A DNA stretch of 64,000 nucleotides from assembly GCF_030013205.1 (NCBI RefSeq), contig NZ_CP122648.1. One strand, written 5' to 3'. The translations under genes and the position numbers were made by a program. The DNA comes from Escherichia coli (lineage in GTDB: Bacteria; Pseudomonadota; Gammaproteobacteria; Enterobacterales; Enterobacteriaceae). How positions within the stretch are numbered: position 1 is the first letter of the stretch; every line of letters starts with the position of its first letter. Shown here one piece after another: positions 1 through 64,000 of the stretch. The notes below the pieces were generated by a model. The model worked only from the letters and a program-made list of their open reading frames with translations. It did not search any database and had not been told where the DNA came from.

Positions 1-951
1 TTTAAGCGGCGCATCAATCGAGAATACCAGCGCAGCTACTTGTCCCAGGGTATTCGCAATGGCATAAATCACCATTAAAGTATTACCCATGTTGTAATAC
101 TCGCCCAGCTTCTGAAAGGCGTAATACTGACCGTTAGTCATTAAGTCATCCGGGATATTACGCGAGTCAAACATCATCCCCATCGCCAGTGAGCCCAGAA
201 TGGCACAAACCGCAACCATCACCGCCAGGCATAACATCCCTTTTGGAAATTCTTTTCCTGGGTTGCGCGTTTGATTAACGTAAGGAGAAATCTTCTCTGC
301 TCCGCCAACCGCGAAAACCAGCATTGAAATAGTGGTAATGTAGGTAAAGTCGATATGAGGAATGAACGTTTCCCAGGTAATGTTTGTGGTCGCAATATGC
401 ACTTCAGTAATTGCAGGCGCGGTTACCGCCATCGCCACATACAGGAGCGACATAACAAACATCGCAATCCCTGCCACAGAACCGACGATTTTCAGCGATT
501 TCATACCGCGTGAAGCAACCCACATAAAGAAGATAAACAGCACCAGCGTTAACCCCTGTAACGCTACGACTGAATATTCTTTGATTAACGAACCGTCGCC
601 TTTCATCGCCCAACCGAGCGCAATCAGTATTGCCTGGGGTTTTTGTGCCAGATAGGGAATATGCACTACCCAGTAGGTCCACGCGGCGAGGTAAGCCAGT
701 CCGGGTCCCATCGTGTGTTTAATCCAGGTACTGACCCCGCCCTTCCCATCTTTGAAGGTCGAGCCTAACTGACCAACAATTAGCGCATAAGGTGTGAAAT
801 AGAGCGCAAAGATAAACACCCATGAAAAAACAACCACCAGCCCCTGGTTGGCGTAGTTATTAACAACGTTGCCAAAACCCCAGACAGTGATAAAAGACAT
901 CAGCGCAATGTTGTACCATCGCAGCTGTTTTTCCTGAACATTCCCAGCCAT
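1..951 (-). CDS. ycaM: APC-family amino acid/polyamine transporter, N-terminal part only (gene continues beyond window start)
   Basis: Reverse-strand ORF with ATG at 951 (MAGNVQEKQLRWYNIALMSF...), multi-TM permease-like sequence; synteny next to ycaD/ycaC/dms. Confidence 0.7.
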   Translation of the reverse strand, partial: MAGNVQEKQLRWYNIALMSFITVWGFGNVVNNYANQGLVVVFSWVFIFALYFTPYALIVGQLGSTFKDGKGGVSTWIKHTMGPGLAYLAAWTYWVVHIPYLAQKPQAILIALGWAMKGDGSLIKEYSVVALQGLTLVLFIFFMWVASRGMKSLKIVGSVAGIAMFVMSLLYVAMAVTAPAITEVHIATTNITWETFIPHIDFTYITTISMLVFAVGGAEKISPYVNQTRNPGKEFPKGMLCLAVMVAVCAILGSLAMGMMFDSRNIPDDLMTNGQYYAFQKLGEYYNMGNTLMVIYAIANTLGQVAALVFSIDAPLK

Positions 952-1160
952 AGACAAATCCTTCGCCAAAATTAAAGGGGCATCTGTAAAACGAGGGATT
1001 ATGCGCGGCAAATAAGAAGTGCGGAAATAGCGAAATGCAAAATTATAACCTGCTGCACATTTTATTTTTAAACGAATAAAATTTGGAATAAAGCAAGTCA
1101 GATAGAAGAAACAAAAAAGCAGAGTGTGAAACAGTAAGTTCACACTCTGCTTGAATTCAT

Positions 1161-2309
1161 TTACACGTGAGCAACGGGTTTCGGCGTATGACCGGCGTTG
1201 CGAAGCAGCATCAGCAAATAGATAAACGATACGCTGGCGATCATGATAAACAATAAATTATCGGAGAAATTCTGCATTAGCATGGCAGTAAATGACGGGC
1301 CAAGCAGACTTCCCACGGTATAGCTCAACAGTAAGGCCTGGTTCATCGCCACCAGTTGATGATGTTCAACTTTCTCGCAAGCCCATGCCATCGCCACCGG
1401 ATATAGCGTAAAGCCAGCGGCACCGAGGATGAATAACGCAGGGGCCATCGCCGCCTGGCTAAGCATCGCGATACTGCCGAGAATGACGACAAAGACCTGA
1501 ACACGCAACACCAGCAGTCGGCCAAACTTATCCGCCAGACGTCCAATCGGCCATTGTCCAAGGATACCCGCACTGACCAGTACCGCCATCCAGAAACCAA
1601 TGCTGGCATTGCTCACCCCTTTGTGATTGAGGTACAGCGGCATCAGGCCATATAGAGATCCCAGAACGATTCCTGAGATAATGCAGCCATTCACGCCAAG
1701 CCGCGCCTGACGGAGTTTTAGCATTGACGTAATTGACGTCGAATCATGCTTTTCAGCCTGCTGATTCAGCACACGCGTAAACAACAGCGGTAAGATCCCT
1801 GCCAACGTCAAACCTGTAACCCACGGCAATACGGACATCAGCTCGGTTGAAACTTTGCTGACCAGTAACTGGCCTAAAAACGTTCCCACGTAATAAACCA
1901 TCATATACGCAGCAAGCAAACGCCCACGGTTACGTGACGTCCCACTGCACATCAGCGCGCTCTCAACAACCACCCAAATCATGGCACAGCCGACGCCGGC
2001 GACAAAACGCCAAGCCAACCAGCTCCAGAATCCAATCATCAGGCCAAGGCCGGCACAGCCAGCGGCAAAAATGAAGGAGGCCAGATAATAGCTGCGGTTA
2101 AAGCCAATGCGCTTAATGACATACCCTGTCAGCAATGTACCGACCAGGTTGCCGGTAAAATAGGATGAGCTGACAACGCCTACCTGCCATGTGGACATAT
2201 GTTCCTGGGCGAGCCAAAGCGGCACGAGTGTATTTAACACTGCGATCGCCAGAGTCAACAAAAGCAGGCCAGACAGCAAAAGCATGACAGGCCGGGTATA
2301 CGTGGACAT
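1161..2309 (-). CDS. ycaD: MFS transporter YcaD
   Basis: 382-aa [21 protein letters not shown]..., 12-TM MFS-like; synteny. Confidence 0.9.
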
Positions 2310-2623
2310 GAATTAAAACCGTGAGGAAGTTCAAATTTCATGCGCATCATGCCACCGCCAAAAACATTGTCAATGGGTGAAAATACGCGCATATCGCAGC
2401 GGAGGTATTATCGATTTATATTACTCATTCATAACGCTAATGCTGGAGAGATGATTAATCTCATCTGATTGTTTTTATTGATCTAACACAAATTTCATAC
2501 GCTTCGTTCAGTCGAAAAATTTCATGGTCACAGCAAACTCATATTTCCCGTCTATGCTTTCAGAGCAATGCATCGCGTCTGACCGATTTCAGACGTACCA
2601 CTGACTCTCGAAAGGAGAAGAGG

Positions 2624-3250
2624 ATGACCAAACCGTATGTTCGTCTTGATAAAAATGATGCTGCCGTTTTGCTTGTTGATCACCAGGCTGGTTTACTTTC
2701 CCTTGTACGGGATATCGAACCCGATAAGTTTAAAAATAACGTGCTGGCGCTGGGCGACCTGGCTAAGTATTTCAACTTACCTACTATTCTTACCACCAGT
2801 TTTGAAACCGGTCCTAACGGCCCATTAGTTCCAGAACTGAAAGCACAGTTTCCCGATGCACCTTACATTGCTCGCCCGGGAAATATTAACGCCTGGGATA
2901 ACGAAGATTTTGTAAAAGCTGTCAAAGCGACAGGTAAAAAACAGTTAATTATTGCCGGTGTGGTAACCGAAGTTTGCGTGGCATTCCCGGCGCTTTCAGC
3001 CATTGAAGAAGGGTTTGATGTATTTGTCGTGACTGATGCATCAGGGACCTTTAATGAAATTACCCGGCATTCGGCGTGGGATCGCATGTCGCAAGCTGGT
3101 GCGCAATTGATGACATGGTTCGGCGTGGCTTGCGAGCTGCACCGTGACTGGCGTAATGATATTGAAGGACTGGCGACGTTGTTCTCTAACCACATTCCTG
3201 ATTATCGTAATTTGATGACCAGTTATGACACATTAACGAAGCAGAAATAA
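2624..3250 (+). CDS. ycaC: isochorismatase-family hydrolase YcaC
   Basis: 208-aa ORF MTKPYVRLDKNDAAVLLVDHQAG..., cysteine hydrolase family. Confidence 0.9.
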   Translation: MTKPYVRLDKNDAAVLLVDHQAGLLSLVRDIEPDKFKNNVLALGDLAKYFNLPTILTTSFETGPNGPLVPELKAQFPDAPYIARPGNINAWDNEDFVKAVKATGKKQLIIAGVVTEVCVAFPALSAIEEGFDVFVVTDASGTFNEITRHSAWDRMSQAGAQLMTWFGVACELHRDWRNDIEGLATLFSNHIPDYRNLMTSYDTLTKQK

Positions 3251-3285
3251 AAGAGAACCGGGGTCGAAACCCCGGTTGTTACTGA

Positions 3286-4149
3286 TTAGCTTGCGACGGC
3301 CATCCCCACGGTCATATGCAAACCATAGAATACGCCGCGGCCGATTAATTCTCCTGCCAGAAGCAGAATGAATGAGACGGATAGTAGCGGAACCGCAGGC
3401 TGATAACCTTTTAGCTGTGGTGCAATCCACAAACACAGGGCAACAGCCAAAAGCACGATCCGCCAGGACATCAGCGCACCATAGTCCGGCACCAGCGCTG
3501 CGGCCTGCTGCACAGAACTATGAATAGTCGCCAGCTCTGCGCCCTGCATCACTGACATCACGCCACTCACTACCAGTGCCAGTACAGAAATGGCTGGCAG
3601 CAGACGCATCGCCCAGCCATCGACGCCAGCCAGACTCAGCAACAGGTAACCCAGTAACGGGCCGCCCATGAACATCGTCAGGAAGAAGCCCATCGGTGTC
3701 CAGATGCTGTACCAGGTGGGTACGGTATCGATGCTGTTATAGACACGCACCATCATCCAGACAAAGATGACGCCAAGAACCATCGTCACCACCAGCCACA
3801 GCGTACGCAATGCCGGTGACAGCTTTTTCAGCATTGCCAGTAACCAGCCGATGCCACCAACAGCAAAAAAGATGGAACCGCTGGCGATTTCGTTACTGAG
3901 TGCTGAAGCCCCTACCCGGTTGAGCGAGTTAAAGGCGCGCATCGGTGAACCAAGATGAAGCATAGAGGCGATAAAGCCAATGCCCATCAGCACCCATAAA
4001 CCAAACATGCAGGCAATAACACGCTGCTGGGCTTCTGCTCGCAGGTCGCCTTTGAGCAGCGCCAAAGCCAGAACGATAAAACCACCTGCTACACATTGCC
4101 CGAAGACCGTGAAGATCATCAGCGGCCATTCATGCCATCCACTTCCCAT
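3286..4149 (-). CDS. dmsC: DMSO reductase membrane anchor subunit
   Basis: ORF 3286..4212 trimmed to ATG at 4149 (MGSGWHEWPLMIF...), 287 aa, polytopic membrane protein directly downstream of dmsB. Confidence 0.9.
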   Translation of the reverse strand: MGSGWHEWPLMIFTVFGQCVAGGFIVLALALLKGDLRAEAQQRVIACMFGLWVLMGIGFIASMLHLGSPMRAFNSLNRVGASALSNEIASGSIFFAVGGIGWLLAMLKKLSPALRTLWLVVTMVLGVIFVWMMVRVYNSIDTVPTWYSIWTPMGFFLTMFMGGPLLGYLLLSLAGVDGWAMRLLPAISVLALVVSGVMSVMQGAELATIHSSVQQAAALVPDYGALMSWRIVLLAVALCLWIAPQLKGYQPAVPLLSVSFILLLAGELIGRGVFYGLHMTVGMAVAS

Positions 4150-4150
4150 C

Positions 4151-4768
4151 TCACACCTCCTTCGGGTTTGCCAGATAGCCAGTGGTATCCCCGGTCGGGC
4201 GGCTGTTGGCATTGGGTTTGATCACAATATTCGGTTTGGTAAAGTGAGCTCGCGGCAACGGCGCAACAGCCGCCAGATCGCCATGTTTTTTACGCAGCTC
4301 GTCGATAGGGCCGAAATCCAGCGCCCGCAGCGGGCAGGATTCTACGCAGATCGGTTTTTTCCCCTCCGCAACACGGTCATAACAACCATCGCATTTGGTC
4401 ATATGGCCTTTCGTTTCGTTATATTGCGGTGCGCCGTACGGGCAAGCCATATGGCAGTAACGGCAGCCAATGCACACATCTTCATCGACCACAACAAAAC
4501 CATCTTCACGTTTATGCATCGCACCGCTCGGGCAGACTTTAGTACAAGCCGGATCTTCGCAGTGGTTACATGAAATCGACAGATAGTAGGCAAACACGTT
4601 CTGATGCCAGACACCGTTATCTTCCTGCCAGTCACCGCCAGCATATTCATAAATGCGGCGGAAGCTGACTTCCGGCGTCAGATCTTTATAGTCTTTACAG
4701 GCCAGCTCGCATGTTTTGCAACCGGTGCAACGGCTGGAATCAATAAAAAATCCATACTGGGTTGTCAT
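4151..4768 (-). CDS. dmsB: DMSO reductase iron-sulfur subunit
   Basis: 205-aa ORF with four Cys clusters (CxxCxxCxxxCP), ferredoxin-type. Confidence 0.93.
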   Translation of the reverse strand: MTTQYGFFIDSSRCTGCKTCELACKDYKDLTPEVSFRRIYEYAGGDWQEDNGVWHQNVFAYYLSISCNHCEDPACTKVCPSGAMHKREDGFVVVDEDVCIGCRYCHMACPYGAPQYNETKGHMTKCDGCYDRVAEGKKPICVESCPLRALDFGPIDELRKKHGDLAAVAPLPRAHFTKPNIVIKPNANSRPTGDTTGYLANPKEV

Positions 4769-4778
4769 CGGTTACTCC

Positions 4779-7223
4779 TTACACCTTTTCAACCTGAACA
4801 AGGTTTGTATGTGACGGATTCCCCTTAGCGAGAGGAGACGGACGTTGAGTGGTCAGTACGTTGATACAACCGCCCTTATCGACACGTTTTGCATCCGGGT
4901 CATACCAGGCACCTTCACCCAGTGCGACCACACCCGGCATCATTCGTGGCGTCACTTTCGCCTCAATATGAACTTCACCACGGTCATTAAAGATCCTGAC
5001 ATTATCGCCGTTGTTGATACCGCGTTTTTGTGCATCAAGCGGGTTGATCCACATTTCCTGACGGCAAGCTGCTTTCAGCACATCAACGTTGCCGTAAGTT
5101 GAGTGAACGCGAGATTTGTAGTGGAAGCCAGTAAGCTGCAGCGGATATTGTTTGTTCAGCGGATCCTGATAACTTTCAAAGCCCGGCGTATAGATCGGCA
5201 GTGGATCGATCACATCGCCTTCTGGCAATTCCCAGGTCACGGCAATGTCAGCCAGCGCCTGCGAATAAATCTCAATTTTACCCGATGGCGTGGTCAGTGG
5301 ATTTGCCTGAGGATCTTCACGGAAAGCTTTATAAGCAACGTGGTGCCCTTGTGGGTCGCGCTTTTTAAAGATCCCCTGCTTGCGGAACTCTTCAAACGTT
5401 GGCAGTTCAGGAATCGCTTCCCGCGACTGGGCATACAGATGCCGCATCCACTCTTCCTGTGTACGGCCTTCAGTAAACTGTTGCTCAACGCCAAGACGTT
5501 TTGCCAGTTCGCTGGTCATTTCATAGATGGTCTTACATTCAAAGCGCGGTTTAATCACCTGATCGTTGAAAATCACGTAAGACATATTCCCGCAGGATGC
5601 ATCCAGTGCAAAGTCCATCTGTTCGGAAGCGGTGCAGTCAGGCAGCAGGATGTCAGCATATTTCGCTGATGAGGTCATGTGGCAGTCGATAACCACAATC
5701 AGCTCGCACTTCTTATCATCCTGAAGGATTTCATGGGTACGGTTGATTTCAGAATGCTGGTTAATCAGGCAGTTACCGGCATAGTTCCAGATCATTTTGA
5801 TCGGCACATCCAGCTTATCTTTCCCGCGCACACCATCACGCAGCGCTGTCATTTCCGGGCCACGTTCAATGGCATCGGTCCACATAAACATCGAAATGCT
5901 GGTCTGGATCGGGTTTTCGAGGGTCGGCATACGGACAAACGGTAAGCTGTATGAACCTTCACGCGCGCCGCTGTTGCCTCCGTTAATACCAACGTTACCG
6001 GTCAGAATCGCCAGCATCGAGATAGCACGGGTTGCGATTTCACCGTTAGCGTGACGCTGCGGGCCCCATCCCTGGCTGATGAACGCCGGTTTGGTACTAC
6101 CGATTTCACGAGCCAATTTGATGATTTTGTCTGCCGGAACACCGGTGATTTGCGAGGCCCATTCCGGCGTTTTAGCCACGCCATCTGGCCCTTCACCCAG
6201 AATATAAGCTTTATAGTGACCATTTTTCGGCGCACTGGCTGGCAGTGTTTTCTCGTCGTAGCCAACGCAATATTTATCGAGGAATGCCTGATCCACCAGG
6301 TTTTCGGTGATCATGACATACGCCAGACCGTTAACCAGTGCGGCATCTGTTCCCGGACGAATAGGGATCCACTCATCTTCGCGCCCGGCACCGGTGTCGG
6401 TATAGCGCGGATCGATGATGATCATGCGAGCATTAGATTTCTGGCGCGCCTGTTCAAGATAGTAAGTCACCCCACCGCCACTCATTCGCGTTTCGCCAGG
6501 GTTATTACCAAACAGCACTACCAGTTTACTGTTTTCGATATCCGACGGGCTGTTACCATCTGCCCAGCCGCCGTAGGTATAGTTCAAACCTTCCGCAATT
6601 TGCGCGGAAGAGTAGTCACCGTAATGGTTCAGATAACCGCCGCAGCAGTTCATCAGGCGAGCGACCAGGGTATTTCCCGGCGGCCAGGAGCGGGTCATGG
6701 TGCCACCCAGCGTACCGGTGCCATAGTTCAGATAGATGGATTCGTTGCCGTACTCTTTGATCAGGCGCTGCATATTGGTCGCGATGATGTCGTAGGCTTC
6801 TTCCCAGCTAATGCGCTCGAATTTGCCTTCACCGCGCGCCCCGACTCGTTTCATCGGATATTTCAGGCGGTCCGGATTGTAGACACGGCGACGCATGGAA
6901 CGCCCACGCAGACAGGCGCGCACCTGGTGCAGGCCGTCATAGTTGTCATCGCCGGTATTATCCGTTTCAACATATTTAATTTCACCGTCCACAACGTGCA
7001 TACGTAGCGGGCAGCGACTACCACAGTTAACTGTACAGGCGCTCCAGATAACCTTTTCGTCTGATTTTGTTGGAATGGCGCTATCGACAGCGTGCGCAAT
7101 CCGACTAAAAGGTAATGTTAACGCGCTGCTTGCCATTGCCAGGCCGCCGATCGCTGTCGTTTTTACCAAACCACGGCGACTCACCTCAGCAGCCAATACC
7201 GCATCAGGGATTTTCGTTTTCAT
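4779..7223 (-). CDS. dmsA: DMSO reductase catalytic molybdopterin subunit with Tat signal
   Basis: 814-aa ORF, N-terminal SRRGLVK twin-arginine motif, molybdopterin oxidoreductase family. Confidence 0.95.
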   Translation of the reverse strand: MKTKIPDAVLAAEVSRRGLVKTTAIGGLAMASSALTLPFSRIAHAVDSAIPTKSDEKVIWSACTVNCGSRCPLRMHVVDGEIKYVETDNTGDDNYDGLHQVRACLRGRSMRRRVYNPDRLKYPMKRVGARGEGKFERISWEEAYDIIATNMQRLIKEYGNESIYLNYGTGTLGGTMTRSWPPGNTLVARLMNCCGGYLNHYGDYSSAQIAEGLNYTYGGWADGNSPSDIENSKLVVLFGNNPGETRMSGGGVTYYLEQARQKSNARMIIIDPRYTDTGAGREDEWIPIRPGTDAALVNGLAYVMITENLVDQAFLDKYCVGYDEKTLPASAPKNGHYKAYILGEGPDGVAKTPEWASQITGVPADKIIKLAREIGSTKPAFISQGWGPQRHANGEIATRAISMLAILTGNVGINGGNSGAREGSYSLPFVRMPTLENPIQTSISMFMWTDAIERGPEMTALRDGVRGKDKLDVPIKMIWNYAGNCLINQHSEINRTHEILQDDKKCELIVVIDCHMTSSAKYADILLPDCTASEQMDFALDASCGNMSYVIFNDQVIKPRFECKTIYEMTSELAKRLGVEQQFTEGRTQEEWMRHLYAQSREAIPELPTFEEFRKQGIFKKRDPQGHHVAYKAFREDPQANPLTTPSGKIEIYSQALADIAVTWELPEGDVIDPLPIYTPGFESYQDPLNKQYPLQLTGFHYKSRVHSTYGNVDVLKAACRQEMWINPLDAQKRGINNGDNVRIFNDRGEVHIEAKVTPRMMPGVVALGEGAWYDPDAKRVDKGGCINVLTTQRPSPLAKGNPSHTNLVQVEKV

Positions 7224-7393
7224 AATGGCTCACTCAAGCTTGCTCACGATTGATTCCAGTAACAAACCGTATTGTGTAATTATTTCTATAGCAGGTCGCT
7301 ATATAGGCTTGTATACATCGAATAATTTGAAAATCAAAGAGATAGGTAGATTTTCACTCGAAAGTAGTATTACGTGTAAGTGAGGAGTAATTA

Positions 7394-7407
7394 TTGTTCG
7401 GTATCAA
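7394..7407. promoter_or_regulatory. FNR-like box TTGTT-N4-ATCAA upstream of dmsA
   Basis: Sequence ttgttcggtatcaa, one mismatch to the TTGAT-N4-ATCAA consensus; dmsABC is known to be FNR-activated. Confidence 0.4.
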
Positions 7408-7419
7408 AGGGAGACAAAA

Positions 7420-7439
7420 AAAGCGCCCGCAGGCGCTTT
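7420..7439. repeat. 20-bp direct repeat aaagcgcccgcaggcgcttt, putative attL core of the P2-like prophage
   Basis: Identical 20-mer occurs again at 28470..28489; together they bracket all phage genes. Confidence 0.55.
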
Positions 7440-7522
7440 AACGTTTCTTGCTCCCCCTGATGATTTACTTATTTTTCAACGAATAAGCCAAAACAGGGGG
7501 AACAAATTAACACAAATTATAA

Positions 7523-8515
7523 CTAATCGATGGACAGTTTATGGACACTTTCAGCCAGCGGATTAAAGTTGATCGCGTCCTGTAAGAAGTCCGGCGAAAA
7601 ATGAGCGTACGTCATTGTTTGCTGAATCGTTGCGTGCCCCAGGATTCGTTGCAACGTAACAATATTTCCGCCATTCATCATAAAGTGTGTGGCAAATGTA
7701 TGACGCATGACATGCGTAGCCTGCCCCTTCGGCAAATCCGGTTTCACCTCCTGAAGAATCTCCCGGAACTTCAGATAATCAACCTGATACAATAACCCCG
7801 TTCGACGGGTTTTAATCAGAGGCACGACCGAATCCGCCACAGGAACCGAACGGGATTTTCCGTTTTTGGTGTTAAAGAACGTCACCCGGTTGCCAACGAT
7901 ATGCTCTCCACGTAGTTCCGATGCTTCACTCCATCGGGCACCAGTAGAAAGACACAGAATGGCAACACGACGCGCATCACCCTCCAGTCGCTCAAGAAGC
8001 CGTTCAATCTCATCATCAGAAAGAAAGGCCATCTCTGTGTTCTGAACTTTCAGTTTTCGTATACCGCGTACAGGGTTCGCGTTGTGAAAGACCTCAGCTT
8101 CAATCAGCACCGTGAACATGGTAGACAGTACGCATAAGTCACGATTAATACTGGACGGCATTAATCCGGCCTGTAATTTCTCTGACCGATATTCAAGCAT
8201 AAATTTTCGCGTCATCTGACTGGCGCGAGGATCTCCCATTTCACGAACAACCTTCCCTAGCCTAACCCTGTAGCTATCCCCGTAAGCCTGATTACGCCCA
8301 TCAAGCATCCACCACGCATCAAGCAGCTCTGATAATCGCCGCTGATCAGCTGGCTTAGCCTGCCATGGCTTGTCATGAAAGTTCTGTAACACATACTTCT
8401 CAAACTCCTGAGCCTTTGATTTCAGGGCAAAGATTTTTCGAATCCGCTTTCCTTCCGCCCCCTGCGGTCTGACATCGACCTGATAACGTCCGTCTTTGAG
8501 TTGCTTAATCGACAT
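7523..8515 (-). CDS. int: P2-type tyrosine integrase
   Basis: Strong similarity to P2 Int as I recall it (SIKQLKDGRY..., LCLSTGARW, HxxRHTFATH, YAHF); ATG at 8515 with GGAGG RBS; the track start at 8530 is TTG. Confidence 0.9.
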   Translation of the reverse strand: MSIKQLKDGRYQVDVRPQGAEGKRIRKIFALKSKAQEFEKYVLQNFHDKPWQAKPADQRRLSELLDAWWMLDGRNQAYGDSYRVRLGKVVREMGDPRASQMTRKFMLEYRSEKLQAGLMPSSINRDLCVLSTMFTVLIEAEVFHNANPVRGIRKLKVQNTEMAFLSDDEIERLLERLEGDARRVAILCLSTGARWSEASELRGEHIVGNRVTFFNTKNGKSRSVPVADSVVPLIKTRRTGLLYQVDYLKFREILQEVKPDLPKGQATHVMRHTFATHFMMNGGNIVTLQRILGHATIQQTMTYAHFSPDFLQDAINFNPLAESVHKLSID

Positions 8516-8584
8516 GATTAGCCCCTCCAACGGATAAATTAACTAAACACTCCTTGCGATATGTAATTCGCTCAATGTGTAGAG

Positions 8585-8926
8585 TCAGCCAACATTGCGG
8601 CCTGATCGGGGTGATTTTTGGGTAATACCGATTGAAACCTGATCGCCCTCCGACTGAATAGATCCATCAAGAGAGAGAGCCGGAGCAATCTGCCCGGCGA
8701 CAGGTAGCGTCTTATCTTTTATTAGCCACAGCATGTATTTTTCAAAGCGATCGACTTGCAGAACCGCCTCAACGATTTTTGCTCTAGCGTTCTTTTGCCC
8801 CGATTCGTAATTCCTTATGGTTGCCAAAGACAACCCAGTAATATCCGCAAACTGCTTTTGTGTTAACCCTTCCGCCTTACGTATCTGACGTAACTTTTTT
8901 GCATAGTCTATTGACAAGATAACCAT
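8585..8926 (-). CDS. phage immunity repressor (CI/C-type, XRE HTH)
   Basis: HTH LTQKQFADITGLSLATIRNYESG; ATG at 8926 preferred over the TTG at 8980; leftward next to int as in P2/186. Confidence 0.7.
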   Translation of the reverse strand: MVILSIDYAKKLRQIRKAEGLTQKQFADITGLSLATIRNYESGQKNARAKIVEAVLQVDRFEKYMLWLIKDKTLPVAGQIAPALSLDGSIQSEGDQVSIGITQKSPRSGRNVG

Positions 8927-8947
8927 TTGAGTATTAACCTCTCGCAC

Positions 8948-8971
8948 AAAGATAACCGTTTGATTATCTTT
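8948..8971. promoter_or_regulatory. inverted repeat aaagataa-N8-ttatcttt in the repressor/early switch region
   Basis: Perfect 8-bp arms between the repressor start and the first rightward gene; candidate operator. Confidence 0.35.
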
Positions 8972-9030
8972 ACAAACCAAAACAAACCATCACAAGGCGC
9001 GACAAGCGCACCAACGCAAGAGGATAACAA

Positions 9031-9552
9031 ATGCGGGACTTCATTGCCGATAAAGAGTTATCTGACCACCAACCACTTCAGGAAAGTGACGCACTCAGCG
9101 GATCCATTGATGCCGCCAACGACGACGAACACGAAGAAAACAAGAAAAAGCGTTCCTACAAAAAAGGAGCGACTTTACGGCTGGATGGTCCGATCGCCGG
9201 GCTTTGCTCTCTGGAAAAAGGCGCGGCATATATTGGGCTAACAAAATCTGCACTGCGCGTAGCCATTCATCGCGGTCAAATGCCGGGACACAAGACGCGC
9301 ACAAACCCGGAAGATGAAAACTCAGACGGAGTATGGTGGTTTAACGCCAAAGAGTGGGACGCACTGGCTGACGAGCTACCGGAACTTGAGCCACCAGAAT
9401 GGCACAACTGGAAAAGTTACTGGACGTATGACCGCCAGAAAAGAAAGTTCTTTCCAGCTAATAAAGAAGACTGCCAGACCATTAACGGTAAGCGAGTTTA
9501 TACAGGCAGAAGCTCAAAACTGAACCAACTCAGAAACAACAGAGGCAACTAA
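9031..9552 (+). CDS. first rightward early gene, possible Cox/Apl-like HTH regulator (unusually long)
   Basis: ATG with GAGGA RBS; HTH-like stretch IGLTKSALRVAIHRGQMPG; occupies the position of cox/apl. Confidence 0.35.
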   Translation: MRDFIADKELSDHQPLQESDALSGSIDAANDDEHEENKKKRSYKKGATLRLDGPIAGLCSLEKGAAYIGLTKSALRVAIHRGQMPGHKTRTNPEDENSDGVWWFNAKEWDALADELPELEPPEWHNWKSYWTYDRQKRKFFPANKEDCQTINGKRVYTGRSSKLNQLRNNRGN

Positions 9553-9556
9553 TCGT

Positions 9557-9979
9557 ATGAAAACAAACACGTCAGATTTCACAATAACTATTTCAAAAAA
9601 TGACCAAGCATTAATTGATAACCTGAAATACCTTGCGGAAAAACATAATAACGGACGAATTGCAATTAATTTACGACACATCACAGGAGTAACAATTGTA
9701 ACCAGTTACTGGCATCTATATCTAATCGCTAAATCAGTACTGGAAAACAAAGATTCTGTTGTCAATGGAAGAGATGTAGATACTCTTCCTGCACAAATCA
9801 AACCGATAGCCTATCAATTGCGTAATCGTTTTAAAAATGAAGGTGGGATTATATTTGACTTTCCCGCAGCTGTAGCCGTGAGCTTCTCTCGGGAGGATAT
9901 ACTTCACTCATTTCGTTTTGCTCTATCAGGTGACGAGACATTATGGCAGCTAGAAGATGCCGGGAGCAGCCCGGCATAA
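9557..9979 (+). CDS. hypothetical protein, AT-rich gene
   Basis: 140-aa ORF, visibly AT-rich relative to neighbours. Confidence 0.45.
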   Translation: MKTNTSDFTITISKNDQALIDNLKYLAEKHNNGRIAINLRHITGVTIVTSYWHLYLIAKSVLENKDSVVNGRDVDTLPAQIKPIAYQLRNRFKNEGGIIFDFPAAVAVSFSREDILHSFRFALSGDETLWQLEDAGSSPA

Positions 9980-9985
9980 ATCAAA

Positions 9986-10177
9986 TTAAAAATCAACCAG
10001 TTGTGTGACAGGTGGGTATTTACGCTGAATTTTGTCAGTTACTAACGCCAGTAATATATGAATCTCTGCGTTTAATGCGTCTTTATCACCCGTCGTTTTT
10101 ACCCTAGGAGGGTTAATGTTATCCAGAGCAGCACTAAGGTCACTCAACAAATTAACAACTTTTTTATCTTCTGACAT
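9986..10177 (-). CDS. hypothetical small protein, lone reverse-strand gene
   Basis: 63-aa ORF with GAGG RBS 5 nt upstream of its start; convergent with the 140-aa gene. Confidence 0.35.
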   Translation of the reverse strand: MSEDKKVVNLLSDLSAALDNINPPRVKTTGDKDALNAEIHILLALVTDKIQRKYPPVTQLVDF

Positions 10178-10312
10178 GAAAACCTCTAAACAATTTAATT
10201 AAACATAAGCCAGGACCTGAACCGGCCAGTCCAAGTCCTAGACACACAAAAAATACCACAAATCAATACAAGGTGACACGAGTACACCTTACCGAAGGTA
10301 CAGAGTTTTAAT

Positions 10313-10663
10313 ATGAAACTACAGCGCAATTCTTCACAGCCGCGCTTCCGCAACGGTGCGGAACGCCACGCTAACCGTTTCGCTACCAGTGCATCACGTA
10401 GCAACTCTCGCTACAGCCTGAGCGAAACACACGCAACGCCGGATGGCTACCCAGTAAAACAAATCGGCGAGCATACCTGGCTGATTGAGAAAGCTGGAAT
10501 TGTGGTCCACAAATGCCCACGCAATCCGTTTACCGGAAACCGCATTTTTGCATTGAGCTGCGGCGACAATCAGTTCGGGCAGGATTTCACATTATACGAA
10601 GCACTTCGCACGGTTGATCGTCTGCTTCGCGGGCAAAGTTTTATTAAACAGGCTGATTTATAA
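10313..10663 (+). CDS. hypothetical protein
   Basis: 116-aa ORF in rightward gene block. Confidence 0.45.
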   Translation: MKLQRNSSQPRFRNGAERHANRFATSASRSNSRYSLSETHATPDGYPVKQIGEHTWLIEKAGIVVHKCPRNPFTGNRIFALSCGDNQFGQDFTLYEALRTVDRLLRGQSFIKQADL

Positions 10664-10673
10664 CAGGTGCGTT

Positions 10674-10961
10674 ATGACCAAAGAGCATGCACAAGGTGTA
10701 TTTATCCGTTTTATTGATTTTCGCGGTGAAATGTTATTACGCGCATCCGCTATTGATGGAGTGGCTCCAGCGGGTAAAAACGGAGCCAACGAAGCCACTT
10801 ACGTTTATCTGAACAGCACGCGACTGCTTGTGGAACTTCCGTACCAGACCGTACGAGAAATCATTAGTGAAGCTGAAAAGGCACGCCAGGCTAATGGCGA
10901 TAAACCCTATATCGAAATTATTTGTATGGATTCAGAAACTGAAATTCAGAAAGCAGATTAA
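10674..10961 (+). CDS. hypothetical protein
   Basis: ATG at 10674 with AGGTG RBS, directly after the previous stop. Confidence 0.45.
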   Translation: MTKEHAQGVFIRFIDFRGEMLLRASAIDGVAPAGKNGANEATYVYLNSTRLLVELPYQTVREIISEAEKARQANGDKPYIEIICMDSETEIQKAD

Positions 10962-10972
10962 AGGGCGTTGCG

Positions 10973-11215
10973 ATGGGCAAAGAATATAAAACTCTCATTA
11001 ACAAAGCACTTGAGCGTTTTTATTTTCGCTTAAGTGCATCAGGCGCTCATGCTGAACGTGCAGCCCGTGACTCATTGACCAGGGCAATCCGGAGTCTGTA
11101 TGACGTGGCTTTTTACGCTGATGATCTGGATGCACTTAACGAACTTTCCGAGCTGATCTGTGCCGCAGAATGCGGGGAACATATTGAACCGTATAAGCTG
11201 GGGAATATCGCATGA
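10973..11215 (+). CDS. hypothetical protein
   Basis: 80-aa ORF, tight spacing in operon. Confidence 0.45.
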   Translation: MGKEYKTLINKALERFYFRLSASGAHAERAARDSLTRAIRSLYDVAFYADDLDALNELSELICAAECGEHIEPYKLGNIA

Positions 11216-11325
11216 GTATATTTATCTCGTGGCTTGTTCTGATTATTTCGGTGATCTGCGCTATTGGCATTATGCGAATTATTCATTCAGTGAAAAAGAT
11301 TGAGCGTTTTTTCTCTGACGAATAA
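11212..11325 (+). CDS. 37-aa hydrophobic peptide (MSIFISWLVLIISVICAIGIMRIIHSVKKIERFFSDE), not in ORF track
   Basis: ATG overlaps the upstream stop (ATGA); single predicted TM segment. Confidence 0.3.
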   Translation: MSIFISWLVLIISVICAIGIMRIIHSVKKIERFFSDE

Positions 11326-11418
11326 CAGCACAAATAAAACACCAGATTAAATAAGAAAACGTGAAAACCATCCGAATTAACGGAGGCATTCACACACGTA
11401 AATAATGGAGATACAAAA

Positions 11419-11829
11419 ATGAACGCAAAAGAAAAAGGCATTATAACTGCGCTAAAAAATATATCGGAGACCGCAAACAGAGCCATTCAGGATGCAACAA
11501 ATGCAGGAATGATTGGGCCTGCCACCACAGCCATGATGATAGCAAGAGTAACCGCCGAAGCAGCCGAAATTATCGAAAAACAGGATGCTGAACTAACGGT
11601 TCTCAGAACACAATCAGTCACCGAACTGGATTTGTCTAACACCGGACGCCTTATTTACACAATTGGCTCGGAGCCACAGCAATACACCATTATCGTCGGA
11701 TTACAGGATAAATACCTGATCACTCCTCACCCCATAAGGGAATCAGAAATTCTGACAAATCTCCGCCTGATAGAGCGCTCTCAAGTCGCATTCATTGATG
11801 ACGCACAGCGCACCGTATTTAACGCATAG
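11419..11829 (+). CDS. hypothetical protein
   Basis: 136-aa ORF. Confidence 0.45.
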   Translation: MNAKEKGIITALKNISETANRAIQDATNAGMIGPATTAMMIARVTAEAAEIIEKQDAELTVLRTQSVTELDLSNTGRLIYTIGSEPQQYTIIVGLQDKYLITPHPIRESEILTNLRLIERSQVAFIDDAQRTVFNA

Positions 11830-11853
11830 GGTTACTGGACAAAGGGGGGCGCA

Positions 11854-12057
11854 ATGGCAATTAAGCGTTTTTCCGTCATTCGTTTCACATCCAGAGGGCG
11901 TGAATACGAGGTTGACGAACGGCTGATTAAAACGCTCGACCGTCACCGTTCGCAACCTGACGCGCATCACATTTACCTCACTGACGACACTTACTTCTGC
12001 GCCACCAACGTGGTGCAGGTGAATCTTATCAGACAGGTACAGGAGTCACGCAGATGA
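11854..12057 (+). CDS. hypothetical protein
   Basis: 67-aa ORF, overlapping stop/start with the next gene. Confidence 0.4.
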   Translation: MAIKRFSVIRFTSRGREYEVDERLIKTLDRHRSQPDAHHIYLTDDTYFCATNVVQVNLIRQVQESRR

Positions 12058-12299
12058 CCATTCTGGACTACATCACAGCCAATCCGGGTTGTAGCGGTGG
12101 AGAAATCGCCGCCGCGCTGAATACCCCAACCACAGCCATTAATGCTGAGTTGCGCCGACTCTGGCGTGACGGCTTAGTCATCAGAGAAGAGCGCAAAACA
12201 GGCGGTCGGTTCTCTTACCAGGTAAACCCGATGCCGTTCGGGTGTGGCAACCCACTTACTCACATGTTTAACCAGCTACTGAAGGAAGCCAGAGCATGA
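12054..12299 (+). CDS. small winged-helix-like DNA-binding protein
   Basis: 81-aa ORF, ...GEIAAALNTPTTAINAELRRLWRDGLV... resembles a winged helix. Confidence 0.45.
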   Translation: MTILDYITANPGCSGGEIAAALNTPTTAINAELRRLWRDGLVIREERKTGGRFSYQVNPMPFGCGNPLTHMFNQLLKEARA

Positions 12300-12595
12300 G
12301 CACCATCAACCACCAGGAACTACGCGAACTGGCGACTGACCTGCAACGAATGGCAACGCATCAAAAATTACTGGCGTTTCGCGCAATGCTCTCGCCATCT
12401 GCCGTGTTGGCACTACTGGATGAGCTGGAGCACGCCAGAACCACAGCGCCAGCCATTCGCCTGACGCTCCATCATGAAATCGCTGATTTCTGTGCACCAC
12501 TGGGTTCACCTGGCGAACCGGAAACACCGGAAGCAATGCAGCGAGAGCTGCTGCAACGCATCGACAAGGTTTTTGATTTTTTCCTTAACCAGTAA
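12296..12595 (+). CDS. hypothetical protein
   Basis: 99-aa ORF. Confidence 0.45.
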   Translation: MSTINHQELRELATDLQRMATHQKLLAFRAMLSPSAVLALLDELEHARTTAPAIRLTLHHEIADFCAPLGSPGEPETPEAMQRELLQRIDKVFDFFLNQ

Positions 12596-12606
12596 GGGAT
12601 CGCAGC

Positions 12607-12810
12607 ATGAACAAAAAGACCTGGTTTCGCGCATACATGTGGGCGCTGGTATGCGTCCTCGTTTCTCTCATTCTGTATGCAGGACTCCTCCCCCGAATGA
12701 TTTCATCAGACAGCTCCTTCCTGGTATTGCTGGGCATTTTCATTGCCATGCTGTACCCGGCAGGCGTTGTTCGCCTTTTCAGTAAGTACATCAAGGAAAT
12801 CAAACAATGA
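12607..12810 (+). CDS. small two-TM membrane protein, partner of downstream SPFH protein
   Basis: 67 aa with two hydrophobic helices; stop overlaps the SPFH start. Confidence 0.5.
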   Translation: MNKKTWFRAYMWALVCVLVSLILYAGLLPRMISSDSSFLVLLGIFIAMLYPAGVVRLFSKYIKEIKQ

Positions 12811-13637
12811 AGAAATTCAAACTCTTTCAGATTATCCCTCTTTTTGCCGCCATCCTGCTGGTTGGTTGCGATCGTGTTGAGCCAGGTAATGTGGGCATCA
12901 AAGTCAACAAACTGGGCGACGACAAAGGCGTCGGTGAAGTGGTTGGTGTTGGCCGCTACTGGACTGGCTGGAATACCGAGGTTTACATCTTCCCGACCTT
13001 CAAACAAATGAAGACCTACGATGAGCCGTTCAGCTTCCAGATGAGTGACGGCACAACCATCGGCTATCACATCGGTGTGGCCTACAAGGTTGATCCATCC
13101 AAAGTTACTACAGTGTTTCAGACCTACCGCAAAGGCGTGGATGACATTACCGACACTGACCTGCGCCAGAAGATCGCCGATGCACTCAACCGACTGGCCA
13201 GCAAAATGACCACCGACAAATTTATCGACGGCGGGAAATCTGAACTACTGGATGCAGCTCTTAAAGACATTCAGGAGGAAATGACACCCATCGGTATTCA
13301 GGTAATGAGCCTCTCATATGTGGGTAAGCCGGAGTACCCGTCAACCGTTATCGACAGCATTAATGCCAAAGTCACGGCAAACCAGAAAACCCTGCAACGC
13401 GAACAGGAAGTCAAGCAACGTGAAGCAGAAGCCAACATGTTGCGCGCAGAAGCTGCCGGACAGGCTGATGCCATTCGCACAAAAGCCCAGGCTGAAGCCG
13501 ACGCCATTCGTTTACGCGGTGAAGCTCTGCGCCAGAATCCCGGCGTTATGGAGCTGGAAGCAATCAACAAATGGAACGGCACGCTGCCGCAATACATGAC
13601 CAGCAATACCGCTGTTCCGTTTGTTCCGGTGAAGTAA
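12807..13637 (+). CDS. SPFH/band-7 (prohibitin-like) lipoprotein
   Basis: Lipobox LLVGC after signal peptide; SPFH-like core and Ala/Glu-rich coiled-coil C-terminus. Confidence 0.75.
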   Translation: MKKFKLFQIIPLFAAILLVGCDRVEPGNVGIKVNKLGDDKGVGEVVGVGRYWTGWNTEVYIFPTFKQMKTYDEPFSFQMSDGTTIGYHIGVAYKVDPSKVTTVFQTYRKGVDDITDTDLRQKIADALNRLASKMTTDKFIDGGKSELLDAALKDIQEEMTPIGIQVMSLSYVGKPEYPSTVIDSINAKVTANQKTLQREQEVKQREAEANMLRAEAAGQADAIRTKAQAEADAIRLRGEALRQNPGVMELEAINKWNGTLPQYMTSNTAVPFVPVK

Positions 13638-13643
13638 TTAAAC

Positions 13644-13668
13644 CCGGCCAGTGAAAATCACTGGCCGG
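13644..13668 (+). terminator. 11-bp-stem hairpin after SPFH gene
   Basis: ccggccagtga-aaat-cactggccgg; a T-run follows about 12 nt later. Confidence 0.4.
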
Positions 13669-14004
13669 AGCAGTATCAGGATTTTTTAGTATGCCGTTCT
13701 CACAAAAAAACCGCTTGCCATGCCGCAATCAGTCAGGTTACATTTCCGCTGCACCTCATAAAACGGGTGCCGGGATTTCCACCCCGCTGACAACCAAAGC
13801 GCACAACCGCGCCAGCGGTTTTTTTGTGCGTACCGTATCGCCACGTCTTTTTCGCACACGAATTATGGTGGGGCGTATGGGGCCGACTTCGGTCGGGCCG
13901 GGTTCTTTGGTTGCCGGTTGTGGAAACCCTGTACGTCTCACCACCCCGAGTTTTCCACCTCTGGATGGTGAGTTTTCAAAACTTACAACCAAAGAGGCCA
14001 CACC

Positions 14005-14235
14005 ATGGCAAACCGCAAACAACAGCGCACATACGCTGCGCGTCGTCACATCCAGACTGAAATCAACCGCAGACTTTTCCGCGCATTCCGCGTCGCGCAA
14101 ATCATGCACATCAATATGCTGCATGAACGCAGTCACGCACTATCGAACAGCTATTCCGCCTCTGTTTTCAGCTATCTGGCGGATGATCTGCGCGAGCTTC
14201 AGCAGCTCATCCAGCAGCAAAACAAACTCCATTAA
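14005..14235 (+). CDS. hypothetical basic protein
   Basis: 76-aa ORF with AGAGG RBS. Confidence 0.4.
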   Translation: MANRKQQRTYAARRHIQTEINRRLFRAFRVAQIMHINMLHERSHALSNSYSASVFSYLADDLRELQQLIQQQNKLH

Positions 14236-14307
14236 TTCCTGTTCCGGGCCTTTCCTGCACCTTGCGGCGGGAGGCCTTCGCACATCTGTAACAAGAGGAG
14301 TGCCGCA

Positions 14308-14673
14308 ATGATTCTCGCCAACGACTTTCTTGAATACCTGCTCAACACAGAGCGTGATCTTGCCGTTCGCGTGCGTGACCGTTATGACATGTACCTGAAA
14401 TCCCTGCCTGTACCGCAGCTCGCTGACGGAAAGATTGTTATTGATGGCCGCTACATGATTGACAGCCACGAGGGAAATTACAGGCTTTACCGCATTGAAG
14501 GCGGCACCCCGTCCGTTATTGGCATTTACCAGCGCCCATCCTCTGCGATCGTCGATGTGATTGCAGACAGCATCCGCATCACACATCACTATGCCGACAC
14601 AGAAGACACCGTGCTGGAAATTCAGCGGCTGGCTACAGTCTGCCGCGACACCCTGAATGGCATGACGAAGTAA
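14308..14673 (+). CDS. hypothetical protein
   Basis: 121-aa ORF with AGAGGA RBS. Confidence 0.45.
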   Translation: MILANDFLEYLLNTERDLAVRVRDRYDMYLKSLPVPQLADGKIVIDGRYMIDSHEGNYRLYRIEGGTPSVIGIYQRPSSAIVDVIADSIRITHHYADTEDTVLEIQRLATVCRDTLNGMTK

Positions 14674-14679
14674 ATCACT

Positions 14680-14967
14680 ATGACAGCAGAGTACATCAGG
14701 GACTGGCAACAACCGCGCCACGCAGTGGGGCGTGAAGGAACGGGGATCCCTGCTCCTGAAGCGGTGGAAGGTGTCGCAACGTCACAGGCCGACATTATCG
14801 ACCGTTTTAATGCGCTGGAAACCCGCCATCAGCAGGACAGCCAGAAAATCACTTTACTGACCACAGAGCTGACAGCACTGAAGGAAAAACTGCGCACGCA
14901 GGACGGCGATCCGCAGAACCGGTTCACCGCAACGGGCGCAGCCTCCGATCAACTGGCTGACTTCTGA
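14680..14967 (+). CDS. hypothetical protein
   Basis: 95-aa ORF. Confidence 0.4.
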   Translation: MTAEYIRDWQQPRHAVGREGTGIPAPEAVEGVATSQADIIDRFNALETRHQQDSQKITLLTTELTALKEKLRTQDGDPQNRFTATGAASDQLADF

Positions 14968-14990
14968 TAAGACAAAGGAGCAAATTTTTT

Positions 14991-15254
14991 ATGAATCTGG
15001 TGATGTCAGATATTACCCGCAACAAGCTGGGTTGCTATATGGCGCAGCAGGCGTCGCTTAACAACATCCCGGTATCTGCACTGGTATCGCGATTTACCGT
15101 GGAACCCTCGGTGTCCGCCATTGCTGCCGCACTGCATGTGCACGGTGTGCAACGCGTGGAAATAATCGAACCCACACAGAATATGGCCATCAGCGACATA
15201 CAGGCGGCGCGCTGTGAGTCATTCACCATCAGCGAAGGTGGACGCAATGAGTAA
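14991..15254 (+). CDS. hypothetical protein
   Basis: 87-aa ORF with AAGGAG RBS; overlaps the gpI start by 8 nt. Confidence 0.45.
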   Translation: MNLVMSDITRNKLGCYMAQQASLNNIPVSALVSRFTVEPSVSAIAAALHVHGVQRVEIIEPTQNMAISDIQAARCESFTISEGGRNE

Positions 15255-15774
15255 TTCGCTGTTACCACCATCAGCCAGCAATTTCATGCGTTGTGCCGAA
15301 GCCGTCGGGACACGCATTACAGACATTCCGGTAGACCTCAACACGCTGTGGTCGCCGGATACCTGCCCGGTGCATCTGCTGCCTTATCTCGCCTGGGCAT
15401 TTTCCGTTGACCGCTGGGATCGCAACTGGCCGGAAGAGACAAAGCGACAGGTGATTCGTGATGCATGGCTGATACACCGACACAAGGGAACCATCAGCGC
15501 ACTGCGCCGGGCCATTGAGCCGCTGGGATATCTCATTCGTGTGTCTGAGTGGTGGGAGTTCGACGGCGAACCCGGAACATTCAAGGTTGATGTTGGCACG
15601 CTGGACAGTGGTGTGACCGAGGAAATGTATCTGGAAATGGAACGGCTGATTGCCGATGCCAAACCCGCAAGTCGCCACCTTATCGGCCTGAACATTATCC
15701 AGGACATTCCTGGCTATCTGTATACAGGCGGTGTGGTCTGTGATGGTGATGTTATTACTGTTTATCCCGGATAA
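15247..15774 (+). CDS. P2-like tail protein I
   Basis: ATG at 15247 (MSNSLLPPSAS...) with AGGTGG RBS; family motifs LWSPDTCP, LLPYLAWAFSVDRWD. Confidence 0.8.
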   Translation: MSNSLLPPSASNFMRCAEAVGTRITDIPVDLNTLWSPDTCPVHLLPYLAWAFSVDRWDRNWPEETKRQVIRDAWLIHRHKGTISALRRAIEPLGYLIRVSEWWEFDGEPGTFKVDVGTLDSGVTEEMYLEMERLIADAKPASRHLIGLNIIQDIPGYLYTGGVVCDGDVITVYPG

Positions 15775-15784
15775 GTGAGAAACA

Positions 15785-18442
15785 ATGAGCACGAAATTTA
15801 AAACCGTTATCACTACTGCCGGAGCCGCGAAGCTGGCAGCCGCCACTGTCCCCGGCGGGAAAAAAGTAACTCTGTCTGCAATGGCCGTGGGTGACGGTAA
15901 TGGCAAATTGCCGGTGCCGGATGCCGGTCAGACGAAACTGGTGCATGAGGTCTGGCGTCACGCTCTGAATAAAGTCAGCGTGGATAACAAGAATAAAAAC
16001 TATATCGTGGCTGAACTGGTTGTACCGCCAGAAGTGGGCGGCTTCTGGATGCGTGAGCTGGGTCTGTATGACGATGCCGGAACACTGATTGCGGTCGCTA
16101 ACATGGCGGAAAGCTATAAACCTGAACTCGCTGAAGGCTCCGGGCGCGCGCAGACCTGCCGCATGGTTATTATTGTCAGCAACGTGGCGTCCGTTGAGCT
16201 GAGTATTGATGCCAGCACAGTGATGGCGACGCAGGATTACGTCGATGACAAAATCGCAGAGCATGAGCAGTCCCGCCGCCATCCTGACGCCACGCTGACA
16301 GAAAAAGGTTTTACTCAGTTAAGTAGCGCAACAAACAGCACCAGTGAAGAGCTGGCGGCAACGCCAAAGGCAGTAAAAGCAGCCTATGACAATGCTGAAA
16401 AACGTATGCAGAAAGACCAGAACGGTGACGATATTCCAGATAAGGGCGCTTTTCTGGACAACGTTGGCGTTACCAGCCTGACGTTTATGAAAAACAATGG
16501 CGAAATGCCGCTTGATGCTGACTTGAATACATTTGGTCCCGTTAAGGCTTATCTTGGCATCTGGTCTAAAGCAACATCCACCAACGCAACACTGGAGAAA
16601 AATTTCCCGGAAGATAATGCTGTCGGTGTGCTTGAGGTTTTTGCAGCTGGCAATTTTGCAGGCACGCAACGTTTTATCACGAGAGACGGCAATGTATACA
16701 TGCGTAAACTCGCCAATAAGTGGAATGGCACTGATGGTCCGTGGGGCGTATGGCGTCACACTCAATCAGCTACCCGCCCTTTGAGTACGACTATAGACCT
16801 GAATACGCTTGGAGCCGCTGAGCATCTTGGTTTATGGCGTAACAGTAGCTCGGCTATAGCTTCATATGAACGCAATTATCCAGAGGAAGGCGGCTTTGCT
16901 CAGGGGACGCTTGAGATCCTCGAAGGCGGGAATTATGGAAGAACGCAACGTTATACCACTCGTCGTGGGAATATGTACGTTCGCTGCCTTGCGGCAAGCT
17001 GGGATGCATCAAATCCGCAGTGGGAACCGTGGTTAAGAGTCGGTCATCAGTCAGAGAGCCGTTATTACGAAGGTGATTTGAATGTTCTAACCGACCCCGG
17101 TATTTACAGTGTTACAGGAAAGGCGACAAACGGTCCGATGCTGGACGCTGCTGGGGCGACATTGCTTGGGATACTGGAAGTAATCAGGCGTTTTGATGGT
17201 GTATCTGTCTGGCAGCGTTACACAACCACAGGGAAATCAGAAACCACACAGGGGCGCACTTTTGAGCGCGTCTACGCCGGGAGCACATGGACCGAATGGC
17301 GAGAAGTGTATAACTCCTTTTCGTTGCCCCTGAATATGGGGATCGGTGGCGCAGTGGCAAAACTCACCAGCCTGGACTGGCAGACCTACGATTTTGTGCC
17401 GGGCAGTCTGATAACCGTTCGGCTTGATAACATGACCAATATTCCCGACGGTATGGACTGGGGCGTCATTGATGGCAACCTGATAAACATCGCTGTTGGT
17501 CCGAGTGATGATTCCGGTACGGGGCGCTCAATGCATGTATGGCGCAGCACTGTAAGTAAAGCGAATTACCGCTTTTTTATGGTTCGCATTTCAGGAAATC
17601 CGGGAAGCCGCACGATTACGACAAGACGTGTGCCAATTATCGACGAAGCTCAGACATGGGCGGCGAAACAGACATTCAGCGGTGGTCTTTCTGGCGAACT
17701 ATCCGGCAATGCTGCTACAGCAACAAAGCTGAAAACGGCAAGGACAATTAACGGCGTAAAATTTGACGGCTCGGCAAATATTGAAGCGTTTCCGCCAGGT
17801 GTTCCGCTGCCGTGGCCATCAGATACTGTGCCGTCTGGTTACGCCCTGATGCAGGGACAGACTTTTGATAAATCTGCATACCCGAAACTTGCAGTCGCTT
17901 ATCCGTCAGGCGTGATCCCGGATATGCGTGGCTGGACAATCAAGGGCAAACCCGCCAGTGGTCGGGCCGTATTGTCTCTGGAACAGGACGGCATTAAATC
18001 GCACACCCACAGTGCCAGCGCATCCAGTACGGATTTGGGTACGAAAACCACATCGTCGTTTGATTACGGTACTAAATCAACGAATAACACAGGTGCACAT
18101 ACCCACAATGTATCTGGTACTGCAAATAGTGCTGGCGCACATACTCATACCGTTCCATTAAGGAGACCAAACAGTGGCGGTATGAATTTCGACTGGCTGG
18201 ATGGTGCATCAAGTGGCACGGTGGTGGGGAATGGAACTGTGCCTTCTTCTGGCGCACATACCCACTCAGTATCAGGTACCGCTACAAGTGCTGGGGCACA
18301 TGCACACACTGTTGGTATTGGCGCTCATACGCACTCTGTTGCGATTGGTTCACATGGACACACCATCACCGTTAACGCTGCTGGTAACGCGGAAAACACC
18401 GTTAAAAACATCGCATTTAATTATATTGTGAGGCTTGCATAA
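15785..18442 (+). CDS. P2-like tail fiber protein H
   Basis: 885-aa ORF; conserved N-terminus [21 protein letters not shown]...; C-terminal His-rich repeats (GAHTHxV). Confidence 0.85.
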
Positions 18443-19059
18443 TGGCATTCAGAATGAGTGAACAATCACGTACTGTAAAAATTTATAACCTGCTGGCCGG
18501 AACTAATGAGTTTATTGGTGAAGGTGACGCATATATTCCACCTCATACAGGGCTGCCAGCCAATTCTACAGATATCGCCCCACCGGAAATTCCTGCTGGC
18601 TTTGTGGCAGTTTTTAACAGTGAAAATGAATCGTGGAATATTGTTGAAGACCATCGTGGTAAAACGGTCTATGACGTGGCATCGGGGGACGCGTTGTTTA
18701 TTTCTGAACCCGGACCGCTACCAGAGAATGTCACCTGGTTGTCGCCAGCAGGGGAGTATCAGAAGTGGGACGGCGTATCCTGGGTGAAGGATGAGGAAGC
18801 AGAAAAACTGTTTCGGATACGGGAAGCGGAAGAGAAAAAGGCAAGGTTGATCCAGGAAGCAACAGATAACATCGCAATTCTGCAGGATGCAGTTAATCTT
18901 GAAATAGCAACAAACGAGGAAAATTCACAACTGGATTCCTGGAGAAAATACAGAGTATTAGTGAGTAGAATTGACACCAGTACAGCTCCGGATATCGTAT
19001 GGCCAGAGCTGATGAATCAGGGTTATGTGCGGGAGGACGAGCAGATAACTTCAGACTGA
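18442..19059 (+). CDS. tail fiber assembly protein (gpG-like)
   Basis: 205-aa ORF immediately after H with overlapping stop/start. Confidence 0.7.
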
Positions 19060-19586
19060 AATTTAGTGATGAATGTTGAATCATCTGGAATATCATGCAA
19101 TACCAATGCATGAGCACCTATTGTGACATTGTTTCCTATACGCACTTTGCCACCAAGAATGGTGGCATTACAACCAATGGTCACATTATGTCCTATAACA
19201 ATATCCATATCATTAAAATCACCACGCAGCCCAATAGTTACCCCTGGTTTTATTGAACAATTTTCACCGATTGTTACTTTGTGACCGATAACAACACTGT
19301 TGAGATAAGAAATATCAAAGCCTTTCCCTATATTTACAGTTAAAGGGACTGTTACATTATATTTATCAAGAATGAAACGTTCTATTTTCCCCGCAATCTT
19401 CCGACAGCATCCGCCTTTATCAAAAAGGTATTTGGCTATGCGCCACCAAAATAAATAACGAACTCTTCTATGTTTTATTGCGCGAACAATTGCCTTTCGC
19501 CAGGAGAAAGGACGCTCGCTACCGATTACTTCATAGTGAATACAATCTTTAAGTTCATTAATATTCATATCTCTATTATTCAGCAT
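19023..19586 (-). CDS. hexapeptide-repeat (LbH) acetyltransferase, AT-rich cargo gene
   Basis: Repeated [LIV]-G-x-x-x-x motifs ([22 protein letters not shown]...); AT-rich; sits at the P2 Z/fun position. Confidence 0.75.
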
Positions 19587-19756
19587 AAGATAATCATGTG
19601 ACCAATTATTGTAATAATTTTAATGGTATGTTTCTACTGGCTATCCAGCGTGTCTGATGTCCAGTAACAAATCGTTAACACTGGTGCAATCAAATGGTGA
19701 GTGTTAAGACTGGCCACTTATTACCAGGTATGAGGGTATGAGTGGCCAGCATTAAA

Positions 19757-20251
19757 TCAGAACAGCCCTTTAACTGAACTGGCCGCGCTGTTAAGGGATG
19801 ATGTCACTTTATCTTTGAAGCCGGACAGCATATCGCTGAACGATGAGGATTGCAGGCGCTCCCGCAAATCCTCATCACAGCGTTCAAGGGTCAGTGAAAA
19901 TTCTATCTTTTTCGCCTTACCGTAGCGATCAAACTCGGAACGGGTCGTATTCGTTTCGGTCAGGACATACATGCCGTAAATCTGCCCGACGCCATCAATA
20001 AGAGGCCAGGGGCGTCCTGTATACGCCTGCGTGGTCAGCAGCGACAGCGACACTTCGCCACCTGTAATTTCAGGATAAAGCACACCAGAAAGAACGATGC
20101 GATCATCACCTGCACCGATATACTGCCAGCTTGCTGAACGGTTAACGCGTTCATTTTTCACATGCCGCCAGCTTTTGTTTTGCTGTAACTGCTGATGCGG
20201 CAGCGTGCGCAGCTCAAAAACAAACATGCCGTAGATCATCATCATGGCCAT
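19757..20251 (-). CDS. P2-like tail protein U
   Basis: 164-aa ORF following T on the minus strand. Confidence 0.7.
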   Translation of the reverse strand: MAMMMIYGMFVFELRTLPHQQLQQNKSWRHVKNERVNRSASWQYIGAGDDRIVLSGVLYPEITGGEVSLSLLTTQAYTGRPWPLIDGVGQIYGMYVLTETNTTRSEFDRYGKAKKIEFSLTLERCDEDLRERLQSSSFSDMLSGFKDKVTSSLNSAASSVKGLF

Positions 20252-20257
20252 GACTCC

Positions 20258-29895: not shown

Positions 29896-31239
29896 TTAAC
29901 GGTAGCGTTTTATGGGGCTATTTTGATCCTGTTCAGCCAGCCAGGCGAGCTTTTCGCCAATCTTGCCTTCAAGGCCCCTGTTTGTCGGGAAATAATAGCG
30001 TGTTTGTGCTATTTCCGGCGGGAAGTAAACCTCACCGGCAGCATAAGCGTTTGCTTCATCATGAGCGTAACGATATTCCTGCCCGTAGCCCATTTCCTTC
30101 ATTAATTTCGTCGGCGCATTACGCAAATGAACCGGCACGTCATAATCCGGACGTTCGCGAGCATCCGCCAGCGCGGCTTTAAACGCAGTGTAGACAGCGT
30201 TGCTTTTTGGCGCGCAGGCCAGGTAAACAATCGCCTGAGCAATGGCGCGTTCTCCTTCCGCCGGGCCAACTCGGGTAAAGCAATCCCAGGCCGCAATTGC
30301 CACCTGCATCGCTCGTGGATCAGCATTACCCACATCTTCCGACGCTATCGCCAGACAGCGACGCGCGACATATAACGGATCGCCACCGGCAGTAATAATT
30401 CGCGCATACCAGTACAGCGCCGCATCGGGTGCGCTACCACGTACCGACTTATGCAGTGCGGAAATGAGATCGTAAAAGCGATCGCCTTTGTTATCAAAGC
30501 GGGCGCTACGTTCACCGGCGATTTCGGTCAGTAATTCAGGCTTCAGGACCCGCTTACCGCTATCATCGACTTCGGCCATATCCGCCATCATTTCCAGCGT
30601 ATTTAACGCCCGGCGCGCGTCGCCATTCACCAGTTCAGCAATGGCGCGTCGCGTTTCATCTGGCAGAACTATATCCTGACCACCATAGCCACGGGTTTTG
30701 TCTTCCATCGCCTGAGTAAGCACCTGCTCAATATCCTCTGTACTCAGGGATTTCAGCAGATAGACACGGGCACGGGAAAGCAGTGCCGAGTTAAGTTCAA
30801 ACGACGGGTTTTCAGTGGTTGCGCCAATAAAAGTGATGGTGCCGTCTTCAATATGTGGCAGAAATGCATCCTGCTGGCTTTTGTTGAATCGGTGAACTTC
30901 GTCAACAAAAAGAATAGTGCGGCGACCAGCATTGCGGTTTTGCCGAGCGCGCTCGATCGCCTCGCGAATCTCTTTCACGCCAGAAGTAACGGCAGAAATA
31001 CGTTCCACATCAGCGTTCGCATAGCGGGCAATCACTTCAGCGAGGGTTGTTTTGCCGGTACCCGGTGGCCCCCAGAGGATCATAGAATGCAAATGCCCGG
31101 CTTCGATAGCACGCGGCAACGGCTTCCCCGCAGCCAACAAATGTTGCTGGCCGATATACTGTGCTAAATTTTCTGGCCGCATACGCGCGGCCAGAGGTTG
31201 AAAAGTATTATCCGAAAAATCGAGCGACAGATTGCTCAC
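29896..31239 (-). CDS. rarA: replication-associated recombination protein A (AAA+ ATPase)
   Basis: 447-aa ORF with Walker [10 protein letters not shown]. Confidence 0.93.
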
Positions 31240-31249
31240 TCAGGTGCCT

Positions 31250-31864
31250 CTACTTACGTTGATCATCTACCGTTACGCCTTGCGGCGGGGTGAAGGTAAA
31301 TTTCGCTGCATCCACAGTCCCATTTTGCTGGGATTTCAGCTGATAACTGCTGCGCTGATCGTCCTGCTCCACCGCGCTAAACTGATGGATTGTGCCATCA
31401 CGTCCCACGTTAATGGTGAACTGCTTCAGATTGCCATTGCTGGCTTTCGGCGTCAGGACAAAGTCATCGCCATTCTGTTTGATATTGTACTGCTGCCAGT
31501 CGCTGGACTGGTTGCGGGCAATCAGCATAAACGGCGTATTACCGGTGGCATCTTTCAGCCAGGTTGCCGTAGCTTGCTCAACGAACGGGTTATAGAACCA
31601 CAGTGTTTTACCGTCAGAAACCAGAATGCTTTCATCAGGTTGAGTCATATGCCAGTTGAATAAGTTTGGACGTTTCACCCACAGATCGCCCTGGCCTTCC
31701 TGCACCGCCGCGCCGCTACCGTCAGTCACTTTTTGTGTGAAGCTGGCGTGGAAGCTGCTGACTTTATCCAGGCGGCTTTTAAGATCGCTTGCGGCATCAG
31801 CCCAAACGCTGCTTGCTACTAAGCTTGAGAGTAATGCACAGGTGATGGCAATTTTTTTCATCAT
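31250..31864 (-). CDS. lolA: outer-membrane lipoprotein carrier protein LolA
   Basis: 204-aa ORF with signal peptide; synteny. Confidence 0.93.
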
Positions 31865-32019
31865 TATTCCTCAAATTACGTCACTCCCGATCGGGAGTTC
31901 CCTCTACTCTCTATTCCAGGCTAATAATCAGCTTGAGGAAAGAAGAAAATACTGAATTTTCAGTTGTTAGAGTGCCGGATGCGACGCTACCGAGCCTTAT
32001 CCGGCCTACGATGCATTAA

Positions 32020-35000
32020 TTAGTCAAACGGCGGTGGGGCCAGCACTTCACGATTACCGTTGTGCCCCTGTTCGCTGACAATCCCCTGCGCTTCCATCTG
32101 TTCGATAATACGCGCTGCACGGTTATAACCAATGCGGAACTGACGCTGTACGCCAGAAATTGATGCTTTGCGTTTTTCAGTGACAAACTGCACCGCCTGA
32201 TCGAACAACGGATCCAGCTCTTCAGCGCCATCGAAACCGCCCGCGCCACCTTCGCTTTCGCTGTCGGAGGTGATGCCATCAACATACTGTGGGCGACCAC
32301 GCGCTTTCCAGTCCTGCACCACGGCATGAACTTCCTGATCGCGAACAAAAGCACCATGGACACGTACCGGCAACGTGGAGTTCGGCCCAGAGTAGAGCAT
32401 ATCCCCCATACCCAGCAGTGATTCCGCACCAGCCTGATCAAGAATGGTACGTGAGTCAATCTTACTGGATACGGTAAAGGCGATACGGGTCGGAATATTC
32501 GCTTTAATCAGACCAGTAATAACATCAACCGATGGACGCTGAGTTGCCAGTACGAGGTGGATACCCGCGGCACGGGCTTTTTGCGCCAGACGTGCTATCA
32601 GCTCTTCCACTTTTTTACCTACGGTCATCATCAGGTCGGCAAATTCGTCCACCAAAACCACAATGTATGGTTCTTTTTTCAGCACCGGATGCTGGACGTC
32701 CATACTGTCACCCGGCTTCCAGTACGGGTCTGGAATCGGACGCATCATGCGATCGGCTTCAGCAATTTTTTCGTTATAACCCGCCAGATTACGCACACCT
32801 AGGGCGGACATCAGCTTATAACGACGTTCCATTTCATTTACGCACCAGCGCAAAGCGTTGGCAGCATCTTTCATGTCGGTAACGACTTCCGTTAACAGAT
32901 GCGGAATGCCTTCATAAACCGAAAGCTCCAGCATTTTCGGGTCGATCATGATGAAACGCACATCTTCTGGCTGTGCTTTATAAAGCATGCTCAGGATCAT
33001 CGCGTTCACACCGACAGACTTACCGGAACCGGTAGTCCCCGCAACCAACAAGTGCGGCATTTTCGCCAGATCGGCAACCACCGGCTCACCGGCGATATCT
33101 TTACCCAGTACCACGGTTAATGGCGACGGATTATCGCGGAATTTGGCGTTATCCAAAACTTCGCGCAGATATACGGTTTGTCGTTTTTTATTCGGTAACT
33201 CCAGACCTACATAGGGTTTGCCAGGAATAACTTCAACGACACGCACCGCCACCGTCGAAAGTGAACGGGCAAGGTCACGTGACAAGTTAGAAATACGCGC
33301 CGCTTTTACGCCCGGTGCCAGGTTCAATTCAAAGCGAGTGATAACCGGCCCCGGAGAATAATTGACGACATCGGCTTTAATACGGAAATCAGCCAGACGC
33401 GCTTCCACCAGACGCGCCATTTGTTCAAGCGCAAAGGTATCTACCGGCTCCACTTCGCTCGGCGGAGGTGTCAACAAATCCAAAGAAGGCAGCGGCGTCG
33501 TCGGTTTATGCAACGGACGGCTGTCGCCATTACGCATCAACAGCGGATGAAGCAGGGTATCCTGCGGCTGTGGCGCAACTGGCTGTTGTGGCTGCTGATA
33601 CTGCGGCTGCGGTGCAACCGGTTGTTGTGGCTGCTGATACTGCTGCTGCGGCGCAACCGGTTGTTGTGGCTGCTGATACTGCGGCTGCGGTGCAACCGGT
33701 TGTTGCGGCTGCTGATATTGTGGCTGCGGCGCAACCTGCTGTTGTGGCTGCTGATACTGCTGCTGCGGTGCAACCGGTTGTTGCGGCTGCTGTACAGGTT
33801 CAACAATTGGCGTAAACAACGGTTCGTGTGGACCATCATCCAGCAACGCTTTCATTGGCGAAAATTCAAAATCATCCAGCGAGAACGGATTCGCCCCAGC
33901 CGGTTGTTCGCCGGAATAACGTTGTTGTTGAGTTTGCGCAAACTGACGAGCCAGTTCAGCCTCTGCCGCAGCATCTGCATCTTCTGCGTTTACGGGCACA
34001 TCATGTTGATACTGTTCGCCATAGCGTTGCTGCTGTGTCTGGGCGAACTGACGTGCCAGTTCATCCTGCTGCATCGCATCGATTTCATCATCGTTGTACT
34101 GATCGCCAGAATCGTACTGATTGCGCTGGGCTTCACGGGCTTTTTCTTCTGCCGCACGCTGTGAGGGCAGCTTAATACCGTAAGACGCCAATTCACGACG
34201 AGTTGGCACGCGGATACGTTTCGGTCGTGGCAACTGCGGGCCAATCCCCTCTTTGACCTGCGGACGCGGTCCACCGCTATTTGCCAGACTGAAGACTGGC
34301 GCGGCAACGGTTGCGGCAGCCCCCGTCGCCAGTGTCGCTTTTTTCACGCCAGATGCCAGCGGAGAAACAGCGGCAGCGGCTTCTACTGGAGGTACTGCTG
34401 CAACAGAAGGTGCTTTCAGCGAAGATTTGATCGGTTCTGGTTCTTTAACCGGTTCAGGAATCGGTTGATACCAGGCCGCAAGTTGTTCACGTTCACGGGC
34501 ACGCTTCTCTTCCACTTCTTCAAAATAGTAAAGCGGCGGACGCGCGGGTTTTGTCTCTTCTACAACGGGCTCAGGCTCCACAACAGGGTGCTGTTCAACG
34601 GGTTGCGGCTGTTGGTACAACGGCTCCTGAGCGGCTGGCTGCTGATAAGTTTGCTCAGTCTGGTATGTAGACTGTGGAGCAAAAGTGGATTGCTGCTCTT
34701 CGGCTTGCCAGGCGTTACCTGCCGCCGTTTGTTCTGGCGCAGGGGCGTAATACGGCTGTTGCGCAGACTGTTCCGCCGCAGTTGCATAATACGGCTGCTG
34801 AACAGGTTGTTCCGCCGCAGGAGCGTAGTGAGGTTGTTGCACAGGTTGTTCCGCTGCTGGCGCATAATACGGCGGCTGTGGCTGTACAGGTTGTTGCAGC
34901 GGCTCATTATATTGCACTGCAGGCTGCGCATATTGTGGCTGCTGTGGGTAACCTTCCGGTGCCGGAGCAATCACCGGCTCTCCCGTTTGTGGACCCGGTA

Positions 35001-36087
35001 CAGGCTGCCAGGCTACTGTAGGTTGCGAAGGTGGAACATCAACAGAGGCAACAGGCGGCGTCTGAGTCACAGGTTCAACCGGCGCAGCCCAGCTTTGTGT
35101 CGCCGTGGTAGCAGCAGCTGCTACAGCAACAGGTTCGGTAATTGGCGCACCATTTAATAATGGATCGTATTCGTCATATTCTGGCTGCGTTGCACGATTG
35201 CCCGAAAAGAGGACGTCGTCAGGGTCGGCAGCCACACCGCGTGCAGTGTAGGTAATCTCTTCGTCATCATCCATCCGCTTACCGGAGAACAACGCAGCGT
35301 CTGTTTGCCGCCCCATCGGATTAATGAATTTTTCCGCCAACCGTTTACGACGCGCTAACGCGCCGCGAAGAATACGGGCACGGCGTGATTCATGCTGTTT
35401 GCCGTGATTTTCATCTTCATACTCTTCGTCATCTTCATACTCATCTTCATCGACCCAGGTATCATCGCGACGGGTACGATTACTGGCGAAGGTGAGAATG
35501 TTTAAAATCCAGCCGCCGAGTTTTTCAGCAATGGTCACCCATGACCAACCGGTGAACAGCGTCAGACCCGCAGCCCAAACGCAGAGCAGCGCAATAGTTC
35601 CCCCGCTACTGTGTAGCAGTGGTTGTAGCGTAGTGCTTAGTAAGCTGCCAATGACGCCACCGGAGGCAAAATACCAGATATCGTCAGCGTTGATTGCCGC
35701 CAGACCACAGGAGGTAAGGATGAGCGCCAAAACGCCAATGATGCGTAGCGAAACGGCAAAATAATCAATGTATTCGTCGCTGGACTGATGACGCCAGGCA
35801 AACCAACAACCGCCGACAATAATGACGGGAATGGTGTAAGCCATCACGCCAAAAATAAAGAACAGCGTATCTGCCAGCCACGCACCGGGCATCCCACCTA
35901 AATTATGGATAGGTTCATGCCAGGCCGTTTGCGACCAGCTGGGGTCCGAAGGGTTAAAGCTTAGTAAGGCAGCCATCAACCAGACGGCAAACAGGACAAT
36001 AAGGATCAGCAACGCCTCCAGAAGGCGGCGGCCGCTACTTAACTTTGTCAATGTGACTTCTTTGTCTTCAGTGTATTCCTGGCTCAA
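32020..36087 (-). CDS. ftsK: DNA translocase FtsK
   Basis: 1355-aa ORF: N-terminal TM domain, long Pro/Gln-rich linker, C-terminal motor with Walker A. Confidence 0.95.
33575..33800. repeat. about 5.5 tandem copies of a 39-bp unit inside the ftsK linker (encodes [13 protein letters not shown] repeats)
   Basis: Repeated ctgctgatactgcggctgcggtgcaaccggttgttgtgg visible on the plus strand. Confidence 0.7.
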
Positions 36088-36221
36088 GAAAGGCTCTCCA
36101 GGTTACAGGCTTTTCCTGCCCGATGCTAAAACGGACAACAGTACCAGGTTACCCCAGTACTGTTGCTGTATGGATTAACAGGAGTGTAATCAAAATACGC
36201 CGATTTTGCACCTGTTCCGTG

Positions 36222-36716
36222 TTAGCGCGTCTTAATAACCAGACGATTACTCTGCTTGACTTCTTCCATAACAACGTATGTCCGTGTGTCATTGACGCCA
36301 GGCAGACGCAGCAGGGTTTCCCCCAGCAACTTACGGTAAGCTGACATATCCGGCACGCGTGTTTTCAACAGGTAGTCGAAATCACCGGATACTAAATGAC
36401 ACTCCTGAATTTCTTCAAGTTTTTGTACAGCGGTATTGAATTGTTCAAACACATCCGGTGCGCCACGATTCAGAGTAATCTCAACGAATACCAGAAGTGA
36501 TGCATCCAGATAATGAGGGTTCAGCAGCGCCGTATAGCCCTGAATAAACCCTTGTCTTTCCAGCCGACGCACACGCTCAAGGCACGGCGTTGGGGAAAGT
36601 CCCACACGTTTAGAAAGCTCGACGTTAGAAATACGCCCATCCTTTTGCAACTCATTAAGAATGTTACGATCGATACGGTCGAGATCTTTGCCTGGGCGCT
36701 TCTTGCTATCTACCAT
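36222..36716 (-). CDS. lrp: leucine-responsive regulatory protein
   Basis: ATG at 36716 (MVDSKKRPGKDLDRIDRNIL...), 164 aa, AsnC family. Confidence 0.95.
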   Translation of the reverse strand: MVDSKKRPGKDLDRIDRNILNELQKDGRISNVELSKRVGLSPTPCLERVRRLERQGFIQGYTALLNPHYLDASLLVFVEITLNRGAPDVFEQFNTAVQKLEEIQECHLVSGDFDYLLKTRVPDMSAYRKLLGETLLRLPGVNDTRTYVVMEEVKQSNRLVIKTR

Positions 36717-37142
36717 TATTATTGTCTCTCTGTATTCCTTCCCTACTCCTGTCTGACCCTGAAACATCACTGTTCAGAGTCGCTACCCGTCACGATAGAC
36801 CGAAATCATGAAGATTCACGGCGCGCAATGCCTGGGTCTACGGTGAGAAGACCGTTGCCTTGTGGCAGCTATCGACATCACGAATGGCGTCTGTCCACGC
36901 CATACGTAGATTTCACTAGCACGGTAAACATGGTATTTACATGCATGGTTATGCGCATATAAGAATACTGTTTTTTTCTTCCTCGAATGTTTTCGCAAAA
37001 CACCAGGGGATTGTCAAAGCAAAACATCGATTTTTAGTACAACATGCCAGATATTCATTACCAGGGGCGTTTATTCATCATTTAATCGGCTTATAAAGCG
37101 GGAAATTTAAGTAGCAGAGGTGATAATGACGGGAGAATTTGA

Positions 37143-38225
<1,083 letters not shown>

Positions 38226-38252
38226 TTTTACAAATCAGTAACAAAAGTAAAG

Positions 38253-38291
38253 AAGGCGACACCATGCGACTATGGGTCGCCTTTATTTTTT
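38253..38291 (+). terminator. rho-independent terminator after trxB
   Basis: aggcgac...gtcgcct hairpin followed by ttattttttcc. Confidence 0.5.
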
Positions 38292-38347
38292 CCTCGTTGT
38301 AACATTGCTCTGCAAATAATTCTGATAACTCACCTGCTAAGCGTGCA

Positions 38348-40114
38348 ATGAATAAATCCCGTCAAAAAGAGTTAACCCGCTGGTTAAAACAGCAAAGCGT
38401 CATCTCCCAACGTTGGCTGAATATTTCTCGTCTGCTGGGCTTTGTGAGCGGCATATTGATCATTGCCCAAGCCTGGTTCATGGCGCGAATTCTGCAACAT
38501 ATGATTATGGAGAATATTCCCCGTGAAGCCCTGCTGCTTCCCTTTACGTTACTGGTTCTGACCTTTGTACTGCGCGCATGGGTGGTCTGGTTACGCGAAC
38601 GGGTGGGTTATCACGCCGGGCAGCATATCCGCTTTGCCATCCGCCGTCAGGTTCTCGACCGTCTGCAACAAGCAGGGCCAGCGTGGATTCAGGGTAAACC
38701 GGCGGGGAGCTGGGCGACGCTGGTACTCGAGCAAATTGACGATATGCATGATTACTATGCACGCTACCTGCCGCAAATGGCGCTGGCAGTGTCGGTGCCG
38801 TTGCTGATTGTGGTGGCTATCTTCCCCTCTAACTGGGCTGCGGCGCTCATTCTGCTGGGCACTGCTCCGTTAATTCCGTTGTTTATGGCGCTGGTTGGAA
38901 TGGGGGCTGCCGATGCTAACCGACGTAACTTTCTCGCTCTTGCTCGCTTAAGTGGGCATTTTCTCGATCGCCTGCGCGGCATGGAAACATTGCGTATTTT
39001 TGGTCGTGGTGAAGCTGAAATTGAAAGTATTCGTTCTGCTTCGGAAGATTTCCGCCAACGGACAATGGAAGTGCTACGGCTGGCGTTTTTATCCTCCGGC
39101 ATTCTCGAATTTTTTACCTCGCTGTCAATTGCTCTGGTGGCGGTCTACTTTGGTTTTTCCTATCTCGGCGAGCTGGATTTTGGTCACTATGATACTGGCG
39201 TGACGCTGGCTGCGGGTTTTCTGGCCCTGATCCTTGCGCCGGAGTTTTTCCAGCCATTACGCGATCTCGGTACGTTTTATCATGCTAAAGCCCAGGCTGT
39301 TGGCGCAGCTGACAGTCTGAAAACGTTTATGGAAACCCCGCTCGCCCATCCGCAACGTGGTGAGGCGGAATTAGCATCAACCGATCCGGTGACCATTGAA
39401 GCCGAGGATCTGTTTATTACATCACCAGAAGGTAAAACGCTGGCTGGACCGCTGAACTTTACTTTGCCAGCAGGCCAACGTGCAGTGTTGGTTGGTCGCA
39501 GCGGTTCAGGTAAAAGCTCACTGCTGAACGCGCTTTCTGGTTTTCTCTCATATCAGGGATCGCTACGAATCAACGGGATAGAATTACGCGATTTATCACC
39601 GGAATCATGGCGTAAACATCTCTCCTGGGTTGGGCAAAACCCACAATTACCGGCAGCAACACTACGGGATAACGTACTACTGGCACGACCTGATGCCAGC
39701 GAACACGAGTTACAAACAGCGCTGGATAACGCCTGGGTCAGTGAGTTTCTACCGCTCCTGCCACAAGGCGTTGATACGCCTGTTGGCGACCAGGCTGCCC
39801 GCCTTTCCGTGGGGCAGGCACAGCGCGTGGCGGTGGCCCGAGCATTACTAAATCCCTGTTCGCTATTACTGTTGGATGAACCCGCTGCCAGCCTTGATGC
39901 TCACAGTGAACAGCGCGTAATGGAGGCGCTTAATGCCGCCTCTCTGCGCCAGACAACGTTAATGGTCACCCACCAGTTAGAAGATCTTGCTGACTGGGAT
40001 GTCATTTGGGTAATGCAGGATGGTCAGATTATTGAGCAAGGACGTTACGCGGAATTAAGTGTGGCTGGTGGCCCATTCGCCACATTACTGGCCCATCGTC
40101 AGGAGGAGATTTAA
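38348..40114 (+). CDS. cydD: ABC transporter CydD (cysteine/glutathione exporter)
   Basis: 588-aa ABC TMD-NBD fusion, Walker A GRSGSGKSS. Confidence 0.95.
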   Translation: MNKSRQKELTRWLKQQSVISQRWLNISRLLGFVSGILIIAQAWFMARILQHMIMENIPREALLLPFTLLVLTFVLRAWVVWLRERVGYHAGQHIRFAIRRQVLDRLQQAGPAWIQGKPAGSWATLVLEQIDDMHDYYARYLPQMALAVSVPLLIVVAIFPSNWAAALILLGTAPLIPLFMALVGMGAADANRRNFLALARLSGHFLDRLRGMETLRIFGRGEAEIESIRSASEDFRQRTMEVLRLAFLSSGILEFFTSLSIALVAVYFGFSYLGELDFGHYDTGVTLAAGFLALILAPEFFQPLRDLGTFYHAKAQAVGAADSLKTFMETPLAHPQRGEAELASTDPVTIEAEDLFITSPEGKTLAGPLNFTLPAGQRAVLVGRSGSGKSSLLNALSGFLSYQGSLRINGIELRDLSPESWRKHLSWVGQNPQLPAATLRDNVLLARPDASEHELQTALDNAWVSEFLPLLPQGVDTPVGDQAARLSVGQAQRVAVARALLNPCSLLLLDEPAASLDAHSEQRVMEALNAASLRQTTLMVTHQLEDLADWDVIWVMQDGQIIEQGRYAELSVAGGPFATLLAHRQEEI

Positions 40115-41836
40115 ATGCGCGCTTTGCTACCCTATCTGGCACTGTATAAACGTCATAAATGGATGTTAAGTCTTGGTATTGTGCTGGCAATTGTCACGCT
40201 GCTCGCCAGTATCGGTCTGTTGACACTTTCCGGCTGGTTCCTCTCGGCCTCAGCGGTAGCGGGGGTTGCCGGACTGTACAGCTTCAACTATATGCTACCC
40301 GCTGCGGGCGTGCGTGGTGCAGCAATCACCCGTACTGCCGGGCGCTATTTTGAACGTCTGGTAAGTCACGACGCGACTTTCCGCGTGTTGCAGCATCTGC
40401 GCATTTATACCTTCAGCAAATTGCTGCCCCTCTCCCCTGCAGGACTGGCGCGCTATCGTCAGGGCGAATTGCTCAACCGCGTGGTGGCGGATGTTGATAC
40501 GCTCGATCATCTTTACCTGCGCGTTATCTCGCCGCTGGTGGGCGCTTTTGTGGTGATTATGGTGGTGACAATCGGGTTAAGTTTCCTTGATTTCACCCTC
40601 GCCTTTACGCTGGGCGGCATTATGTTACTGACGCTTTTCCTGATGCCACCACTGTTTTATCGTGCGGGGAAAAGCACCGGGCAAAATCTGACTCATCTTC
40701 GCGGGCAGTATCGCCAACAACTGACGGCCTGGCTGCAAGGGCAAGCTGAGCTGACCATTTTTGGTGCCAGCGATCGTTATCGCACGCAGTTAGAGAATAC
40801 CGAAATTCAGTGGCTGGAAGCGCAACGTCGTCAATCTGAACTCACCGCATTATCGCAAGCGATAATGCTGCTCATTGGCGCGTTAGCGGTGATCCTGATG
40901 CTGTGGATGGCGTCTGGCGGCGTTGGCGGCAATGCTCAACCCGGCGCGTTAATTGCCCTGTTTGTCTTCTGCGCGTTAGCCGCGTTTGAAGCACTGGCAC
41001 CAGTAACGGGTGCATTTCAGCATCTGGGGCAAGTCATTGCCTCTGCCGTACGGATCACTGACTTAACGGTTCAAAAACCGGAAGTCACCTTCCCTGATAC
41101 CCAAACTCGTGTTGCCGATCGCGTTTCGCTGACGTTACGGGATGTTCAATTCACTTATCCGGAGCAATCCCAACAGGCACTTAAAGGGATTTCTCTTCAG
41201 GTAAACGCCGGGGAACATATAGCGATTCTCGGGCGAACCGGATGCGGCAAATCAACACTGTTACAACTGCTGACCCGCGCATGGGACCCGCAACAAGGCA
41301 AGATTTTGCTTAACGATAGCCCCATAGCCAGCCTGAATGAAGCGGCTCTACGACAGACCATCAGCGTTGTTCCTCAGCGAGTGCATCTGTTTAGCGCCAC
41401 GCTGCGTGATAATCTGTTACTCGCCTCACCTGGCAGTAGTGATGAGGCTCTGGCGGAGATCTTGCGTCGCGTTGGTCTGGAGAAGCTGCTCGAGGATGCA
41501 GGTCTCAACAGTTGGTTGGGTGAAGGCGGACGCCAGCTCTCCGGTGGTGAACTGCGCCGTCTGGCTATCGCCCGTGCGCTGTTACATGATGCGCCGCTGG
41601 TATTGCTGGATGAACCTACAGAAGGCTTAGATGCCACAACCGAAAGTCAGATCCTTGAATTGCTTGCAGAAATGATGCGTGAGAAAACGGTGTTAATGGT
41701 CACCCATCGACTTCGCGGACTCTCTCGTTTCCAACAAATAATAGTGATGGACAACGGGCAAATTATTGAGCAAGGTACTCACGCAGAACTGCTTGCCAGA
41801 CAGGGGCGTTATTACCAGTTCAAGCAGGGTTTGTAA
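40115..41836 (+). CDS. cydC: ABC transporter CydC
   Basis: 573 aa, start abuts the cydD stop, Walker A GRTGCGKST. Confidence 0.95.
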   Translation: MRALLPYLALYKRHKWMLSLGIVLAIVTLLASIGLLTLSGWFLSASAVAGVAGLYSFNYMLPAAGVRGAAITRTAGRYFERLVSHDATFRVLQHLRIYTFSKLLPLSPAGLARYRQGELLNRVVADVDTLDHLYLRVISPLVGAFVVIMVVTIGLSFLDFTLAFTLGGIMLLTLFLMPPLFYRAGKSTGQNLTHLRGQYRQQLTAWLQGQAELTIFGASDRYRTQLENTEIQWLEAQRRQSELTALSQAIMLLIGALAVILMLWMASGGVGGNAQPGALIALFVFCALAAFEALAPVTGAFQHLGQVIASAVRITDLTVQKPEVTFPDTQTRVADRVSLTLRDVQFTYPEQSQQALKGISLQVNAGEHIAILGRTGCGKSTLLQLLTRAWDPQQGKILLNDSPIASLNEAALRQTISVVPQRVHLFSATLRDNLLLASPGSSDEALAEILRRVGLEKLLEDAGLNSWLGEGGRQLSGGELRRLAIARALLHDAPLVLLDEPTEGLDATTESQILELLAEMMREKTVLMVTHRLRGLSRFQQIIVMDNGQIIEQGTHAELLARQGRYYQFKQGL

Positions 41837-41877
41837 GCTATTATTGAACGATCCGACTAGCGTGGAGTTTTGCGGTC

Positions 41878-42582
41878 ATGCGCCTGGTTCAGCTTTCTCG
41901 CCATTCAATAGCCTTCCCTTCCCCGGAAGGCGCATTACGTGAGCCTAACGGCCTGCTGGCACTGGGGGGCGATCTTAGCCCTGCGCGCCTGTTAATGGCT
42001 TACCAGCGTGGTATTTTTCCGTGGTTTTCTCCAGGTGACCCCATCCTCTGGTGGTCGCCCGATCCTCGCGCGGTGCTTTGGCCTGAATCACTGCATATCA
42101 GCCGTAGTATGAAGCGATTTCATAAACGCTCGCCCTATCGTGTCACGATGAATTACGCTTTTGGTCAGGTCATTGAAGGCTGTGCCAGCGATCGCGAAGA
42201 AGGAACCTGGATCACGCGTGGCGTGGTCGAAGCCTACCATCGCCTTCACGAACTCGGTCATGCCCACTCTATTGAAGTCTGGCGTGAAGATGAGCTTGTC
42301 GGCGGTATGTACGGCGTGGCCCAGGGAACGCTATTTTGTGGCGAGTCCATGTTCAGCCGGATGGAAAATGCGTCTAAAACGGCGCTTCTGGTATTCTGTG
42401 AGGAATTTATTGGTCATGGCGGTAAACTTATCGACTGCCAGGTCCTTAACGATCACACAGCGTCGCTTGGTGCCTGCGAAATTCCCCGCCGGGATTACCT
42501 CAATTATCTCAATCAAATGCGCCTCGGACGATTGCCGAATAATTTCTGGGTACCACGGTGCTTGTTTTCACCACAAGAATGA
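41878..42582 (+). CDS. aat: leucyl/phenylalanyl-tRNA--protein transferase
   Basis: 234-aa ORF; synteny. Confidence 0.92.
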
Positions 42583-42863
42583 ATGTTTTCGGCACATTTC
42601 TCCCCAGAGTGTTATAATTGCGGTCGCAGAGTTGGTTACGCTCATTACCCCGCTGCCGATAAGGAATTTTTCGCGTCAGGTAACGCCCATCGTTTATCTC
42701 ACCGCTCCCTTATACGTTGCGCTTTTGGTGCGGCTTAGCCGTGTGTTTTCGGAGTAATGTGCCGAACCTGTTTGTTGCGATTTAGCGCGCAAATCTTTAC
42801 TTATTTACAGAACTTCGGCATTATCTTGCCGGTTCAAATTACGGTAGTGATACCCCAGAGGAT

Positions 42864-43085
<222 letters not shown>

Positions 43086-43266
43086 TTGTTTTACCGCCTG
43101 ATGGGCGAAGAGAAAGAACGAGTAAAAGGTCGGTTTAACCGGCCTTTTTATTTTGTGATATGTATGAAGTACTTTGGAAGTATAAGTCCATAACTTGTCT
43201 CGATGTAGATATACTGCACAACTTGTTTACAGTATGAGCAAACAATAATTATCATTAAAATTCTTC

Positions 43267-43295
43267 TTGACCGTTTTACTCCAACTCCCTATAGT
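43267..43295 (+). promoter_or_regulatory. sigma70-like promoter (TTGACC-17-TATAGT) upstream of tRNA-Ser
   Basis: Near-consensus -35 and -10 with 17-bp spacer about 40 nt upstream of the tRNA 5' end. Confidence 0.4.
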
Positions 43296-43338
43296 AGCGC
43301 CCCGTTGCCACCCATGAGGTTTGGTAGCAAAACAATTT

Positions 43339-43426
43339 GGTGAGGTGTCCGAGTGGCTGAAGGAGCACGCCTGGAAAGTGTGTATACGGCAACGTATCGG
43401 GGGTTCGAATCCCCCCCTCACCGCCA
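43339..43426 (+). tRNA. serW: tRNA-Ser (anticodon GGA)
   Basis: 88-nt GGTGAGGTGTCCGAGTGG...TTCGAATCCCCCCCTCACCGCCA with long variable arm and GGA in the anticodon loop. Confidence 0.93.
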
Positions 43427-43472
43427 TATTCAAAGAAGAGCTCGTACGAAAGTAGGGGCTTTTTTTTCGCAT
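43408..43472. repeat. direct repeat copy 1 (tRNA-Ser 3' end plus terminator)
   Basis: aatccccccctcaccgccatattcaaagaagagctcgtacgaaagtaggggcttttttttcgcat. Confidence 0.7.
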
Positions 43473-43587
43473 ATTGCACACACCGGGGGGATGAGAAGCC
43501 CCGACCGGGGTTCGACAACTGGCGCAGCCAGTTGGACAGACCACGAACACAGTGAGTGGGCTGCCCGCAGGGCGAGCGAAGCGAGTC

Positions 43588-43651
43588 AATCCCCCCCTCA
43601 CCGCCATATTTAAAGAAAAACTCGTACGAAAGTACGAGTTTTTTTTCGCAT
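43588..43651. repeat. direct repeat copy 2 (duplicated tRNA-Ser 3' end plus terminator)
   Basis: aatccccccctcaccgccatatttaaagaaaaactcgtacgaaagtacgagttttttttcgcat, near-identical to copy 1. Confidence 0.7.
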
Positions 43652-43889
43652 TTTATCTGCCTGTACGGCAGTGAACTCAAATACTACACGTTTAGTCCGT
43701 TATTAATAAAGCAAAACCATCTCATTTTCCTGCTACCACCCTTTTTTATCCTTACCTTCCCGCAGCACTAATTATCAACAACTTACCATCATCATCAAAA
43801 AAAGGGTCTGAACCTCCTCCACCCCATAAACAAAAAGTCCGTAACCTCTTTCGAGATTACGGACTTCACCAACCTACCTGACAATTAGA

Positions 43890-46166
43890 TTAATGCGCTG
43901 CTTCCGCCTTGTGCTTTTGTGCACTCTGGAATCCGTAAGTCAGCTCATTTTTCTCTTTATCCAGCGCGACGGTGACCTGACCGCCGTCCACCAGCGAACC
44001 AAACAACAGTTCGTTGGCGAGCGGTTTTTTCAGGTTGTCCTGGATGACACGCGCCATCGGACGTGCGCCCATTGCCCGGTCGTAACCTTTCTCGGCTAGC
44101 CAGTTACGCGCTTCCTGGCTCACTTCCAGAGAAACACCTTTCTGATCCAACTGAACCTGCAACTCGACGATGAATTTATCCACTACCTGATGGATCACGT
44201 CGGTTGACAGATGATCGAACCAGATAATGTTGTCGAGACGGTTACGAAACTCCGGCGTAAAGATCTTCTTGATCTCTTCCATCGCATCGGTGCTGTTGTC
44301 CTGGTGGATAAGACCAATCGATTTACGCTCAGTTTCTCGTACCCCAGCGTTGGTGGTCATCACCAATACCACGTTACGGAAGTCCGCTTTGCGTCCGTTG
44401 TTATCGGTCAGCGTACCGTTGTCCATCACCTGCAACAGAATATTGAACACGTCCGGGTGCGCTTTCTCGATTTCGTCCAGCAGCAGCACCGCATGTGGAT
44501 GCTTGATGACCGCATCAGTCAGCAAACCGCCCTGATCAAAACCAACGTATCCCGGAGGCGCACCAATCAGACGGCTGACGGTATGGCGTTCCATATACTC
44601 GGACATATCAAAGCGCAGAAGCTCAATGCCCAAAGCTTTCGAAAGCTGTAGCGTCACCTCTGTTTTCCCGACCCCGGTAGGGCCGGCAAACAGGAACGAA
44701 CCGACCGGTTTATGTTCGTGACCTAAACCTGCACGCGCCATCTTAATGGCTTCAGTCAGCGCCTCGATGGCTTTATCCTGACCGAAGACCAGCATTTTCA
44801 GGCGATCGCCGAGGTTTTTCAGGGTATCGCGGTCACTCTGAGAAACACTCTTCTCTGGAATGCGCGCAATACGGGCCACCACGGACTCAATATCCGCCAC
44901 ATTAACGGTTTTCTTGCGTTTGCTTACCGGCATCAGGCGTGCGCGAGCGCCCGCTTCGTCGATAACGTCAATGGCTTTATCCGGCAGATGACGATCGTTA
45001 ATGTATTTCACCGCCAGCTCTACCGCTGCACGCACCGCTTTTGCGGTATAACGCACGTCGTGGTGCGCTTCATACTTCGGTTTCAGGCCATTGATGATTT
45101 GAACAGTTTCTTCGATCGACGGTTCAGTAATATCAATTTTCTGGAAGCGACGCGCCAGAGCACGGTCTTTCTCGAAAATGTTGCTGAACTCCTGATAGGT
45201 TGTCGAACCAATTACGCGAATTTTACCGCTGGAGAGCAACGGTTTGATTAGGTTAGCCGCATCGACCTGACCACCAGACGCTGCACCCGCACCGATAATG
45301 GTGTGGATCTCATCAATAAACAGGATGCTGTTAGTGTCCTGCTCCAGCTGCTTGAGCAACGCTTTAAAACGTTTTTCAAAGTCGCCGCGATATTTTGTGC
45401 CCGCTAACAGAGAACCGATATCGAGAGAGTAAATCGTACAGTCAGCCATCACTTCCGGCACATCGCCCTGAACAATTCGCCAGGCAAGACCTTCTGCAAT
45501 CGCGGTTTTACCGACACCAGATTCCCCCACCAGCAGCGGGTTGTTTTTACGGCGACGGCAGAGAACCTGAATAGCACGCTCCAGCTCCTTCTCACGACCA
45601 ATCAGTGGGTCGATTCCGCCCACGCGCGCAAGCTGATTCAGGTTCGTCGTGAAATTCTCCATACGTTCCTCCCCACCAGCTTGTTCTTCGCTGTTTGGCT
45701 GGCTGCCAGGATCAGAAGACTGTGTCGGCTCGTCTTTACGCGTGCCATGAGAGATAAAGTTCACCACATCGAGACGGCTGACTTCATGTTTACGCAACAG
45801 ATATGCCGCCTGCGACTCCTGTTCGCTAAAGATAGCGACCAGAACGTTTGCACCGGTAACCTCATTGCGACCGGAGGACTGGACATGGAAGACCGCACGT
45901 TGCAGTACACGCTGAAAACTCAGCGTCGGCTGTGTGTCGCGCTCCTCTTCACTGGCAGGCAGAACAGGTGTGGTTTGTTCAATAAAGGCTTCCAGTTCCT
46001 GACGGAGCGCAACCAAATCCACAGAACACGCTTCCAGCGCCTCCCGGGCAGATGGGTTACTGAGCAGCGCCAGTAACAAGTGCTCGACGGTCATAAACTC
46101 ATGACGGTGCTCGCGCGCTCTGGCGAAAGCCATATTTAAACTGAGTTCCAGTTCTTGATTGAGCAT
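43890..46166 (-). CDS. clpA: ATP-dependent Clp protease ATP-binding subunit ClpA
   Basis: ATG at 46166 ([19 protein letters not shown]...), 758 aa, two AAA+ modules. Confidence 0.95.
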
Positions 46167-46196
46167 AGGCACCTCCCCCAATTTTTATGCCTGCAT

Positions 46197-46517
46197 TCAG
46201 GCTTTTTCTAGCGTACACAGCAATGGATGCTCATTCTCCCTCGCGTACTTGTTCACCATCGCCACTTTGGTTTCTGCAACCTCGGCGGTAAAGACTCCGC
46301 AAATGGCCTTCCCCTGGTAGTGAACAGCGAGCATCAATTGCGTTGCACGTTCTACATCATAAGAAAAGAATTTTTGTAACACGTCAATAACAAACTCCAT
46401 CGGAGTGTAATCATCATTGACTAATATCACTTTATACATAGATGGCGGTTTTAGCGCGTCGCGAACTTTTTCTTCCGCCAGTTGATCAAAGTCCAGCCAG
46501 TCGTTCGTTTTACCCAT
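46197..46517 (-). CDS. clpS: Clp adaptor ClpS
   Basis: 106-aa [46 protein letters not shown]... Confidence 0.95.
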
Positions 46518-46690
46518 TGTCAGTTATCATCTTCGGTTACGGTTATCGGCAGAACGCCCTGCCGCTGACAAGAGCTTATTTGCCTGACCAATCTACTCCA
46601 CATGATAGATAACTATCATTTATATCATTTAGTTAATTAGTCTTTATTTTTCATTATGTTGCAAATAACAACCCCGTCAAAAACAGTGAT

Positions 46691-46715
46691 ATTAACTACA
46701 CCATTAACTACACCG
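46691..46715. repeat. island-end repeat attaactacaccattaactacaccg (tandem 12-mers)
   Basis: Near-identical 25-mer at 57068..57092; both followed by CGAACAA-type motifs. Confidence 0.6.
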
Positions 46716-47303
46716 CTTCACGAACAATATCGAACAACCGCGAACAAAGATCAACACGCTTTAATCATTATCATTTTCCGGCTATCCGTCATGAAGCTGG
46801 TGGATGATCTGCGTGGTGATTTCCACCATTCAGAGCAGGGGCGGTCATCATGACCATGCCATAACAAAAACCCCATATTCGTGGTTTTTCTGTGTCGGGG
46901 CTATTCTGCTGTTGCCGTGCTGGTGGATATTCTCCGGTATGCGGCTCCCCATATCGGCATCAGGCCCACCAGCGTGAAGCGTTTTTCATTTTTCGCGGGT
47001 ATAAAAAATCGATGGGGCGGGCAGTCCTGAAGACGTCAGGGTACGGAGATTTGACCCGCCCCTCCCTGTGCATGAGCACAATAAGTAACCGAAGGCGGAA
47101 TTCCGCCCTCGGTACTTACATATGAGAAACGATATTTCTTCCACCGATACCCTTTATTTGGGTATTGCGAGTAAGCCCCAAAATCTGGGTGTTACTCTTA
47201 CTACCCAAACTACGGGTAGTTTCCGTAGTTTCATGGTCGAGTTGCAAATCTGCAACTCACCCACCAGCCAACGCAATTTTGCGTTATCGGGAATATCAGC
47301 AAG

Positions 47304-47591
47304 TTACCGCCGCAGTCGTTCCGGCTTCTTCCACTGGTAAGTATTTTTCGCGCTCTCCCTCCGTTGTTGAGAACGGCGACGGTATGCCAGCAACTCAAGG
47401 ACTCTGGTTCGTATGTTGCGCATATCCACGCCGTTAAGCTCAATACCATCACGGCGCATCACCTCAGCAACAACACGCGCGTAATTTTCAGCGGTGACTG
47501 TATCCGGCTGCGCGGCCTGTTCGTCAGCCAACTGGCTGATTCCACCAGCACAGCGGATTAATCGCAGTATTTCAGATTCGGTCATTATCAT
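47304..47591 (-). CDS. hypothetical protein downstream of terS-like gene
   Basis: 95-aa ORF, ATG overlaps the upstream stop. Confidence 0.5.
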   Translation of the reverse strand: MIMTESEILRLIRCAGGISQLADEQAAQPDTVTAENYARVVAEVMRRDGIELNGVDMRNIRTRVLELLAYRRRSQQRRESAKNTYQWKKPERLRR

Positions 47592-48073
47592 GCCTGTTTT
47601 GCGACCTCATTCACTACGTCATTTTTTACCATCCGGCTGATAATCTGATTACACAAATCGTCAATAATTGACTGCACTCTGTTTACTGCCATCGGTTTAA
47701 GCCCGGCATCACGTGCCAGAATATTGGGGAGTTTTGCCAGTTCCTCGCTTACGATTTCCCCCCATATAGCCATCTCTTTTCGCACATCATCGGCGGGTAT
47801 GAGTTGCGCCGTTTCCTGTTCGAACTTGAGGCGTTCACGTTCGGACTGATACCAGGCCTTACGGTCTTGTGGCTCCATTTCTTCCAGTGATGCCGGAACG
47901 GGAAGATCAAGAAAACAGGTCAGAATGTCAGTCACCCGATAGAGTTTCAGCTTGTCATGCCCTCCGGCTGGCTGGATGTTTTTCAGCCTTGCCGCCGCAG
48001 TCTGACGACATATTCCCGCTATCGCCGCCAGTTGATTAATGTTCAGCATCAGATTTTTCAGTTCTCGATCCAT
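47588..48073 (-). CDS. Nu1-like small terminase subunit / packaging-redirection (Rpp-like) protein
   Basis: ATG at 48073 (MDRELKNLMLNINQLAAIAGICRQTAAARL...), N-terminal wHTH plus coiled coil resembling lambda Nu1; the track start at 48160 is TTG. Confidence 0.55.
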   Translation of the reverse strand: MDRELKNLMLNINQLAAIAGICRQTAAARLKNIQPAGGHDKLKLYRVTDILTCFLDLPVPASLEEMEPQDRKAWYQSERERLKFEQETAQLIPADDVRKEMAIWGEIVSEELAKLPNILARDAGLKPMAVNRVQSIIDDLCNQIISRMVKNDVVNEVAKQA

Positions 48074-48226
48074 ACCCGCTCCAGAATGTTTTAAACATGC
48101 ATCTTGCGAACAACTTTCAGAAGAGGTCAAAAAATGCGCTATATGTTGAGCATAAAACAAGCAAAATTAACATGCCAAAAATAAAAATACTTAAAATTCA
48201 ATACAATATGAAGATGATGATGACGA

Positions 48227-48322
48227 ATGAAAATGCAAAAACTAGCCTTTTTCCGCGCCGCTCCCGCCCCGTGGCAGACCACTCCACCGGGAGGACCCGT
48301 AAAAAAGGCGGCTGTCGCCGCC
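48227..48322. repeat. conserved intergenic element A (about 72 nt shared with element B, then a GC hairpin)
   Basis: About 85 percent identical to 50761..50832; hairpin ggcggctgtcgccgcc at 48307..48322. Confidence 0.6.
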
Positions 48323-48329
48323 CTTGTTG

Positions 48330-50243
48330 TCATGCTCCACTCGATTTCAGTAATCCGCGATAATCGAGGGCCGCGACACCTGCATCTATGCGCACTTTCC
48401 AGGCGACACCATCAACAGTAAAGCCCACCTGCTCCTCAAGATATGGCGTATCCATACCATCAAGATAAGCGACTTCTATTGTGTCCATCCCCTTAGCTGC
48501 GGCTACATACCATTCCTTGCTATTGGCCTTATCAAGACGTGGCTCAACAATTACTTCTGCCATATCTTTCACCACGTTAATGATGCCGGGGTTCTGATTG
48601 ATAGTGCTCTCATCACCAACCGGAAAGACTGATGACGATGACAGAATGGCGCGACGCGCGGCAGATTCCAGCGCGGCAGGGACCAGAACAAAAGCAGGGG
48701 TAATATTCAGTGAGTCGCCGTTAGCATCCTCCTGGAGGCGCATCAGCTTACGGGCTTCATCAAGCCCCACCATGTCCATATCCTTCGCAATAAGATTTTT
48801 ATGATCGGCATGGAATAACGCTTTACCATCCGTAAATTTGCCGTTGCTGGTTAACAGAAGATAAACCAGATTACCTACTGTTCTGGCGGCCGCACGCCCC
48901 ATCGCCATGGGGATTGTAGTTAACTGGGTCAGGTCATCGTTGATAATGGCCTGACGGGTAACAGAAAAAATATTACCGTATGTGGCCAGCGCAATAGGTA
49001 CACCTTTATCGCTGGTGGTGATGTATTTATATTCCGCACCTTCCGGTACTTTATCCAGCTTTGAAAAACCATTCAGACCAACGCGCTTTGCTTCATGAAA
49101 GTTTGAAAGCGATCCGGTACGCGTCCATTTCTGGAACGTTTCGCCGCTGTCCTGCCAGCCTTTCAGCACTGATTTTTCAGCACCACCAGCCAGAATATGA
49201 GAAAAATCGCTGCTGCTGTGTGTGAAAGCTGCATTAACGACCTGCGAGCGATTTAAAAAACTGCCAACACTGATACCACGATCAGTTAGTGATGCCTGGG
49301 CCATTTCAAAAAGGCTCATCATCGCGTAAGGATTTCCCCGCTCTGGGCGTTCATACCCAAGACGAGAATAAAGCCCCTGACGAATTGCATCGCCTGTTAT
49401 GTTCCCGTTACCGGCATAAATATGAGTCGGGATATTTTTATTGGATGGCGTGGACTCGCGCCCCAGCTCGTTCAACAACTTTTCACGGGCCATCTCCGGT
49501 GTACATGATGCATCCTCCAGGCACGCCATTTTGATCCCGTCGTAACGACTGCCGAACAGGCTAAACACTTCACTTATTCCGTTGATGCGCTTCTGTTCAT
49601 TACCAGCAATATTGGCTGCTCCCTGTGGCGGGGTAATCATTCCTTTAATGGTTTCAGGCATGTGTGAAAAATCTCCTGTGCGTTTCGATTCAATTCGCGC
49701 CATTGCTGTGACAGATGGCAACAATTCATCAGCAAAACCGTGCTTAAGGCATTCTTTCCCGTCCATCCAGGTTTCATCTTCCAGCATGGCGGTAATTTCC
49801 TGTGCTGATTTGCCCGTTTTTCTGGCATAAGCAGGGACTAACACGGTTTCCACCTTATCCAGCAAATCAGCATAATCACGCATATCACCAGCATTTCCGC
49901 CAGAGATACCCCACGGCTTATGTATCATCATCATGGCGTTTTCCGGCATCACAACACGATCGCCAGCCATTGCGACAACCGAAGCCATTGAAGCCGCAAC
50001 ACCATCGATATAAACCGTAATTTCTGCCGGATGATTCCGTAACAGGTTATAGATGGCGATGCCTTCAAACACGTCACCACCTGGCGAATGGATCCGCAGG
50101 TCGATATGTGAGACATCGCCCAGGGCTTTCAGGTCTTCCGCAAACTGCTTCGCGGTAATACCGAAGCCGCCAATTTCTTCATAGATGGATATTTCTGCCG
50201 CTCCGCGAACACCCAGCGCCTTAATGGTGTACCAGTGATTCAT
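48330..50243 (-). CDS. prohead protease (ClpP/S49-like) fused to HK97-fold major capsid protein
   Basis: Single 637-aa ORF; N-terminal serine-protease-like region (HSPGGDVFEGIAIYN...), C-terminal roughly 400 aa capsid-like. Confidence 0.8.
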   Translation of the reverse strand: MNHWYTIKALGVRGAAEISIYEEIGGFGITAKQFAEDLKALGDVSHIDLRIHSPGGDVFEGIAIYNLLRNHPAEITVYIDGVAASMASVVAMAGDRVVMPENAMMMIHKPWGISGGNAGDMRDYADLLDKVETVLVPAYARKTGKSAQEITAMLEDETWMDGKECLKHGFADELLPSVTAMARIESKRTGDFSHMPETIKGMITPPQGAANIAGNEQKRINGISEVFSLFGSRYDGIKMACLEDASCTPEMAREKLLNELGRESTPSNKNIPTHIYAGNGNITGDAIRQGLYSRLGYERPERGNPYAMMSLFEMAQASLTDRGISVGSFLNRSQVVNAAFTHSSSDFSHILAGGAEKSVLKGWQDSGETFQKWTRTGSLSNFHEAKRVGLNGFSKLDKVPEGAEYKYITTSDKGVPIALATYGNIFSVTRQAIINDDLTQLTTIPMAMGRAAARTVGNLVYLLLTSNGKFTDGKALFHADHKNLIAKDMDMVGLDEARKLMRLQEDANGDSLNITPAFVLVPAALESAARRAILSSSSVFPVGDESTINQNPGIINVVKDMAEVIVEPRLDKANSKEWYVAAAKGMDTIEVAYLDGMDTPYLEEQVGFTVDGVAWKVRIDAGVAALDYRGLLKSSGA

Positions 50244-50449
50244 TGCTCCCCCCCAGATGCAAAACCATTCTTATCAAGCCACGCGTTAACCGCGTGTCTG
50301 ACAATCTGCGCCGCACCTGGTAATGGTTGGTCAGGATGATGATTTATGTGGTCGATCCTGTACTGCTTAAGGCGCATAACGGTCTGCGCATCCAGATGAA
50401 CGGAACCACCTTTTACCTCGCCTGTGTTCAGGTCGTTAATACAATTCAC
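50240..50449 (-). CDS. hypothetical small protein (non-ATG start)
   Basis: 69-aa ORF with GTG start and AGAGGA RBS; stop overlaps the capsid start. Confidence 0.4.
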   Translation of the reverse strand: MNCINDLNTGEVKGGSVHLDAQTVMRLKQYRIDHINHHPDQPLPGAAQIVRHAVNAWLDKNGFASGGEQ

Positions 50450-50760
50450 AGTAACTTCCTCTTACTGACTAAACTGCGCGCATTATTGATCGATAAAAGT
50501 GGTAGATAAACATATTTCTATCATAAAAATAGATTAATCAGATTCAGACACAAAAAAGCCGGAGAGAATCCGGCATAAATATCCCGCCATCTGAACACGT
50601 TTTGCACAGGCAACTCCATCTGGCAGGTGAAAAACAAATTTATTTATATATTTCAATTAATTGCAAACTGGTCTAATGACAGGGAGAAAAAAATATTGTA
50701 CAGGTGAAAACAGAAATAACTTTTAATTATCAATAAATTACTACACATGCTGCCGCCGCC

Positions 50761-50858
50761 ATGAAAATGCAAAAACCAGCCTTTTTCCGCGACGCTCCCG
50801 CCCCGTGGCAGGTCACTACACCGGGAGGACCCATAAAAAAGCCGGATTGCTCCGGCTT
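50761..50858. repeat. conserved intergenic element B (copy of element A core, different terminal hairpin)
   Basis: atgaaaatgcaaaaaccagcctttttccgcg...ccgggaggaccc then gccggattgctccggc hairpin with T-run on the minus strand. Confidence 0.6.
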
Positions 50859-50872
50859 CTGTTACTCGTTGC

Positions 50873-51295
50873 TTAAAACGGTATGTTATCCCCGTACGGA
50901 TCATCATTTCCCGCCTGTTGTTTTGCTCTGCTCAGTGCATCAGTAGCCTGCCCCTGTTGGCCTTTTTTGCCGCCCGGTCGCGCCGTTCTCGCACTGATTA
51001 CGCTGTCTGCGATAACCTGCCAGCCCTGCCGCGTCTCCCCGTTCTGTCCGGTCCACTGGCTCACCTGCATGTTACCCGCCACGCTCAGGAGTTCACCCTT
51101 GCGGTGCTTTGCCAGTGCTTCGGCCTGTCTGCCAAACGCCAGGACGGATAACCACATCGTCGCCGTTCCGTCATCTGCCTGGCTGCACGGAAGTGGGACC
51201 GCCATACTCGCCATCGTCATTTGTGTACCCTTGCTGGTGGTCTTTAACTGCGGGTCAGCCACCAGCCGCCCGTAAGCCGCTATCTGTGCTGTCAT
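50873..51295 (-). CDS. single-stranded DNA-binding protein (SSB-like)
   Basis: 140 aa, OB-fold-like N-terminus and acidic C-terminal tail DDPYGDNIPF like the SSB DDDIPF tail. Confidence 0.65.
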   Translation of the reverse strand: MTAQIAAYGRLVADPQLKTTSKGTQMTMASMAVPLPCSQADDGTATMWLSVLAFGRQAEALAKHRKGELLSVAGNMQVSQWTGQNGETRQGWQVIADSVISARTARPGGKKGQQGQATDALSRAKQQAGNDDPYGDNIPF

Positions 51296-51537
51296 GCTGT
51301 CTGCTCTCCGGTTTTAACGTTGATGGTTGTCACCTGTTCCGCTTCGGCAATCTCCCGTTCTGTCAGCGTGGCAAAGTTTGCAGCTGCCGTTGTCATGAAT
51401 GAGCTAATCAGTTCGGGATGTGCTTTCGCATATCCTTCCCCGGCGTTGCGGTCGATGATTTTTATCGACACCCTTAACCAGTGTTCCGTCAAATCAAGGG
51501 CGTGCGATTGTGATTTTTTTGTGTGCTTCGCTGTCAT
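51292..51537 (-). CDS. hypothetical protein
   Basis: 81-aa ORF overlapping the SSB start. Confidence 0.45.
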   Translation of the reverse strand: MTAKHTKKSQSHALDLTEHWLRVSIKIIDRNAGEGYAKAHPELISSFMTTAAANFATLTEREIAEAEQVTTINVKTGEQTA

Positions 51538-51583
51538 AGGCTTTATCTCACAGCAGTAAATTAAAATTTTTGCGTTTTAACCC

Positions 51584-51812
51584 TTCACCTGTTCACCTTT
51601 TGATATTTTATCTTTTAATTCATAATGTTAAGGGGTGAACAGTTTCACAAAAACTATTCACCAACTGTTCACCACTGTTCACCCTTGAAGCTCAATAAAC
51701 AATCAAAAAGGTGAACAGTGAATAGTTTGGTGAACAGTTCATAAATAACTGTTCACCCTATAACATACTGATACAAAAGATATTTATGACAGGGTGAACA
51801 GTGGTGAACAGT
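51584..51812. repeat. iteron array: at least 9 copies of TGTTCACC/GGTGAACA in both orientations (P4 ori/crr-like)
   Basis: Octamers counted at 51590, 51634, 51666, 51676, 51710, 51729, 51750, 51793, 51803, with TATTCACC variants; immediately downstream of the alpha-like gene. Confidence 0.7.
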
Positions 51813-51824
51813 TATTCCATAAGT

Positions 51825-53642
51825 TTAATTTTTGCTATCGTCATTAGTGACCGATACACATGATGGCATCCAGTCTTCTGATTCCTCCGTCAGTGTCACG
51901 TTTGAACGCAAACCGTGCTTCGTTTTCCGTTTCATATACTCCCTGCCATATTCCGCCATTGCCCCCGGCATATCTTTACCGAAGCGCGTCAGTGTTACAG
52001 GTTTACCAAACCCATGTGCCCTCATATAAGCCAGATAGGCATGATAGAGATACCTGCGTGGGCTGAATGGCACAATTTCAGCATTACCCACTAACAGGCC
52101 ATCACACATTACCGACGCCATGAGATAGCCGCAGAAGTCCACCAGCGAATCCCCCTCTCGCTTTATCGCCAGTGCTTCTTCAGATTTCTGCTGCTCATAT
52201 AACAGGCGTCTGGCTTCGTCCTGGTCAGCAAACCGTGTAAGCAGATGGCGAATCACTACCGCCAGCTCACCTTCTATTTTTTCCGCCAGCATTGGATCGC
52301 GTTCGTTCTCCGGTACAACTTCCGAAAAATTGAATATCACCCGACGACGTGAGATCCCCCCGCTGCGGTCACTGAATGACATGGCGTTATTGTTAACCGC
52401 CAGCACTACTGCCGGAATACGCGTTGAGTAGGGGGCTTTGTGTTTCGGGTCAATTGCCACCTTGTCACCGCCTGTAATGGCCTTAATTCCTGCCCCATCA
52501 CCAGCGTAGCGGGTCATATCCGGCATGATAATCAGCGAAAAGCCAACCACTAACGCGCGTTCCCTTGCATCTTCCAGCGCCTTCATGCTTGCCGATACTG
52601 TGTTGGCCTTACCCGCCAGCATGGTGCAAATCTCCGCCATCACGCTTTTACCACTTCCCCCTGGACCTGTTACCTCAATGAATAACTGCCAGTCGTACCG
52701 GTTCGCCAGCACCATGAATAATGCAGCCAGTACGCGATCCGCCTTGCGGTCATTCTCAGCCACCGAACGGCGTAACCACTTCCAGAAATTCGGCGCATGT
52801 GTTGCCAGCGTTTCCCCCTCTGCTGGTGGGCTGAAAGGTAATTCACTGGCAATTAACAACCAGTCGTTTTTGTTATGCTCCCGAAAATTACCTGTTCTGG
52901 TATCAAATACCCCGTTACTGAATCCAATCAGGTTACGGGCTGTATTCCCCATAACAGGCAAACTTAACTTCATGGTATCGACCGCCGATTTAATGGCGTT
53001 CTGCGAATAGCTGATCTCCGCATCAATGAAAATCTGTGCCATAGCTCGCTGTAATTCTTTATCCTGTACTGGCTCCCATACAACGCCGTTGTAATGGTGA
53101 ACAGTGTCAGAGTCAGCATGAATCGCCAGTTCACCGCCATAATGTGCCAGGAGAACTTCGCCGCGTTGACTTGCTCCCATCTGGTTAAGCGCCAGTGATG
53201 AAGCGTTATCGTCTTTTACCCGCTCTTTTTTCTTTACAGGCAGTTCAACTACCTTTTTCTTTTCCGCCTGCTCTGCCCGTTCACGTTCCAGATATTCGCG
53301 CCAGTTCTCCCGTTTCTGGCTGTGCATTCCTTCAGGGTAATAATCAGCATCCCTGACACCTGCCGCTGCCAGTTTCTGCCCGATGGTATTAACAAGCCCC
53401 GGACGCAATAACCCCGCCTGGTAGAGACGCACGCGATAGCGTCCGTCCGGTACGATTTGCAGGTTGTCCAGTTCGGCAAGTTGTTGCTCTCCAAGCCAGA
53501 CAGGTGGCACGTTATCGCCAGCCAGTCGCCCGTCCTGTTCCTGCCACTGCTTCGCATGTGCCCACGCATCACTACCCGCAAAAATGATGACTTCCGTCAT
53601 TTTGTCACGCGGCTGGTGTTTTAAATTTGGCGCTTTTTTCAT
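51825..53642 (-). CDS. P4 alpha-like replication protein (D5_N / SF3 helicase, primase-helicase family)
   Basis: Walker A GPGGSGKS; ATG at 53642 with GGAGAG RBS; the track start at 53657 is GTG. Confidence 0.8.
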   Translation of the reverse strand: MKKAPNLKHQPRDKMTEVIIFAGSDAWAHAKQWQEQDGRLAGDNVPPVWLGEQQLAELDNLQIVPDGRYRVRLYQAGLLRPGLVNTIGQKLAAAGVRDADYYPEGMHSQKRENWREYLERERAEQAEKKKVVELPVKKKERVKDDNASSLALNQMGASQRGEVLLAHYGGELAIHADSDTVHHYNGVVWEPVQDKELQRAMAQIFIDAEISYSQNAIKSAVDTMKLSLPVMGNTARNLIGFSNGVFDTRTGNFREHNKNDWLLIASELPFSPPAEGETLATHAPNFWKWLRRSVAENDRKADRVLAALFMVLANRYDWQLFIEVTGPGGSGKSVMAEICTMLAGKANTVSASMKALEDARERALVVGFSLIIMPDMTRYAGDGAGIKAITGGDKVAIDPKHKAPYSTRIPAVVLAVNNNAMSFSDRSGGISRRRVIFNFSEVVPENERDPMLAEKIEGELAVVIRHLLTRFADQDEARRLLYEQQKSEEALAIKREGDSLVDFCGYLMASVMCDGLLVGNAEIVPFSPRRYLYHAYLAYMRAHGFGKPVTLTRFGKDMPGAMAEYGREYMKRKTKHGLRSNVTLTEESEDWMPSCVSVTNDDSKN

Positions 53643-53938
53643 TTCGGCTCTCTCCACGCGGCAATCATGTTTTTCAGTTCCTGCAGTTTTTTATCCACAT
53701 CCACACGTGACACATGGTTATTTCTGGAAGTCGGGATTTCCCGCCGGAATCTGCTAATAAAGATCTCCACGTTCAGCGAACTATGAAATGAATAGCCATC
53801 ACGAATAAAATACACACGGTCAAACATCAGTTCTTTTACCGTTACTCTGTTACCGTTCTTATCCAGATAAATAGCGCCGGGGATAATTTTGGGGTGTGCA
53901 TAACCGCTGGCAGTCAAGCCAGATAAATATGTTCTCAT
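53639..53938 (-). CDS. hypothetical protein
   Basis: 99-aa ORF, overlapping start/stop with the alpha-like gene. Confidence 0.45.
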   Translation of the reverse strand: MRTYLSGLTASGYAHPKIIPGAIYLDKNGNRVTVKELMFDRVYFIRDGYSFHSSLNVEIFISRFRREIPTSRNNHVSRVDVDKKLQELKNMIAAWREPK

Positions 53939-53944
53939 GATTAT

Positions 53945-54265
53945 TTATCCCCGATTTGAATCAGTATTCGCTTTCTTTATGGCATTTAATGCATCTGTGG
54001 CATTTTCAATGGTGCACCGTAACGAAATATCAAACTGCCCAAGCATTGCCAGTAACAAACCGATATTACCCATATCAATGCGCATGGCCTTTTCGTCATA
54101 GTCCTCATTTTCTGACGCATGCCACATCAGGCTACCAATTGACGCAACAGCCATTGATATATTGTCAGTAGCCCCATCAGCAGCGGAATAAACCTTTTTA
54201 GCAATATCATGCTCACAGTTAAAATGCGGATTAATCAGGTACTGGTAATTTGACATATCAGGCAT
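53945..54265 (-). CDS. hypothetical protein
   Basis: 106-aa ORF. Confidence 0.45.
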   Translation of the reverse strand: MPDMSNYQYLINPHFNCEHDIAKKVYSAADGATDNISMAVASIGSLMWHASENEDYDEKAMRIDMGNIGLLLAMLGQFDISLRCTIENATDALNAIKKANTDSNRG

Positions 54266-54461
54266 GGCACACCCCCTGACGAATACGGGCGGCGAATACC
54301 ATCACGTAGCCAGCCGGGGATTGCTGGCGTGCTTCCTGTTCACTGGTGGCCTCAATGGTAATCACGCGCGGTTGTGCCGTGCTCAGGGCGATAAAACGCC
54401 AGATGTATTTATTCAGGTTGTACGAGTCCCGCCCTTGCGGGTGTCTGGTATAATTTCTCAT
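54258..54461 (-). CDS. hypothetical small protein (real part of a spurious 302-aa track ORF)
   Basis: Internal ATG at 54461 with GAGG RBS (MRNYTRHPQGRDSYNLNKYIW...). Confidence 0.3.
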   Translation of the reverse strand: MRNYTRHPQGRDSYNLNKYIWRFIALSTAQPRVITIEATSEQEARQQSPAGYVMVFAARIRQGVCHA

Positions 54462-54540
54462 AGCTGCCTCGATACTGTTGCTATCGTTGGTGGTTAGACG
54501 CCCTGCATGTGTGCCACCACTGCGGGGCGTTGTTGCTTGG

Positions 54541-54630
54541 TGCATCGCACCATTCGTTTTTAACCTATCAGCAAGTGAATCGCACTTCAAGCCTTTCTCT
54601 GAAATTTTTTTTGTGTATACTGAATCGCAC
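54541..54630. promoter_or_regulatory. three direct repeats TG(C/A)ATCGCAC plus a TATACT -10-like box upstream of the RHH gene
   Basis: Copies at 54541, 54576 and 54621; TATACT at 54616..54621. Confidence 0.4.
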
Positions 54631-54651
54631 CAACTTAGAGAGGATTCAGTA

Positions 54652-54831
54652 ATGGCAACAGGTTCAACAAATAATAAGTCGCAACAGTTAAATGCCAGAT
54701 TCCCGCATGATGTTGTTGCAGACTTAGAAAAAAATTTAGATGAAGGTGAAAGCAAGGCGCAATTTATAGTTACTGCCGTTAAAGGCGAGATCAAACGCCG
54801 CCAGCGCCGCAAGGCCAAAGAGCAGGAGTAA
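54652..54831 (+). CDS. ribbon-helix-helix (Arc/CopG-like) DNA-binding protein
   Basis: 59 aa; N-terminal beta-strand-like LNARFPHDVVADL; GAGAGG RBS. Confidence 0.55.
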   Translation: MATGSTNNKSQQLNARFPHDVVADLEKNLDEGESKAQFIVTAVKGEIKRRQRRKAKEQE

Positions 54832-54873
54832 CCATCACCAGCGCCGTGGTGTGAGTAACTACGGCGCATTGCT

Positions 54874-55062
54874 ATGCAGGACAACACAATGACCGATAAA
54901 GAATTGACCAAAACATTATCACCGGCACGGAAAAGACGGCGCAGAAAGATAGAGCATGAATCAGAAAGATTCGCGCCATGTGCTTTTGCTCTTGAGAAAT
55001 TCCTTAAAGAGCACAGGAAAAAGCTCTCGTTGCAAACCTTGGAACGAACCAAATCTGACTGA
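54874..55062 (+). CDS. hypothetical small basic protein
   Basis: 62-aa ORF followed by hairpin ggcgaccgcccccggtcgcc with T-run. Confidence 0.3.
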   Translation: MQDNTMTDKELTKTLSPARKRRRRKIEHESERFAPCAFALEKFLKEHRKKLSLQTLERTKSD

Positions 55063-55176
55063 TCACATTGCCCACCAGCCGCAAATGTGGCATTGTTGGT
55101 GATGCGTTCAAGTTTAGTGTGTATCCATTGGCGACCGCCCCCGGTCGCCTTTGTTTTATATGTCATATGCTCCCCT

Positions 55177-55386
55177 TTACGCTGCCTTGCCTGAATTAAT
55201 GCGATCCCGGCTTTTAACCCATTCCATAACCTCGGACAGCAGCCAACCTACAGAACGACCGCCCAGATTACGGCGTGACGGGAAATTCCCTTTTTTCTCC
55301 AGTTCATAGCGTGTAGTGCGACACACTCCAGTTAACTTACGACATTCATCCTCACGGATTACGCGATCTTCATTTATTTCACGCAT
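55177..55386 (-). CDS. alpA: AlpA-family transcriptional regulator
   Basis: 69 aa, MREINEDRVIREDECRKLTGVCRTTRYELEKKGNFP... typical AlpA/Xis HTH. Confidence 0.8.
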   Translation of the reverse strand: MREINEDRVIREDECRKLTGVCRTTRYELEKKGNFPSRRNLGGRSVGWLLSEVMEWVKSRDRINSGKAA

Positions 55387-55805
55387 ACAAAAACCTACAT
55401 AAAAAATTACGTATATAAACTTTTCTCTTAGCTGTAGATATATGAGATCGGATATTACTTAGATTCTTTTTTCACCTCTTAAATTAAAAACACAACCTTG
55501 CTAAAGGCTTTGTTCGCTAAGGTTCGTAGAAGCTCGTTAGTGTTTAAAATCGTGTCACGAGTTTTTAAGCGATGCAACAAAAAATGTCGTTACTTGGCAT
55601 TACGCTTGAATTATCTCATTAAAAACAAATAGATAAACCATCAAGTGTTGGAACAATCAAGAAACAGAGAATAAAAGTTCAGAAGAAGACATTCCAATTT
55701 TTTGATGGTTGACATATATAAAGCGAAGATATTTGCAGATATTTTCCGATATTCTACGATTTATTCACGGCTGTAATCTCTTAAAGAAAAAACAGCCGTA
55801 ATTTG

Positions 55806-57053
55806 TCAAGAATTTTGGGGGTAAATTCGCGGGGTCATAACAACGATTTTTTCATCATTGTTCTGGAGAAGCTCGAGACGGTCTACCCATAGATTAAGAG
55901 CATCACGTTTTGCATCAAGATAACGGGAGTGGTTATAGACTCGTTGCATCCCCGGCATCTGGTGGGCGGTAAGCTGCTCGACAATATGCGGATCCACGCC
56001 TAAATCGTTCAGCATGGTTGTAAATGTGTGCCGGATGTCATGCAACGACCAGGGGGCTTGATTAATGCGTCTGTGTGCCGTTCTTCCGTACTCTGCTACG
56101 GATGATTGCCCTTTCAGTTCTCCAAGCAATAAGCCCGTGTGCCTGTTCTTCTCCACCAGCTTCATGACAAACGGCAAGATCGCTTCCGGTATTGGCCTGA
56201 ATATTGCTACCTTCGTTTTGCTGTGTTCTTTCGGCACAGTCCAGAGCATTTCTTTAAAATCCCATTCCTGAACCTCGGAGCGTCTTAGCTCAGTGGTACG
56301 GCATCCAAAGACAATCAGAAGGCGAATTAAGGCGCTGTAGTACGGCGGGAAAATTTTTTCATCCAGTGCGCGGAGTAGCTCGCCAAGCTCCTTGTTTGTT
56401 AGCACTCGCTCGCTTATTTCTGCTTTTTTTCCCACATCACCTACGACCATATCATCAAGAACGTTACTGACGGCGTAGCGACGTTTACGGCAGTACTTAA
56501 GCGCCTGCTTGCATACCTGCAACAAAAAGCCGGCTGATACCGGATTACGCTTAGCAAGCTGGTCAAAACAGGCCAGCCAGTGGCGTAACTCGCATTTATC
56601 CAGCGGCATAGCACCAATCTGGCTGATTATGTGCTTATTGATCCGGCTTTTCAGTGATTCGTGGTCAGTGCGCTTTTCCTTCGCGTATGACTCAAGCCAG
56701 TAAGTGATCGCGTCCTTAACCGTTACAGGTGCTAACGCTTCCTGCACTGTGTGATTAAGCTCATGGCGTGGATTTTTCCCCTCCGCCAGCCAGGCGCGAC
56801 ACTGTGCCGCTTTTTCTCTGGCTGCTTTCAGGCTCAGATCGGGATAGTTGCCCAGTCTCAGGCGTTCCGGTGATACCTGCCTGCCAGTTCCGGCCCTGTA
56901 AGTGAAATACCAGGTTAACAGGCCATTGGTTGAATGCCTTACGCTAAGGTTGCCACCATCATTAAAAAAGGTGTTTTTTGTGGTTGGTGATCCGCTTAAT
57001 TTTCGTAAAAGAGTGTCGCTAAGTCTATGAATTGCCCTGCTCATGTTTCGCAT
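55806..57053 (-). CDS. int: tyrosine integrase (P4-type)
   Basis: 415 aa with catalytic-region motifs (HDIRHTFTT, YNHSRY); at the island end next to cspD. Confidence 0.9.
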   Translation of the reverse strand: MRNMSRAIHRLSDTLLRKLSGSPTTKNTFFNDGGNLSVRHSTNGLLTWYFTYRAGTGRQVSPERLRLGNYPDLSLKAAREKAAQCRAWLAEGKNPRHELNHTVQEALAPVTVKDAITYWLESYAKEKRTDHESLKSRINKHIISQIGAMPLDKCELRHWLACFDQLAKRNPVSAGFLLQVCKQALKYCRKRRYAVSNVLDDMVVGDVGKKAEISERVLTNKELGELLRALDEKIFPPYYSALIRLLIVFGCRTTELRRSEVQEWDFKEMLWTVPKEHSKTKVAIFRPIPEAILPFVMKLVEKNRHTGLLLGELKGQSSVAEYGRTAHRRINQAPWSLHDIRHTFTTMLNDLGVDPHIVEQLTAHQMPGMQRVYNHSRYLDAKRDALNLWVDRLELLQNNDEKIVVMTPRIYPQNS

Positions 57054-57067
57054 TTCCGGTCATCAAA

Positions 57068-57092
57068 ATTAACTACACCATTGACTACACCG
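57068..57092. repeat. island-end repeat attaactacaccattgactacaccg
   Basis: 24 of 25 identical to 46691..46715; 15 bp beyond the integrase start. Confidence 0.6.
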
Positions 57093-57448
57093 TGCATCGT
57101 ACAAGGGCAAACAGCGACGAACAAGGGCGAACAAGAAAAACGAAATTTTCCTTTATAATCATAGCAATAAATGAGATAGATACACCACGACGAACACCCG
57201 CGAACACTAACTGATAAATAACTATCATCTATCGTTGGCATCAGCGACATCTGTCACATTCCTGTCAATAGCGTTAACTGCTTCAAATTTTTGATTCATA
57301 CCTGCCCCCTGGCCCCTGTCAAATGCTTGACGGCTCGCCCTAATTCTCTAAATTGTATTTCTAGAGTTGACGAGGTTTTGAACAGCCCCCTCTCTGACCC
57401 CGGTTTATTCCATCTTACTTGTATAAGATTTGCGAAGGATGTCGAAGC

Positions 57449-57673
57449 ATGGAAAAGGGTACTGTTAAGTGGTTCAACAATGCCAAAGGGTTTGGTTTCA
57501 TCTGCCCTGAAGGCGGCGGCGAAGATATTTTCGCTCATTATTCCACCATTCAGATGGATGGTTACAGAACGCTAAAAGCTGGACAATCCGTTCAGTTTGA
57601 TGTCCACCAGGGGCCAAAAGGCAATCACGCCAGTGTTATTGTGCCCGTCGAAGTAGAAGCGGCAGTCGCATAG
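57449..57673 (+). CDS. cspD: cold-shock-domain protein CspD
   Basis: ATG at 57449 (MEKGTVKWFNNAKGFGFI...), 74 aa; the track start at 57419 is TTG. Confidence 0.93.
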   Translation: MEKGTVKWFNNAKGFGFICPEGGGEDIFAHYSTIQMDGYRTLKAGQSVQFDVHQGPKGNHASVIVPVEVEAAVA

Positions 57674-57745
57674 CTCTTCTGTCTCATTGTGTACATCCTA
57701 AAGGCAAAATGCCAGCCCGATCGGCTGGCATTTTTATCTCAAAAA

Positions 57746-59692
57746 TTACTCTCGTGCCAGAGCATCTACTGGATCCAGTCGTGCCGCATTTCGTGCGGGT
57801 AACCAGCCAAATAAAATCCCGGTGACCGTCGAGCAGAGAAACGCCAGCAGCAGCGCCAACGGTGAAAAACCAATCTCCCAGCCGGGTAAGAAAAGCTGCA
57901 AGGTGAAAGCAATTAACAGTGACAGTGTTATTCCCAACGCGCCACCGACCAGGCAAACCAGTACGGCTTCGATCAGGAACTGTTGCAAAACATCGCTTGC
58001 TCGCGCACCTACAGCCATGCGAATGCCAATTTCCCGCGTCCGCTCGGTCACTGACACCAGCATAATGTTCATTACACCAATACCGCCCACCACCAGCGAA
58101 ATCACCGCCACCAGCGTCAGAAACAGTTGTAAAGTACGTGTGGTCTTTTCAACGGTTTTCAAGACGCCGTCCATGTTCCAGGTAAAGAAATCCTTCTTTC
58201 CGTGGCGCAGTGAAAGTAAACGCGTGAGTTGCTGTTCCGCCTCGGCGCTGTCAAAGCCTTCTTTCACCCTGACAGTAATGGAGTTAAGCCACGACTGGCC
58301 CATAACTCGCCCGGACATCGTGCTGTAAGGTAGCCAGACACGCAGCACTTTACTGCTACCAAACATCGACTGTTTTTCTTCCGCCACACCAATGACTCTG
58401 GCGGGCATATTGCCGACCAGAATCACCTCGCCAACCACATCTGCTTTATGGGGGAAAAGCTGGCGGCGAGTATTACTGTCGAGAACCACGACCTGCGCAC
58501 GACCGTTCAGCTGCTCCTGATTAAAGGTGTTCCCTTCACTGAAGGTCATGCCATAGACATTAAAATAATCGCCGCTCACGCCATTGGCACTGGCAGCCAC
58601 ATCAACATTGTTATAACGCAGGCGCAGGTTTTGCGAGACGGCAGGTGTGGCTGAGGCGACCCACGGTTGTTTTTGGATGGCGATTAAGTCGTCGTACTTC
58701 AGCGCCTGCTGATATTGCGGATCGTCATCGCCAAAATCTTTCCCGGGATAGACATCAATAGTATTCGTACCAATAGAACGAATATCCGCCAGCACCATTT
58801 GTTTGGCGGCGTCACCCACCACGACAATGGAAACCACCGACGCAATACCGATAATAATCCCCAGCATGGTCAGTAAAGTACGCATTTTATTCGCTGCCAG
58901 CGCCCGCCATGCCATCGTCAGCGCCTCGTTAAAACCACTGACAAACTGCCGCCAGCCAGACGCCGTGTTGACAGCAGGTTCCGTCCCGCCAGCAACATTC
59001 ACTTTTTCAATGGCGGGAGGATTGCGCACAATTTCGCCGTCGCGAATTTCGATCACCCGCTCGGCCTGAGCAGCGACCTGCGGATCGTGGGTAACGATAA
59101 TCACCGTATGCCCGCGATCGCGCAGCTGATGCAGGATCGCCATCACCTCTTCGCCAGAATGGCTGTCCAGTGCGCCGGTCGGTTCATCGGCAAGAATTAC
59201 CTGACCGCCGTTCATCAATGCCCGCGCGATGCTGACGCGCTGTTGCTGACCACCCGAAAGCTGTGCCGGATAATACTCTGTACGGTCTTCCAGCCCCAGT
59301 CGTTGCAGCAACTCCTGGGCGCGAAGCAGCCGCTGTTTCCGCTCAAGACCGGCATAGACGGCGGGTACTTCAACGTTCTGCTCGGCGGTTAAATGCGAAA
59401 GCAAATGGTAACGCTGGAAAATAAAGCCGAAATGCTCGCGGCGCAGTTGCGCCAGCGCATCGGCGTCCAGAGTGGCAACATCCTGACCGGCTACGCGATA
59501 GGTGCCGCTGGTGGCCTTATCCAGGCAGCCGAGAATATTCATCAGGGTCGATTTACCGGAACCCGAAGCGCCGACAATCGCCACCATCTCACCAGCATAA
59601 ATATCGAGGGTGATGCCCTTCAGCACCTCAACCTGCTCATCACCGGCAGGATAGCTGCGACGAATATCCTTTAATTCGAGCAAGGGCGTCAT
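57746..59692 (-). CDS. macB: macrolide export ABC transporter MacB
   Basis: 648-aa N-terminal NBD (GASGSGKST) fused to FtsX-like permease. Confidence 0.95.
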
Positions 59693-60804
59693 TGTGCAGC
59701 TCCTGGTTTGGCCTCACCAATCACCACTTCATCGCCCGCTTCCAGCCCTTTGACAATCTCAACATCGGTATCGTTACGTGCGCCAATCGTCACTTCACGC
59801 TCGCGTGTTTCACCATTACGCAACAATTTGACTTTATAACGATTATCGCCAACCGGATCGCCTAACGCCGACAGAGGGATCGTCAGCACATTTTTCACAT
59901 CGGTGAGCTGAATATGCACTTGCGCGGTCATATCCAGCCGCAGCAAACCATTGGGGTTGGGTACTTCAAAACGGGCGTAATAGAAAATAGCGTCGTTAAC
60001 CTTTTCCGGCGTCGGTAGCACATCCTTGATTTGCCCCTCGTAGCGCGTCAGTGGATCGCCAAGCACCGTAAACCAAGCTTTTTGCCCCGGCTTCAGGTGG
60101 ATTACATCCGCTTCAGAAACCTGCGCTTTTACCAGCATGGTGCTCATATCTGCCAGCGTCAGAATGTTCGGTGCTTGTTGTGCGGCAATCACCGTCTGGC
60201 CTTGCAGAGTGGTTATTTGCGTGACTTCCCCGGCCATCGGGGCAACGATGCGGGTGTAATCGAGATTGGTTTTAGCCGTATCGAGTGAGGCCTGATTGCG
60301 CTTGATTTGCGCGTCAATGGTGCCAATTTGCGCCTGTTTCACAGCCATCTCCGTCGCGGCGGTATCGAGATCCTGCTGTGAAACCGCTTGCGTTTGTGCA
60401 AGACGTTGCTGACGGGAATACGTCACCCGCGCCAGTTTCAGCTCCGCTTCCGCCTGCTGCCGCTGCGCGCGTAGCTCCATCAGCGTTGCTTCCACCTCCT
60501 TAATCTGGTTTTCAGCCTGTTCAGGATCAATAACCCCTAAAAGCTGGTCTTTTTTTACTTTATCGCCAATCGCCACCGACAGCGTTTTCAACTGACCGCT
60601 GACCTGCGCGCCCACATCAACCTTACGCAGCGCGTCCAGCTTTCCGGTCGCCAGCACGCTTTGCTGTAAATCACCGGGGCGCACAATCAGCGTCTGATAA
60701 GTCGGCACGGGTGCGTTAAGAATTCTCCATAACGTAATCAGCCCGGCAATGACTATCACCAGCGCAATAACGTAACGCTTCTTCACGGTTTTCCGCTTTT
60801 TCAT
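59689..60804 (-). CDS. macA: membrane fusion protein MacA
   Basis: ATG at 60804 ([15 protein letters not shown]...), RND adaptor family. Confidence 0.93.
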
Positions 60805-60918
60805 AAATATTCTGAATACTCCATATGCCAATCCGGGTCATTAACTTCAACGAAATATCAACAAAACCCTAAAATTTACGTTAGTAATCACACTATTGAT
60901 GTTTGGTTAAGATACGCA

Positions 60919-61911
60919 ATGGTGAAATCGACGTCATGTATAACCATTGATTTCATGAATATGTCGCAGCTAACTGAACGGACCTTTACGCCATCTGAAT
61001 CTCTCAGCAGCCTGTCACTTTTTCTTAGTCTGGCACGTGGACAGTGTCGGCCGGGTAAATTCTGGCATCGCCGTAGTTTTCGCCAGAAATTTTTGCTGCG
61101 CTCGTTGATTATGCCGCGTTTAAGCGTTGAGTGGATGAACGAACTTTCCCACTGGCCTAATCTCAATGTGTTGTTAACGCGCCAGCCGCGACTGCCTGTG
61201 CGTCTGCATCGCCCTTACCTTGCGGCGAATCTTAGCCGTAAGCAATTGCTGGAGGCGTTACGTTACCATTATGCGTTACTCCGCGGATGTATGTCGGCGG
61301 AAGAATTCAGCTTATATTTGAATACCCCCGGGCTGCAACTGGCGAAGCTGGAAGGCAAAAACGGCGAGCAGTTCACACTTGAGCTGACCATGATGATCTC
61401 AATGGATAAAGAAGGTGACAGCACAATCCTGTTCCGCAACAGCGAAGGTATTCCTCTGGCAGAGATCACGTTTACCCTGTGTGAATATCAGGGGGAAAGA
61501 ACAATGTTTATTGGCGGACTGCAAGGCGCAAAATGGGAAATTCCACATCAGGAAATCCAGAATGCGACGAAAGCCTGCCACGGGCTATTTCCCAAACGCC
61601 TTGTGATGGAAGCGGCCTGTCTGTTTGCCCAACGTTTGCAGGTAGAGCAGATCATTGCCGTCAGCAATGAAACACATATTTACCGCAGCCTGCGTTATCG
61701 CGATAAAGAAGGCAAGATCCATGCTGATTACAACGCGTTCTGGGAGTCGGTAGGCGGCGTATGTGATGCTGAACGCCATTACCGCCTTCCGGCACAGATA
61801 GCACGAAAAGAGATTGCCGAAATCGCCAGTAAAAAACGGGCTGAATACCGTCGGCGCTATGAGATGCTCGACGCTATTCAGCCACAAATGGCCACGATGT
61901 TTCGCGGTTAA
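60919..61911 (+). CDS. ybjX: VirK/YbjX-family protein
   Basis: 330-aa ORF; synteny after macA; true start may be an internal ATG (MNMSQL...). Confidence 0.8.
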   Translation: MVKSTSCITIDFMNMSQLTERTFTPSESLSSLSLFLSLARGQCRPGKFWHRRSFRQKFLLRSLIMPRLSVEWMNELSHWPNLNVLLTRQPRLPVRLHRPYLAANLSRKQLLEALRYHYALLRGCMSAEEFSLYLNTPGLQLAKLEGKNGEQFTLELTMMISMDKEGDSTILFRNSEGIPLAEITFTLCEYQGERTMFIGGLQGAKWEIPHQEIQNATKACHGLFPKRLVMEAACLFAQRLQVEQIIAVSNETHIYRSLRYRDKEGKIHADYNAFWESVGGVCDAERHYRLPAQIARKEIAEIASKKRAEYRRRYEMLDAIQPQMATMFRG

Positions 61912-63566
61912 TCCGCGCGACCGCGCGCCAGCCACAGCACGCGTGAGAACATTTTTTTCAGCAGCGTCGGTACGGAATCCACACCACGACGTCCTGCCTC
62001 CATTGCCACTTCAATGGCAAGATCGGGTTTGGAAGAGCGATGGATCGCTTTCGAGATAATTTTGCGCAGATTCATCGGTACATTTTCCGGGATTTGCGCC
62101 ACGCGGTGGAACACATCGGAAAATCCCTGGCGATACATAAAATGTTCCATATCCAGCGCCGGTAACGCCGTTAAATGTTCTCGTTCGGCTTCCCGATCGT
62201 TATTCAACAGGCTGCGTACCGTAGCGGCATATTTCTTCCCTGCCTCATCGCCATCGACCAGTACATGCCATTCAATCCCCATTCGCCGGGCAAATTTAAC
62301 CAGTGGCTTTAGCCCGGACTGGGCAAACTCAATGACCTTGATCCCTTCGGCATCAAAATGATGTCCGCACTGACGCGCCAGTTCATTGATAACCCAGGTT
62401 TCCGTTTCGCCTTCCACCAGCAGCCAGCAGCGTGCAAACAGCGATGACGGACGATTAAAACGAATGTGGAAAGAGATGCGTCGGCTGTCTTCGGTACTCA
62501 AACCACTCGGCCCCAGACGCCAGGCGGCAACGCGCGAGGACTCACGTACCAGTCGGCAAACATGTTCTACCGGCGTTAACGAAAGCAGCTCGCCAGAGTT
62601 GGTGGTGGCAATGCGCTGCAATGGCAGAAGATTCAACAGATGCCAGGCAACTGAAAGCATAATGGGGTGTAAACGGGTTTCTGGATCTTCGATCAGCAAC
62701 AATGGACGGGCGTCTTTATCCAGTCGCAATGTGCCTTTTGCCTGCAACAAAGTAGCAAACAGGCCGAGCAAAATAACCCGATACGAGCGCCCTCCTGGTC
62801 GGTCAATCATCCGGTTGATGATATCCAGATAGCGCCAGCTTCGTTGCTCATTGCTGGCTCGCCGCCGCATTAAACGATATCGCGCCTGTCCGGCCCCCTG
62901 CTCAGAGAAATAATGCTCAAGCAGCTGTACCATTGCGGAAAGTCCCTGACGAATCTGTCCATCAGAGAGATTTTGCGGATGTGAGGACAACTCACGGGCG
63001 AGGAAATCGAGCTGGCGCGCGGTGACTTCCACATTGGGGACATTTGGCACCGTGCCGTTACGAATACGGCGCATAAAACGGGCATCACGCAAGCGCAGCA
63101 CCGGCATTAAACGCACCAGATGGCGTGCCTGATCGTTAATATCCTCGACATCAATCGGATGTCCGTCTTTATCGAGAAAACTGCGCAGTGTCATCACGCT
63201 GCCGTCTTCCGCACTCTCCCCTTCCAGACGATAAAAAATACGGTGATAGCCATCGGTGCATGGCGTCCAGCACGCTTCCAGCGGCCGATAGCGGCGAACC
63301 CGATGTCGGCCTGGCAGCGATTCGCGGAAGGTCAAAATAATATGCAGATGATGTTCTCGCCCGTTGATATCTCCCGGCGGGAACCAGAAATCGTCGCGCT
63401 CAAAATGGTAGAGATCTAATTCTGGCGATAGCAGCAGGGTTAAGGCGTCCAGCAAGCTGGATTTACCCCACGCGTTCTCCCCAATCAGGACGTTGTTTTG
63501 TTCCAGCATCAACGACAAACGGTTGATACCGCGAAAACCCACAATTTCAACGCGCTCAAGAATCAT
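61908..63566 (-). CDS. ybjD: OLD-family ATP-dependent endonuclease homolog
   Basis: 552-aa ORF, N-terminal ATPase (ENAWGKSSLLDAL), Toprim-like C-terminal region. Confidence 0.88.
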   Translation of the reverse strand: MILERVEIVGFRGINRLSLMLEQNNVLIGENAWGKSSLLDALTLLLSPELDLYHFERDDFWFPPGDINGREHHLHIILTFRESLPGRHRVRRYRPLEACWTPCTDGYHRIFYRLEGESAEDGSVMTLRSFLDKDGHPIDVEDINDQARHLVRLMPVLRLRDARFMRRIRNGTVPNVPNVEVTARQLDFLARELSSHPQNLSDGQIRQGLSAMVQLLEHYFSEQGAGQARYRLMRRRASNEQRSWRYLDIINRMIDRPGGRSYRVILLGLFATLLQAKGTLRLDKDARPLLLIEDPETRLHPIMLSVAWHLLNLLPLQRIATTNSGELLSLTPVEHVCRLVRESSRVAAWRLGPSGLSTEDSRRISFHIRFNRPSSLFARCWLLVEGETETWVINELARQCGHHFDAEGIKVIEFAQSGLKPLVKFARRMGIEWHVLVDGDEAGKKYAATVRSLLNNDREAEREHLTALPALDMEHFMYRQGFSDVFHRVAQIPENVPMNLRKIISKAIHRSSKPDLAIEVAMEAGRRGVDSVPTLLKKMFSRVLWLARGRAD

Positions 63567-63990
63567 ACCCCCTCCAGAAATATGTGACTTATCCTTTACG
63601 CTGGCAGTATAACGGGAAAGGCCTTGCTAATACGTGATGACATCACATTTAAGCATGGCAAATGTCTGAAAAATGAGCGAATAATCGCGTTATACTCCCT
63701 CTTGCTGATAAGCCTGCAAAAACAACAAAATCAAATAATTAGCATGATAAATTATTTTTTATTACGCCTAAAGGATTAAATCTTTCGCTTGCACTACACT
63801 GTCAATCAGACAAATGACTATATGGGGCAACCCGCTGTTGCCCTAAATCAAATTTACTGGATTTATTTATCTGGCGAATGATTTGCCTTCGTTTTTAAAA
63901 TAGCCGCGCATTATTTCCGTCGTCACTTTTTTACGACGACCCTATAAAACGACCATATTTTTCACAGGGTCAATTTTTAATTGAGGTGGA

Positions 63991-64000
63991 TATGTTCAGA
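63991..64000 (+). CDS. aqpZ: start of aquaporin Z (first codons only, MFR...)
   Basis: ATGTTCAGA at window end with synteny expectation; too short to verify. Confidence 0.35.

What the first reader, a model, noticed from the sequence alone, without database searches (positions are those of the whole stretch)
9557..10177. AT-rich convergent gene pair inside the prophage early region
A 140-aa AT-rich gene on the plus strand is immediately followed by a 63-aa gene on the minus strand with a good RBS. The stops face each other 7 bp apart and the pair interrupts an otherwise uniformly rightward operon. The composition contrast suggests a separately acquired moron; convergent small pairs in prophage early regions are often toxin-antitoxin or exclusion modules. 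I see no recognisable domain.
Basis: inference. Interest (0 to 1): 0.5.

Follow-up and report, generated by a model that had tools for sequence, protein, structure and literature searches.

The report
Orphan convergent gene pair in prophage
A 743-bp AT-rich cassette in a P2-like E. coli prophage carries two real tail-to-tail genes with no known relatives, one read with the phage's early lytic genes and one small gene with its own promoter and terminator; its function is untested.

Summary
ORF140 (9557-9979, +) and ORF63 (9986-10177, -) lie tail to tail, 6 nt apart. They sit in a 743-bp cassette (9553-10295) with 38.6% GC, against 48.5% in the flanks.

A sister prophage with the same integrase, repressor and Cox loses homology exactly at the cox stop. 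It carries a different small gene there. Most relatives have nothing in that slot.

Both ORFs are real genes. Nine diverged versions (21-71% amino-acid identity) occur in E. coli and Salmonella P2-like prophages. All lie downstream of cox or apl, are always paired, with stop codons -4 to +6 nt apart, and have dN/dS of 0.14-0.46.

The small gene is a complete leftward transcription unit:
- an extended -10 element (TGTGnTATnTT) 66-72 nt upstream of the ATG in all nine;
- a 5' hairpin;
- a Shine-Dalgarno sequence;
- a terminator-like hairpin buried in the 3' end of the large gene.

Neither protein matches Pfam, PHROGs, NCBIfam, PADLOC, PDB, or P2/186 early proteins. The AlphaFold model has no structural neighbour.

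My best reading, which is inferred, is a pair split between life-cycle phases. ORF63 would be made in the lysogen and ORF140 early in lytic growth, with one countering the other. It is not a member of any known toxin-antitoxin or defence family.

The parts
9553..10295 (.). Accessory cassette (743 bp, 38.6% GC) holding both genes and the small gene's control elements
   Evidence: Homology with sister prophage EC581 (L028) runs from window 8901 to 9552 at 98.5% and resumes at 10296. EC581 has 318 bp of unrelated DNA with a 68-aa ORF in between.
9031..9552 (+). Context: Cox-family gene (173 aa), first gene of the early lytic operon and left boundary of the cassette
   Evidence: Pfam Phage_Cox E=6e-7; phrog_23196 E=3.5e-114. 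RefSeq annotates it as 'Cox family DNA-binding protein'.
9557..9979 (+). ORF140 (140 aa, pI 6.4), the large gene. It starts 4 nt after the cox stop, so it is presumably read from the early promoter with cox.
9957..9977 (-). Terminator-like hairpin of the ORF63 transcript (8-bp stem, tail CUUCUAG), inside the last codons of ORF140
   Evidence: Fold of the 80 nt after the ORF63 stop. A GC-rich hairpin sits 10-35 nt after the small gene's stop in all eight loci folded. Six of the seven Salmonella copies have clearer U-tracts (UUUUCCCC, UUCCUUUU, UUUUUCCC).
9986..10177 (-). ORF63 (63 aa, pI 5.6, not hydrophobic), the small convergent gene
   Evidence: Nine diverged orthologues of 59-63 aa share MNEDEK(I/V)(I/V)xLL...AL... 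and KYP motifs. dN/dS is 0.14-0.46. No profile or PDB hit.
10183..10187 (-). Shine-Dalgarno AGAGG, 5 nt upstream of the ORF63 ATG
   Evidence: Read directly from the sequence.
10210..10241 (-). 14-bp hairpin at the predicted 5' end of the ORF63 mRNA
   Evidence: Found by the scan. RNA fold energy -21.5 kcal/mol, z = -3.0 against shuffles. Equivalent hairpins with different sequences occur in L003 (z -3.7) and L027 (z -6.2). Those in L005 and L015 are weaker and not significant.
10250..10260 (-). Extended -10 promoter element TGTGGTATTTT for ORF63 (the -10 hexamer TATTTT is at 10255-10250). The start site is predicted near 10243.
   Evidence: The motif TGTGnTATnTT lies 66-72 nt upstream of the small gene's ATG in all nine loci. 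It occurs only once in the whole 64-kb window on both strands.
10313..10663 (+). Context: DUF4761 gene, the first conserved early gene to the right of the cassette
   Evidence: Pfam DUF4761 E=7.8e-71. It is present in 1415 of 5426 complete E. coli genomes, against 270 for the pair.

Best explanation
Shown: this is a real two-gene accessory cassette (9553-10295) inserted between cox and the first conserved early gene of a P2-like prophage. The prophage is of the PhiECO5 type found in UTI89. The copy in the window is a deletion remnant. Both genes code for proteins from small families known only in E. coli and Salmonella P2-like prophages. The two genes always occur together, tail to tail.

Inferred from the anatomy: ORF140 has no promoter of its own in this copy. 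It starts 4 nt after the cox stop, so it is made only when the early promoter fires, on infection or derepression. ORF63 is a self-contained leftward unit: an extended -10 sigma-70 promoter, a 5' hairpin, a Shine-Dalgarno sequence, the ORF, and a terminator-like hairpin hidden in the last codons of ORF140. It can therefore be expressed in the lysogen, while the repressor C keeps the early operon off.

The early polycistronic transcript must run antisense through the whole ORF63 unit to reach the replication genes. Lytic transcription should therefore silence ORF63 by promoter occlusion, polymerase collision and double-stranded RNA formation. ORF63 transcription should likewise damp leaky early transcripts. 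The two products would thus be made in opposite life-cycle states.

Most likely mechanism: the two products counter each other. In one version, ORF63 is a prophage-expressed exclusion factor and ORF140 is the phage's own immediate-early escape factor, following the sieB/esc logic. In the other, ORF140 is a host-directed early effector that ORF63 keeps harmless in the lysogen. The targets are unknown.
For: Cassette boundaries and absence from relatives. Composition. Nine diverged loci (window, L003, L005, L015, L027, L037, L040, L042, L043) all carry the large and small gene with stop codons -4 to +6 nt apart. The four subfamilies of the large protein match the four subfamilies of the small protein, even though the promoter modules upstream of the small gene have been swapped between them. 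Purifying selection acts on both genes (L005 against L027: dN/dS 0.23 and 0.14). The extended -10 motif is present in 9 of 9 loci and is unique in the window. The 5' hairpins. The embedded terminator-like hairpins. No plus-strand terminator lies inside the cassette, and no sequence is shared with the C/Cox switch region. Morons with their own promoter and terminator, expressed from prophages, are established knowledge. So are exclusion genes paired with a self-escape function (P22/lambda sieB-esc; BstA and its aba element).
Against: There are no expression data, no interaction data and no phenotype. The strict pairing could reflect only zero-distance physical linkage, since the small gene's terminator lies inside the large gene. 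In L005, a 225-aa protein with an ORF140-like N-terminal domain sits next to a different 103-aa convergent gene, with no ORF63-type gene of its own subfamily. A strict one-to-one antidote relationship would not predict this. Database variants show that each gene can be damaged: an ORF140 frameshift (P0014), an ORF63 C-terminal frameshift (P0008) and a joint deletion (P0012). A 63-aa soluble protein is unusually small for an exclusion factor. In the window copy the terminator's U-tract is weak (CUUCUAG). The hairpins in L005 and L015 are not significant on their own.
Confidence: 0.35

Rival explanations
1. The two genes are functionally independent and merely travel together. ORF63 is an ordinary single-gene moron (a lysogenic-conversion or exclusion factor). 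ORF140 is an unrelated non-essential early gene. They co-occur only because they abut and ORF63's terminator lies inside ORF140.
For: The same promoter-plus-hairpin module drives unrelated leftward genes (103 aa) in L003 and L005. This shows that leftward small genes are a general habit of this region. The L005 225-aa fusion protein lacks a matching small gene. The terminator is embedded in the large gene.
Against: Pairing holds in 9 of 9 loci, down to 21-27% identity, with matching subfamilies. Meanwhile recombination has swapped the DNA immediately on the other side of the small gene. A terminator needs only about 30 nt, not a conserved 136-149-aa ORF under purifying selection.
Confidence: 0.25
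2. The cassette tunes the lysis-lysogeny decision, in the manner of lambda cII/OOP or 186 cII/pE. A leftward promoter placed just beyond the first early genes sends antisense transcription against the early operon, and possibly on towards C and int. This would stabilise lysogeny, with ORF140 acting as a regulator.
For: The position matches lambda cro-cII-(oop) and 186 apl-cII-pE. Convergent transcription is unavoidable given the layout. In the window, the terminator's U-tract is weak and the simple scan finds no strong leftward terminator before cox or C.
Against: ORF140 has no helix-turn-helix and no similarity to 186 CII (hhalign probability 0.1%). ORF63's protein sequence is itself conserved, so it is not just an antisense RNA. 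The promoter looks constitutive. Six of the seven Salmonella copies folded have terminator-like hairpins with clearer U-tracts right after the small gene. A sister phage with the same int and repressor and a 98.5%-identical cox works without the cassette.
Confidence: 0.15
3. It is a conventional toxin-antitoxin or abortive-infection defence system. Both genes are expressed in the lysogen, and the system kills or arrests the cell when another phage infects.
For: [quoted passage not shown] In L005 a promoter-like site and a terminator-like site lie between cox and the ORF140 homologue, so the large gene may be transcribed independently in some phages.
Against: No PADLOC, Pfam or NCBIfam match to any toxin, antitoxin or defence protein. 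The genes are convergent, not in an operon. In the window ORF140 has no room for its own promoter inside the cassette. The accessions are absent from the supplementary files held as text for a functional-selection screen and a machine-learning defence predictor.
Confidence: 0.12
4. One or both ORFs are chance open frames in AT-rich DNA and are not genes.
For: There are no database names, no domains and very few homologues.
Against: Frame, length and motifs are conserved in nine diverged loci, with non-synonymous change well below synonymous change.
Confidence: 0.01

Closest known systems
Phage morons (accessory units with their own promoter and terminator, such as P2 old, tin and Z/fun)
   Same: AT-rich relative to the phage. 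Absent from close relatives and sitting between conserved genes. The small gene has its own promoter-like and terminator-like elements and points the same way as the lysogenic genes.
   Different: It lies in the slot just after cox, not in the described gpA-gpQ or Z/fun hotspots. It has two genes, one of which is plugged into the early lytic operon. The terminator is hidden inside the partner gene. Both protein families are unannotated.
P22/lambda sieB-esc, and BstA with its aba element (a prophage exclusion function plus the phage's own escape function)
   Same: The proposed logic: a product made in the lysogen, paired with a partner made or used during the phage's own lytic growth, with antisense transcription involved.
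   Different: No sequence similarity. Esc is an in-frame internal product of sieB and aba is a DNA element, whereas here there are two separate convergent genes. No phenotype is known.
Lambda cII/OOP RNA and phage 186 cII/pE
   Same: A leftward promoter just beyond the first early genes, with a transcript that converges on the early operon and overlaps the 3' end of the gene after cro, apl or cox.
   Different: ORF140 is not a CII-like DNA-binding protein. The leftward transcript encodes a conserved protein. The cassette is dispensable in sister phages.
Type I toxin-antitoxin pairs with convergent 3' overlap (txpA/RatA, bsrG/SR4)
   Same: Tail-to-tail units whose transcripts must overlap.
   Different: Neither product is a small hydrophobic peptide, and the 'antisense' partner is a protein-coding gene under purifying selection.
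Type II toxin-antitoxin modules
   Same: The sizes (about 140 aa and about 63 aa) and the tight pairing.
   Different: The genes are convergent with separate promoters. There is no toxin or antitoxin domain and no recognisable DNA-binding antitoxin.

Membership tests
Phage moron | Absent from closely related phages and located between conserved genes | tested here: met
   Sister prophage EC581 and four other DUF4761-carrying P2-likes lack it; the breakpoints are at 9552 and 10296.
Phage moron | Nucleotide composition differs from the surrounding phage genome | tested here: met
   GC 38.6% against 48.5%; GC3 about 30% against about 51%.
Phage moron | Own promoter and own terminator | tested here: met
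   For ORF63 only, and by sequence alone: the extended -10 motif in 9 of 9 loci and a terminator-like hairpin after the stop in 8 of 8 loci folded. ORF140 has neither in the window.
Phage moron | Expressed from the repressed prophage | not testable with these tools
   Needs RNA data from a lysogen.
Type II toxin-antitoxin | Two co-directional genes in one autoregulated operon | tested here: not met
   Convergent genes, with a separate promoter for ORF63.
Type II toxin-antitoxin | Toxin and antitoxin belong to known superfamilies, with a DNA-binding antitoxin | tested here: not met
Type II toxin-antitoxin | Toxicity of one product neutralised by the other | not testable with these tools
   Requires cloning and growth assays.
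Type I toxin-antitoxin (convergent class) | Small hydrophobic toxin peptide and a non-coding antisense RNA antitoxin | tested here: not met
   ORF140 GRAVY is -0.19 and ORF63 is -0.16. ORF63 is protein-coding with dN/dS of 0.14-0.46.
Lambda/186 CII establishment module | Helix-turn-helix CII activator homologous to the lambda or 186 protein | tested here: not met
   hhalign of the ORF140 family against 186 CII gives probability 0.1%. No HTH profile hit is shared by the family; one member gives a lone HTH_63 hit at E=0.19.
Lambda/186 CII establishment module | Leftward activator-dependent promoter reading into the repressor and integrase genes | tested here: inconclusive
   A leftward promoter-like element exists, but it looks constitutive and is followed by a terminator-like hairpin. 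Read-through is untested.
Conserved P2/186 early proteins (Orf78, B, Orf80-83, CII, Fil, Dhr, Tum and others) | Sequence homology | tested here: not met
   tblastn against 50,697 phage records finds only three near-identical E. coli records. hhalign probabilities are 3.3% or less.
Catalogued anti-phage defence systems | Match to a defence-system protein model | tested here: not met
   PADLOC finds no family for either protein at E<=1.

The most novel reading that the evidence does not exclude
A previously undescribed class of phage module: a two-protein antagonist pair wired by convergent transcription, so that one partner exists only in the lysogen and the other only in the first minutes of lytic growth. 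It would act either as an exclusion-plus-self-escape system against rival P2-like phages or P4-type satellites, or as a timer for a host-takeover effector. Both proteins would have new folds. The further plus/minus pairs seen in Salmonella relatives would form arrays of such modules just downstream of cox.
Probability: 0.25. Interest if true: 0.65.

Novelty: new variant of a known kind. Interest (0 to 1): 0.45.

Why it matters
The cassette sits in about 5% of complete E. coli genomes, including the model uropathogen UTI89 and ST131 strains. Despite that, both proteins are complete orphans. If the two products do counter each other across the lysogenic/lytic divide, the module would be a compact new example of how temperate phages use gene orientation as a switch. 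It could be a new source of phage-phage or phage-satellite exclusion functions, outside the two well-mined P2 hotspots. It also marks the slot just after cox as a cargo site that hotspot surveys have barely touched. If the genes prove unrelated in function, the finding reduces to an ordinary moron plus an ordinary orphan early gene.

Tried and rejected
- **Profile searches.** I searched both proteins, and all members of both families, against Pfam, PHROGs, NCBIfam and PADLOC. Nothing was shared across a family. The weak DUF1408/phrog_5450 hit (E=0.007) appears in only 1 of 13 members, so I rejected it as chance.
- **Homologue searches.** The word-indexed search of 5.8 billion proteins found only near-identical E. 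coli copies. The exhaustive phmmer search and a profile search found only about ten diverged clusters, those named being from Salmonella or E. coli.
- **Species-representative genomes.** Two scans found nothing. One alignment was too diverged to use.
- **RNA families.** Rfam has no family for the promoter-plus-hairpin module. The Salmonella module has no match in the phage collection or in the window.
- **Regulatory sites.** I found no shared operator-like words between the C/Cox switch region and the ORF63 promoter region. I saw no LexA box on reading the ORF63 upstream sequence.
- **P2 and 186 early proteins.** hhalign was negative for all of them.
- **Literature.** The text search for the two window accessions, and supplement searches of two defence-discovery papers that also included the UTI89 accession, returned nothing.
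- **Within-E. coli variation.** There were too few substitutions (11 sites) for a selection test, so I used the diverged pairs instead.

Full report
**Where the window comes from.** Window 5400-46623 is essentially identical to E. coli ETEC4079 (NZ_CP122643.1). The finding lies in a P2-like (Peduoviridae) prophage next to dmsA. Its genes in order are:
- integrase, 7523-8530 (-);
- HTH repressor, 8585-8980 (-);
- a long Cox-family protein, 9031-9552 (+);
- ORF140;
- ORF63;
- DUF4761, DUF4754 and further rightward early genes.

The UTI89 copy was catalogued as prophage PhiECO5 (PMC3448106). The copy in the window is a remnant. Fragments of the replication, scaffold and capsid genes are fused around 14680-15113.

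**Checking the observation.** The two ORFs are at exactly the stated coordinates. Six nucleotides lie between their stop codons. ORF63 has an AGAGG Shine-Dalgarno sequence 5 nt from its ATG. ORF63 is the only leftward annotated gene between cox and at least 13637. The cassette has 38.6% GC against 48.5% for the rest of the early region. GC3 is about 30% in the two ORFs against about 51% in cox and DUF4761.

**It is an inserted cassette.** Prophage EC581 sits at the same dmsA site. It has the same integrase and repressor proteins and a cox that is 98.5% identical in DNA. It aligns up to the cox stop (9552) and again from 10296. In between it carries 318 bp with a 68-aa two-helix membrane ORF. 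In four other DUF4761-carrying P2-likes, the gene after the repressor abuts DUF4761. The pair is present in 270 of 5426 complete E. coli genomes, at 99% identity or more in 268 of them. DUF4761 is present in 1415. Published surveys place the P2 hotspots between gpA and the portal gene and within the tail genes. [quoted passage not shown]

**Both ORFs are real genes, and they form a unit.** Large-database searches found only near-identical E. coli copies. An exhaustive phmmer search and a profile search added about ten diverged clusters; those with source names are Salmonella enterica or E. coli. I recovered the genomic context for nine diverged versions: the window, L003, L005, L015, L027, L037, L040, L042 and L043. 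In every one:
- a 136-149-aa homologue lies in a P2-like early region downstream of cox or apl;
- it is followed immediately by a convergent 59-63-aa homologue of ORF63;
- the stop codons are -4 to +6 nt apart.

Identities to the window proteins are 21-33% for the large gene and 27-44% for the small one. dN/dS is 0.20-0.41 for the large gene and 0.14-0.46 for the small one. The four subfamilies of the large protein pair one-to-one with the four subfamilies of the small protein.

**The small gene is a complete leftward transcription unit.** An extended -10 element, TGTGnTATnTT, lies 66-72 nt upstream of the ATG in all nine loci. It occurs only once in the 64-kb window on both strands. It is followed within a few nucleotides by a hairpin. 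In the window this is at 10210-10241 (-21.5 kcal/mol, z = -3.0). L003 and L027 have stronger hairpins with different sequences. L005 and L015 have weaker ones that are not significant alone. Ten to thirty-five nucleotides after the small gene's stop, inside the last codons of the large gene, every locus folded has a GC-rich hairpin. Most of these are followed by a U-rich tract. In the window the hairpin is at 9957-9977, with a weak tail. No plus-strand terminator lies in the cassette, so early transcription should read through. The promoter modules have been swapped among subfamilies. The same module also precedes unrelated 103-aa leftward genes in L003 and L005.

**What the proteins are.** Their functions are unknown.
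- No profile hit is shared by the family in Pfam, PHROGs, NCBIfam or PADLOC.
- There is no PDB sequence relative.
- There is no similarity to any P2 or 186 early protein.
- The ORF140 model built from a 13-sequence alignment is moderate (pLDDT 64.8, pTM 0.59). It shows an alpha-beta-beta-alpha unit twice.
- ORF63 is small, soluble and slightly acidic.

**How it most likely works (inference).** ORF140 begins 4 nt after the cox stop, and the cassette holds nothing upstream of it. It should therefore be made only from the early promoter. ORF63 can be made in the lysogen from its own promoter. The early polycistronic RNA must cross the entire ORF63 unit in antisense. The two are therefore expected to be expressed in opposite states: lytic transcription silences ORF63, and ORF63 transcription damps leaky early transcripts.

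The strict pairing and the matching subfamilies suggest that the products also act on each other. In one version, ORF63 is an exclusion factor and ORF140 is the phage's own early escape function, which is the sieB/esc logic. In the other, ORF140 is an early effector held in check by ORF63. I give this family of models about 0.35.

**Evidence against, and the rivals.** Pairing may simply reflect zero-distance linkage together with the embedded terminator. In L005 a 225-aa protein carries an ORF140-like domain but sits beside a different 103-aa convergent gene. Rare database variants damage either gene.
- **Independent hitchhiking genes:** about 0.25.
- **A cII/OOP-like regulator of the lysogeny decision:** about 0.15. 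It is weakened by the absence of any HTH or CII similarity, by protein-level selection on ORF63, and by sister phages that lack the cassette.
- **A conventional toxin-antitoxin or abortive-infection system:** about 0.12. There is no family match and the layout is wrong.
- **Chance ORFs:** excluded.

**Verdict.** The moron reading is supported. The toxin-antitoxin or exclusion reading is untested, and membership of any known toxin-antitoxin or defence family is not met. This is a new variant of a known kind: an accessory prophage cassette with an unusual, conserved convergent two-gene design and two orphan protein families.

Noticed in passing
window 14680-15113: The prophage in the window is a deletion remnant. 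Annotated fragments of the replication gene, the GPO scaffold gene and the major capsid gene are fused. The gpA, portal, terminase, capsid, lysis and baseplate genes are missing. The UTI89 copy (PhiECO5) is recorded as about 37 kb (911187-948481).
   Followed up: partly
window 13751-13948: Rfam isrK (64 bits) and C4 antisense RNA (80 bits) lie side by side, next to an 'ash family' pseudogene. This is a P1/P7-style c4 antisense immunity element inside a P2-like early region. The same pair occurs in L003 at 9808-9996.
   Followed up: no
window 7314-7448: The sRNA STnc130 (136 bits) lies between dmsA and the prophage integrase.
   Followed up: no
window 46624-57211: A 10.6-kb insertion absent from ETEC4079. 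It carries an integrase, a D5-type primase/helicase, an SSB, a ClpP-protease-capsid fusion protein and a DUF1441 protein. It looks like a capsid-forming PICI-type phage satellite.
   Followed up: partly
window about 19620-20170 and about 28070-28210: Other accessory genes of the same prophage. A leftward serine acetyltransferase lies after the tail-fibre assembly gene, in the Z/fun slot. A Hok/Gef toxin gene lies at the right end next to serS.
   Followed up: no
L003 6766-7804; L005 6001-6937; L040 3708-5017; L042 3754-5068; L043 4654-5727: Salmonella relatives carry further convergent pairs of a large rightward gene and a small leftward gene right after the ORF140/ORF63-type pair (259+/103-, 225+/103-, 248+/166-, 260+/168-, 259+/108-). 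In L003 and L005 these have the same promoter-plus-hairpin module (GGCTGCGAACGGCGAGCAGCTTGTGCTATGTT). The region looks like an array of such pairs. All of the proteins scanned (the L003 and L005 pairs) are orphans.
   Followed up: partly
L028 2693-2899 (E. coli EC581); L004 5672-5848: The slot after cox can instead hold a small rightward membrane protein: 68 aa in EC581, and 58 aa in L004 ahead of the pair.
   Followed up: no
window 10244-10249: Most E. coli alleles have one or two extra A residues in the A-run between the predicted -10 element and the 5' hairpin of ORF63. This is length variation at about the predicted transcription start.
   Followed up: no

Follow-up and report, generated by a model that had tools for sequence, protein, structure and literature searches.

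A 37-codon open reading frame in the early region of an Escherichia coli prophage, short enough to fall below the cutoff of the ORF track, raises two linked questions: whether it is a gene at all and, if so, what its hydrophobic product does. We analysed it within a 64-kb window, by which we mean the whole stretch of DNA under study (64,000 nucleotides). The ORF listing places the frame exactly at 11212-11325 on the plus strand, with an ATG start and 37 codons followed by a stop, and its ATG overlaps the TGA stop of an 80-aa upstream gene as ATGA (Table 1); in both respects an earlier note had read the locus correctly. Taken by itself the frame does not rise above chance, since the window contains 215 ATG-initiated ORFs of 30-60 aa, and one of these, a spurious 37-aa ORF beginning at 35392, exceeds it in hydrophobicity. 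This extremely hydrophobic ORF (35392-35505, plus strand) lies antisense inside ftsK, is almost certainly spurious and serves as a negative control: hydrophobicity alone is no evidence for a gene. What does set the peptide ORF above chance is the evidence of conservation.

Table 1. Positions of the peptide gene, its parts and neighbouring features in the window.
Feature	Positions	Strand	Basis
Integrase gene	7523-8515	-	Prophage annotation
C-type repressor gene	8585-8926	-	Prophage annotation
cox	9031-9552	+	Prophage annotation
DUF4754 gene, 80 aa	10973-11215	+	Pfam PF15946, E 2.8e-54
Weak Shine-Dalgarno-like GGGG, 8 nt 5' of the ATG, within the end of the DUF4754 gene	11200-11203	+	Sequence
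ATGA in which the start codon overlaps the upstream stop (translational coupling)	11212-11215	+	Sequence; GCATGA in all lineages
37-aa membrane peptide gene, product MSIFISWLVLIISVICAIGIMRIIHSVKKIERFFSDE	11212-11325	+	ORF listing, related annotations, frame conservation, pN/pS
TM helix and conserved core, codons 3-21	11218-11274	+	Hydropathy, family alignment, entropy and helical angles, AlphaFold2 helix
Juxtamembrane amphipathic tail, codons 22-37 (RIIHSVKKIERFFSDE), predicted cytoplasmic	11275-11322	+	Charge count, hydrophobic moment
T6 homopolymer, codons 32-34	11307-11312	+	Alignment of 56 distinct downstream sequences
Conserved small stem-loop, TCCG(N)-4-nt loop-(N')CGGA, then GG	11371-11384	+	Pairing in 13 distinct variants

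Conservation was assessed across 96 loci, made up of 80 IMG/VR loci together with public phages and divergent contigs. The earlier note had proposed loss of the frame in related prophages as the observation that would count against a gene; at 94 of the 96 loci, however, the frame runs uninterrupted through 30 codons or more, the exceptions being the frameshifted L041 and phage 503458. In phage Chuche it stops after codon 30. Among 32 distinct alleles of the core, plus-strand frame 0 is the only one of the six frames that is free of stops in every allele. The ratio pN/pS is 0.33 in this frame and 0.84-1.20 in four others; the antisense frame that shares its third positions reaches 0.43, but is interrupted by stops in 19 of the 32 alleles. 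Variable columns are distributed 16/9/24 over the three codon positions. Between lineages, pairwise dN/dS is 0.13-0.44 with synonymous sites near saturation, and identity in the peptide core stays at 57-68% while that of the adjacent DUF4754 protein falls to 26-40%.

The signals for translation are kept as well. The junction GCATGA is present in every lineage, including the divergent lineages P0004, P0005 and P0006 taken from a HMMER scan, and a Shine-Dalgarno-like motif is maintained with predicted anti-Shine-Dalgarno duplex energies of -5.5 to -10.3 kcal/mol. Divergent lineages carry stronger motifs at the same place (GAGGAG, -8.5 kcal/mol, and AGGAGG, -10.3 kcal/mol). From these sequence comparisons we conclude with high confidence that the peptide gene is real and has been kept by selection.

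The gene also proved to have entries in existing records, so that "unannotated", as the earlier note had it, does not hold. An identical copy, in a region 100% identical to ours on the chromosome of E. coli ETEC4079, is entered as the "hypothetical protein" WP_001519659.1; its ortholog in phage P88, gp07 (YP_009113050.1; 92% identity, tblastn E 1e-13), is called a "membrane protein", and phage vB_EcoM-569R5 annotates the peptide as a "putative membrane protein". The exact peptide is recorded on 682 contigs and belongs to a 183-member cluster at 90% identity, and sibling variants from E. coli and Salmonella carry the UniRef name "Prophage membrane protein". Some records, for example NC_049344 and NC_049341, omit the gene from their annotation. 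A literature search, with the contents of the P88 papers outside its scope, found no mention of DUF4754 or of the peptide sequence. These prior records are predictions, and the peptide, judged from its sequence, is an ordinary yet genuinely conserved small phage membrane protein.

The family is common within a narrow range. Among 5426 complete E. coli genomes, 1366, about a quarter, have a match to a 1.5-kb region containing the gene, and in 816 of those genomes at least 80% of the region is covered; since so many genomes match, thousands of annotations list the peptide as an unexplained hypothetical protein. The same region matches 14 phage records, all Xuanwuvirus-like and including Citrobacter phage phiSM, and members of the peptide family occur only in P88-like prophages, from Escherichia, Shigella, Salmonella and Citrobacter. 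A HMMER search of 1.84 billion representative proteins returned seven clusters, all of them members of this peptide family with the same N-terminal core. The upstream family is similarly restricted: names among DUF4754 homologues are almost all Escherichia with a few Shigella and Salmonella, a scan of GTDB species representatives for DUF4754 yielded a single locus on a contaminant-like contig in a Collinsella MAG, and tblastn of a divergent DUF4754 protein against phage genomes gave no match. Because the DUF4754 family is so narrow, it offers no wider phylogenetic sample. This distribution indicates that the peptide and DUF4754 constitute a lineage-specific early module of P88-type phages.

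The product has a simple predicted architecture. Strong hydrophobicity is limited to residues 3-21 (mean Kyte-Doolittle 2.82; summed Hessa-2005 dG -3.6 kcal/mol), which follow an uncharged N-terminus, and AlphaFold2 run with the family alignment models one helix over residues 2-35 (pLDDT 87), so that hydropathy and model agree with the single-TM peptide that had been proposed. The remainder, residues 22-37, is another matter. With 4 K/R, 3 D/E and 1 H its net charge is about +1, and it is therefore not simply basic: the proximal part is basic (R22, K28, K29, R32), and the terminal SDE is acidic. Moreover, it is amphipathic, with a muH of 0.73 that 2% of shuffles attain. The "basic C-terminus" of the earlier note is thus better termed an amphipathic juxtamembrane helix; apart from this point and the matter of annotation, that observation was largely right.

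Conservation is concentrated in the N-terminal part. In the family alignment M1, S6, W7, L10, I11, A17 and I24, the last lying just past the TM segment, are invariant, and F4, G19, I20 and I23 nearly so. Beyond about residues 27-33 the tail is freely replaced through frameshifts: single-base deletions in the T6 run produce 45-aa tail variants in related prophages, the 59-aa peptide of lineage P0006 results from a deletion near codon 28, and the 30-aa Chuche peptide is a natural truncation. Since the tail is free to change, selection acts on the TM segment and on the juxtamembrane turn directly after it. Within this core, positions 6, 10, 13, 17, 21, 24 and 28 are spaced as i, i+4, i+7 and occupy 120-200 degrees of the helical wheel, where S6, L10, S13, A17, M21, I24 and K28 make up one stripe with small residues at S6, S13 (or alanine) and A17. 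The most variable positions (5, 8, 9, 12 and 15) lie on the opposite side of the helix. This arrangement suggests that the conserved stripe is a helix-helix packing face, although the conservation moment is weak (0.15-0.19) because nearly the whole helix is conserved, which leaves an interface on one face suggestive only.

The peptide gene lies in an element between dmsA and serS that is a P88-type P2-like prophage (Xuanwuvirus, Peduoviridae). In intact relatives the genes follow the order int, C, cox and, further on, gpA, with an accessory run that ends at this replication gene. In the window the accessory run, on the plus strand, comprises DUF4761, DUF4754, the peptide gene, a MarR-like wHTH gene, an Ead/Ea22-like gene, the gene for a 67-aa membrane protein and that for an SPFH protein. 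This layout corresponds to that of the P2 early operon, which is transcribed from Pe. Placement of the peptide gene in the early operon, as the earlier note had proposed, agrees with its position downstream of cox on the early-operon strand. Between cox and DUF4761 the lineage in the window carries two genes (9557-10177) that P88 lacks, one of which (9986-10177) is on the minus strand; this gene is followed at 10210-10241 by a terminator-like hairpin with a 14-bp stem, which could block read-through from Pe toward the peptide gene. With the minus-strand gene and the hairpin standing between cox and the peptide gene, we can only infer co-transcription from Pe.

Several further features of the element are worth recording. 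The prophage is a remnant (~14680-15110 to ~28300) in which gpA, gpO (scaffold) and gpN (major capsid) are adjoining short pseudogene fragments; according to the RefSeq annotation of an identical record, it retains tail genes, ogr, the early region and a Hok/Gef gene. The last of these, a 46-aa type I toxin gene, occupies 28070-28210 (plus strand) at the right prophage end, just before serS. The 67-aa membrane protein of the accessory run (12607-12810, plus strand; phrog_1130) is two-TM-like, and its gene has an ATGA overlap with that of the SPFH-domain lipoprotein (12807-13637, plus strand); the two form a second membrane-directed pair in the operon, found only in some relatives. Rfam matches above the gathering score mark isrK at 13751-13825 (64.3 bits) and a C4 antisense RNA at 13861-13948 (80.5 bits), both on the plus strand. 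Just downstream of them come the "ash family" pseudogene and the derepression-protein region, an arrangement suggestive of an antirepressor or immunity module under RNA control inside the early region. In locus L085 (GCA_900536625.1) MuA-like transposase and MuB-like genes (1-633 and 705-2795) replace the integrase, repressor and cox end; these Mu-type genes in a P88-like early region may reflect a hybrid or an insertion.

Downstream of the peptide gene, the spacer at 11326-11418 contains a small stem-loop that is its best-conserved part even where the flanking genes of the lineages differ; it is common to the window, L002, L003, L084, L088 and L092. In the 13 variants 98.5% of stem cells are paired and the loop sequence is free, with one compensatory change of the closing pair (between C:G and U:A) and tolerance of G:U, the latter favouring an RNA on the plus strand. 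The copy in the window has an A-A mismatch at the fifth pair, and no T-run follows the stem-loop downstream. Its position is just 5' of the junction where cargo genes differ. Directly 3' of the spacer the window carries a 136-aa ORF (11419-11829, plus strand; phrog_9338) that is absent in P88 and several relatives; those without it have a 67-aa gp08 homologue instead, with the swap point right after the hairpin. The stem-loop may mark a site of processing or pausing, act in translation or delimit recombination.

DUF4754 lies directly upstream of the peptide with a 4-nt overlap in every locus, both in the 96-locus set and in all divergent lineages. AlphaFold2 models it as a soluble three-helix bundle (pLDDT 90), and Foldseek comparison of this model with PDB and BFVD gave only generic helical-bundle matches (E > 0.3), so the partner gene provides no functional lead. 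"Long" DUF4754 proteins of 103-116 aa were considered as natural fusions to the peptide and rejected; they are frameshifted singletons in a different frame. One possibility is that the peptide and DUF4754 form a previously unrecognised two-gene early module.

Searches with the peptide against Pfam, PHROGs, NCBIfam, PADLOC and PDB (the last with both the single sequence and the family profile) returned nothing above hydrophobic noise, of which PET117, DUF6007 and phrog_5620 were sub-threshold examples. Likewise, no similarity to a characterised inhibitor or toxin family appeared in Pfam, PHROGs, NCBIfam, PADLOC, PDB or the ~1.8 billion representatives. A kinship with TatA was prompted by a weak NCBIfam match (E 0.0043) in which a single family member scored 16.9 bits, far below the cut-off of 104 bits; the window peptide itself has no NCBIfam match to TatA (NF003393). 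TatA, TatB and TatE carry a polar residue at TM position 8 and an F-G hinge before their amphipathic helix. In the peptide family position 8 is L, I, V or F rather than polar, and Gly19 is preceded by I or V, leaving no F-G hinge; the family profile finds no TatA in PDB or Pfam, and hhalign gives a probability of 0.35%. We therefore rejected assignment to TatA/B/E (PF02416).

Regulation of larger membrane proteins by small ones with a single TM helix has precedent (review PMC12648545). By analogy, our favoured explanation, to which we give an even chance, is that the peptide would be a small inner-membrane modulator acting through TM helix packing on another membrane protein during early lytic development. 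As an accessory gene of a P88-type prophage it would be transcribed with the early lytic operon, from a Pe promoter beside cox that, by synteny with P2, would be repressed by C in the lysogen, and its translation would be coupled to that of DUF4754 through the ATGA overlap. The product would span the inner membrane once, through the helix of residues 3-21, in the N-out/C-in orientation predicted by the positive-inside rule, with a short amphipathic helix lying on the cytoplasmic face of the membrane. Function would reside in the TM segment together with the juxtamembrane turn that directly follows, whose conserved face (S6, L10, S13, A17, M21, I24) would pack on a TM helix of a host or phage membrane protein, or on itself, and thereby modulate a membrane process early in lytic development. 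In this proposal we take the gene, its selection, its architecture and its synteny as established, and from them we infer when the peptide would be expressed, how it would sit in the membrane and that it would bind another helix.

Other functions can be weighed against the same evidence. By analogy, the peptide could be a division inhibitor or growth-arresting toxin, in which case its target would be a membrane protein of the divisome or of envelope synthesis and its effect, early in the lytic cycle, a block of division or growth. Such a function falls within the favoured explanation and is compatible with it, as a special case, and the size, single TM helix and early-operon position of the peptide fit the class. 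SidA of Caulobacter (29 aa) is a small hydrophobic division inhibitor, and Kil, DicB and KilR are soluble proteins, not TM peptides. That the best-known E. coli prophage inhibitors are soluble counts against this reading, as does the lack of sequence similarity to any known inhibitor in the searches above. On its side, E. coli has well-documented small division inhibitors encoded by prophages; ymfM (10.1101/2020.11.19.390815) and DicB (10.1101/708461) are each described as one. We regard this function as unlikely, and the earlier note's interpretation, which pointed the same way, as plausible but unproven, with partial support. Superinfection exclusion or another anti-phage role, in which competing phages would find DNA entry or their inner-membrane receptor blocked by the peptide, is common among small phage membrane proteins; DicB is described as protecting by acting on inner-membrane receptor proteins (10.1101/708461), and the gene sits among variable, moron-like early genes near the SPFH protein and another small membrane protein. 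However, three family members gave no PADLOC match, and since the gene shares the strand of the lytic operon and has no promoter of its own above chance, we do not expect it to be expressed in the lysogen, which is where exclusion would count most. For want of a promoter above chance and of a PADLOC match we do not favour exclusion, and consider it improbable.

Strict adjacency with the 4-nt overlap in every locus, together with the shared narrow taxonomic range of the two families, raises the idea that the peptide is a membrane anchor or obligate partner that would tether soluble DUF4754 to the inner membrane, at a ratio fixed by coupled translation. Recombination speaks against such a bond: alleles of the two genes are mixed, L085 combining a window-like DUF4754 (83% identical) with a divergent L084-type peptide, and the same L084-type allele also occurs beside a DUF4754 of 40% identity. 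Furthermore, the cytoplasmic tail, which would have to make the contact, is the least constrained part of the peptide, and there are no true in-frame fusions, the long forms being frameshift artefacts; we find this partnership quite unlikely. A type I toxin of a toxin-antitoxin pair would likewise be a hydrophobic peptide of fewer than 60 aa, and two promoter-like matches do lie on the opposite strand inside the gene. Such matches are at chance, however (5 found, 6.4 expected), the peptide is translated by coupling within an operon without its own promoter or a long structured leader, and Rfam reports no antisense RNA at the locus, in a scan shown to be working by its detection, 2.4 kb away, of the isrK and C4 RNAs. 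The prophage does have a genuine Hok/Gef gene at its opposite end, whose product bears no resemblance to the peptide, and we judge a type I toxin exceedingly improbable. It is also conceivable that the amino-acid sequence is irrelevant, the frame being kept only for the passage of ribosomes (anti-polarity or mRNA protection) or being a chance ORF. Short hydrophobic ORFs do arise by chance, as at 35392, and the tail is unconstrained; but the selection analysis contradicts this reading, with the low pN/pS confined to the peptide frame, invariant residues across lineages saturated at synonymous sites and a core more conserved than the flanking protein gene, and we hold it to be very improbable.

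A more specific and probably incorrect reading has the peptide as a phage-made TM decoy that would dock through its S6/L10/S13/A17 face on a host inner-membrane machine and retune or disable it at lytic onset. The machine might be part of the divisome, a translocase, or a transporter or receptor that rival phages exploit. Precise inhibitors of host membrane machines have repeatedly been found among small phage membrane peptides, and if the decoy proposal were true, it would add a new and very small one that is genetically tractable and whose host target is defined; a 37-aa peptide with its activity in one helix would ease discovery of that target. Overall, our analysis validates a sub-cutoff ORF as a true gene, delimits its functional core and corrects or sets aside the attractive labels that it had invited, namely unannotated, basic tail, type I toxin and TatA-like.

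The type I toxins Hok/Gef, TisB, Ibs and Ldr share with the peptide the form of a short hydrophobic alpha-helical inner-membrane peptide, whereas the peptide belongs to an operon, is translated by coupling and comes without an antisense RNA or leader. The N-terminal region of TatA, TatE and TatB is superficially similar, with a very short N-terminus, a TM segment containing W7 and LII(A/S)VI, a glycine and an amphipathic helix. SidA, Kil, DicB and YmfM are likewise small, come from stress-induced or prophage early regions and act on the envelope or division machinery, but they have no homology to the peptide, and Kil and DicB are soluble. P88 gp07, WP_001519659.1 and the UniRef "Prophage membrane protein" occupy the same position after DUF4754 and have the same length, with no substantive difference from the window peptide. 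AcrZ (49 aa), KdpF (29 aa) and MgrB have no sequence relationship to it, and unlike them the peptide is phage-encoded and found in one prophage lineage only. They do resemble it in size and in having a single TM helix, and they function through TM helix-helix contacts with a larger membrane protein (PMC12648545), as we would expect of the peptide.

Follow-up and report, generated by a model that had tools for sequence, protein, structure and literature searches.

Why would a bacteriophage carry a gene for an SPFH protein? SPFH proteins occur universally as organisers of membranes, and what they do for the cell is still debated. According to a 2026 paper, the presence of the SPFH module in phage genomes is still unexplained (PMC13239085), and in the literature we came across no work on the function of SPFH lipoproteins from phages. 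Here, the question is raised by two overlapping genes in a decayed P88-like prophage of Escherichia coli, located within a 64,000-nucleotide stretch of contig NZ_CP122648.1 (hereafter, the window). A sequence-only reading of this locus had proposed that the genes are prophage cargo, possibly a superinfection-exclusion or abortive-infection (Abi) module. Our own preferred reading, to which we give a probability of about 40%, is that this mobile phage cassette encodes a two-component inner-membrane scaffold used for superinfection exclusion or envelope protection during lytic development, and not an Abi system expressed in the lysogen.

Results

The gene pair is phage cargo inserted at a fixed site

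The features of the locus are collected in Table 1. Both genes and the hairpin that follows them belong to an accessory cassette of 1,104 bp, whose borders become evident in comparison with related phages. Xuanwuvirus P884B11 aligns to window positions 11850-12596 and 13701-14700 with only 17 bp in between, and Citrobacter phage Shae_phiSM has at this site a different insert of 578 bp, carrying a different gene. In other words, otherwise collinear P88-like phages are polymorphic for presence or absence of the cassette at a fixed site, the pattern by which morons are recognised. A second exchange is seen in P1-like phages: the exact ban-operon slot occupied by the pair in RCS47-type phages holds tciABC (TerB-like) in reference P1. 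Like the pair, tciABC is a small, envelope-associated accessory cassette; its proteins, however, are unrelated to ours, and its annotated function (tellurite/colicin resistance) is by homology only in the P1 record. Given the clean indel among P88-like phages and the swap with tciABC, the pair is cargo, as the sequence-only reading had supposed.

Table 1. Coordinates of the features discussed, in window positions
Feature	Position	Strand	Basis or remark
Accessory cassette (small gene, SPFH gene and hairpin)	12597..13700	+	Delimited against P88-like phages without the cassette
67-aa two-TM partner gene	12607..12810	+	ORF; phrog_1130 'membrane protein' match, E 1.3e-22
276-aa SPFH/Band 7 lipoprotein precursor gene	12807..13637	+	Pfam PF01145; start overlaps partner stop (ATGA)
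Predicted signal peptide (aa 1-20) and lipobox Cys21, with Asp22 at +2	12807..12869	+	Lipobox consensus
Hairpin with 11-bp stem and 3-nt loop	13644..13668	.	Directly after the SPFH stop, inside the cassette

The earlier placement of the pair at the end of the phage early block did not hold. Phage P88 aligns collinearly with the window (95% identity), and in its early operon the pair lies mid-operon, just upstream of the isrK/C4 immunity module and ahead of the derepression gene and replication gene A. The prophage in the window has lost most of gene A and the head genes, and it is this decay that makes the pair look terminal. In every backbone examined, the pair is found in sense orientation within a repressor-controlled early operon, and its position is early or accessory, which would put it under Pe in P88, on the PL side in phiP27 and Fraca phages, and in the C1-controlled ban operon of P1-like phages. 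It never occurs in lysis or morphogenesis modules, and it is not a core morphogenetic gene set of the P2 family. A promoter of its own was also sought. A consensus scan, which can miss weak or non-sigma-70 promoters, detected no sigma-70-like site ahead of the two genes either in the window or in RCS47; in phiP27 it picked up a single weak site, located within the small ORF. None of this makes a convincing candidate.

The hairpin downstream of the SPFH gene was described as strong by the sequence-only reading, and its fold is indeed stable (-23.9 kcal/mol, z = -4.0; none of 200 shuffled sequences reaches this stability). Other P88-type copies retain it, with changes in one arm compensated in the other. 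On the + strand, no T-run is adjacent to it, and the scan rates it as terminator-like on the minus strand only. Although it lies within the P88-lineage indel, we do not count this hairpin as integral to the module, since no such structure follows the P1-like, phiP27 or Fraca copies.

The large protein is predicted to be a periplasm-facing SPFH lipoprotein

An SPFH core followed by a coiled-coil tail had been read into the 276-aa protein, together with a lipoprotein signal, and all three elements are borne out. Pfam Band_7 (PF01145) matches residues 23-209 with E 1.8e-30, covering model positions 2-176 of 176, and the protein matches phrog_200 'lipoprotein' with E 8.5e-112. Its AF2 model is confident (pLDDT 92.7, pTM 0.73), with strands at 21-176 and then an Ala/Glu-rich helix of 65 residues at 179-243. 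Foldseek aligns this model to full-length cage subunits of HflK/HflC, prohibitin, erlin and stomatin with E about 1e-13 at 15-18% identity; probability is 1.0 for full-length chains of HflK/C, prohibitin, erlin, stomatin, QmcA and flotillin, the best matches being HflC/HflK chains. Judged by its profile match and modelled structure, the protein is a member of the SPFH/Band 7 superfamily with a fold of the cage-subunit type. The mature protein is under strong purifying selection, with, for instance, 91 synonymous versus 5 nonsynonymous codon differences between P88-type and P1-type copies.

The N-terminus, MKKFKLFQIIPLFAAILLVG followed by C-D, combines a signal peptide with a lipobox (LLVGC; ...AAILLVG-C-DRVEPG) under the consensus [LVI][ASTVI][GAS]C, and the first SPFH strand follows Cys21 directly. 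All enterobacterial homologs that we retrieved share the stretch C-DRVEPG without change, and in the paired family alignment, fusions included, conservation of the lipobox Cys is at least 90%. In Enterobacteriaceae, Asp at +2 is a Lol-avoidance signal, while Arg at +3 might weaken inner-membrane retention. Following this enterobacterial +2 rule, Asp22 is expected to retain the lipoprotein at the inner membrane, on its periplasmic side. In other lineages, the +2 residue is S, T, E or Y. Members of the family may thus not all be localised alike, since GAP31 and Hena1, homologs from virulent phages of enterobacteria, have Glu or Tyr at this position.

The small protein belongs to an unnamed family and is coupled to the SPFH gene

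The 67-aa ORF is exact, and the two transmembrane segments assigned to it earlier are recovered by hydropathy (residues 6-33 and 31-58) and by an AF2 model, in which the protein forms a helical hairpin (H3-32/H37-65, pLDDT about 90). The hairpin is confirmed in a fused AF2 model of partner plus SPFH protein. A short periplasmic loop (LLPRMISSDSS) is predicted between the helices, with Pro29 and Ser33 each at least 90% conserved in a family alignment of 33 members. The predicted topology, N-in/C-in, is supported by basic N- and C-termini and by the basic cytoplasmic linkers of natural fusions.

We searched for a known identity of this protein. It has no match in Pfam or PDB, and we found no structure; a profile of the family returned only proteins named 'hypothetical' or 'putative membrane protein'. 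The sequence-only reading saw in the locus a mirror of the chromosomal operons that pair NfeD with an SPFH protein. The adjacency of the genes is indeed shared, but the small protein is not NfeD: neither the protein of the window nor any of 33 partner-family sequences matches Pfam NfeD, and 67 aa with two transmembrane helices leave no space for the NfeD OB-fold domain. From its sequence, the partner is a member of an unnamed family. A class II holin or pinholin was also considered, and the topology would fit; the gene, however, is early or accessory in all backbones examined, and no consistent holin or toxin Pfam match exists among the 33 sequences.

Translational coupling, another proposal of the sequence-only reading, agrees with the arrangement of the two genes. 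Stop and start overlap as ATGA (in caATGAag) in the window, and at 83 of 84 close loci the small ORF overlaps the SPFH start by 4 or 20 nt, the one exception being cut by a contig end. Of the GenBank phage backbones that we sampled, 14 of 17 have the partner, as do all 5 metagenomic contexts sampled, one of them as a fusion. The remotest homologs (LUZ24-like, phiEa104, phiCbK) have no recognisable partner. Natural partner-SPFH fusions amount to about 25 of 150 distant representatives and retain both the loop motif and the lipobox Cys; on sequence grounds, we take as genuine those distant fusions whose linkers are long and basic. The 347-aa E. coli cluster P0001, with only 8 members, is given little weight as a fusion of this kind, as it looks like a frameshift that joins overlapping P1-type ORFs. 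Mature SPFH proteins can be nearly identical while their partners are only 25-45% identical, and such pairing of near-identical SPFH proteins with divergent partners argues against an extensive co-evolved interface.

The module is shared by temperate and virulent phages of diderm hosts

The same pair was looked for in other phages and is present across temperate and virulent backbones. Besides P88-like phages, it occurs in Stx/phiP27, P1-like, SSU5-like and Fraca phages, and more distant copies are found in strictly virulent N4-like, rV5-like, crAss-like and Mx1 phages. Altogether, hundreds of very different phages keep the module, in which the hairpin partner measures 60-80 aa, and the family alignment contains no conserved stretch of 7-10 residues. 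Among complete E. coli genomes, 1,586 of 5,426 (about 29%) have the module, with Stx-converting phages and P1-like phage-plasmids among the carriers. All named hosts are diderm bacteria, which fits a periplasmic function.

Neighbouring genes, as annotated by the depositors, include NAMPT and NMNAT on either side of the module in Mx1, ribose-phosphate pyrophosphokinase in the crAss-like cr85_1, RtcB ligase in phiCbK and L087, and tRNA nucleotidyltransferase in phiEa104. In P1-like phages and in Pokken, the neighbours are tRNA genes.

Discussion

Relation to known SPFH systems

HflK and HflC are the closest of the characterised families in sequence (NCBIfam E about 1e-5; HflK in PDB 7vhq/7vhp, E 6e-4). 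The architecture is similar: an N-terminal membrane anchor right before the SPFH domain, the SPFH core itself, a long wall-forming helix and a C-terminal segment, all on the periplasmic side of the inner membrane, as predicted here for the phage protein. On the other hand, identity is about 17%, and scores with the equivalog models TIGR01933 and TIGR01932 are 23.5 and 24.3 bits, far under the respective cut-offs of 159.4 and 134.4. The phage pair has a single SPFH gene instead of K/C paralogues and a 67-aa non-SPFH protein as its neighbour; its protein would be anchored by lipid, HflK/HflC by a transmembrane helix; and the phage genes are mobile.

The NfeD/SPFH operons (QmcA-YbbJ, YqiJ-YqiK, archaeal stomatin-STOPP) resemble the phage module in that a gene for a small membrane protein is directly coupled to the SPFH gene. 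In the QmcA-YbbJ complex (8z5g), which is among the Foldseek matches, the partner sits with the cage. The phage partner differs in having no NfeD domain (PF01957) and in being too short for its OB fold. Moreover, QmcA and YqiK face the cytoplasm, unlike the predicted exported lipoprotein of phages. Eukaryotic stomatin and flotillin also combine a membrane hairpin and a lipidated Cys beside the SPFH domain, an arrangement that phages split over two polypeptides or join in natural fusions. This likeness is an analogy only: the anchors have no sequence relationship, and lipidation is by Lgt/Lsp in the phage case and by palmitoylation in the eukaryotic one.

A proposed scaffold acting during lytic development, and its rivals

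We hypothesize that transcription of the pair goes along with that of the phage early genes, upon infection or after induction, and that translational coupling would supply the 67-aa hairpin protein in a fixed ratio to the SPFH protein. To judge from its fold, the latter may form an oligomeric ring or cage that lies against the inner membrane from the periplasmic side, while the hairpin protein would be its embedded partner, whether as anchor or as client, probably touching it through the conserved Pro/Ser periplasmic turn. Most plausibly, such a cage would serve to fence off or stiffen part of the inner membrane, either soon after infection or once the prophage is induced. The fenced patch would block a second phage genome or a colicin-type agent at the envelope, and the membrane of the infected cell would stay intact. 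Known exclusion proteins provide a parallel: T4 Imm/Sp, T5 Llp, P22 SieA and phi80/N15 Cor act at the inner membrane or in the periplasm, and they are likewise small membrane or lipoprotein products, made early and encoded outside structural and lysis modules. Exclusion acting during lytic growth is a reasonable idea. The known exclusion proteins are not SPFH scaffolds, though, and share no detectable homology with the pair; searches of PHROGs, Pfam and PADLOC likewise gave no similarity to known Sie proteins.

Protection could also be directed against the host. It is conceivable, though we think it unlikely, that the cage stabilises the inner membrane and the proton-motive force against premature holin triggering or against host Abi effectors that punch or depolarise the membrane, so that the phage protects its own replication. 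As a class, SPFH proteins are organisers and stabilisers of membrane microdomains, and this established role, along with the frequency of the module in strictly virulent phages, speaks for counter-defence. So do the neighbours of auxiliary or counter-defence type in Mx1, cr85_1, phiCbK, L087, phiEa104, P1-like phages and Pokken, given that genes for NAD+ salvage and tRNA repair have counter-defence roles; this association is nevertheless anecdotal, as most accessory genes of large phages are found in early regions in any case. A periplasmic orientation would be odd for opposing effectors that are activated in the cytoplasm, and no homolog is known as an anti-defence protein. Alternatively, the module may be a viral mimic of HflK/C, whose cage captures or insulates host FtsH, or another inner-membrane protease or channel, and thereby alters the turnover of phage or host proteins; in temperate carriers this would tune the lysis-lysogeny decision or induction. 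HflK and HflC are the leading matches in both sequence and Foldseek searches and, to our knowledge, the only SPFH proteins of E. coli that face the periplasm, and pairing with a protease is a classic theme of the superfamily. We consider this mimicry quite improbable, however, in view of scores of some 24 bits against cut-offs of 134-159 and of equally good structural matches to prohibitin, erlin and stomatin. The carriers, too, include P2-like, P1-like and virulent phages, in which we know of no CII-type FtsH-sensitive switch. The genes annotated 'FtsH' and 'ClpX' beside the module in N4-like phiEaP8, which might have pointed to a protease link, encode generic AAA+ ATPases far under the family cut-offs, with no protease-specific match.

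Two further explanations place the function in the lysogen, and we find both very unlikely. The Abi-type explanation, raised by the sequence-only reading, would have the 67-aa hairpin as a latent pore-former or holin-like toxin that the SPFH cage holds in check in the lysogen, until infection by another phage releases it and the cell dies. The size and the N-in/C-in two-TM layout of the small protein are those of a class II holin or small membrane toxin, tight 1:1 coupling and fusions are reminiscent of toxin-antitoxin logic, and the cassette sits in a variable cargo slot of a P2-family prophage. Against this, the partner is without a consistent holin or toxin Pfam match, and the pair has no cytoplasmic sensor domain. 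A known defence system is not recognised either: in PADLOC-DB v2, the SPFH protein matches no family and the small protein only PDC-M18B (E 0.0078, 0 significant stretches). The pair lies within early operons that are under repression, our scans detected no promoter from which it could be expressed in the lysogen, and the module abounds in strictly virulent phages, where suicide of the infected cell makes no sense. Prophage defence, be it Abi or exclusion expressed by the lysogen, is for these reasons not favoured. The lipoprotein could instead be made in the lysogen for conversion or virulence, altering the envelope (capsule, serum resistance, vesicles) and acting on host immunity as a TLR2 ligand. 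A possible precedent is Pasteurella multocida PM0222 (OAZ06802.1), a prophage-borne 'HflK/C-like' SPFH protein that may belong to this subfamily. Both wild-type cells and outer-membrane vesicles have been found to contain PM0222, which stimulates TLR1/2; mutants without it are less virulent and differ in capsule, adhesion and serum sensitivity (PMC9872710). Carriage by Stx-converting phages, and in more than a quarter of complete E. coli genomes, would also fit such a role. TLR2 activation is, however, generic to lipoproteins, and conversion cannot explain the wide presence of the module in virulent environmental phages of non-pathogens.

A possible wider role and its consequences

The scaffold that we prefer for the window may be one instance of something broader. 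We put forward, as a doubtful but possible extension, that the module represents an ancient and unrecognised phage function: a periplasm-facing SPFH cage, built early by temperate and virulent tailed phages of diderm hosts, from Enterobacteria to Myxococcus and Bacteroidota, which would control what crosses or damages the inner membrane, be it phage genomes, colicins or membrane-acting host immunity. If true, no SPFH scaffold before it would have had a definite part in the conflict between virus and host, and it would be accompanied by a new, non-NfeD partner family, and the fusions of some lineages would possibly be cut by signal peptidase II at their internal lipobox. If the module controls how permeable the envelope is in infected cells, this would matter for competition among phages, for phage-therapy cocktails and for prophage-driven traits of pathogens. 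The small size of the module would also make it a tractable minimal system for the assembly of an SPFH cage around a client.

Annotation of these genes is uneven. The small gene is absent from the reference annotations of phiP27, RCS47 and phiEaP8. Many phage records label the large protein 'serine protease', a name that we reject: the search found only Band_7 and no protease domain. In RefSeq, the large gene of the window is already annotated as 'SPFH domain-containing protein'.

Composition of the module

The module is, by observation or strong prediction, an exported, lipid-anchored SPFH cage subunit with a translationally coupled two-helix inner-membrane partner. The sequence-only reading had placed a 67-aa two-TM protein, a 276-aa SPFH/band-7 lipoprotein and a strong hairpin here, and all three were recovered, the two ORFs sharing an ATGA overlap. 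Hydropathy gives two hydrophobic segments in the partner, for which AF2 predicts two helices, H3-32 and H37-65, folded into a hairpin (pLDDT ~90). The larger protein starts with a signal peptide and the lipobox LLVG-C21, then Asp22; in enterobacterial copies, Asp+2 should keep the lipoprotein in the inner membrane. Profile search and structure prediction both bear out the SPFH assignment: the protein matches Pfam Band_7 (E 1.8e-30) and PHROG 200 "lipoprotein" (E 8.5e-112), and its AF2 model (mean pLDDT 92.7) has an SPFH alpha/beta core (21-176), a 65-residue helix (179-243) and a short C-terminal helix. Over the whole chain, Foldseek aligns it with the cage subunits HflK/HflC, prohibitin, erlin, stomatin, QmcA and flotillin (E down to 8e-14, identity only 15-18%); its viral structure neighbors are all named simply "Band 7/SPFH". 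The hairpin shows compensatory changes among other P88-type copies; no T-run adjoins it on the plus strand, and the scan gave a terminator-like score on the minus strand only.

Features of the module and its downstream flank (window positions)
Feature	Position	Strand	Details
Two-TM partner gene	12607..12810	+	ORF, 67 aa
SPFH lipoprotein gene	12807..13637	+	ORF, 276 aa
Hairpin	13644-13668		-23.9 kcal/mol, z = -4.0
Promoter-like site	13715-13744		before isrK/C4 RNAs
isrK Hfq-binding sRNA	13751-13825	+	Rfam 64.3 bits, gathering score 50
C4 antisense RNA	13861-13948	+	Rfam 80.5 bits, gathering score 45
76-aa "derepression protein" ORF	14005-14235		after isrK/C4 RNAs

The pair had been likened to NfeD/SPFH operons, but no member of the partner family matches the NfeD Pfam, and the protein is too short for an OB fold. 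The partner family has no Pfam match, no PDB match and no informative database name. Orthology of the SPFH protein to HflK or HflC was rejected at 24 bits versus cut-offs >134, and PADLOC defence models gave no match for either protein. The widespread label "serine protease", carried by the SPFH gene in the GenBank record of phiP27, in Stx2 phages and in phiEaP8, was discarded, as Band_7 is the sole domain found and a protease domain is absent. The genes called "FtsH" and "ClpX" in the neighborhood of the phiEaP8 module encode generic AAA+ ATPases. The partner gene is unannotated publicly in phiP27 (locus L003, 2762-2950), RCS47 (L004, 2730-2966) and phiEaP8 (L094, just upstream of 2447).

Accessory cargo in phages of E. 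coli

The window is identical (100%) to the chromosome of E. coli ETEC4079, and the region is a P88-like prophage (Xuanwuvirus, Peduoviridae) integrated beside dmsABC. The small gene, the SPFH gene and the hairpin together (window 12597-13700) are accessory cargo, as had been proposed, and occupy a variable slot, because P88-like phages without the pair bound a clean cassette. In phage P884B11, only 17 bp separate the matches to window 11850-12596 and 13701-14700, and Citrobacter phage Shae_phiSM has at this site a different 578-bp insert encoding a DNA-binding protein. Three further P88-like phages, 569R5 and 705R2 among them, also lack the pair. It had been thought to close the early block, an impression that arises because the window retains only fragments of replication gene A and the head genes; in intact P88, however, the pair (gp11/gp12) lies mid early operon, following an ead/Ea22-like gene and preceding the derepression gene and gene A. 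No convincing promoter of its own was found by promoter scan in the window, RCS47 or phiP27.

Other prophage backbones, where it had been suggested to look, also carry the pair, and the module is mobile among phage backbones, placed in early or accessory regions. It occurs in phiP27/Stx2 phages, P1-like phage-plasmids (such as RCS47) and Fraca, whose mature SPFH coding sequences are 74-91% identical in DNA and 84-98% in protein. In P1-like phages, the pair takes the place that the TerB-like tciABC cassette has within the C1-controlled ban operon of reference P1; phiP27 and Fraca carry it in the early-left region, upstream of xis-int and in the same orientation. Of 5,426 complete E. coli genomes, 1,586 have a copy; plasmids account for 393 of the matched places. 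A two-TM ORF of 62-78 aa overlaps the SPFH start in each of these backbones and in 83/84 close loci, the lone exception being cut by a contig end; the overlap is 4 nt in 60 of the 84 and 20 nt in 22.

Codon differences in the mature SPFH protein across the four E. coli phage backbones are overwhelmingly synonymous (e.g., 91 synonymous vs 5 nonsynonymous), which, together with the protein identity, indicates that the SPFH body is under strong purifying selection. High DNA identity between copies starts approximately at the lipobox. Across the same backbones, identity is only 25-65% in the partner and 32-58% in the signal peptide; the partner's contribution tolerates large sequence change outside its Pro/Ser turn.

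Virulent phages and natural fusions

Phage SPFH genes are already known and annotated as such; their family is very large, and the window copy is nothing unusual within it. Exhaustive search gave 221 cluster representatives at E <= 1e-30, and tblastn against GenBank matched 384 phage genomes, whose named hosts are all diderm bacteria. Carriers include temperate phages and phage-plasmids as well as strictly virulent phages (N4-like Schitoviridae, rV5-like Vequintavirinae, LUZ24-like, Ounavirinae, phiCbK, crAss-like, Lak and jumbo phages, Mx1). Gene neighborhoods were sampled in 17 phage backbones from GenBank and in five metagenomic contexts. Upstream of the SPFH gene, a small protein with two TM segments and the periplasmic-turn motif P-x-[LM]-[IV]-S-[AS]-x-[SD]-[TD]...G was found in 14/17 backbones, with one short ORF intervening in GAP31 and Hena1; no recognisable partner was found in LUZ24-like Ab22, phiEa104 and phiCbK. 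The partner is a separate gene in four of the five metagenomic contexts and fused in the fifth (P0156).

Natural fusions make up ~25 of the 150 best representatives, and run from the hairpin through a basic linker to a third hydrophobic segment ending in the lipobox Cys, then the SPFH domain. As Rosetta-stone evidence, they suggest that the two proteins work together; since their linkers are basic, the partner is predicted to be N-in/C-in, its conserved turn facing the periplasm. Putative cleavage by signal peptidase II may occur at the internal lipobox. The lipobox Cys and loop Ser33 are conserved at >=90% in the paired alignment, and Pro29 and Ser33 are nearly invariant among 33 aligned partners. 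Some family members can do without the lipid anchor, because the roseophage DSS3_MAL1 member (L104, 1453-2322) has an upstream two-TM partner and an N-terminal hydrophobic helix without the lipobox Cys, which looks like an uncleaved TM anchor.

Literature search found no description of the conserved non-NfeD partner family, of the fusion forms, or of a lipoprotein, periplasm-facing design common to temperate and virulent phages. A 2026 paper regards it as still unclear why a phage genome would encode an SPFH lipoprotein (PMC13239085).

In large virulent phages (Myxococcus phage Mx1, crAss-like cr85_1, phiCbK, phiEa104, Pokken and locus L087) and RCS47, neighboring genes include NAD+ salvage (NAMPT and NMNAT in Mx1), ribose-phosphate pyrophosphokinase, RtcB ligase, tRNA nucleotidyltransferase and tRNA genes. 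All these kinds of gene are associated elsewhere with counter-defence.

Possible function

We hypothesize that copies of the lipoprotein would assemble into a ring or cage on the periplasmic side of the inner membrane, over the embedded partner, and that the module would be made together with the early genes. The infected-cell envelope would thereby be sealed or protected, i.e., superinfection exclusion, during lytic development or after induction. We give this reading, structural part included, a probability of roughly 40%, because the module has an early expression context, a periplasmic location and diderm-only hosts, because early exclusion proteins that act at the envelope offer an analogy, and because a TerB-like cassette of colicin/tellurite type takes its place in P1. 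Membrane maintenance or counter-defence, to which the NAMPT/NMNAT, PRPP synthetase, RtcB, CCA-adding enzyme and tRNA neighbors point, is an unlikely alternative, and an FtsH modulator of the HflK/C type is somewhat less probable still. We consider it improbable that the pair is an Abi system with a caged pore-former, which its abundance in virulent phages disfavors; an equally small chance goes to lysogenic conversion or virulence, a role reported for a possibly related prophage SPFH protein of Pasteurella multocida (PMC9872710).

Other features of the prophage

The degraded prophage (window ~7500-28000) still has its integrase, repressor, cox and tail genes; it has lost the portal, terminase and head genes by deletion, and short joined pseudogene fragments of gene A, scaffold gpO and capsid gpN lie at ~14680-15115. 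With isrK and C4 directly downstream, the cassette sits immediately upstream of a P1/P7-style C4/antirepressor module, an immI-like arrangement within a P2-family prophage. Window 13691-14311 is annotated as an "ash family protein" pseudogene (RefSeq), a 205-aa "transcriptional regulator" (P884B11) or a minus-strand hypothetical gene (P88); these CDS calls are probably spurious, since the 206-aa ORF there has an odd low-complexity composition and overlaps both RNA genes. A 136-aa ORF (11419-11829, plus strand), preceded by a sigma-70-like site (11377-11406) and not at the corresponding place in the P88 reference, may be a second small cargo insertion of the early region. A serine acetyltransferase gene (L001, 20624-21169; window ~19020-19570, minus strand), beside the tail-fibre assembly gene on the opposite strand, may be another cargo gene.

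Follow-up and report, generated by a model that had tools for sequence, protein, structure and literature searches.

Why should tail gene I of a P2-family prophage be preceded by a structured leader and four small open reading frames (ORFs), at a position where the baseplate genes V, W and J would be expected? We addressed this question in a window of 64,000 nucleotides from the chromosome of Escherichia coli ETEC4079, which carries a P88-like (Xuanwuvirus, P2-family) prophage at the dmsA/serS site. The original prediction for this locus was that a deletion had fused foreign cargo to the tail operon, or that the ORFs were novel accessory genes. Several of the features that it described hold: the coordinates give four ORFs of 76, 121, 95 and 87 amino acids, the last of them (ORF87) overlaps the gene I start codon (ATG 15247) by 8 nt, and the region ahead of I does lack V, W and most of J. 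The ORFs were also said to have good ribosome binding sites (RBSs), and three of them do have a recognisable one (AAGAGG, AAGAGGAG and AAAGGAG), but the site of ORF95 is weak. The stretch as a whole is a case of ordinary prophage decay and not of new cargo, and we consider it very likely that it is made of two parts, a native and intact P88-like regulatory cassette (13691–14673) followed by the wreckage of two deletions (14680–15254).

Two deletions gave rise to ORF95 and ORF87

Strain ETEC1701 carries an intact sibling of this prophage that is 99.98% identical. Comparison by blastn with the sibling returned exactly three collinear blocks at 99.98–100% identity and no further matches, with positions 5001–14760 collinear with the ETEC1701 early region at 99.98% identity. 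This alignment to an intact P2-like genome, which had been suggested as a check, mapped both junctions exactly, and breakpoints and microhomologies could be read base by base against the sibling. The proposal of a deletion is therefore right in kind, but there are two of them, and they lie inside ORF95 and inside ORF87, not at the leader or at the edge of the ORF block.

Junction 1 (14758–14760) is the scar of an 8,279-bp deletion with a 3-bp microhomology, GAA, that removed most of A, all of parM, a parR-like gene, Q and P, and 630 nt of O. The resulting ORF95 (14680–14967, plus strand) is an in-frame chimera of gpA residues 1–27 (14680–14760) and the C-terminal 69 aa of the gpO scaffold (up to 14967), with a Pfam Phage_GPO match over residues 27–94. 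Junction 2 (15112–15113) corresponds to a 6,608-bp deletion with a 2-bp microhomology, TG, in which most of N and 756 nt of J were lost together with the whole of M, L, X, the holin, the endolysin, lysB/C, R, S, V and W. Here the product is ORF87 (14991–15254, plus strand), an in-frame chimera of gpN residues 1–41 (14991–15113) and the C-terminal 46 aa of baseplate gpJ (15114–15254) that keeps the native J/I overlap and matches major head families in PHROG over residues 5–43 and baseplate families over residues 40–87. Contrary to the statement that none of the four proteins resembles V, W or J, the last 46 residues of ORF87 (42–87) are identical to the gpJ C-terminus of the sibling. The same identity holds for all prefixes and suffixes of the two chimeras when compared with sibling gpA, gpO, gpN and gpJ, and PGAP independently annotates four pseudogene fragments. 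An NCBIfam search of all four ORFs gave no informative match. Judged from their sequences, ORF95 and ORF87 are deletion remnants and not genes.

A 351-bp island was left between the two deletions. Downstream of them, tail gene I (15247–15774, plus strand) is intact and identical to the sibling copy, and together with H and G it now lies downstream of the early-region cassette. Also intact in the remnant are the sheath, tube and tape measure genes, D and ogr; a truncation of gpD had been suspected from a short PGAP call, but was rejected as the 413-codon ORF is complete. Each junction was found in ETEC4079 only (1 of 5,426 complete E. coli genomes), and this restriction to a single genome, together with the near-identity to the intact sibling, indicates that the configuration is very recent.

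Other explanations of this configuration fare poorly. That both deletions are artefacts of the ETEC4079 assembly, for instance through collapsed reads of a second P2-like prophage, with the prophage in reality intact, would fit the occurrence of each junction in one genome only and the frequent presence of several related P2-like prophages per E. coli genome (median 3 matching places). We nevertheless think it very improbable, given a finished circular chromosome, clean junctions with 2–3 bp of microhomology and flanks 100% identical to the sibling, and a retained island that is atypical of collapse. The intact tail genes and the in-frame state of both chimeras could also be taken to mean that the remnant has been domesticated, e.g. 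as a tailocin or for tail-fibre expression from the early promoter; this is hardly credible, since without V, W, most of J and the lysis genes no contractile particle could be assembled or released, the configuration is a very recent one seen in a single genome, and two in-frame fusions would arise by chance about 1 time in 9. As for foreign cargo joined to the tail operon by one deletion, or four novel accessory or defence genes, the absence of the baseplate genes upstream of I and the lack of a Pfam match for ORF121 itself are what speaks for it. This reading is effectively refuted by the ETEC1701 alignment: the sequence as far as 14760 lines up with the early regions of the sibling, P88, phiSM and UTI89, ORF76, ORF95 and ORF87 can be clearly assigned to P4- or P2-family proteins, and ORF121 belongs to a conserved phage family with a link to DUF5405 (see below). 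The ORFs thus show the homology to known P2-family baseplate and early proteins that the original prediction had itself set against novelty. PADLOC-DB 2.0, which covers the proposed check against defence systems, gave no defence family at E ≤ 0.01 for the four ORFs, the SPFH protein or the Ash-like frame described below, and nothing beyond noise for a 67-aa membrane protein.

The leader contains isrK- and C4-type RNAs

The cassette upstream of 14680 is native phage content. The SPFH gene (end at 13637) and the gene for the 67-aa membrane protein occupy a variable cargo slot upstream of the cassette, and are missing in 705R2, phiSM and PhiR44_2; the membrane protein has a single 14-bit PADLOC match, which is noise. 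Directly after the SPFH stop codon, a perfect 12-bp hairpin (13643–13669) forms the boundary between the cargo slot and the conserved cassette. This hairpin had been called the SPFH terminator, but it is not a canonical plus-strand terminator because its T-run is 14 nt off; our scan scored it as a terminator for the minus strand. The cassette beyond it occupies the same position, ahead of gene A, in P88, phiSM, 705R2, PhiR44_2 and the UTI89 prophage. Its RNA, ORF76 and ORF121 sequences are 91.8–96.4% identical in nucleotides to those of P88, phiSM and UTI89 (the dmsA-serS prophage), with the same gene order, and the ETEC1701 cassette is identical to that of ETEC4079.

The leader between the SPFH gene and ORF76 is structured over ∼315 nt, with a predicted fold for 13751–14010 of −105 kcal/mol (z = −3.9) that none of 200 shuffled sequences equalled. 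The description of a hairpin-rich leader of ∼300 bp is in this respect accurate, but the leader is only mildly GC-rich, at 54% overall (57% in isrK and 61% in C4, compared with 50% in the window). Near its start, the motif TTGCCA-N17-TTACAT (13715–13743, plus strand) matches a sigma-70 promoter at 9 of 12 positions and is conserved at related loci. From its sequence, we infer that it works as a promoter with transcription starting at ∼13751, which is the first base of an isrK-type leader RNA (13751–13825, plus strand; Rfam RF01394, 64.3 bits against a gathering threshold of 50, E = 1.9e-11). The isrK element ends in an intrinsic terminator, formed by a stem at 13805–13820 followed by U7, and is situated just upstream of a C4-type RNA, so that score, 3′ terminator and location all agree with membership in this family. 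Within it lies a first two-part target site, UUUCCAC (13776–13782) and CAACCAAAG (13791–13799).

After a 35-nt spacer follows an antisense RNA of the C4/CI type (13861–13948, plus strand), which matches Rfam RF01695 with 80.5 bits (gathering threshold 45, E = 3.6e-14) over its full length, model positions 1–87 of 87; for comparison, the P4 CI RNA scores 74.9 bits against the same model. Its specificity elements are the loop CUUUGGUUG (13905–13913) and the bulge GUGGAAA (13920–13926). A second target site (13952–13997, plus strand) consists of UUUCCAC (13952–13958), a small hairpin and CAACCAAAG (13986–13994), the last of which overlaps the Shine–Dalgarno (SD) sequence AAGAGG (13992–13997) of ORF76, whose ATG is at 14005. 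Membership in the C4 family is thereby indicated by the covariance model score, by two-part targets on both sides of the RNA and by the RBS overlap of the downstream one. The isrK and C4 elements are the counterparts of seqA and the CI RNA in the satellite phage P4, the isrK leader being equivalent also to the a1b1 region of P1, and target site 2 is the counterpart of seqC and a2b2. The same order, isrK and then C4, is seen in P4, N15, ST64B, P13374, P88, phiSM, 705R2, PhiR44_2 and UTI89.

C4 specificity elements co-vary with both target sites

Both the first site (13776–13799) and the second (13952–13994) match the C4 loop at 9/9 positions and the C4 bulge at 7/7 by complementarity, and complementarity to both sites was found in all 10 loci that we compared. 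We then parsed IMG/VR and phage loci with a regular expression for the C4 core, which succeeded for 55 of 86 loci, the remaining 31 being left out. These 55 loci contain 14 combinations of loop and bulge, a number that is a lower bound because of the unparsed loci, and nearly all of them match 9/9 and 7/7 at both sites. The three-way match between C4, the isrK site and the ORF76 SD site therefore co-varies across 14 specificity types in related phages. Differences are seen between individual elements: the P88 C4 loop (CUGUAGUUG) differs from that of the window, UTI89 has a loop (CUUUGUUGA) and a bulge (GUUCCAA) that are both unlike those of the window, and phiSM combines the loop of the window with the bulge of UTI89.

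Duplex predictions agree with this pattern. With RNAduplex, C4 and target site 2 gave −34.8 kcal/mol, compared with −21.8 ± 3.4 for shuffled targets, which makes the cognate duplex ∼3.8 standard deviations more stable than those with shuffled targets. In a cross-matrix of downstream targets, each C4 RNA preferred its own target, with the exception of that of N15. In the minimum-energy fold, the isrK site is paired in cis with the C4 loop.

ORF76 and ORF121

ORF76 (14005–14235, plus strand; 76 aa) is related to the P4 epsilon-type 'derepression protein' family, Pfam PF25738, with 29 bits against a gathering threshold of 27, a margin of only 2 bits. BLASTP against P4 epsilon itself gave 30% identity over 66 aa (E = 3e-8), and nearly all of 195 ORF76 homologues belong to PF25738. 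Changes in the ORF76 frame are synonymous in 36% of cases, compared with 21% expected; C-terminally truncated variants of 213 and 225 nt are also known. No meaningful match was found among PDB sequences for either ORF76 or ORF121. The prophage repressor is a homologue of P2 C (35% identity, E = 2e-23), and a P2 C-like repressor is the established target of P4 epsilon. By homology and position, ORF76 may be an antirepressor of this repressor.

ORF121 (14308–14673, plus strand; 121 aa) is a conserved early protein encoded directly upstream of gene A, and belongs to phrog_3237 (E = 4e-54). It probably corresponds to P2 Orf83 (DUF5405), likewise a small early protein whose gene adjoins the start of gene A, with an N-terminus about 30–40 aa longer in ORF121. 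The sequence relationship is a distant one. ORF121 itself has no Pfam match, including to DUF5405, even at E ≤ 10, and no significant pairwise BLASTP match to P2 Orf83; a homologue 72% identical to ORF121 passes the DUF5405 gathering score (26.5 compared with 21.6), and hhalign aligns ORF121 with P2 Orf83 over 76 columns at E = 6.5e-5 with a probability of only 64%. A P4 counterpart for ORF121 was considered and rejected because comparisons with P4 orf151 and orf106 showed no similarity. With ORF76 epsilon-like, ORF121 probably Orf83-like, and ORF95 and ORF87 remnants of A and O and of N and J, novel accessory genes are not what this locus contains.

A long Ash/Eta-like frame overlaps the RNAs

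The leader had been described as lacking a convincing ORF, which we consider doubtful. A frame of 206 codons (13691–14311, plus strand) extends across isrK, C4 and ORF76, the last of these in a different register, and ends in an ATGA overlap with the ORF121 start codon. Its ATG at 13691 lies upstream of the internal promoter (−35 hexamer at 13715). The predicted protein scores 30 bits against Pfam Phage_ASH PF10554 (cutoff 26), for which P4 Eta scores 82 bits, and its register over the RNA elements is identical to that of P4 eta. It is thus assigned to Phage_ASH by score, by a course through the seqA and CI sequences and by a start upstream of the promoter; in PGAP it is annotated as a pseudogene of the 'ash family'.

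No stop codon interrupts the frame in 43 of 44 distinct relatives, and an in-frame ATG is retained in 40 of 41 distinct upstream regions that represent at least four different upstream contexts. All indels preserve the frame, with the ATG at −311, −314 or −317 and a net change of +3 nt in UTI89, and the stop codon overlaps the ORF121 ATG in every relative. Signs of selection on the encoded protein are scarce. Variable sites in the leader are distributed 21/24/18 over the codon positions, with no third-position excess; this test used six homologues and is weak alone, and was therefore repeated on ∼40 distinct IMG/VR sequences, which are close kin and not independent. In these, no amino-acid-level constraint on the long frame was found where it overlaps ORF76, and avoidance of stop codons in this overlap is borderline, with 1 observed compared with ∼4.8 expected. 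A shuffled leader is free of stops in a given frame ∼2% of the time, and synonymous shuffling of ORF76 keeps the overlapping frame open 29% of the time. Conservation at the RNA level alone could keep part of the long frame open.

Two doubts about the cassette deserve to be weighed together, one concerning this frame and one concerning ORF76. The 206-codon frame might never be translated, the conserved RNA merely happening to be stop-free there and the leader being purely non-coding. The flat codon-position distribution, the lack of synonymous enrichment in the ORF76 overlap and the frequent survival of the frame in ORF76 shuffles are consistent with this, yet we regard it as rather doubtful, as the frame stays open in relatives even though TAG or TGA triplets are frequent in the specificity elements, no indel breaks it, its ATG is kept at the cassette edge in varied contexts, its stop always falls on the ORF121 ATG, and translation of P4 eta, in the same frame, has been reported to prevent termination (PMC10111431). 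With regard to ORF76, the first C4-controlled ORF in P1, N15, Gifsy-1 and P4 is a small coupling or toxic one (icd, orf45, kil), and ORF76 could accordingly be not an antirepressor but the Icd- or Kil-like first ORF of a P1/N15-type immI operon. The marginal Pfam score and the truncated variants would suit such a role; in it, translation of ORF76 would mainly open the mRNA for downstream genes, or ORF76 would inhibit host cell division. The 66-residue match to P4 epsilon itself, family-wide membership in PF25738 and a resident repressor of the P2 C type, the known target of epsilon, make it unlikely, and so does the 72-nt gap between ORF76 and ORF121, because of which the two are not translationally coupled.

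A proposed mechanism of regulation and decay

With ORF76 taken as epsilon-type and the long frame as translated, homology and architecture point to the following scheme. The cassette, placed between the early genes and replication gene A, is built like the P4 immunity region. Transcripts from the internal promoter (start at ∼13751) would enter the isrK/seqA-type leader, and most would end at its terminator. Those that read through would include the C4/CI-type RNA, presumably excised by RNase P in the manner known from P1 and P4, whose loop and bulge would pair with the two-part leader site and with its second copy over the ORF76 RBS. Pairing over the RBS is predicted to block translation of the epsilon-type antirepressor and, by polarity, would probably lower expression of ORF121 and gene A as well. 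During lytic growth, transcripts arriving from the early promoter upstream would carry the ATG at 13691, and ribosomes on the 206-codon frame would melt both the isrK terminator and the C4 pairings before passing to ORF121 at the ATGA overlap, as in P4 eta. We also looked near the cassette for a LexA box (CTG-N10-CAG) in connection with the SOS inducibility of P88, and found only a poor match inside ORF76.

In ETEC4079, the two microhomology-mediated deletions of 8,279 and 6,608 bp took away genes for replication and partition, for packaging and the capsid, and for lysis and the baseplate, leaving the in-frame chimeras A′::′O and N′::′J joined to I-H-G. As originally posed, the finding matters little, being a textbook example of recent prophage decay. 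It does carry lessons for annotation: a chimeric ORF that has a good native RBS may look like a gene, and a structured 'leader' may be a known pair of RNAs. Of broader relevance is that a P4-type isrK/C4/epsilon cassette precedes gene A in a group of P2-family prophages that is common in E. coli.

Comparison with known systems

The IsrK-C4 immunity system is known from P4, P1, P7, N15 and lambdoid prophages (PMC3632133), and the isrK and C4 Rfam models are reported to detect relatives of seqA and CI (PMC10111431). In a literature search on C4 antisense RNA in P2-like phages we found no paper describing the cassette there, and the papers on P88 and phiSM do not mention it. The Phollow preprint deals with Tum rather than with epsilon.

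The closest known arrangement is the immunity region of P4, with the order eta/kil - seqA - cI RNA - seqC - epsilon - orf151 - alpha. The two have in common the isrK and C4 families in succession, an Ash-family frame over both RNAs in the same register, two-part targets on either side of the RNA, of which the second lies on an SD sequence, an epsilon homologue next and a replication gene at the end of the operon. They differ in that the cassette belongs to a full helper-type P2-family phage whereas P4 is a satellite, and in that the replication gene encodes the gpA nickase in the former and the alpha primase in the latter. The ORF directly gated by C4 is here the epsilon-like ORF76, nested out of frame in the Ash frame, whereas in P4 it is kil, in the eta frame, with epsilon after kil. 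The spacer between isrK and C4 is 107 nt in P4, compared with 35 nt here. Unlike ETEC4079, the P88, phiSM and UTI89 elements retain A through J.

The cassette also resembles P1/P7 immI (c4 - icd - ant) and N15 (cA - icd - antABC), in which a processed antisense RNA of RF01695 controls an antirepressor operon, its loop elements pairing with an upstream site (a1b1) and with another (a2b2) that covers the RBS of the ORF next downstream (PMC3632133). The downstream proteins are unrelated, the cassette having no Icd, Ant or Bro-type antirepressor, and its location inside an early replication operon also sets it apart. In the Salmonella prophage Gifsy-1 (isrK - orf45 - anrP), an isrK-family leader with a terminator gives, when read through, a longer mRNA as well as a processed downstream RNA, STnc1160, and controls how a small ORF and an antirepressor are translated (PMC4825925). 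Gifsy-1 is lambdoid, its short IsrK is a trans-activator for which Hfq binding and trans-activation were shown, and its downstream proteins differ from those of the cassette; in the literature, IsrK is regarded as structurally homologous to P4 seqA, and the RNA that follows it is likened to CI (PMC4825925).

Taken with these systems, our results lead us to suggest, tentatively, that helpers of the P88 group may carry a complete P4-type module as a second, RNA-based layer of immunity that gates an antirepressor and gene A and whose elements reassort (at least 14 combinations). If so, the reassorting specificity elements would suggest that P2-like phages and P4-like satellites residing together are engaged in an arms race, and the defective ETEC4079 prophage could still confer RNA immunity against related phages, or induce them through epsilon. 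The natural covariation across 14 types and the conserved overlapping frame make the cassette a ready system in which to study the specificity of RNA immunity in conflicts between helpers and satellites or between helpers. On the reading suggested above, the control region of P4 would share ancestry with the early operon of a helper phage, contrary to the published view that, among P4-specific genes, delta alone has clear P2-like homologues (PMC8628076).

Two recent deletions upstream of tail gene I

The region under study is part of a prophage of the P2 family that has inserted between the genes dmsA and serS. Among sequenced phages it is closest to P88, P884B11 and Citrobacter phiSM, which all belong to genus Xuanwuvirus, family Peduoviridae; P88, itself P2-like, comes from an ETEC strain of pig origin and can be induced with mitomycin (PMC5285337; PMC6456863). 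The window's strain, ETEC4079, shares its origin in a Belgian pig collection with ETEC1701, in which this prophage occupies the identical site and retains the full P2 gene order (A, parM, parR-like, Q, P, O, N, M, L, X, holin, lysin, lysB/C, R, S, V, W, J, I, H, G). When window positions 5001–32000 were compared with the ETEC1701 prophage by blastn, three collinear blocks were recovered and nothing more: 5001–14760 with 11402–21161 of the ETEC1701 locus L003 (99.98% identity), 14758–15113 with 29438–29793 (100%) and 15109–19873 with 36397–41161 (99.98%). Exactly two deletions therefore separate the prophages. Deletion 1 (8,279 bp, GAA microhomology of 3 bp at 14758–14760) took out gene A from codon 28 onwards, parM, the parR-like gene, Q and P in their entirety, and 630 nt of O. 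Deletion 2 (6,608 bp, TG microhomology of 2 bp at 15112–15113) took out N from codon 42 onwards, every gene from M through W, and 756 nt of J; a 351-bp island was kept between them. Each junction is found in 1 of 5,426 complete E. coli genomes, and the flanks of both are essentially identical to those in the undeleted ETEC1701 prophage; the losses are therefore recent and private to ETEC4079.

The four small ORFs predicted upstream of I exist at 76, 121, 95 and 87 aa, with ORF87 overlapping the gene I start (ATG at 15247), and V, W and most of J are indeed missing there. The view that none of the four resembles V, W or J was mistaken, as ORF87 resembles a baseplate protein: in it, gpN residues 1–41 continue in frame into the final 46 residues of gpJ, up to the native J/I overlap, and PHROGs matches to major head (residues 5–43) and baseplate (residues 40–87) agree. 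In ORF95, gpA residues 1–27 are followed in frame by the final 69 residues of the scaffold gpO, and Pfam Phage_GPO accordingly matches residues 27–94. The four fragments (A, O, N and J) are already pseudogenes in the PGAP annotation, and the good ribosome binding sites noted for ORF95 and ORF87 simply belong to the original starts of A and N. The original prediction proposed either a deletion that fused foreign cargo to the tail operon or novel accessory genes; deletions are real, but there are two, they are sited elsewhere, and no foreign or novel genes are involved. Nor does any defence-system model match anything in the region. Taken as a whole, the observation is partly confirmed and its interpretation partly supported.

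Several neighbouring features were recorded. Immediately before the cassette, a slot of variable content (12607–13637) encodes a 67-aa membrane protein and an SPFH/Band-7 lipoprotein, neither with a PADLOC match; the pair is found in the window, P88 and UTI89, is absent from 705R2 and PhiR44_2, and is replaced by a DNA-binding protein in phiSM. A hexapeptide-repeat serine acetyltransferase-like gene on the minus strand (19023–19586), flanked by the tail-fibre assembly gene on one side and tail genes on the other and also present in ETEC1701, looks like a moron or lysogenic-conversion cargo. PGAP places a Hok/Gef-family toxin gene (28070–28210) at the right end, between ogr and serS, and Rfam matches STnc130 sRNA (7314–7448) between dmsA and the prophage integrase, tRNA-Ser(GGA) (43339–43426) and, directly after it, an RtT element (43471–43606). 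Gene D (25368–26609) is annotated by PGAP as a 266-aa 'VgrG/Pvc8 family' protein with an adjoining pseudogene; decay was rejected, since the whole 413-codon ORF is open (its DNA is 96–97% identical to related phages' gene D regions) and the short call is a start-site issue.

The leader carries isrK and C4 RNAs with two matching targets

The leader, between the SPFH gene and ORF76, is strongly structured, in line with the predicted hairpins (13751–14010 folds at −105 kcal/mol, z = −3.9), though only mildly GC-rich (54% versus 50% for the window). Rfam models identify isrK at 13751–13825 (64.3 bits, gathering threshold 50) and a full-length C4 antisense RNA at 13861–13948 (80.5 bits, gathering threshold 45). 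The predicted start of a sigma-70-like promoter (TTGCCA-N17-TTACAT, 13715–13743) is the first base of isrK, which ends in a canonical terminator. The satellite phage P4 gives isrK and C4 matches in the same order, over the seqA leader and CI RNA and with epsilon after them, and this order recurs in N15 (cA region), ST64B, Stx phage P13374, P88, phiSM, 705R2, PhiR44_2 and the UTI89 prophage. IsrK has been described as a structural homologue of P4 seqA, and a processed RNA downstream of it has been compared with CI (PMC4825925); seqA and CI relatives are detected by the isrK and C4 models (PMC10111431). Downstream of the P13374 cassette, an sRNA-Xcc1 match (L009, 3023–3106, 79.6 bits) overlaps the small antB2 antirepressor gene.

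The C4 loop CUUUGGUUG (13905–13913) and 3′ bulge GUGGAAA (13920–13926) are complementary to UUUCCAC...CAACCAAAG within isrK (13776–13799) and to a second target copy at 13952–13994, the 3′ half of which overlaps the ORF76 Shine-Dalgarno AAGAGG (ORF76 ATG at 14005). Across ten loci compared, loop and bulge vary and both targets vary with them. Loop and bulge were parsed in 55 loci linked to ORF76 (50 from IMG/VR, out of 80, together with the window and four phages or prophages). These show 14 loop/bulge combinations, a lower bound with 31 of 86 loci unparsed, and nearly all match 9/9 and 7/7 at both sites; in IMGVR_UViG_2537561977_000027 (L072) the loop match to the upstream site is weaker (8/9). 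The cognate duplex is predicted at −34.8 kcal/mol versus −21.8 ± 3.4 for shuffled targets, and in a cross-matrix of downstream targets its own target is the best pairing for every C4 but that of N15. These comparisons are strong comparative evidence that C4–target pairing is functional. Loops and bulges also mix: the loop of the window stands with the UTI89 bulge in phiSM, and across P88-group cassettes (L014–L093, L002, L005–L008) it is seen with three different bulges; the two specificity elements look reassorted.

ORF76 resembles P4 epsilon and ORF121 is a probable Orf83 counterpart

ORF76 scores just over the threshold of Pfam 'Derepression' PF25738 (29 versus 27 bits) and aligns with P4 epsilon along 66 residues at 30% identity (E = 3e-8). 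Of 195 homologues in databases, nearly all are PF25738, and their source records call them 'derepression protein'; the ORF76 frame is enriched in synonymous changes (43/120 versus 21% expected). The prophage repressor is a homologue of P2 C (35% identity, E = 2e-23), the known target class of P4 epsilon. ORF121 falls in phrog_3237, has a narrow homologue set and is not itself a formal member of Pfam DUF5405. Because a 72% identical homologue passes the DUF5405 threshold, P2 Orf83 is a DUF5405 protein adjoining gene A in P2, and a profile of ORF121 homologues aligns with Orf83 over 76 columns (probability 64%, E = 6.5e-5), ORF121 is probably the Orf83 counterpart. P4 orf151 and orf106 were rejected as counterparts, being unrelated.

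An overlapping Ash/Eta-like frame is conserved

A long conserved frame speaks against the original prediction of no convincing ORF in the leader. This Ash/Eta-like frame of 206 codons (Pfam Phage_ASH, 30 versus 26 bits) starts upstream of the internal promoter (ATG 13691), crosses isrK, C4 and, out of frame, ORF76, and its stop (TGA 14309–14311) overlaps the ORF121 ATG. The P4 eta ORF likewise spans seqA and cI (Phage_ASH, 82 bits), with the RNA sequences read in the same register. Of 44 distinct related sequences, 43 keep the frame open across both RNAs, although chance alone would leave it open at a non-negligible rate; the other alternative frame is broken at variable places. In 40 of 41 distinct upstream regions an in-frame ATG precedes that of ORF76, at −311, −314 or −317, and it is retained across at least four different preceding genes or contexts. 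L072, the sole related locus with the frame broken in the isrK region and without the upstream ATG, may be a decaying copy. A search for amino-acid-level constraint on the frame found none, and the conserved feature seems to be translatability, not a protein. In P4, only transcripts from upstream allow eta to be translated, and that translation averts termination (PMC10111431); conservation of translatability fits this model, and we think this reading fairly probable.

In P4 (L004), the Ash profile PF10554 matches the eta frame over seqA and CI RNA (8168–8812), and epsilon is a separate downstream ORF (PF25738, 7888–8175). Databases and at least one survey equate 'Ash' with epsilon, a survey of P4-like satellites having used PF10554 as its epsilon marker (PMC8628076). 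'Epsilon' counts made with PF10554 may in fact count the RNA cassette.

Discussion

In a lysogen, the internal promoter would make isrK, with most transcripts terminating; read-through would yield C4, which RNase P presumably matures, as it does in P1 and P4, and which would pair with the nascent leader and the ORF76 ribosome binding site, blocking ORF76, the putative antirepressor, and, by polarity, lowering ORF121 and gene A. Once the early promoter is derepressed, upstream transcripts would let ribosomes onto the Ash/Eta frame, where they could override both terminator and C4 pairing before coupling into ORF121 and gene A. In ETEC4079 the regulatory module is intact, its client gene A is destroyed, and I, H and G now lie behind it.

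All elements come from described families and the remnants had been annotated before, so that the finding as first written is ordinary. What is modestly new, and worth a note, is a complete Ash/isrK/C4/epsilon module with at least 14 modular specificities in a common helper-type prophage group, because no description of this cassette in P2-like phages came up in the literature searched and the satellite survey names delta as the only P4-specific gene with clear P2-like homologues (PMC8628076). The arrangement is like that of P1 c4, where loop elements a′b′ face targets a1b1 and a2b2, and like that of P4 CI, where seqB faces targets seqA and seqC.

Follow-up and report, generated by a model that had tools for sequence, protein, structure and literature searches.

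A hexapeptide-repeat acyltransferase-like gene that lacks the catalytic histidine, carried with a tail-fibre tip cassette: a candidate envelope-modifying moron of Escherichia coli prophages

In the 64-kb stretch of E. coli ETEC4079 DNA analysed here (the window), a minus-strand gene for a left-handed β-helix (LbH) protein lies between the tail-fibre genes and the tail operon of a prophage. What might such a gene do, for the phage or for the lysogen that carries it? The first-pass annotation had taken it to be AT-rich cargo at the Z/fun locus of phage P2 and had proposed a function in lysogenic conversion, by O-acetylation of a surface polysaccharide, or in phage exclusion. We asked how far the gene itself, its surroundings, its relatives and its predicted active site bear out that proposal. 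The features considered are collected in Table 1.

Table 1. Positions of the LbH gene, its neighbours and the surrounding cassette in the window.
Feature	Position	Strand	Details and source
LbH (hexapeptide-repeat) acyltransferase-like gene	19023..19568	-	181 aa from the conserved start; ORF, Pfam, PGAP
Sigma-70-type promoter of the LbH gene (predicted)	19608..19636	-	TAGAAA, 17 nt spacer, TACAAT; consensus scan
3'-end overlap of the tail-fibre assembly gene and the LbH gene	19023..19059		37 bp, convergent
Tail fibre gene (P2 H type), 885 aa	15785..18442	+	Pfam Phage_tail_fib, Phage_fiber_2, Collar
Tail-fibre assembly chaperone gene (P2 G / lambda Tfa type), 205 aa	18442..19059	+	Pfam Caudo_TAP, E=1.6e-39
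Tail protein gpU gene, last of the inverted FI-FII-E-T-U operon	19757..20251	-	Pfam Phage_P2_GpU, E=5.5e-39; annotation
Region unlike phage P88	16390..19751		P88 homology stops at 16389 and restarts at 19752
Imperfect 18-nt inverted repeat (hairpin), no U-tract	19704..19755	-	Just past the gpU stop, at the P88-homology boundary
Mobile cassette: lambda-Stf-like fibre tip, Tfa-like chaperone, LbH gene and promoter region	17800..19656		blastn

The minus-strand frame extends over 19023..19586 (187 codons) and is intact. Two diverged alleles lack its ATG at 19586, which would add six codons. The one at 19568 (MNINELK...) is conserved across alleles and is the start assigned by PGAP; the 181-aa product is therefore the most likely one. 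The AT-rich composition noted at first pass was confirmed, with a GC content of 0.375 (GC3 0.29) against 0.51 in the tail fibre gene, 0.55 in U-T and 0.50 across the window. The ORF coordinates likewise bore out the convergent overlap with the end of G, which is also annotated in a 50-kb and a 94-kb phage-plasmid and is missing from an 87% allele in which the chaperone is shorter.

In three other backbones both hexamers of the predicted sigma-70-type promoter are either kept or closer to consensus (TATAAT), and we infer that this promoter drives the LbH gene. The same-strand upstream neighbour is the gene for gpU. The search for a terminator between the two returned only the hairpin listed in Table 1, which may be an operon-end structure; because it lacks a U-tract, read-through from the tail operon into the LbH gene is possible. 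An Rfam scan gave no match within or adjoining the gene. Phase variation of the NeuO type was rejected, since no tandem repeat occurs in or near the 5' end; the sole array is 2 x 8 bp at 19727-19742.

The host prophage is a decayed P88-like (Xuanwuvirus) remnant and not P2. The annotation shows it to be defective, with no replication or head genes left and most of those for the baseplate gone; in this window, then, the question of a benefit to the phage does not arise. The gene order is H and G on the plus strand, the LbH gene on the minus strand, and then U-T-E-FII-FI, also on the minus strand; the sheath-to-U (FI-U) tail operon is inverted, as in P88, which places the LbH gene between G and U. 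The assignment to the P2 Z/fun locus thus held only in part. The slot after G on the opposite strand is that of P2 fun(Z) and of neaT in strain CFT073 (PMC3573123), and the locus corresponds to "moron position 2", defined by a non-essential gene of atypical composition that directly follows a G-type assembly gene, on the opposite strand, and precedes the sheath-to-D tail operon; but the element is P88-like, its right-hand neighbour is U rather than FI, and in P88 itself the corresponding slot is filled by an invertible fibre segment, with a different tip and a pair of chaperone genes, together with a DNA invertase. Where homology to P88 resumes, at 19752, identity is 98.9%. No AAACCNNGGTTT-like site, that is, no gix/cix-like invertase crossover site, was found near 16-20 kb, at the cassette boundary.

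Comparison with other backbones showed that the LbH gene belongs to a unit larger than itself. The C-terminal part of the tail fibre (from about 17800), the chaperone gene and the LbH gene, with the predicted promoter inside the shared segment, are common to four backbones, the P88-like prophage included. In each of the other three they are recovered as one unbroken blastn match: 17810-19656 at 94.8% in a P1-like 94-kb phage-plasmid, 17789-19637 at 82.7% in another myovirus-type prophage, and 16303-19847 at 93.7% in the 50-kb phage-plasmid; homology to other backbones otherwise starts at 17789-17810. The gene is absent from both lambda and P88 at the corresponding junction. Its description as AT-rich cargo therefore stands, with the amendment that it is cargo of a mobile cassette and not of the Z/fun locus as such. 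The linked proteins resemble those of lambda: fibre residues 658-885 are 66% identical to Stf orf-314, and chaperone residues 1-188 are 81% identical to Tfa. The receptor of the lambda side tail fibre is a protein, OmpC, and not a glycan, and we counted the Stf-like tip against a glycan reading of the locus.

The association with a chaperone gene extends to distant relatives. The convergent layout recurs at 37-53% LbH identity in Hafnia phage yong2, Citrobacter phage phiNP, the P1-like JL22 and Ro157c2YLVW, and relatives down to 35% identity are usually convergent to a chaperone gene. Among 76 IMG/VR loci, 57 have a chaperone gene in convergent orientation no more than 400 bp away. Dereplicated at 95%, the loci form 28 clusters, of which 13 show this arrangement and two more have such a gene within about 1 kb. 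This family-wide search was based on a 16-sequence alignment, as the 106-sequence alignment was too diverse. Because fibre tip, chaperone and LbH gene are inherited as one cassette, the host-range module would carry its own surface-modifying gene. LbH identity correlates only weakly with identity of the neighbouring chaperone (Spearman 0.30), which does not prove functional matching of the two. The late operon end is also a generally permissive insertion site.

The LbH gene was matched in 315 of 5,426 complete E. coli genomes (about 6%), and in 302 of these at least 80% of the gene is present. Several P1-like and other phage-plasmids also carry the family, and some homologues adjoin integrases at prophage ends. 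One allele stands alone, flanked by rcdA and ybjL and with no phage genes nearby; to judge from sampled rows, it probably accounts for the 72 records at 60-80% identity. Carrier serotypes include O6:H16 and O139:H1, and O145:H28 for the lone allele, a variety that argues against one specific O-antigen as the target. Among alleles dN/dS was 0.04-0.12, with dS ranging from 0.12 to saturation, a pattern of strong purifying selection on the coding sequence. The first-pass annotation had named disabling mutations and housekeeping homologues as grounds for doubting its proposal. Neither was seen here: the frame is undisrupted, truncated copies occurring only in some other genomes, and the closest homologues are phage- or prophage-borne.

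We then considered what kind of protein is encoded. The LbH acyltransferase fold reported at first pass was supported by Pfam Hexapep PF00132 (47.5 bits against a cutoff of 27, E=1.1e-12) and by a full-length match to phrog_2154 (E=1.3e-78, residues 5-186 on profile positions 2-184 of 185), a family to which no function is assigned. The protein is soluble and some 181 aa long; its AlphaFold2 monomer model (pLDDT 94.5, pTM 0.87) has four helices at the N-terminus and then the β-helix, and in Foldseek the top solved structures were all LbH serine acetyltransferases, with TM scores of about 0.7. As modelled, the fold is that of the short serine-acetyltransferase-like sugar/polysaccharide O-acetyltransferases. 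The best NCBIfam matches were EpsC-, CysE- and WcaB-type models, all far below their family cutoffs. A homology check against acetyltransferases, as first proposed, therefore upheld an LbH acyltransferase, though one nearer the serine-acetyltransferase type than the maltose/galactoside type, and one that fails the tests for CysE. Non-phage relatives, at 41-43% identity, sit inside polysaccharide/nonulosonic-acid clusters beside NeuB, a NeuC-like epimerase, a CMP-transferase and glycosyltransferases. Our literature search on this LbH family found no characterised function.

Alignment of the active site revealed a departure from the family. Tyr94 (187-aa numbering) aligns with CysE His158 and NgSAT His162, a column that is His in 96/106 and about 200/220 sequences of two alignments. 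About 90% of relatives thus retain the catalytic His, the acidic partner being retained less strictly. In the alignment of about 220 sequences, all 12 members of the clade to which the window protein belongs have Tyr here, and in this clade the acidic partner of the dyad is replaced by Thr, Lys or Val. Thr79, Ser93, Tyr94, His102, Met127 and Asp128 of the window protein occupy the positions of NgSAT Asp147, Asp161, His162, Glu170, Arg196 and His197, so that none of the six alignable residues among the seven of the NgSAT active site (Asp96 being unmapped) is conserved (roles per PMC8786284). Other positions nearby are remodelled as well, with Q changed to P in a KPG motif and Asp at 128, and His102 becomes Leu or Arg in more distant Tyr-clade members. 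The near-invariant family residues R49, I86, G89, G107, G119, G132, V135, G145, G151, G157 and A158 are all kept, and both the His and the acidic residue persist in sister clades that share this genomic context. All LbH members crystallised by the time of the NeuO structure paper have the catalytic histidine in common, according to that paper (PMC3046976). For a clade that lacks both the His and the acidic partner, acetyltransferase activity is not to be assumed. If the protein is catalytic, the replacement base may be Tyr94 or a relocated His102/Asp128 pair, a pairing suggested as possible by the NgSAT alignment alone, or else the acceptor may be more nucleophilic, such as an amine.

Could the product names in RefSeq and GenBank nevertheless be right, and the gene be a true serine O-acetyltransferase, an auxiliary metabolic gene that raises cysteine synthesis? 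The closest solved structures and sequences are of that type, yet the identity is effectively refuted by sequence: TIGR01172 scores 70.1 bits against a cutoff of 210.65 and PRK11132 (NF008349) 44.1 against 397, the Pfam N-terminal SATase domain (SATase_N) is missing, and the dyad and the alignable serine-binding residues are replaced as described above. CysE, moreover, binds CysK through a C-terminal tail ending in Ile, whereas the window protein ends in ...SSRT. The same replacements raise a different alternative, namely that the LbH trimer scaffold and its ligand surfaces have been kept while acetyl transfer has been lost. Such a pseudoenzyme would act by binding. It might tie up a sugar nucleotide or a lipid-linked intermediate, or enter mixed trimers with a host LbH acetyltransferase and thereby poison it; in either case a surface modification would be removed rather than added. 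We regard this as unlikely. The loss of His and acidic partner together throughout the clade, against their retention in sister clades of the same context, and the accompanying changes to neighbouring active-site positions speak for it, and strong purifying selection indicates that the altered protein is still useful. Against it, no partner gene or host target was identified, and loss of the His is no proof of inactivity, given that some LbH N-acyltransferases function without one; retention of all the other near-invariant residues also speaks against it, but these are mostly structural and so uninformative.

The gene's position invites comparison with P2 Fun(Z), Old and Tin, which would make it an intracellular exclusion factor that stops another phage once its DNA has entered, perhaps by acetylating a factor of phage or host origin. 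Its slot and orientation are those of fun(Z), annotated as blocking T5; defence genes are abundant at variable loci of P2-like phages (PMC9122126, on the old/tin hotspot); and the gene behaves as a cassette of one gene that brings its own promoter and is accompanied by no consistent partner. We nonetheless judge this improbable. PADLOC-DB 2.0 gave 0 families at E<=1, and similarity to Fun(Z) was absent (best BLASTP E-value 4.3). Outside phages the nearest relatives are enzymes of polysaccharide clusters, the specific linkage to fibre and chaperone genes suggests a role at the cell surface more than in immunity inside the cell, and the hotspot paper, which covers the old/tin locus only, does not mention the LbH gene (PMC9122126). 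That same linkage, tight across many backbones, could instead mark a virion-assembly helper that matures or modifies the tail fibre, but this is very doubtful for a gene whose transcription runs counter to the late operon, that lambda and most chaperone-carrying phages do without (420 phage records have the chaperone family, against 51 with any LbH homologue), and that survives as a lone chromosomal gene and beside integrases. Nor does it seem at all probable that the gene is a decaying, functionless passenger. The gutted state of the prophage and the truncated copies elsewhere would fit that explanation; the intact frame, the low dN/dS, the largely complete gene in nearly all matching genomes and the conserved promoter disfavour it.

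Among characterised systems, NeuO of prophage CUS-3 in E. coli K1 is similar in being prophage-encoded, in having an LbH fold and in being lysogenic-conversion cargo, and neuO adjoins a host-recognition (tailspike) gene. NeuO is a soluble trimeric polysialic-acid O-acetyltransferase, and O-acetylation of the K1 capsule raises phage resistance (PMC3046976, PMC13001214). It belongs, however, to a NodL/LacA-like branch with catalytic His and Trp, whereas the window protein is serine-acetyltransferase-like with Tyr at the His position, and neuO is phase-variable through heptanucleotide repeats that the window gene lacks. Position is better matched by neaT of the CFT073 prophage phi-b0847, which occupies moron position 2 after a G-type gene on the opposite strand and is strongly AT-rich. 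It encodes a predicted acyltransferase, has a native promoter, also occurs in unrelated phages and changes surface behaviour (PMC3573123). Its product, however, is an Acyl_transf_3 protein (PF01757) integral to the membrane, and its fold is unrelated to that of the soluble LbH protein. P2 fun(Z), also on the minus strand directly after G, is a nonessential lysogenic-conversion/exclusion gene, but Fun(Z) has 528 aa and no sequence similarity to the window protein, and in P2 the genes FI to D follow on the plus strand. The CysE, WcaB and EpsC type provides the best sequence and structure matches and shares the N-terminal helices, the LbH domain and the position of the active-site loop; CysE itself is longer (about 273 aa against 181-187 aa) and has the dyad and serine-binding residues that are replaced here. 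Proteins named "serine acetyltransferase" have been reported beside tail-fibre or receptor-binding genes in JL22 and in Streptococcus thermophilus 987-group phages, their role being called unknown (PMC9603915, PMC6213268). Those of JL22, phiNP and ev015 (37-50% identity) differ from the window protein in having the catalytic His, partnered by Asp or Glu, and the S. thermophilus homologue is about 31% identical to it.

Taken together, we tentatively favour a prophage moron, expressed in the lysogen, that modifies an envelope glycan by non-canonical catalysis. We propose that it is a moron with its own promoter, dispensable for building the virion. The sigma-70-type promoter would transcribe the gene in the lysogen, against the late tail-fibre operon, and the product would form a homotrimer that binds acetyl-CoA where its subunits meet. 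This enzyme might acetylate a sugar of an envelope glycan that has not yet left the cytoplasmic side of the inner membrane; candidates are the core or the O-unit of LPS, some other surface polysaccharide, or an activated sugar. The altered surface could then reduce adsorption of phages with the same kind of fibre, or change some other surface-dependent trait of the host. Of the two functions first suggested for the gene, surface modification is thus the one towards which we lean, with some reserve, and phage exclusion found no match among known systems.

The locus has consequences for annotation and for enzymology. The RefSeq label "serine acetyltransferase", given to a family present in about 6% of complete E. 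coli genomes, is unsupported by the sequence. A clade under strong purifying selection that lacks the catalytic His provides a clean test between another catalytic solution on the LbH scaffold and a non-enzymatic role. If the gene modifies an envelope structure used by the co-transferred fibre tip, then swapping of fibres also moves a surface-modifying or exclusion function between phages, with a bearing on the prediction of phage host range, on the design of phage-therapy cocktails and on the serology of ETEC and ExPEC strains. A bolder and rather unlikely extension takes fibre tip, chaperone and LbH gene as a self-contained host-range cassette in which the LbH protein is matched to the receptor of the linked fibre; were it true, any new fibre specificity would bring along, as it spread, a receptor-masking (superinfection-exclusion) factor of its own. 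The clade with its rebuilt active site, in which Tyr replaces His, Thr or Lys replaces the dyad Asp/Glu and His102/Asp128 may be a new pair, would then represent either an LbH acetyltransferase with a catalytic arrangement not described before or a dominant-negative pseudoenzyme directed at a host acetyltransferase.

The open reading frame convergent with the tail-fibre assembly (chaperone) gene behaved as the first-pass annotation had described it: a minus-strand, AT-rich member of the left-handed beta-helix (LbH) hexapeptide acyltransferases, whose 3' end shares 37 bp (19023-19059) with the end of gene G. Its GC content was 0.375 (GC3 0.29), compared with 0.51 for the tail fibre gene, 0.55 for U-T and 0.50 for the window. 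The gene most likely extends over 19023..19568 (181 aa), because the ATG at 19586 is missing from two diverged alleles, and the ATG at 19568, which is also PGAP's choice, is conserved among alleles together with the N-terminus MNINELK. Residues are numbered below on the 187-aa version. Inverted matches of 23 nt (83%) and 14 nt (93%), not nested, tie the coding interior (19167-19219) to the promoter/5' region (19593-19630); in AT-rich DNA they could be accidental.

Selected features of the window, within and outside the prophage
Feature	Coordinates	Strand	Evidence or position
STnc130 sRNA match	7314-7448		136 bits; left prophage junction, between dmsA and the integrase gene (7523-8515)
isrK match	13751-13825		Rfam, gathering score
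C4 antisense RNA match	13861-13948		Rfam, gathering score
P2-H-type tail fibre	15785..18442	+	precedes chaperone gene
Tail-fibre assembly protein, Caudo_TAP	18442..19059	+	Pfam E=1.6e-39
LbH ORF, 187 aa	19023..19586	-	Pfam Hexapep E=1.1e-12, above gathering score; full-length match to phrog_2154, a phage family without assigned function, E=1.3e-78
gpU	19757..20251	-	next gene after LbH ORF
hok/gef family toxin gene	28070-28210		right prophage end, just ahead of serS
ftsK internal tandem repeats	33559-33795		window self-matches; 39-bp offset between copies, 88-92% identity

The gene resides in a prophage flanked by dmsA and serS, and the chromosome of E. coli ETEC4079 (NZ_CP122643.1) is 100% identical to window 1-39800. 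On its left side the prophage keeps genes for an integrase and a repressor-like HTH protein, one resembling cox, and some early genes, followed by fragments of ash, replication, scaffold and capsid genes, which PGAP calls pseudogenes (ash, replication, GPO scaffold and capsid; 13691-15113). The plus-strand genes I, H and G follow, with the LbH gene (-) behind them; the run U, T, E', E, FII and FI (-) is next, and the remnant closes with a shortened D, ogr and hok. The gpD-like gene (25809-26609) is annotated at only 266 aa, compared with 1164 bp (~387 aa) for P2 D, and the portal, terminase and most baseplate genes (including V/W/J) are absent from the prophage annotation. The prophage is a defective wreck. 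The isrK and C4 matches (13751-13948) overlap the 'ash family' pseudogene; we take this stretch to resemble the antisense immunity element of the P1/P7 type, here in a P2-family remnant.

The proposed match to the P2 Z/fun locus was right in spirit, as fun(Z) is likewise on the minus strand directly behind G. The far neighbour, however, is FI in P2 and U of the inverted tail operon in the window, and the backbone is of the P88 type (Xuanwuvirus, Peduoviridae) rather than that of P2. P88 homology stops at 16389 and restarts at 19752 with 98.9% identity; between these points P88 has a different fibre tip, a pair of chaperone genes and a DNA invertase. Wiles et al. named this site "moron position 2" and placed there neaT, an AT-rich acyltransferase gene that runs in the opposite direction and has a promoter of its own (PMC3573123). 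Both neaT and the LbH gene are AT-rich genes of acyltransferase type at that position, but the fold of neaT is different.

We found the LbH family in 315 of the 5,426 complete E. coli genomes, with 59 of the 353 matching places on plasmids. Examples, one per allele class, illustrate the range of backbones. A 97% nucleotide allele lies in a 50-kb phage-plasmid with I, H, G, the convergent LbH gene with an identical 37-bp overlap, and repA; a 92% allele in a 94-kb P1-like phage-plasmid, in the order tail fibre, chaperone, convergent LbH gene, holin; and an 87% allele, convergent behind the chaperone without overlap, in a different myovirus-type prophage whose end adjoins pphA. By blastn, these share with the window, unbroken, 16303-19847 (93.7%), 17810-19656 (94.8%) and 17789-19637 (82.7%), respectively. 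The shared segments span the C-terminal third of the fibre gene, the chaperone, the LbH gene and at least 50-70 bp upstream of its start. Within this upstream stretch lies a sigma-70-like site, TAGAAA-17 nt-TACAAT (19636-19608); in the other backbones its hexamers are kept or, as TATAAT, improved. The chaperone shares 81% identity with lambda Tfa, and residues 658-885 of the fibre share 66% with lambda Stf orf-314; lambda lacks the LbH gene, ea47 following tfa there.

A 73% allele is a lone gene between rcdA and ybjL without phage genes nearby. This Tyr-type copy (4956-5507 of the E. coli Combat11I9 locus), found also in O145:H28 strains, looks domesticated or stranded and, judged on sampled rows, probably accounts for the 72 records with 60-80% identity. 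Three places on the ETEC4079 chromosome match the LbH region, and the related strain ETEC1701 (NZ_CP122941.1) has an additional 92% copy on a 96.6-kb plasmid; several cassettes are therefore possible per strain.

Pairing with a convergent chaperone gene extended to distant homologues in Hafnia phage yong2 (53% identity), Citrobacter phage phiNP (39%) and the P1-like phages JL22 and Ro157c2YLVW (37%). Among 76 IMG/VR loci with enough downstream sequence, 57 had a convergent chaperone gene within 400 bp (Tyr-type, 35/36; His-type, 21/38, the types named for the residue at the catalytic His column); after dereplication at 95% identity it was present in 13 of 28 clusters, and within ~1 kb in two more (Pfam). 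Elsewhere, the ESSI2_ev015 homologue adjoins an integrase at a prophage end, one homologue ends an HP1-like tail module, and one in a Salmonella remnant lies directly behind fibre or receptor-binding genes, as do those of the 987-group phages of S. thermophilus (PMC6213268).

In JL22 (773-8140 of its locus) the gene sits between two convergent chaperone genes beside cin, and the homologues of both P1-like phages are His-type. Because they lie between chaperone genes of the cin-invertible fibre region, they may be part of the invertible segment or adjoin it; the JL22 description says that why the gene is there "is still unknown" (PMC9603915). In Streptococcus phage 9874 (4010-4489 of the compared locus) and other 987-group dairy phages, a ~31% homologue between the last tail/receptor-binding gene and holin occupies the same end-of-host-recognition-module position in a Gram-positive system. 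Behind a His-type homologue on one IMG/VR contig (3021-4124 of its locus), a convergent ORF matches glycosyltransferase family 9 (heptosyltransferase) weakly, below threshold, which hints at LPS-core chemistry. Enterobacteriaceae bacterium BIT-l23 carries three tandem LbH genes (181, 193 and 195 aa; 8001-9697 of its locus) in a non-phage chromosomal context; the product of the first shares 52% identity with the window protein and carries the His/Asp dyad.

Among solved sequences and structures, serine acetyltransferases come closest, and the top NCBIfam models were EpsC, CysE and WcaB, every score falling far under cutoff. CysE identity was rejected on scores, length and missing domains. The AlphaFold2 model (pLDDT 94.5) has four N-terminal helices, then the beta-helix; as the protein sequence has no N-terminal hydrophobic segment, the protein is presumably cytoplasmic. 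Non-phage relatives (41-43% identity) lie within polysaccharide or nonulosonic-acid biosynthesis clusters, consistent with descent from a glycan O-acetyltransferase.

Active-site residues were mapped through HMMER alignments to three serine acetyltransferases, with roles taken from PMC8786284. Tyr94 falls opposite the catalytic His (E. coli His158, NgSAT His162), Thr79 opposite the dyad Asp, and Ser93, His102, Met127 and Asp128 opposite NgSAT Asp161, Glu170, Arg196 and His197. The catalytic His is nearly invariant over 220 family members (96/106 in a second alignment). Every member of the window gene's clade, which reaches down to 53% identity and includes yong2, has Tyr, the dyad position being Thr, Lys or Val; sister clades, including ev015, phiNP and JL22, retain His with Asp or Glu. 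Adjacent sites in the Tyr clade have changed as well, P replacing Q in the KPG motif and position 128 being Asp; the remaining near-invariant family residues are all kept in the window protein. The alleles are under strong purifying selection (dN/dS 0.04-0.12; dS from 0.12 to saturation), and their Tyr is encoded by both TAT and TAC. Together, this selection and the replaced dyad indicate a functional protein that cannot follow the textbook His-Asp mechanism.

The main rival to the glycan-modifier reading given below makes the Tyr clade a pseudoenzyme that would act through binding. In the E. coli subclade the role of base might have moved to His102, paired with Asp128, but yong2, P0014 and P0013 have Leu or Arg at position 102. 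A true serine acetyltransferase is disfavoured, as the scores and active-site residues contradict it, and purifying selection contradicts a dead passenger. The chaperone linkage could suggest a fibre-maturation factor, but this too is disfavoured: chaperones of this family are found far more widely than the LbH gene, which also occurs in lone copies. Intracellular phage exclusion is less likely than the main reading and has no positive support.

That the LbH gene exists was already known from public records and passing notice in the literature, as were acyltransferase morons at moron position 2. As far as our searches show, what is new is that the gene belongs to a mobile cassette of fibre tip, chaperone and LbH gene common to several backbones, that convergent chaperone pairing is a family-wide habit, and that the catalytic dyad is replaced in the Tyr clade yet selection is maintained. 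We propose that the gene would be expressed in the lysogen, that its product would modify an envelope glycan or its precursor, and that it would spread inside a host-range cassette of the lambda Stf/Tfa type. NeuO of CUS-3 and neaT provide functional and positional precedents (PMC3046976, PMC13001214, PMC3573123), and a lysogen-expressed, putative envelope-glycan-modifying moron in an Stf/Tfa host-range cassette is the best-supported reading.

Follow-up and report, generated by a model that had tools for sequence, protein, structure and literature searches.

The window, a stretch of 64,000 nucleotides from Escherichia coli (NZ_CP122648.1), contains the gene ftsK in the context lrp-ftsK-lolA that is usual for E. 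coli, as judged from synteny and from BLAST against the K-12 genes. The protein begins with the N-terminal septum-targeting domain of four transmembrane segments (PF13491, FtsK_4TM, aa 20-191, E=5e-42) and ends with the C-terminal alpha (PF17854, FtsK_alpha), beta (PF01580, FtsK_SpoIIIE, aa 974-1187, with the P-loop) and gamma (PF09397, FtsK_gamma, aa 1290-1350) domains, all three far over the Pfam gathering score, and from this follows that it is a DNA translocase of the long-linker E. coli type. Between the 4TM and alpha domains lie 674 residues (aa 192-865), in which no Pfam domain was found. This linker contains two tandem arrays with a period of 39 bp, here called A and B, and their positions are given in Table 1 together with those of the neighboring features.

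Table 1. Features in and around ftsK, in window coordinates.
Feature	Position	Strand	Description	Basis
lolA	31250-31861		downstream of ftsK; 99% identical to K-12	BLAST vs K-12 genes
ftsK CDS	32020..36087	(-)	1355 aa, TTG start	ORF list
FtsK alpha domain	33190..33492	(-)	aa 866-966, starts 23 residues past array A	Pfam
Spurious antisense ORF	33421..34164	(+)	247 aa, periodic translation (17-letter motif) over array A	ORF list
CVN001 reverse primer site	33461..33480	(+)	2 mismatches	primer mapping
ms07 reverse primer site	33466-33485		3 mismatches; amplicon 587 bp = allele 6	PMC8215070
Spurious antisense ORF	33468..33815	(+)	115 aa, periodic translation (13-letter motif)	ORF list
Spurious off-frame same-strand ORF	33537..33839	(-)	100 aa, periodic translation (13-letter motif)	ORF list
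Array A	33559..33792	(-)	six in-frame 39-bp units, aa 766-843	TRF, codon register, shuffle test, primers, population lengths
CVN001 forward primer site	33887..33905	(-)	0 mismatches	primer from PMC8143711 Table 1
ms07 forward primer site	34033..34052	(-)	0 mismatches	primers PMC8215070
ms06 reverse primer site	34610-34629		0 mismatches; amplicon 379 bp = allele 4	PMC8215070
Array B	34738..34893	(-)	four in-frame 39-bp units of a second 13-residue type, aa 399-450	TRF, alignment gap, primers, population lengths
ms06 forward primer site	34969..34988	(-)	1 mismatch	primers PMC8215070
lrp	36222-36716		upstream of ftsK; 99% identical to K-12	BLAST vs K-12 genes

Array A is the final segment of the linker and borders immediately on the motor domain: 2IUS, the crystallised C-terminal construct from E. 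coli, aligns to aa 844-1355, and aa 844 is the first residue past the array. TRF reports 33562-33792 with period 39, 5.9 copies, 88% matches, no indels and a score of 364, while in codon register there are six complete units, each of which encodes ten residues followed by (P/Q)QY, except that the final unit ends in D. The composition is 50% Q and 27% P. At the DNA level the units are 82-97% identical to each other (mean 89%) and all six are distinct (types a-f), and in the peptides the substitutions are confined to three of the 13 unit positions. When the array is compared with itself at a lag of 39 bases, the match is 0.88, while 2000 shuffles of the bases gave no more than 0.40 and 2000 shuffles of the codons no more than 0.61; since the observed value exceeds that of every shuffle of either kind, the periodicity is far above chance. 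The tandem 39-bp repeats that a preliminary description had placed in the FtsK linker are thus confirmed. That description had put the array at 33575-33800, which oversteps the array by 8 bp at one end and misses 16 bp of it at the other. It had also counted about 5.5 units; its peptide motif corresponds to the true unit read from another starting residue, and its word "near-perfect" suits the peptides but overstates the similarity of the DNA.

The linker of FtsK has been described as unstructured, PQ-rich and different in length between species (PMC5357621; PMC3870252). In accordance with this, AlphaFold2 predicts coil for aa 723-847 with pLDDT 33-40, to be compared with 55-84 for the alpha domain, which, with an alignment of 18 sequences, is weak evidence of disorder, and no solved structure over the region of array A was found. 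Low complexity, lack of a domain match and predicted coil are together the marks of an intrinsically disordered PQ-rich linker.

Array B sits 1 kb upstream of array A, and is reported by TRF at 34729-34878 with period 39, 3.7 copies and 73% matches. A common origin of the two arrays was considered in view of the shared 39-bp period; apart from this period, their units have, when judged by eye, only a QPV...Y pattern in common.

How much the two arrays vary was estimated from evenly spaced samples of 5,426 complete E. coli genomes (59 for array A and 60 for array B, in a collection that is skewed to clinical lineages). Each array length was obtained as the span of the record minus 600, from BLAST queries that consisted of the flanks only, with the array deleted. 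A direct BLAST of array plus flanks was abandoned: the alignments break in the repeat and pieces that overlap on the query remain unjoined, and coverage figures such as 2406/5426 are therefore unusable as allele counts. For array A, lengths of 39, 195, 222, 225, 234, 249, 273, 312 and 351 bp occur, that is one to nine whole units together with a few values off the unit. The two commonest states are seven units (21/59) and six units (20/59), and in two of the 59 genomes a single unit remains; in the one of these that was examined, ftsK is annotated as intact. For array B, two, three and four units (78, 117 and 156 bp) occur in 18, 19 and 23 of the 60 genomes, so that four units is the commonest state. 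The preliminary description had proposed that units be counted across E. coli ftsK genes and had expected their number to vary between strains; in the sampled genomes it does so in both arrays, and is far from identical in array A (39-351 bp).

The alleles of 249, 225 and 222 bp do not correspond to changes by whole units. Two of them contain 15-bp partial units (QQPQY) or internal deletions, and the 12-bp difference of the 222-bp value must lie in the flanks, since array A itself has six units in that strain. Array A of strain Ec1117 contains an exact tandem duplication of two units (78 bp, in the order a-E-a-E), while in PapRG-04-4 the lone unit is chimeric, made up of the first unit and the end of the last one. 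Units differ from each other for the most part by synonymous changes: codon positions 3, 2 and 1 have 11, 5 and 3 polymorphic columns, respectively, and 35 DNA unit types give only 13 peptide types, with the non-synonymous changes largely between P and Q. This skew implies that selection acts on the peptide or on its composition, and array A is thus no free filler.

The reading that we favor, and consider very probably correct, is that ftsK, an essential gene, contains in array A a coding minisatellite that varies in frame and is tolerated in length, that this array coincides with typing loci already in use, and that the length difference from K-12 belongs to array B. According to this reading, each 39-bp unit corresponds to one Pro/Gln-rich module of 13 residues in the unstructured linker, which in turn tethers the N-terminal membrane domain, anchored at the septum, to the hexameric DNA pump at the C-terminus. 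As suggested by the structure of the alleles, whole modules would be added or removed by slippage during replication or by unequal recombination of the units, and gain or loss of a module keeps the reading frame, since 39 is divisible by three. From this would follow that E. coli lineages come to differ in unit number, since whole units are exchanged without a break of frame, and the same process acting on array B would account for the 26 extra residues in relation to K-12. The length changes are probably tolerated and are largely stable within lineages, and for this reason both arrays serve as markers in multiple-locus VNTR analysis (MLVA). From the composition, the structure prediction and the literature we infer that array A may act as a flexible spacer of tolerated length.

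Consider instead the case where the units of 13 residues are selected for binding or spacing, with a divisome partner or the reach of the motor in mind, so that array A is a functional multivalent module and the unit number tunes the activity of FtsK rather than being nearly neutral. The predominance of synonymous variation and of P-Q exchanges described above fits this case, and so does the conservation of the motif in Salmonella and in a close relative (P0014), the position of the array between conserved anchors (EPLFTP on one side and a 13-residue sequence on the other), and the reported contacts of parts of the linker with FtsQ, L, I and Z (Dubarry 2010, summarised in PMC5357621). The synonymous skew could, however, stem from selection on composition or disorder alone, and the existence of natural isolates with a single unit speaks against tuning by unit number. 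Furthermore, the corresponding slot is aperiodic and PQ-rich, or unrelated, in Klebsiella, Cronobacter and Pectobacterium, and the 13-residue motif was absent from their FtsK proteins in a homologue search whose hits were for the most part incomplete proteins with sparse taxonomy. When an 84-bp linker-repeat indel was swapped between S. Enteritidis strains, no phenotype was seen in the one assay used (PMC6137255). We therefore regard a multivalent module as unlikely. Equally doubtful is the more specific proposal that the number of PQ units determines how far the FtsK motor reaches or how it is coupled to the divisome, with lineage alleles (one to nine units in A, two to four in B) that tune chromosome clearance in relation to septation; if this were true, the alleles at arrays A and B would time the one event against the other.

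The difference from K-12 has its origin elsewhere in the linker than in array A. FtsK is 1355 aa here and 1329 aa in K-12 MG1655 (3990 bp, likewise with a TTG start), exactly as the preliminary description had stated, and it had ascribed the difference to an expansion of array A specific to this strain. The lengths suit such an account, in that 26 residues are 2 x 13 and would correspond to a gain of two units, and array A is indeed polymorphic within E. coli. Yet the protein alignment shows six units of array A in both strains, with four substitutions, and one single gap of 26 aa at aa 416-441 (34765-34842), which falls within array B, where the unit number is four here and two in K-12. Nor is the present combination specific to the strain: the six-unit and four-unit alleles are both common in the samples, and the unrelated strain B19429, with an ftsK gene that is 98.1% identical, has the same 6+4 units and the same 1355 aa. 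K-12 has the shortest common allele of array B, so that an expansion here and a contraction in K-12 are both possible. An expansion of array A particular to this strain is therefore very unlikely as the cause of the longer protein. The total length of FtsK carries no information about which of the arrays has changed, since 1329 aa results from the 6+2 units of K-12 as well as from the 5+3 units of strain 09-02E.

It is extremely unlikely that the unit number here is an artefact of assembly, brought about by collapse or expansion of the repeat. Partial fragments are numerous among the FtsK entries of the databases, and short-read assemblies may therefore be broken at these repeats. Against this, ftsK with 300-bp flanks is 100% identical to that of the complete genome NZ_CP080235 (O139:H1, W13-16), a region of 601 bp around the array, or its flanks, is 100% identical in K_EC180 and CFSAN018748, and 18 records are at least 99% identical. 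Array A, with 234 bp, fits inside one read on most platforms, and each of its six units can be placed uniquely by its DNA type.

Coding tandem repeats are a classic substrate for phase variation, and long ORFs overlap array A in other frames, so that the repeats might be seen as a contingency locus that switches FtsK or an overlapping gene by frameshifts, but this has a vanishingly small likelihood: the 39-bp unit preserves the frame, all 119 of the array lengths measured (A and B together) are divisible by 3, ftsK is annotated as intact in each of 12 other E. coli genomes fetched (1290-1381 aa), and the locus is stable within lineages, with ST131 monomorphic and three independent swine isolates 100% identical over the array region or its flanks. 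A frame shift or a switch of expression through changes in repeat number was thus not seen in these data. Array A lacks stop codons in five of its six frames, and the overlapping ORFs, which have periodic translations of low complexity, are therefore artefacts, as had been said of the antisense ORFs in the preliminary description. An RNA element and genuine overlapping genes were considered and rejected on the basis of these translations and of an Rfam search in which no family was found within ftsK.

Taken as a coding minisatellite, array A is a textbook case and has little weight as a discovery; it has been in use as a typing marker in E. coli, Shigella and Salmonella since about 2003-2008. 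That there are two independent 39-bp arrays in ftsK means that the length of the protein is no guide to which one has changed, and in annotation pipelines periodic spurious ORFs are to be expected over both. The isolates with a single unit of array A show that most of the segment is dispensable for viability, and such natural deletions are useful to studies of the linker.

In relation to known systems, array A is part of the PQ-rich unstructured linker of about 650 residues (FtsKL) between FtsKN and FtsKC, as reportedly defined by Bigot 2004 and Dubarry 2010. The classical boundary of FtsKC at K-12 residue 818 corresponds to aa 844 here, immediately past the array. In the FtsKL literature that was read, the linker is treated in bulk, and the 13-residue units and their number are given no role.

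The variability of array A was already known, and neither this array nor array B is new. Array A is the VNTR locus CVN001, which is said to belong to the generic E. coli scheme (GECM-7/GECM-10) of Lindstedt et al. 2007, and also the locus ms07, which together with ms06 is reportedly part of the Orsay Shigella/E. coli scheme of Gorge et al. 2008; array B is ms06. The primers of CVN001 have one match each here, and no mismatches at either site in K-12. The amplicon (33461-33905) is 445 bp, and (445-250)/39 gives n = 5.00, that is allele 5. Biologically, locus and array do not differ, and the unit is 39 bp in both, but the allele number is the number of 13-residue units minus one, because one unit sits in the 250-bp offset: in the one-unit strain the amplicon is exactly 250 bp. 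The relation amplicon = 250 + 39n gave integer n from 0 to 8 in 10 of 13 genes tested and a non-integer value in three. In CVN001 numbering, the sampled spectrum for array A (allele 5 34%, 6 36%, 7 14%, 8 5%; 59 genomes) resembles the published one (5 40%, 6 40%, 7 13%, 8 5%; PMC5217547 Table 3), and ST131 has allele 6 both in this analysis and in PMC5217547. The primers of ms07 and ms06 map uniquely and bracket arrays A and B, again with no difference between locus and array. Their predicted amplicons both lie within the published size ranges (392-821 bp for ms07 and 301-379 bp for ms06, with a repeat size of 39 bp for both; PMC8215070), and the published ms06 alleles 2, 3 and 4 (301-379 bp) are the three states of array B. 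The mismatches at the reverse site of ms07 could weaken amplification in this lineage.

In the E. coli MLVA papers searched, the gene of CVN001 is unnamed, a search for ftsK and MLVA gave Salmonella papers only, and a literature search for ftsK, VNTR and "39 bp" returned nothing; since these searches gave no pairing of ftsK with E. coli MLVA, the link between gene and typing locus was made here by primer mapping. In Salmonella, the ftsK VNTR called STTR7 or SENTR2 is described as a "variable PQ repeat region" with a unit of 39 bp and 9.3 copies (PMC2430564; PMC8627665). The Salmonella proteins have the 13-residue motif in the slot of array A, between EPLFTP and a downstream 10-residue anchor, and at the protein level repeats of this kind occur between the same anchors in S. 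Typhi P0028 and S. arizonae P0010. STTR7/SENTR2 differs in belonging to another genus and in having more copies in S. Enteritidis (9.3), but its position and motif suggest that it is the Salmonella counterpart of array A.

The FtsK linker in the window carries two tandem arrays of 39-bp units, and the one that makes this protein longer than its K-12 counterpart is the upstream array B, which is absent from the preliminary description. That description placed about 5.5 near-perfect units at 33575-33800, in the array here called A. Tandem repeats are confirmed there by Tandem Repeats Finder (TRF), by the codon register and by shuffling, but the units number six and the boundaries differ (Table). 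Near-perfect holds for the peptides, which are nearly identical, and not for the DNA, where the six units, all distinct in sequence, share 82-97% identity. Each unit consists of ten residues followed by (P/Q)QY, with D in place of Y in the final unit; Gln makes up 50% of the array and Pro 27%. Shifted by 39 bases, the array matches itself with an identity of 0.88, against maxima of 0.40 among 2000 base shuffles and 0.61 among 2000 codon shuffles; Gln/Pro codon composition therefore does not account for the periodicity.

Features of the window (nucleotide positions, or FtsK residues where marked aa)
Feature	Position	Strand	Remarks
ftsK	32020-36087	minus	1355 aa, TTG start (ORF list)
lrp	36222-36716		upstream of ftsK
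lolA	31250-31861		downstream of ftsK
FtsK_4TM	aa 20-191		Pfam
FtsK_alpha	aa 866-966		Pfam
FtsK_SpoIIIE	aa 974-1187		Pfam
FtsK_gamma	aa 1290-1350		Pfam
Array A, codon register	33559-33792	minus	six complete 13-residue units, aa 766-843
Array A, TRF	33562-33792		period 39, 5.9 copies, 88% matches, no indels, score 364
Array B, codon register	34738-34893	minus	aa 399-450; locus ms06
Array B, TRF	34729-34878		period 39, 3.7 copies, 73% matches
Acidic short repeat	35411-35451	minus	18 bp (6 aa), TRF
Duplicated linker motif	~33913-34065	minus	aa 675-725
Spurious ORF	33421-34164	plus	periodic low-complexity translation
Spurious ORF	33468-33815	plus	periodic low-complexity translation
Spurious ORF	33537-33839	minus, off-frame	periodic low-complexity translation
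CVN001 primer site	33887-33905		0 mismatches
CVN001 primer site	33461-33480		2 mismatches
Reverse-primer region	33461-33485	plus	mismatches: CVN001 2, ms07 3
P2-like prophage	9000-19000		Cox-family protein, GPO scaffold, replication endonuclease, tail fibre genes
C4 antisense RNA	13861-13948		Rfam, in prophage
isrK	13751-13825		Rfam, in prophage
STnc130 sRNA	7314-7448		Rfam, gathering level
tRNA	43339-43423		Rfam, gathering level
RtT element	43471-43606		adjoins tRNA; Rfam 47 bits, threshold 45

No Pfam domain was found in the 674 residues between FtsK_4TM and FtsK_alpha, which constitute the linker. The final part of the linker is encoded by array A: 2IUS, a crystallised C-terminal construct from E. 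coli, begins to align at aa 844, immediately after the array. AlphaFold2 (18-sequence alignment) predicts coil for aa 723-847 with pLDDT 33-40, compared with 55-84 for the alpha domain. According to reviews (PMC5357621; PMC3870252), the linker is unstructured and PQ-rich, spans about 650 aa in E. coli and varies from species to species; mutations in it are reported to cause filamentation, and parts of it to make contact with FtsQ, L, I and Z. FtsK has two further repeated elements. An acidic short tandem repeat encodes a stretch just past the membrane domain, and a motif present twice, about 36 aa apart, is conserved in FtsK fragments of other Enterobacteriaceae and, in contrast to the PQ arrays, predicted helical (pLDDT ~70); it could be a conserved functional linker element.

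The lengths in the preliminary description, 1355 aa here and 1329 aa in K-12, are both right: ftsK of K-12 MG1655 has 3990 bp and also a TTG start. The description was also right that a repeat difference underlies the excess, but it named the wrong array. Array A has six units in both strains, which align unit for unit with four substitutions, whereas the only gap between the two proteins, 26 aa at window residues 416-441, falls within array B, where the window has four units and K-12 has two. The excess is this two-unit difference.

When the arrays are used directly as BLAST queries, the alignments fragment inside the repeat. Therefore, synthetic queries of 300 bp left flank plus 300 bp right flank were used, and array length was taken as the joined-hit span minus 600, in genomes drawn at regular intervals from the ranked list of the 5,426 complete E. 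coli genomes. For array A (n = 59) the lengths in bp were 39 (2 genomes), 195 (1), 222 (1), 225 (1), 234 (20; window and K-12), 249 (2), 273 (21), 312 (8) and 351 (3), and for array B (n = 60) 78 (18; K-12), 117 (19) and 156 (23; window); all are divisible by three. Twelve genomes were fetched for direct inspection, and all carry an ftsK annotated as intact (1290-1381 aa), with from one (PapRG-04-4) to nine (Ec1117) units in array A and, in some alleles, 5-aa QQPQY partial units. Unit number thus varies among strains, as had been proposed, but the window alleles are common and not strain-specific; strain B19429, whose gene is just 98.1% identical to the window's, has the same six units in A and four in B (6+4) and 1355 aa. 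Strain 09-02E has 1329 aa like K-12, but through 5+3 units, so that total FtsK length cannot tell which array has changed.

That the repeat number in the window is an assembly artefact is argued against by the complete genome of O139:H1 W13-16, which is base-identical over ftsK and 300-bp flanks, and by further swine isolates with 100% identity in the array region or in the sequence flanking it. Many FtsK entries in the database (hits to aa 693-1012) are annotated partial, e.g., protein entry P0094 with 480 member sequences, which suggests frequent breakage of short-read assemblies within these repeats.

The 39-bp units are most likely modules of a flexible tether, and their number probably changes through slippage or unequal recombination between repeats. 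Such events are supported by Ec1117, in which two units are exactly duplicated (a-E-a-E), and by the single unit of PapRG-04-4, a chimera of first and last units. In-frame changes in unit number are tolerated: one-unit alleles occur in nature (2/59) and an S. Enteritidis allele swap with an 84-bp linker-repeat indel had no phenotype in the single assay tried (PMC6137255). The one-unit isolates, from a baboon (PapRG-04-4; genome record L002, NZ_CP049201, 606-4478; FtsK intact, 1290 aa) and a pig (HCP4S3_I4; record H142, known solely as a 39-bp length), amount to a natural near-deletion of the segment. The 35 distinct DNA unit types encode just 13 peptide types, 11 polymorphic unit columns fall at third, 5 at second and 3 at first codon positions, and most replacements between units exchange P and Q; purifying selection therefore acts on the peptide or, at the least, on what it is composed of. 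This gives a small probability that unit number tunes FtsK function.

Five of the six frames of array A, and likewise of array B, lack stop codons, which explains the overlapping ORFs. These had been called antisense artefacts; artefacts they are, but one of the three lies on the sense strand. No Rfam family overlaps ftsK. Elsewhere in the window, the 10-kb prophage is fully matched at 100% in only one of the 5,426 E. coli genomes, swine strain ETEC4079 (NZ_CP122643).

Both arrays are already known as E. coli repeat-typing loci, A as CVN001/ms07 and B as ms06. The CVN001 primers of the generic E. coli MLVA scheme (PMC8143711) map uniquely and give 445 bp, i.e., (445-250)/39 = 5. When 13 genes are amplified in silico, the window and K-12 have allele 5, O157:H7 and ST131 have allele 6, and the product of the one-unit strain is exactly as long as the 250-bp offset. 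The sampled spectrum of array A, expressed as CVN001 alleles (5: 34%, 6: 36%, 7: 14%, 8: 5%), resembles that of a Swedish clinical collection (40%, 40%, 13% and 5%), in which ST131 is monomorphic at 6 (PMC5217547). With the Orsay primers (PMC8215070), ms07 brackets array A and gives 587 bp, within the published 392-821 bp (allele 6), and ms06 brackets array B at 379 bp (allele 4); the three published ms06 alleles (2, 3 and 4, 301-379 bp) are the three array B states measured here. The CVN001 reverse primer matches K-12 perfectly, and its mismatches and those of ms07 in the window lineage could reduce amplification efficiency in O139:H1-type swine strains. Outside E. coli, the slot of array A is flanked by conserved anchors (...EPLFTP and ...HPLLMRNG...) in all relatives compared, and is PQ-rich but aperiodic in Klebsiella and Cronobacter and unrelated in sequence in Pectobacterium. 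FtsK fragments of S. Typhi and S. arizonae have the 13-residue E. coli motif in the same slot, and the Salmonella ftsK 39-bp VNTR, STTR7/SENTR2 (9.3 copies, PMC2430564), called the 'variable PQ repeat region' (PMC8627665), is the Salmonella counterpart of this already known feature.
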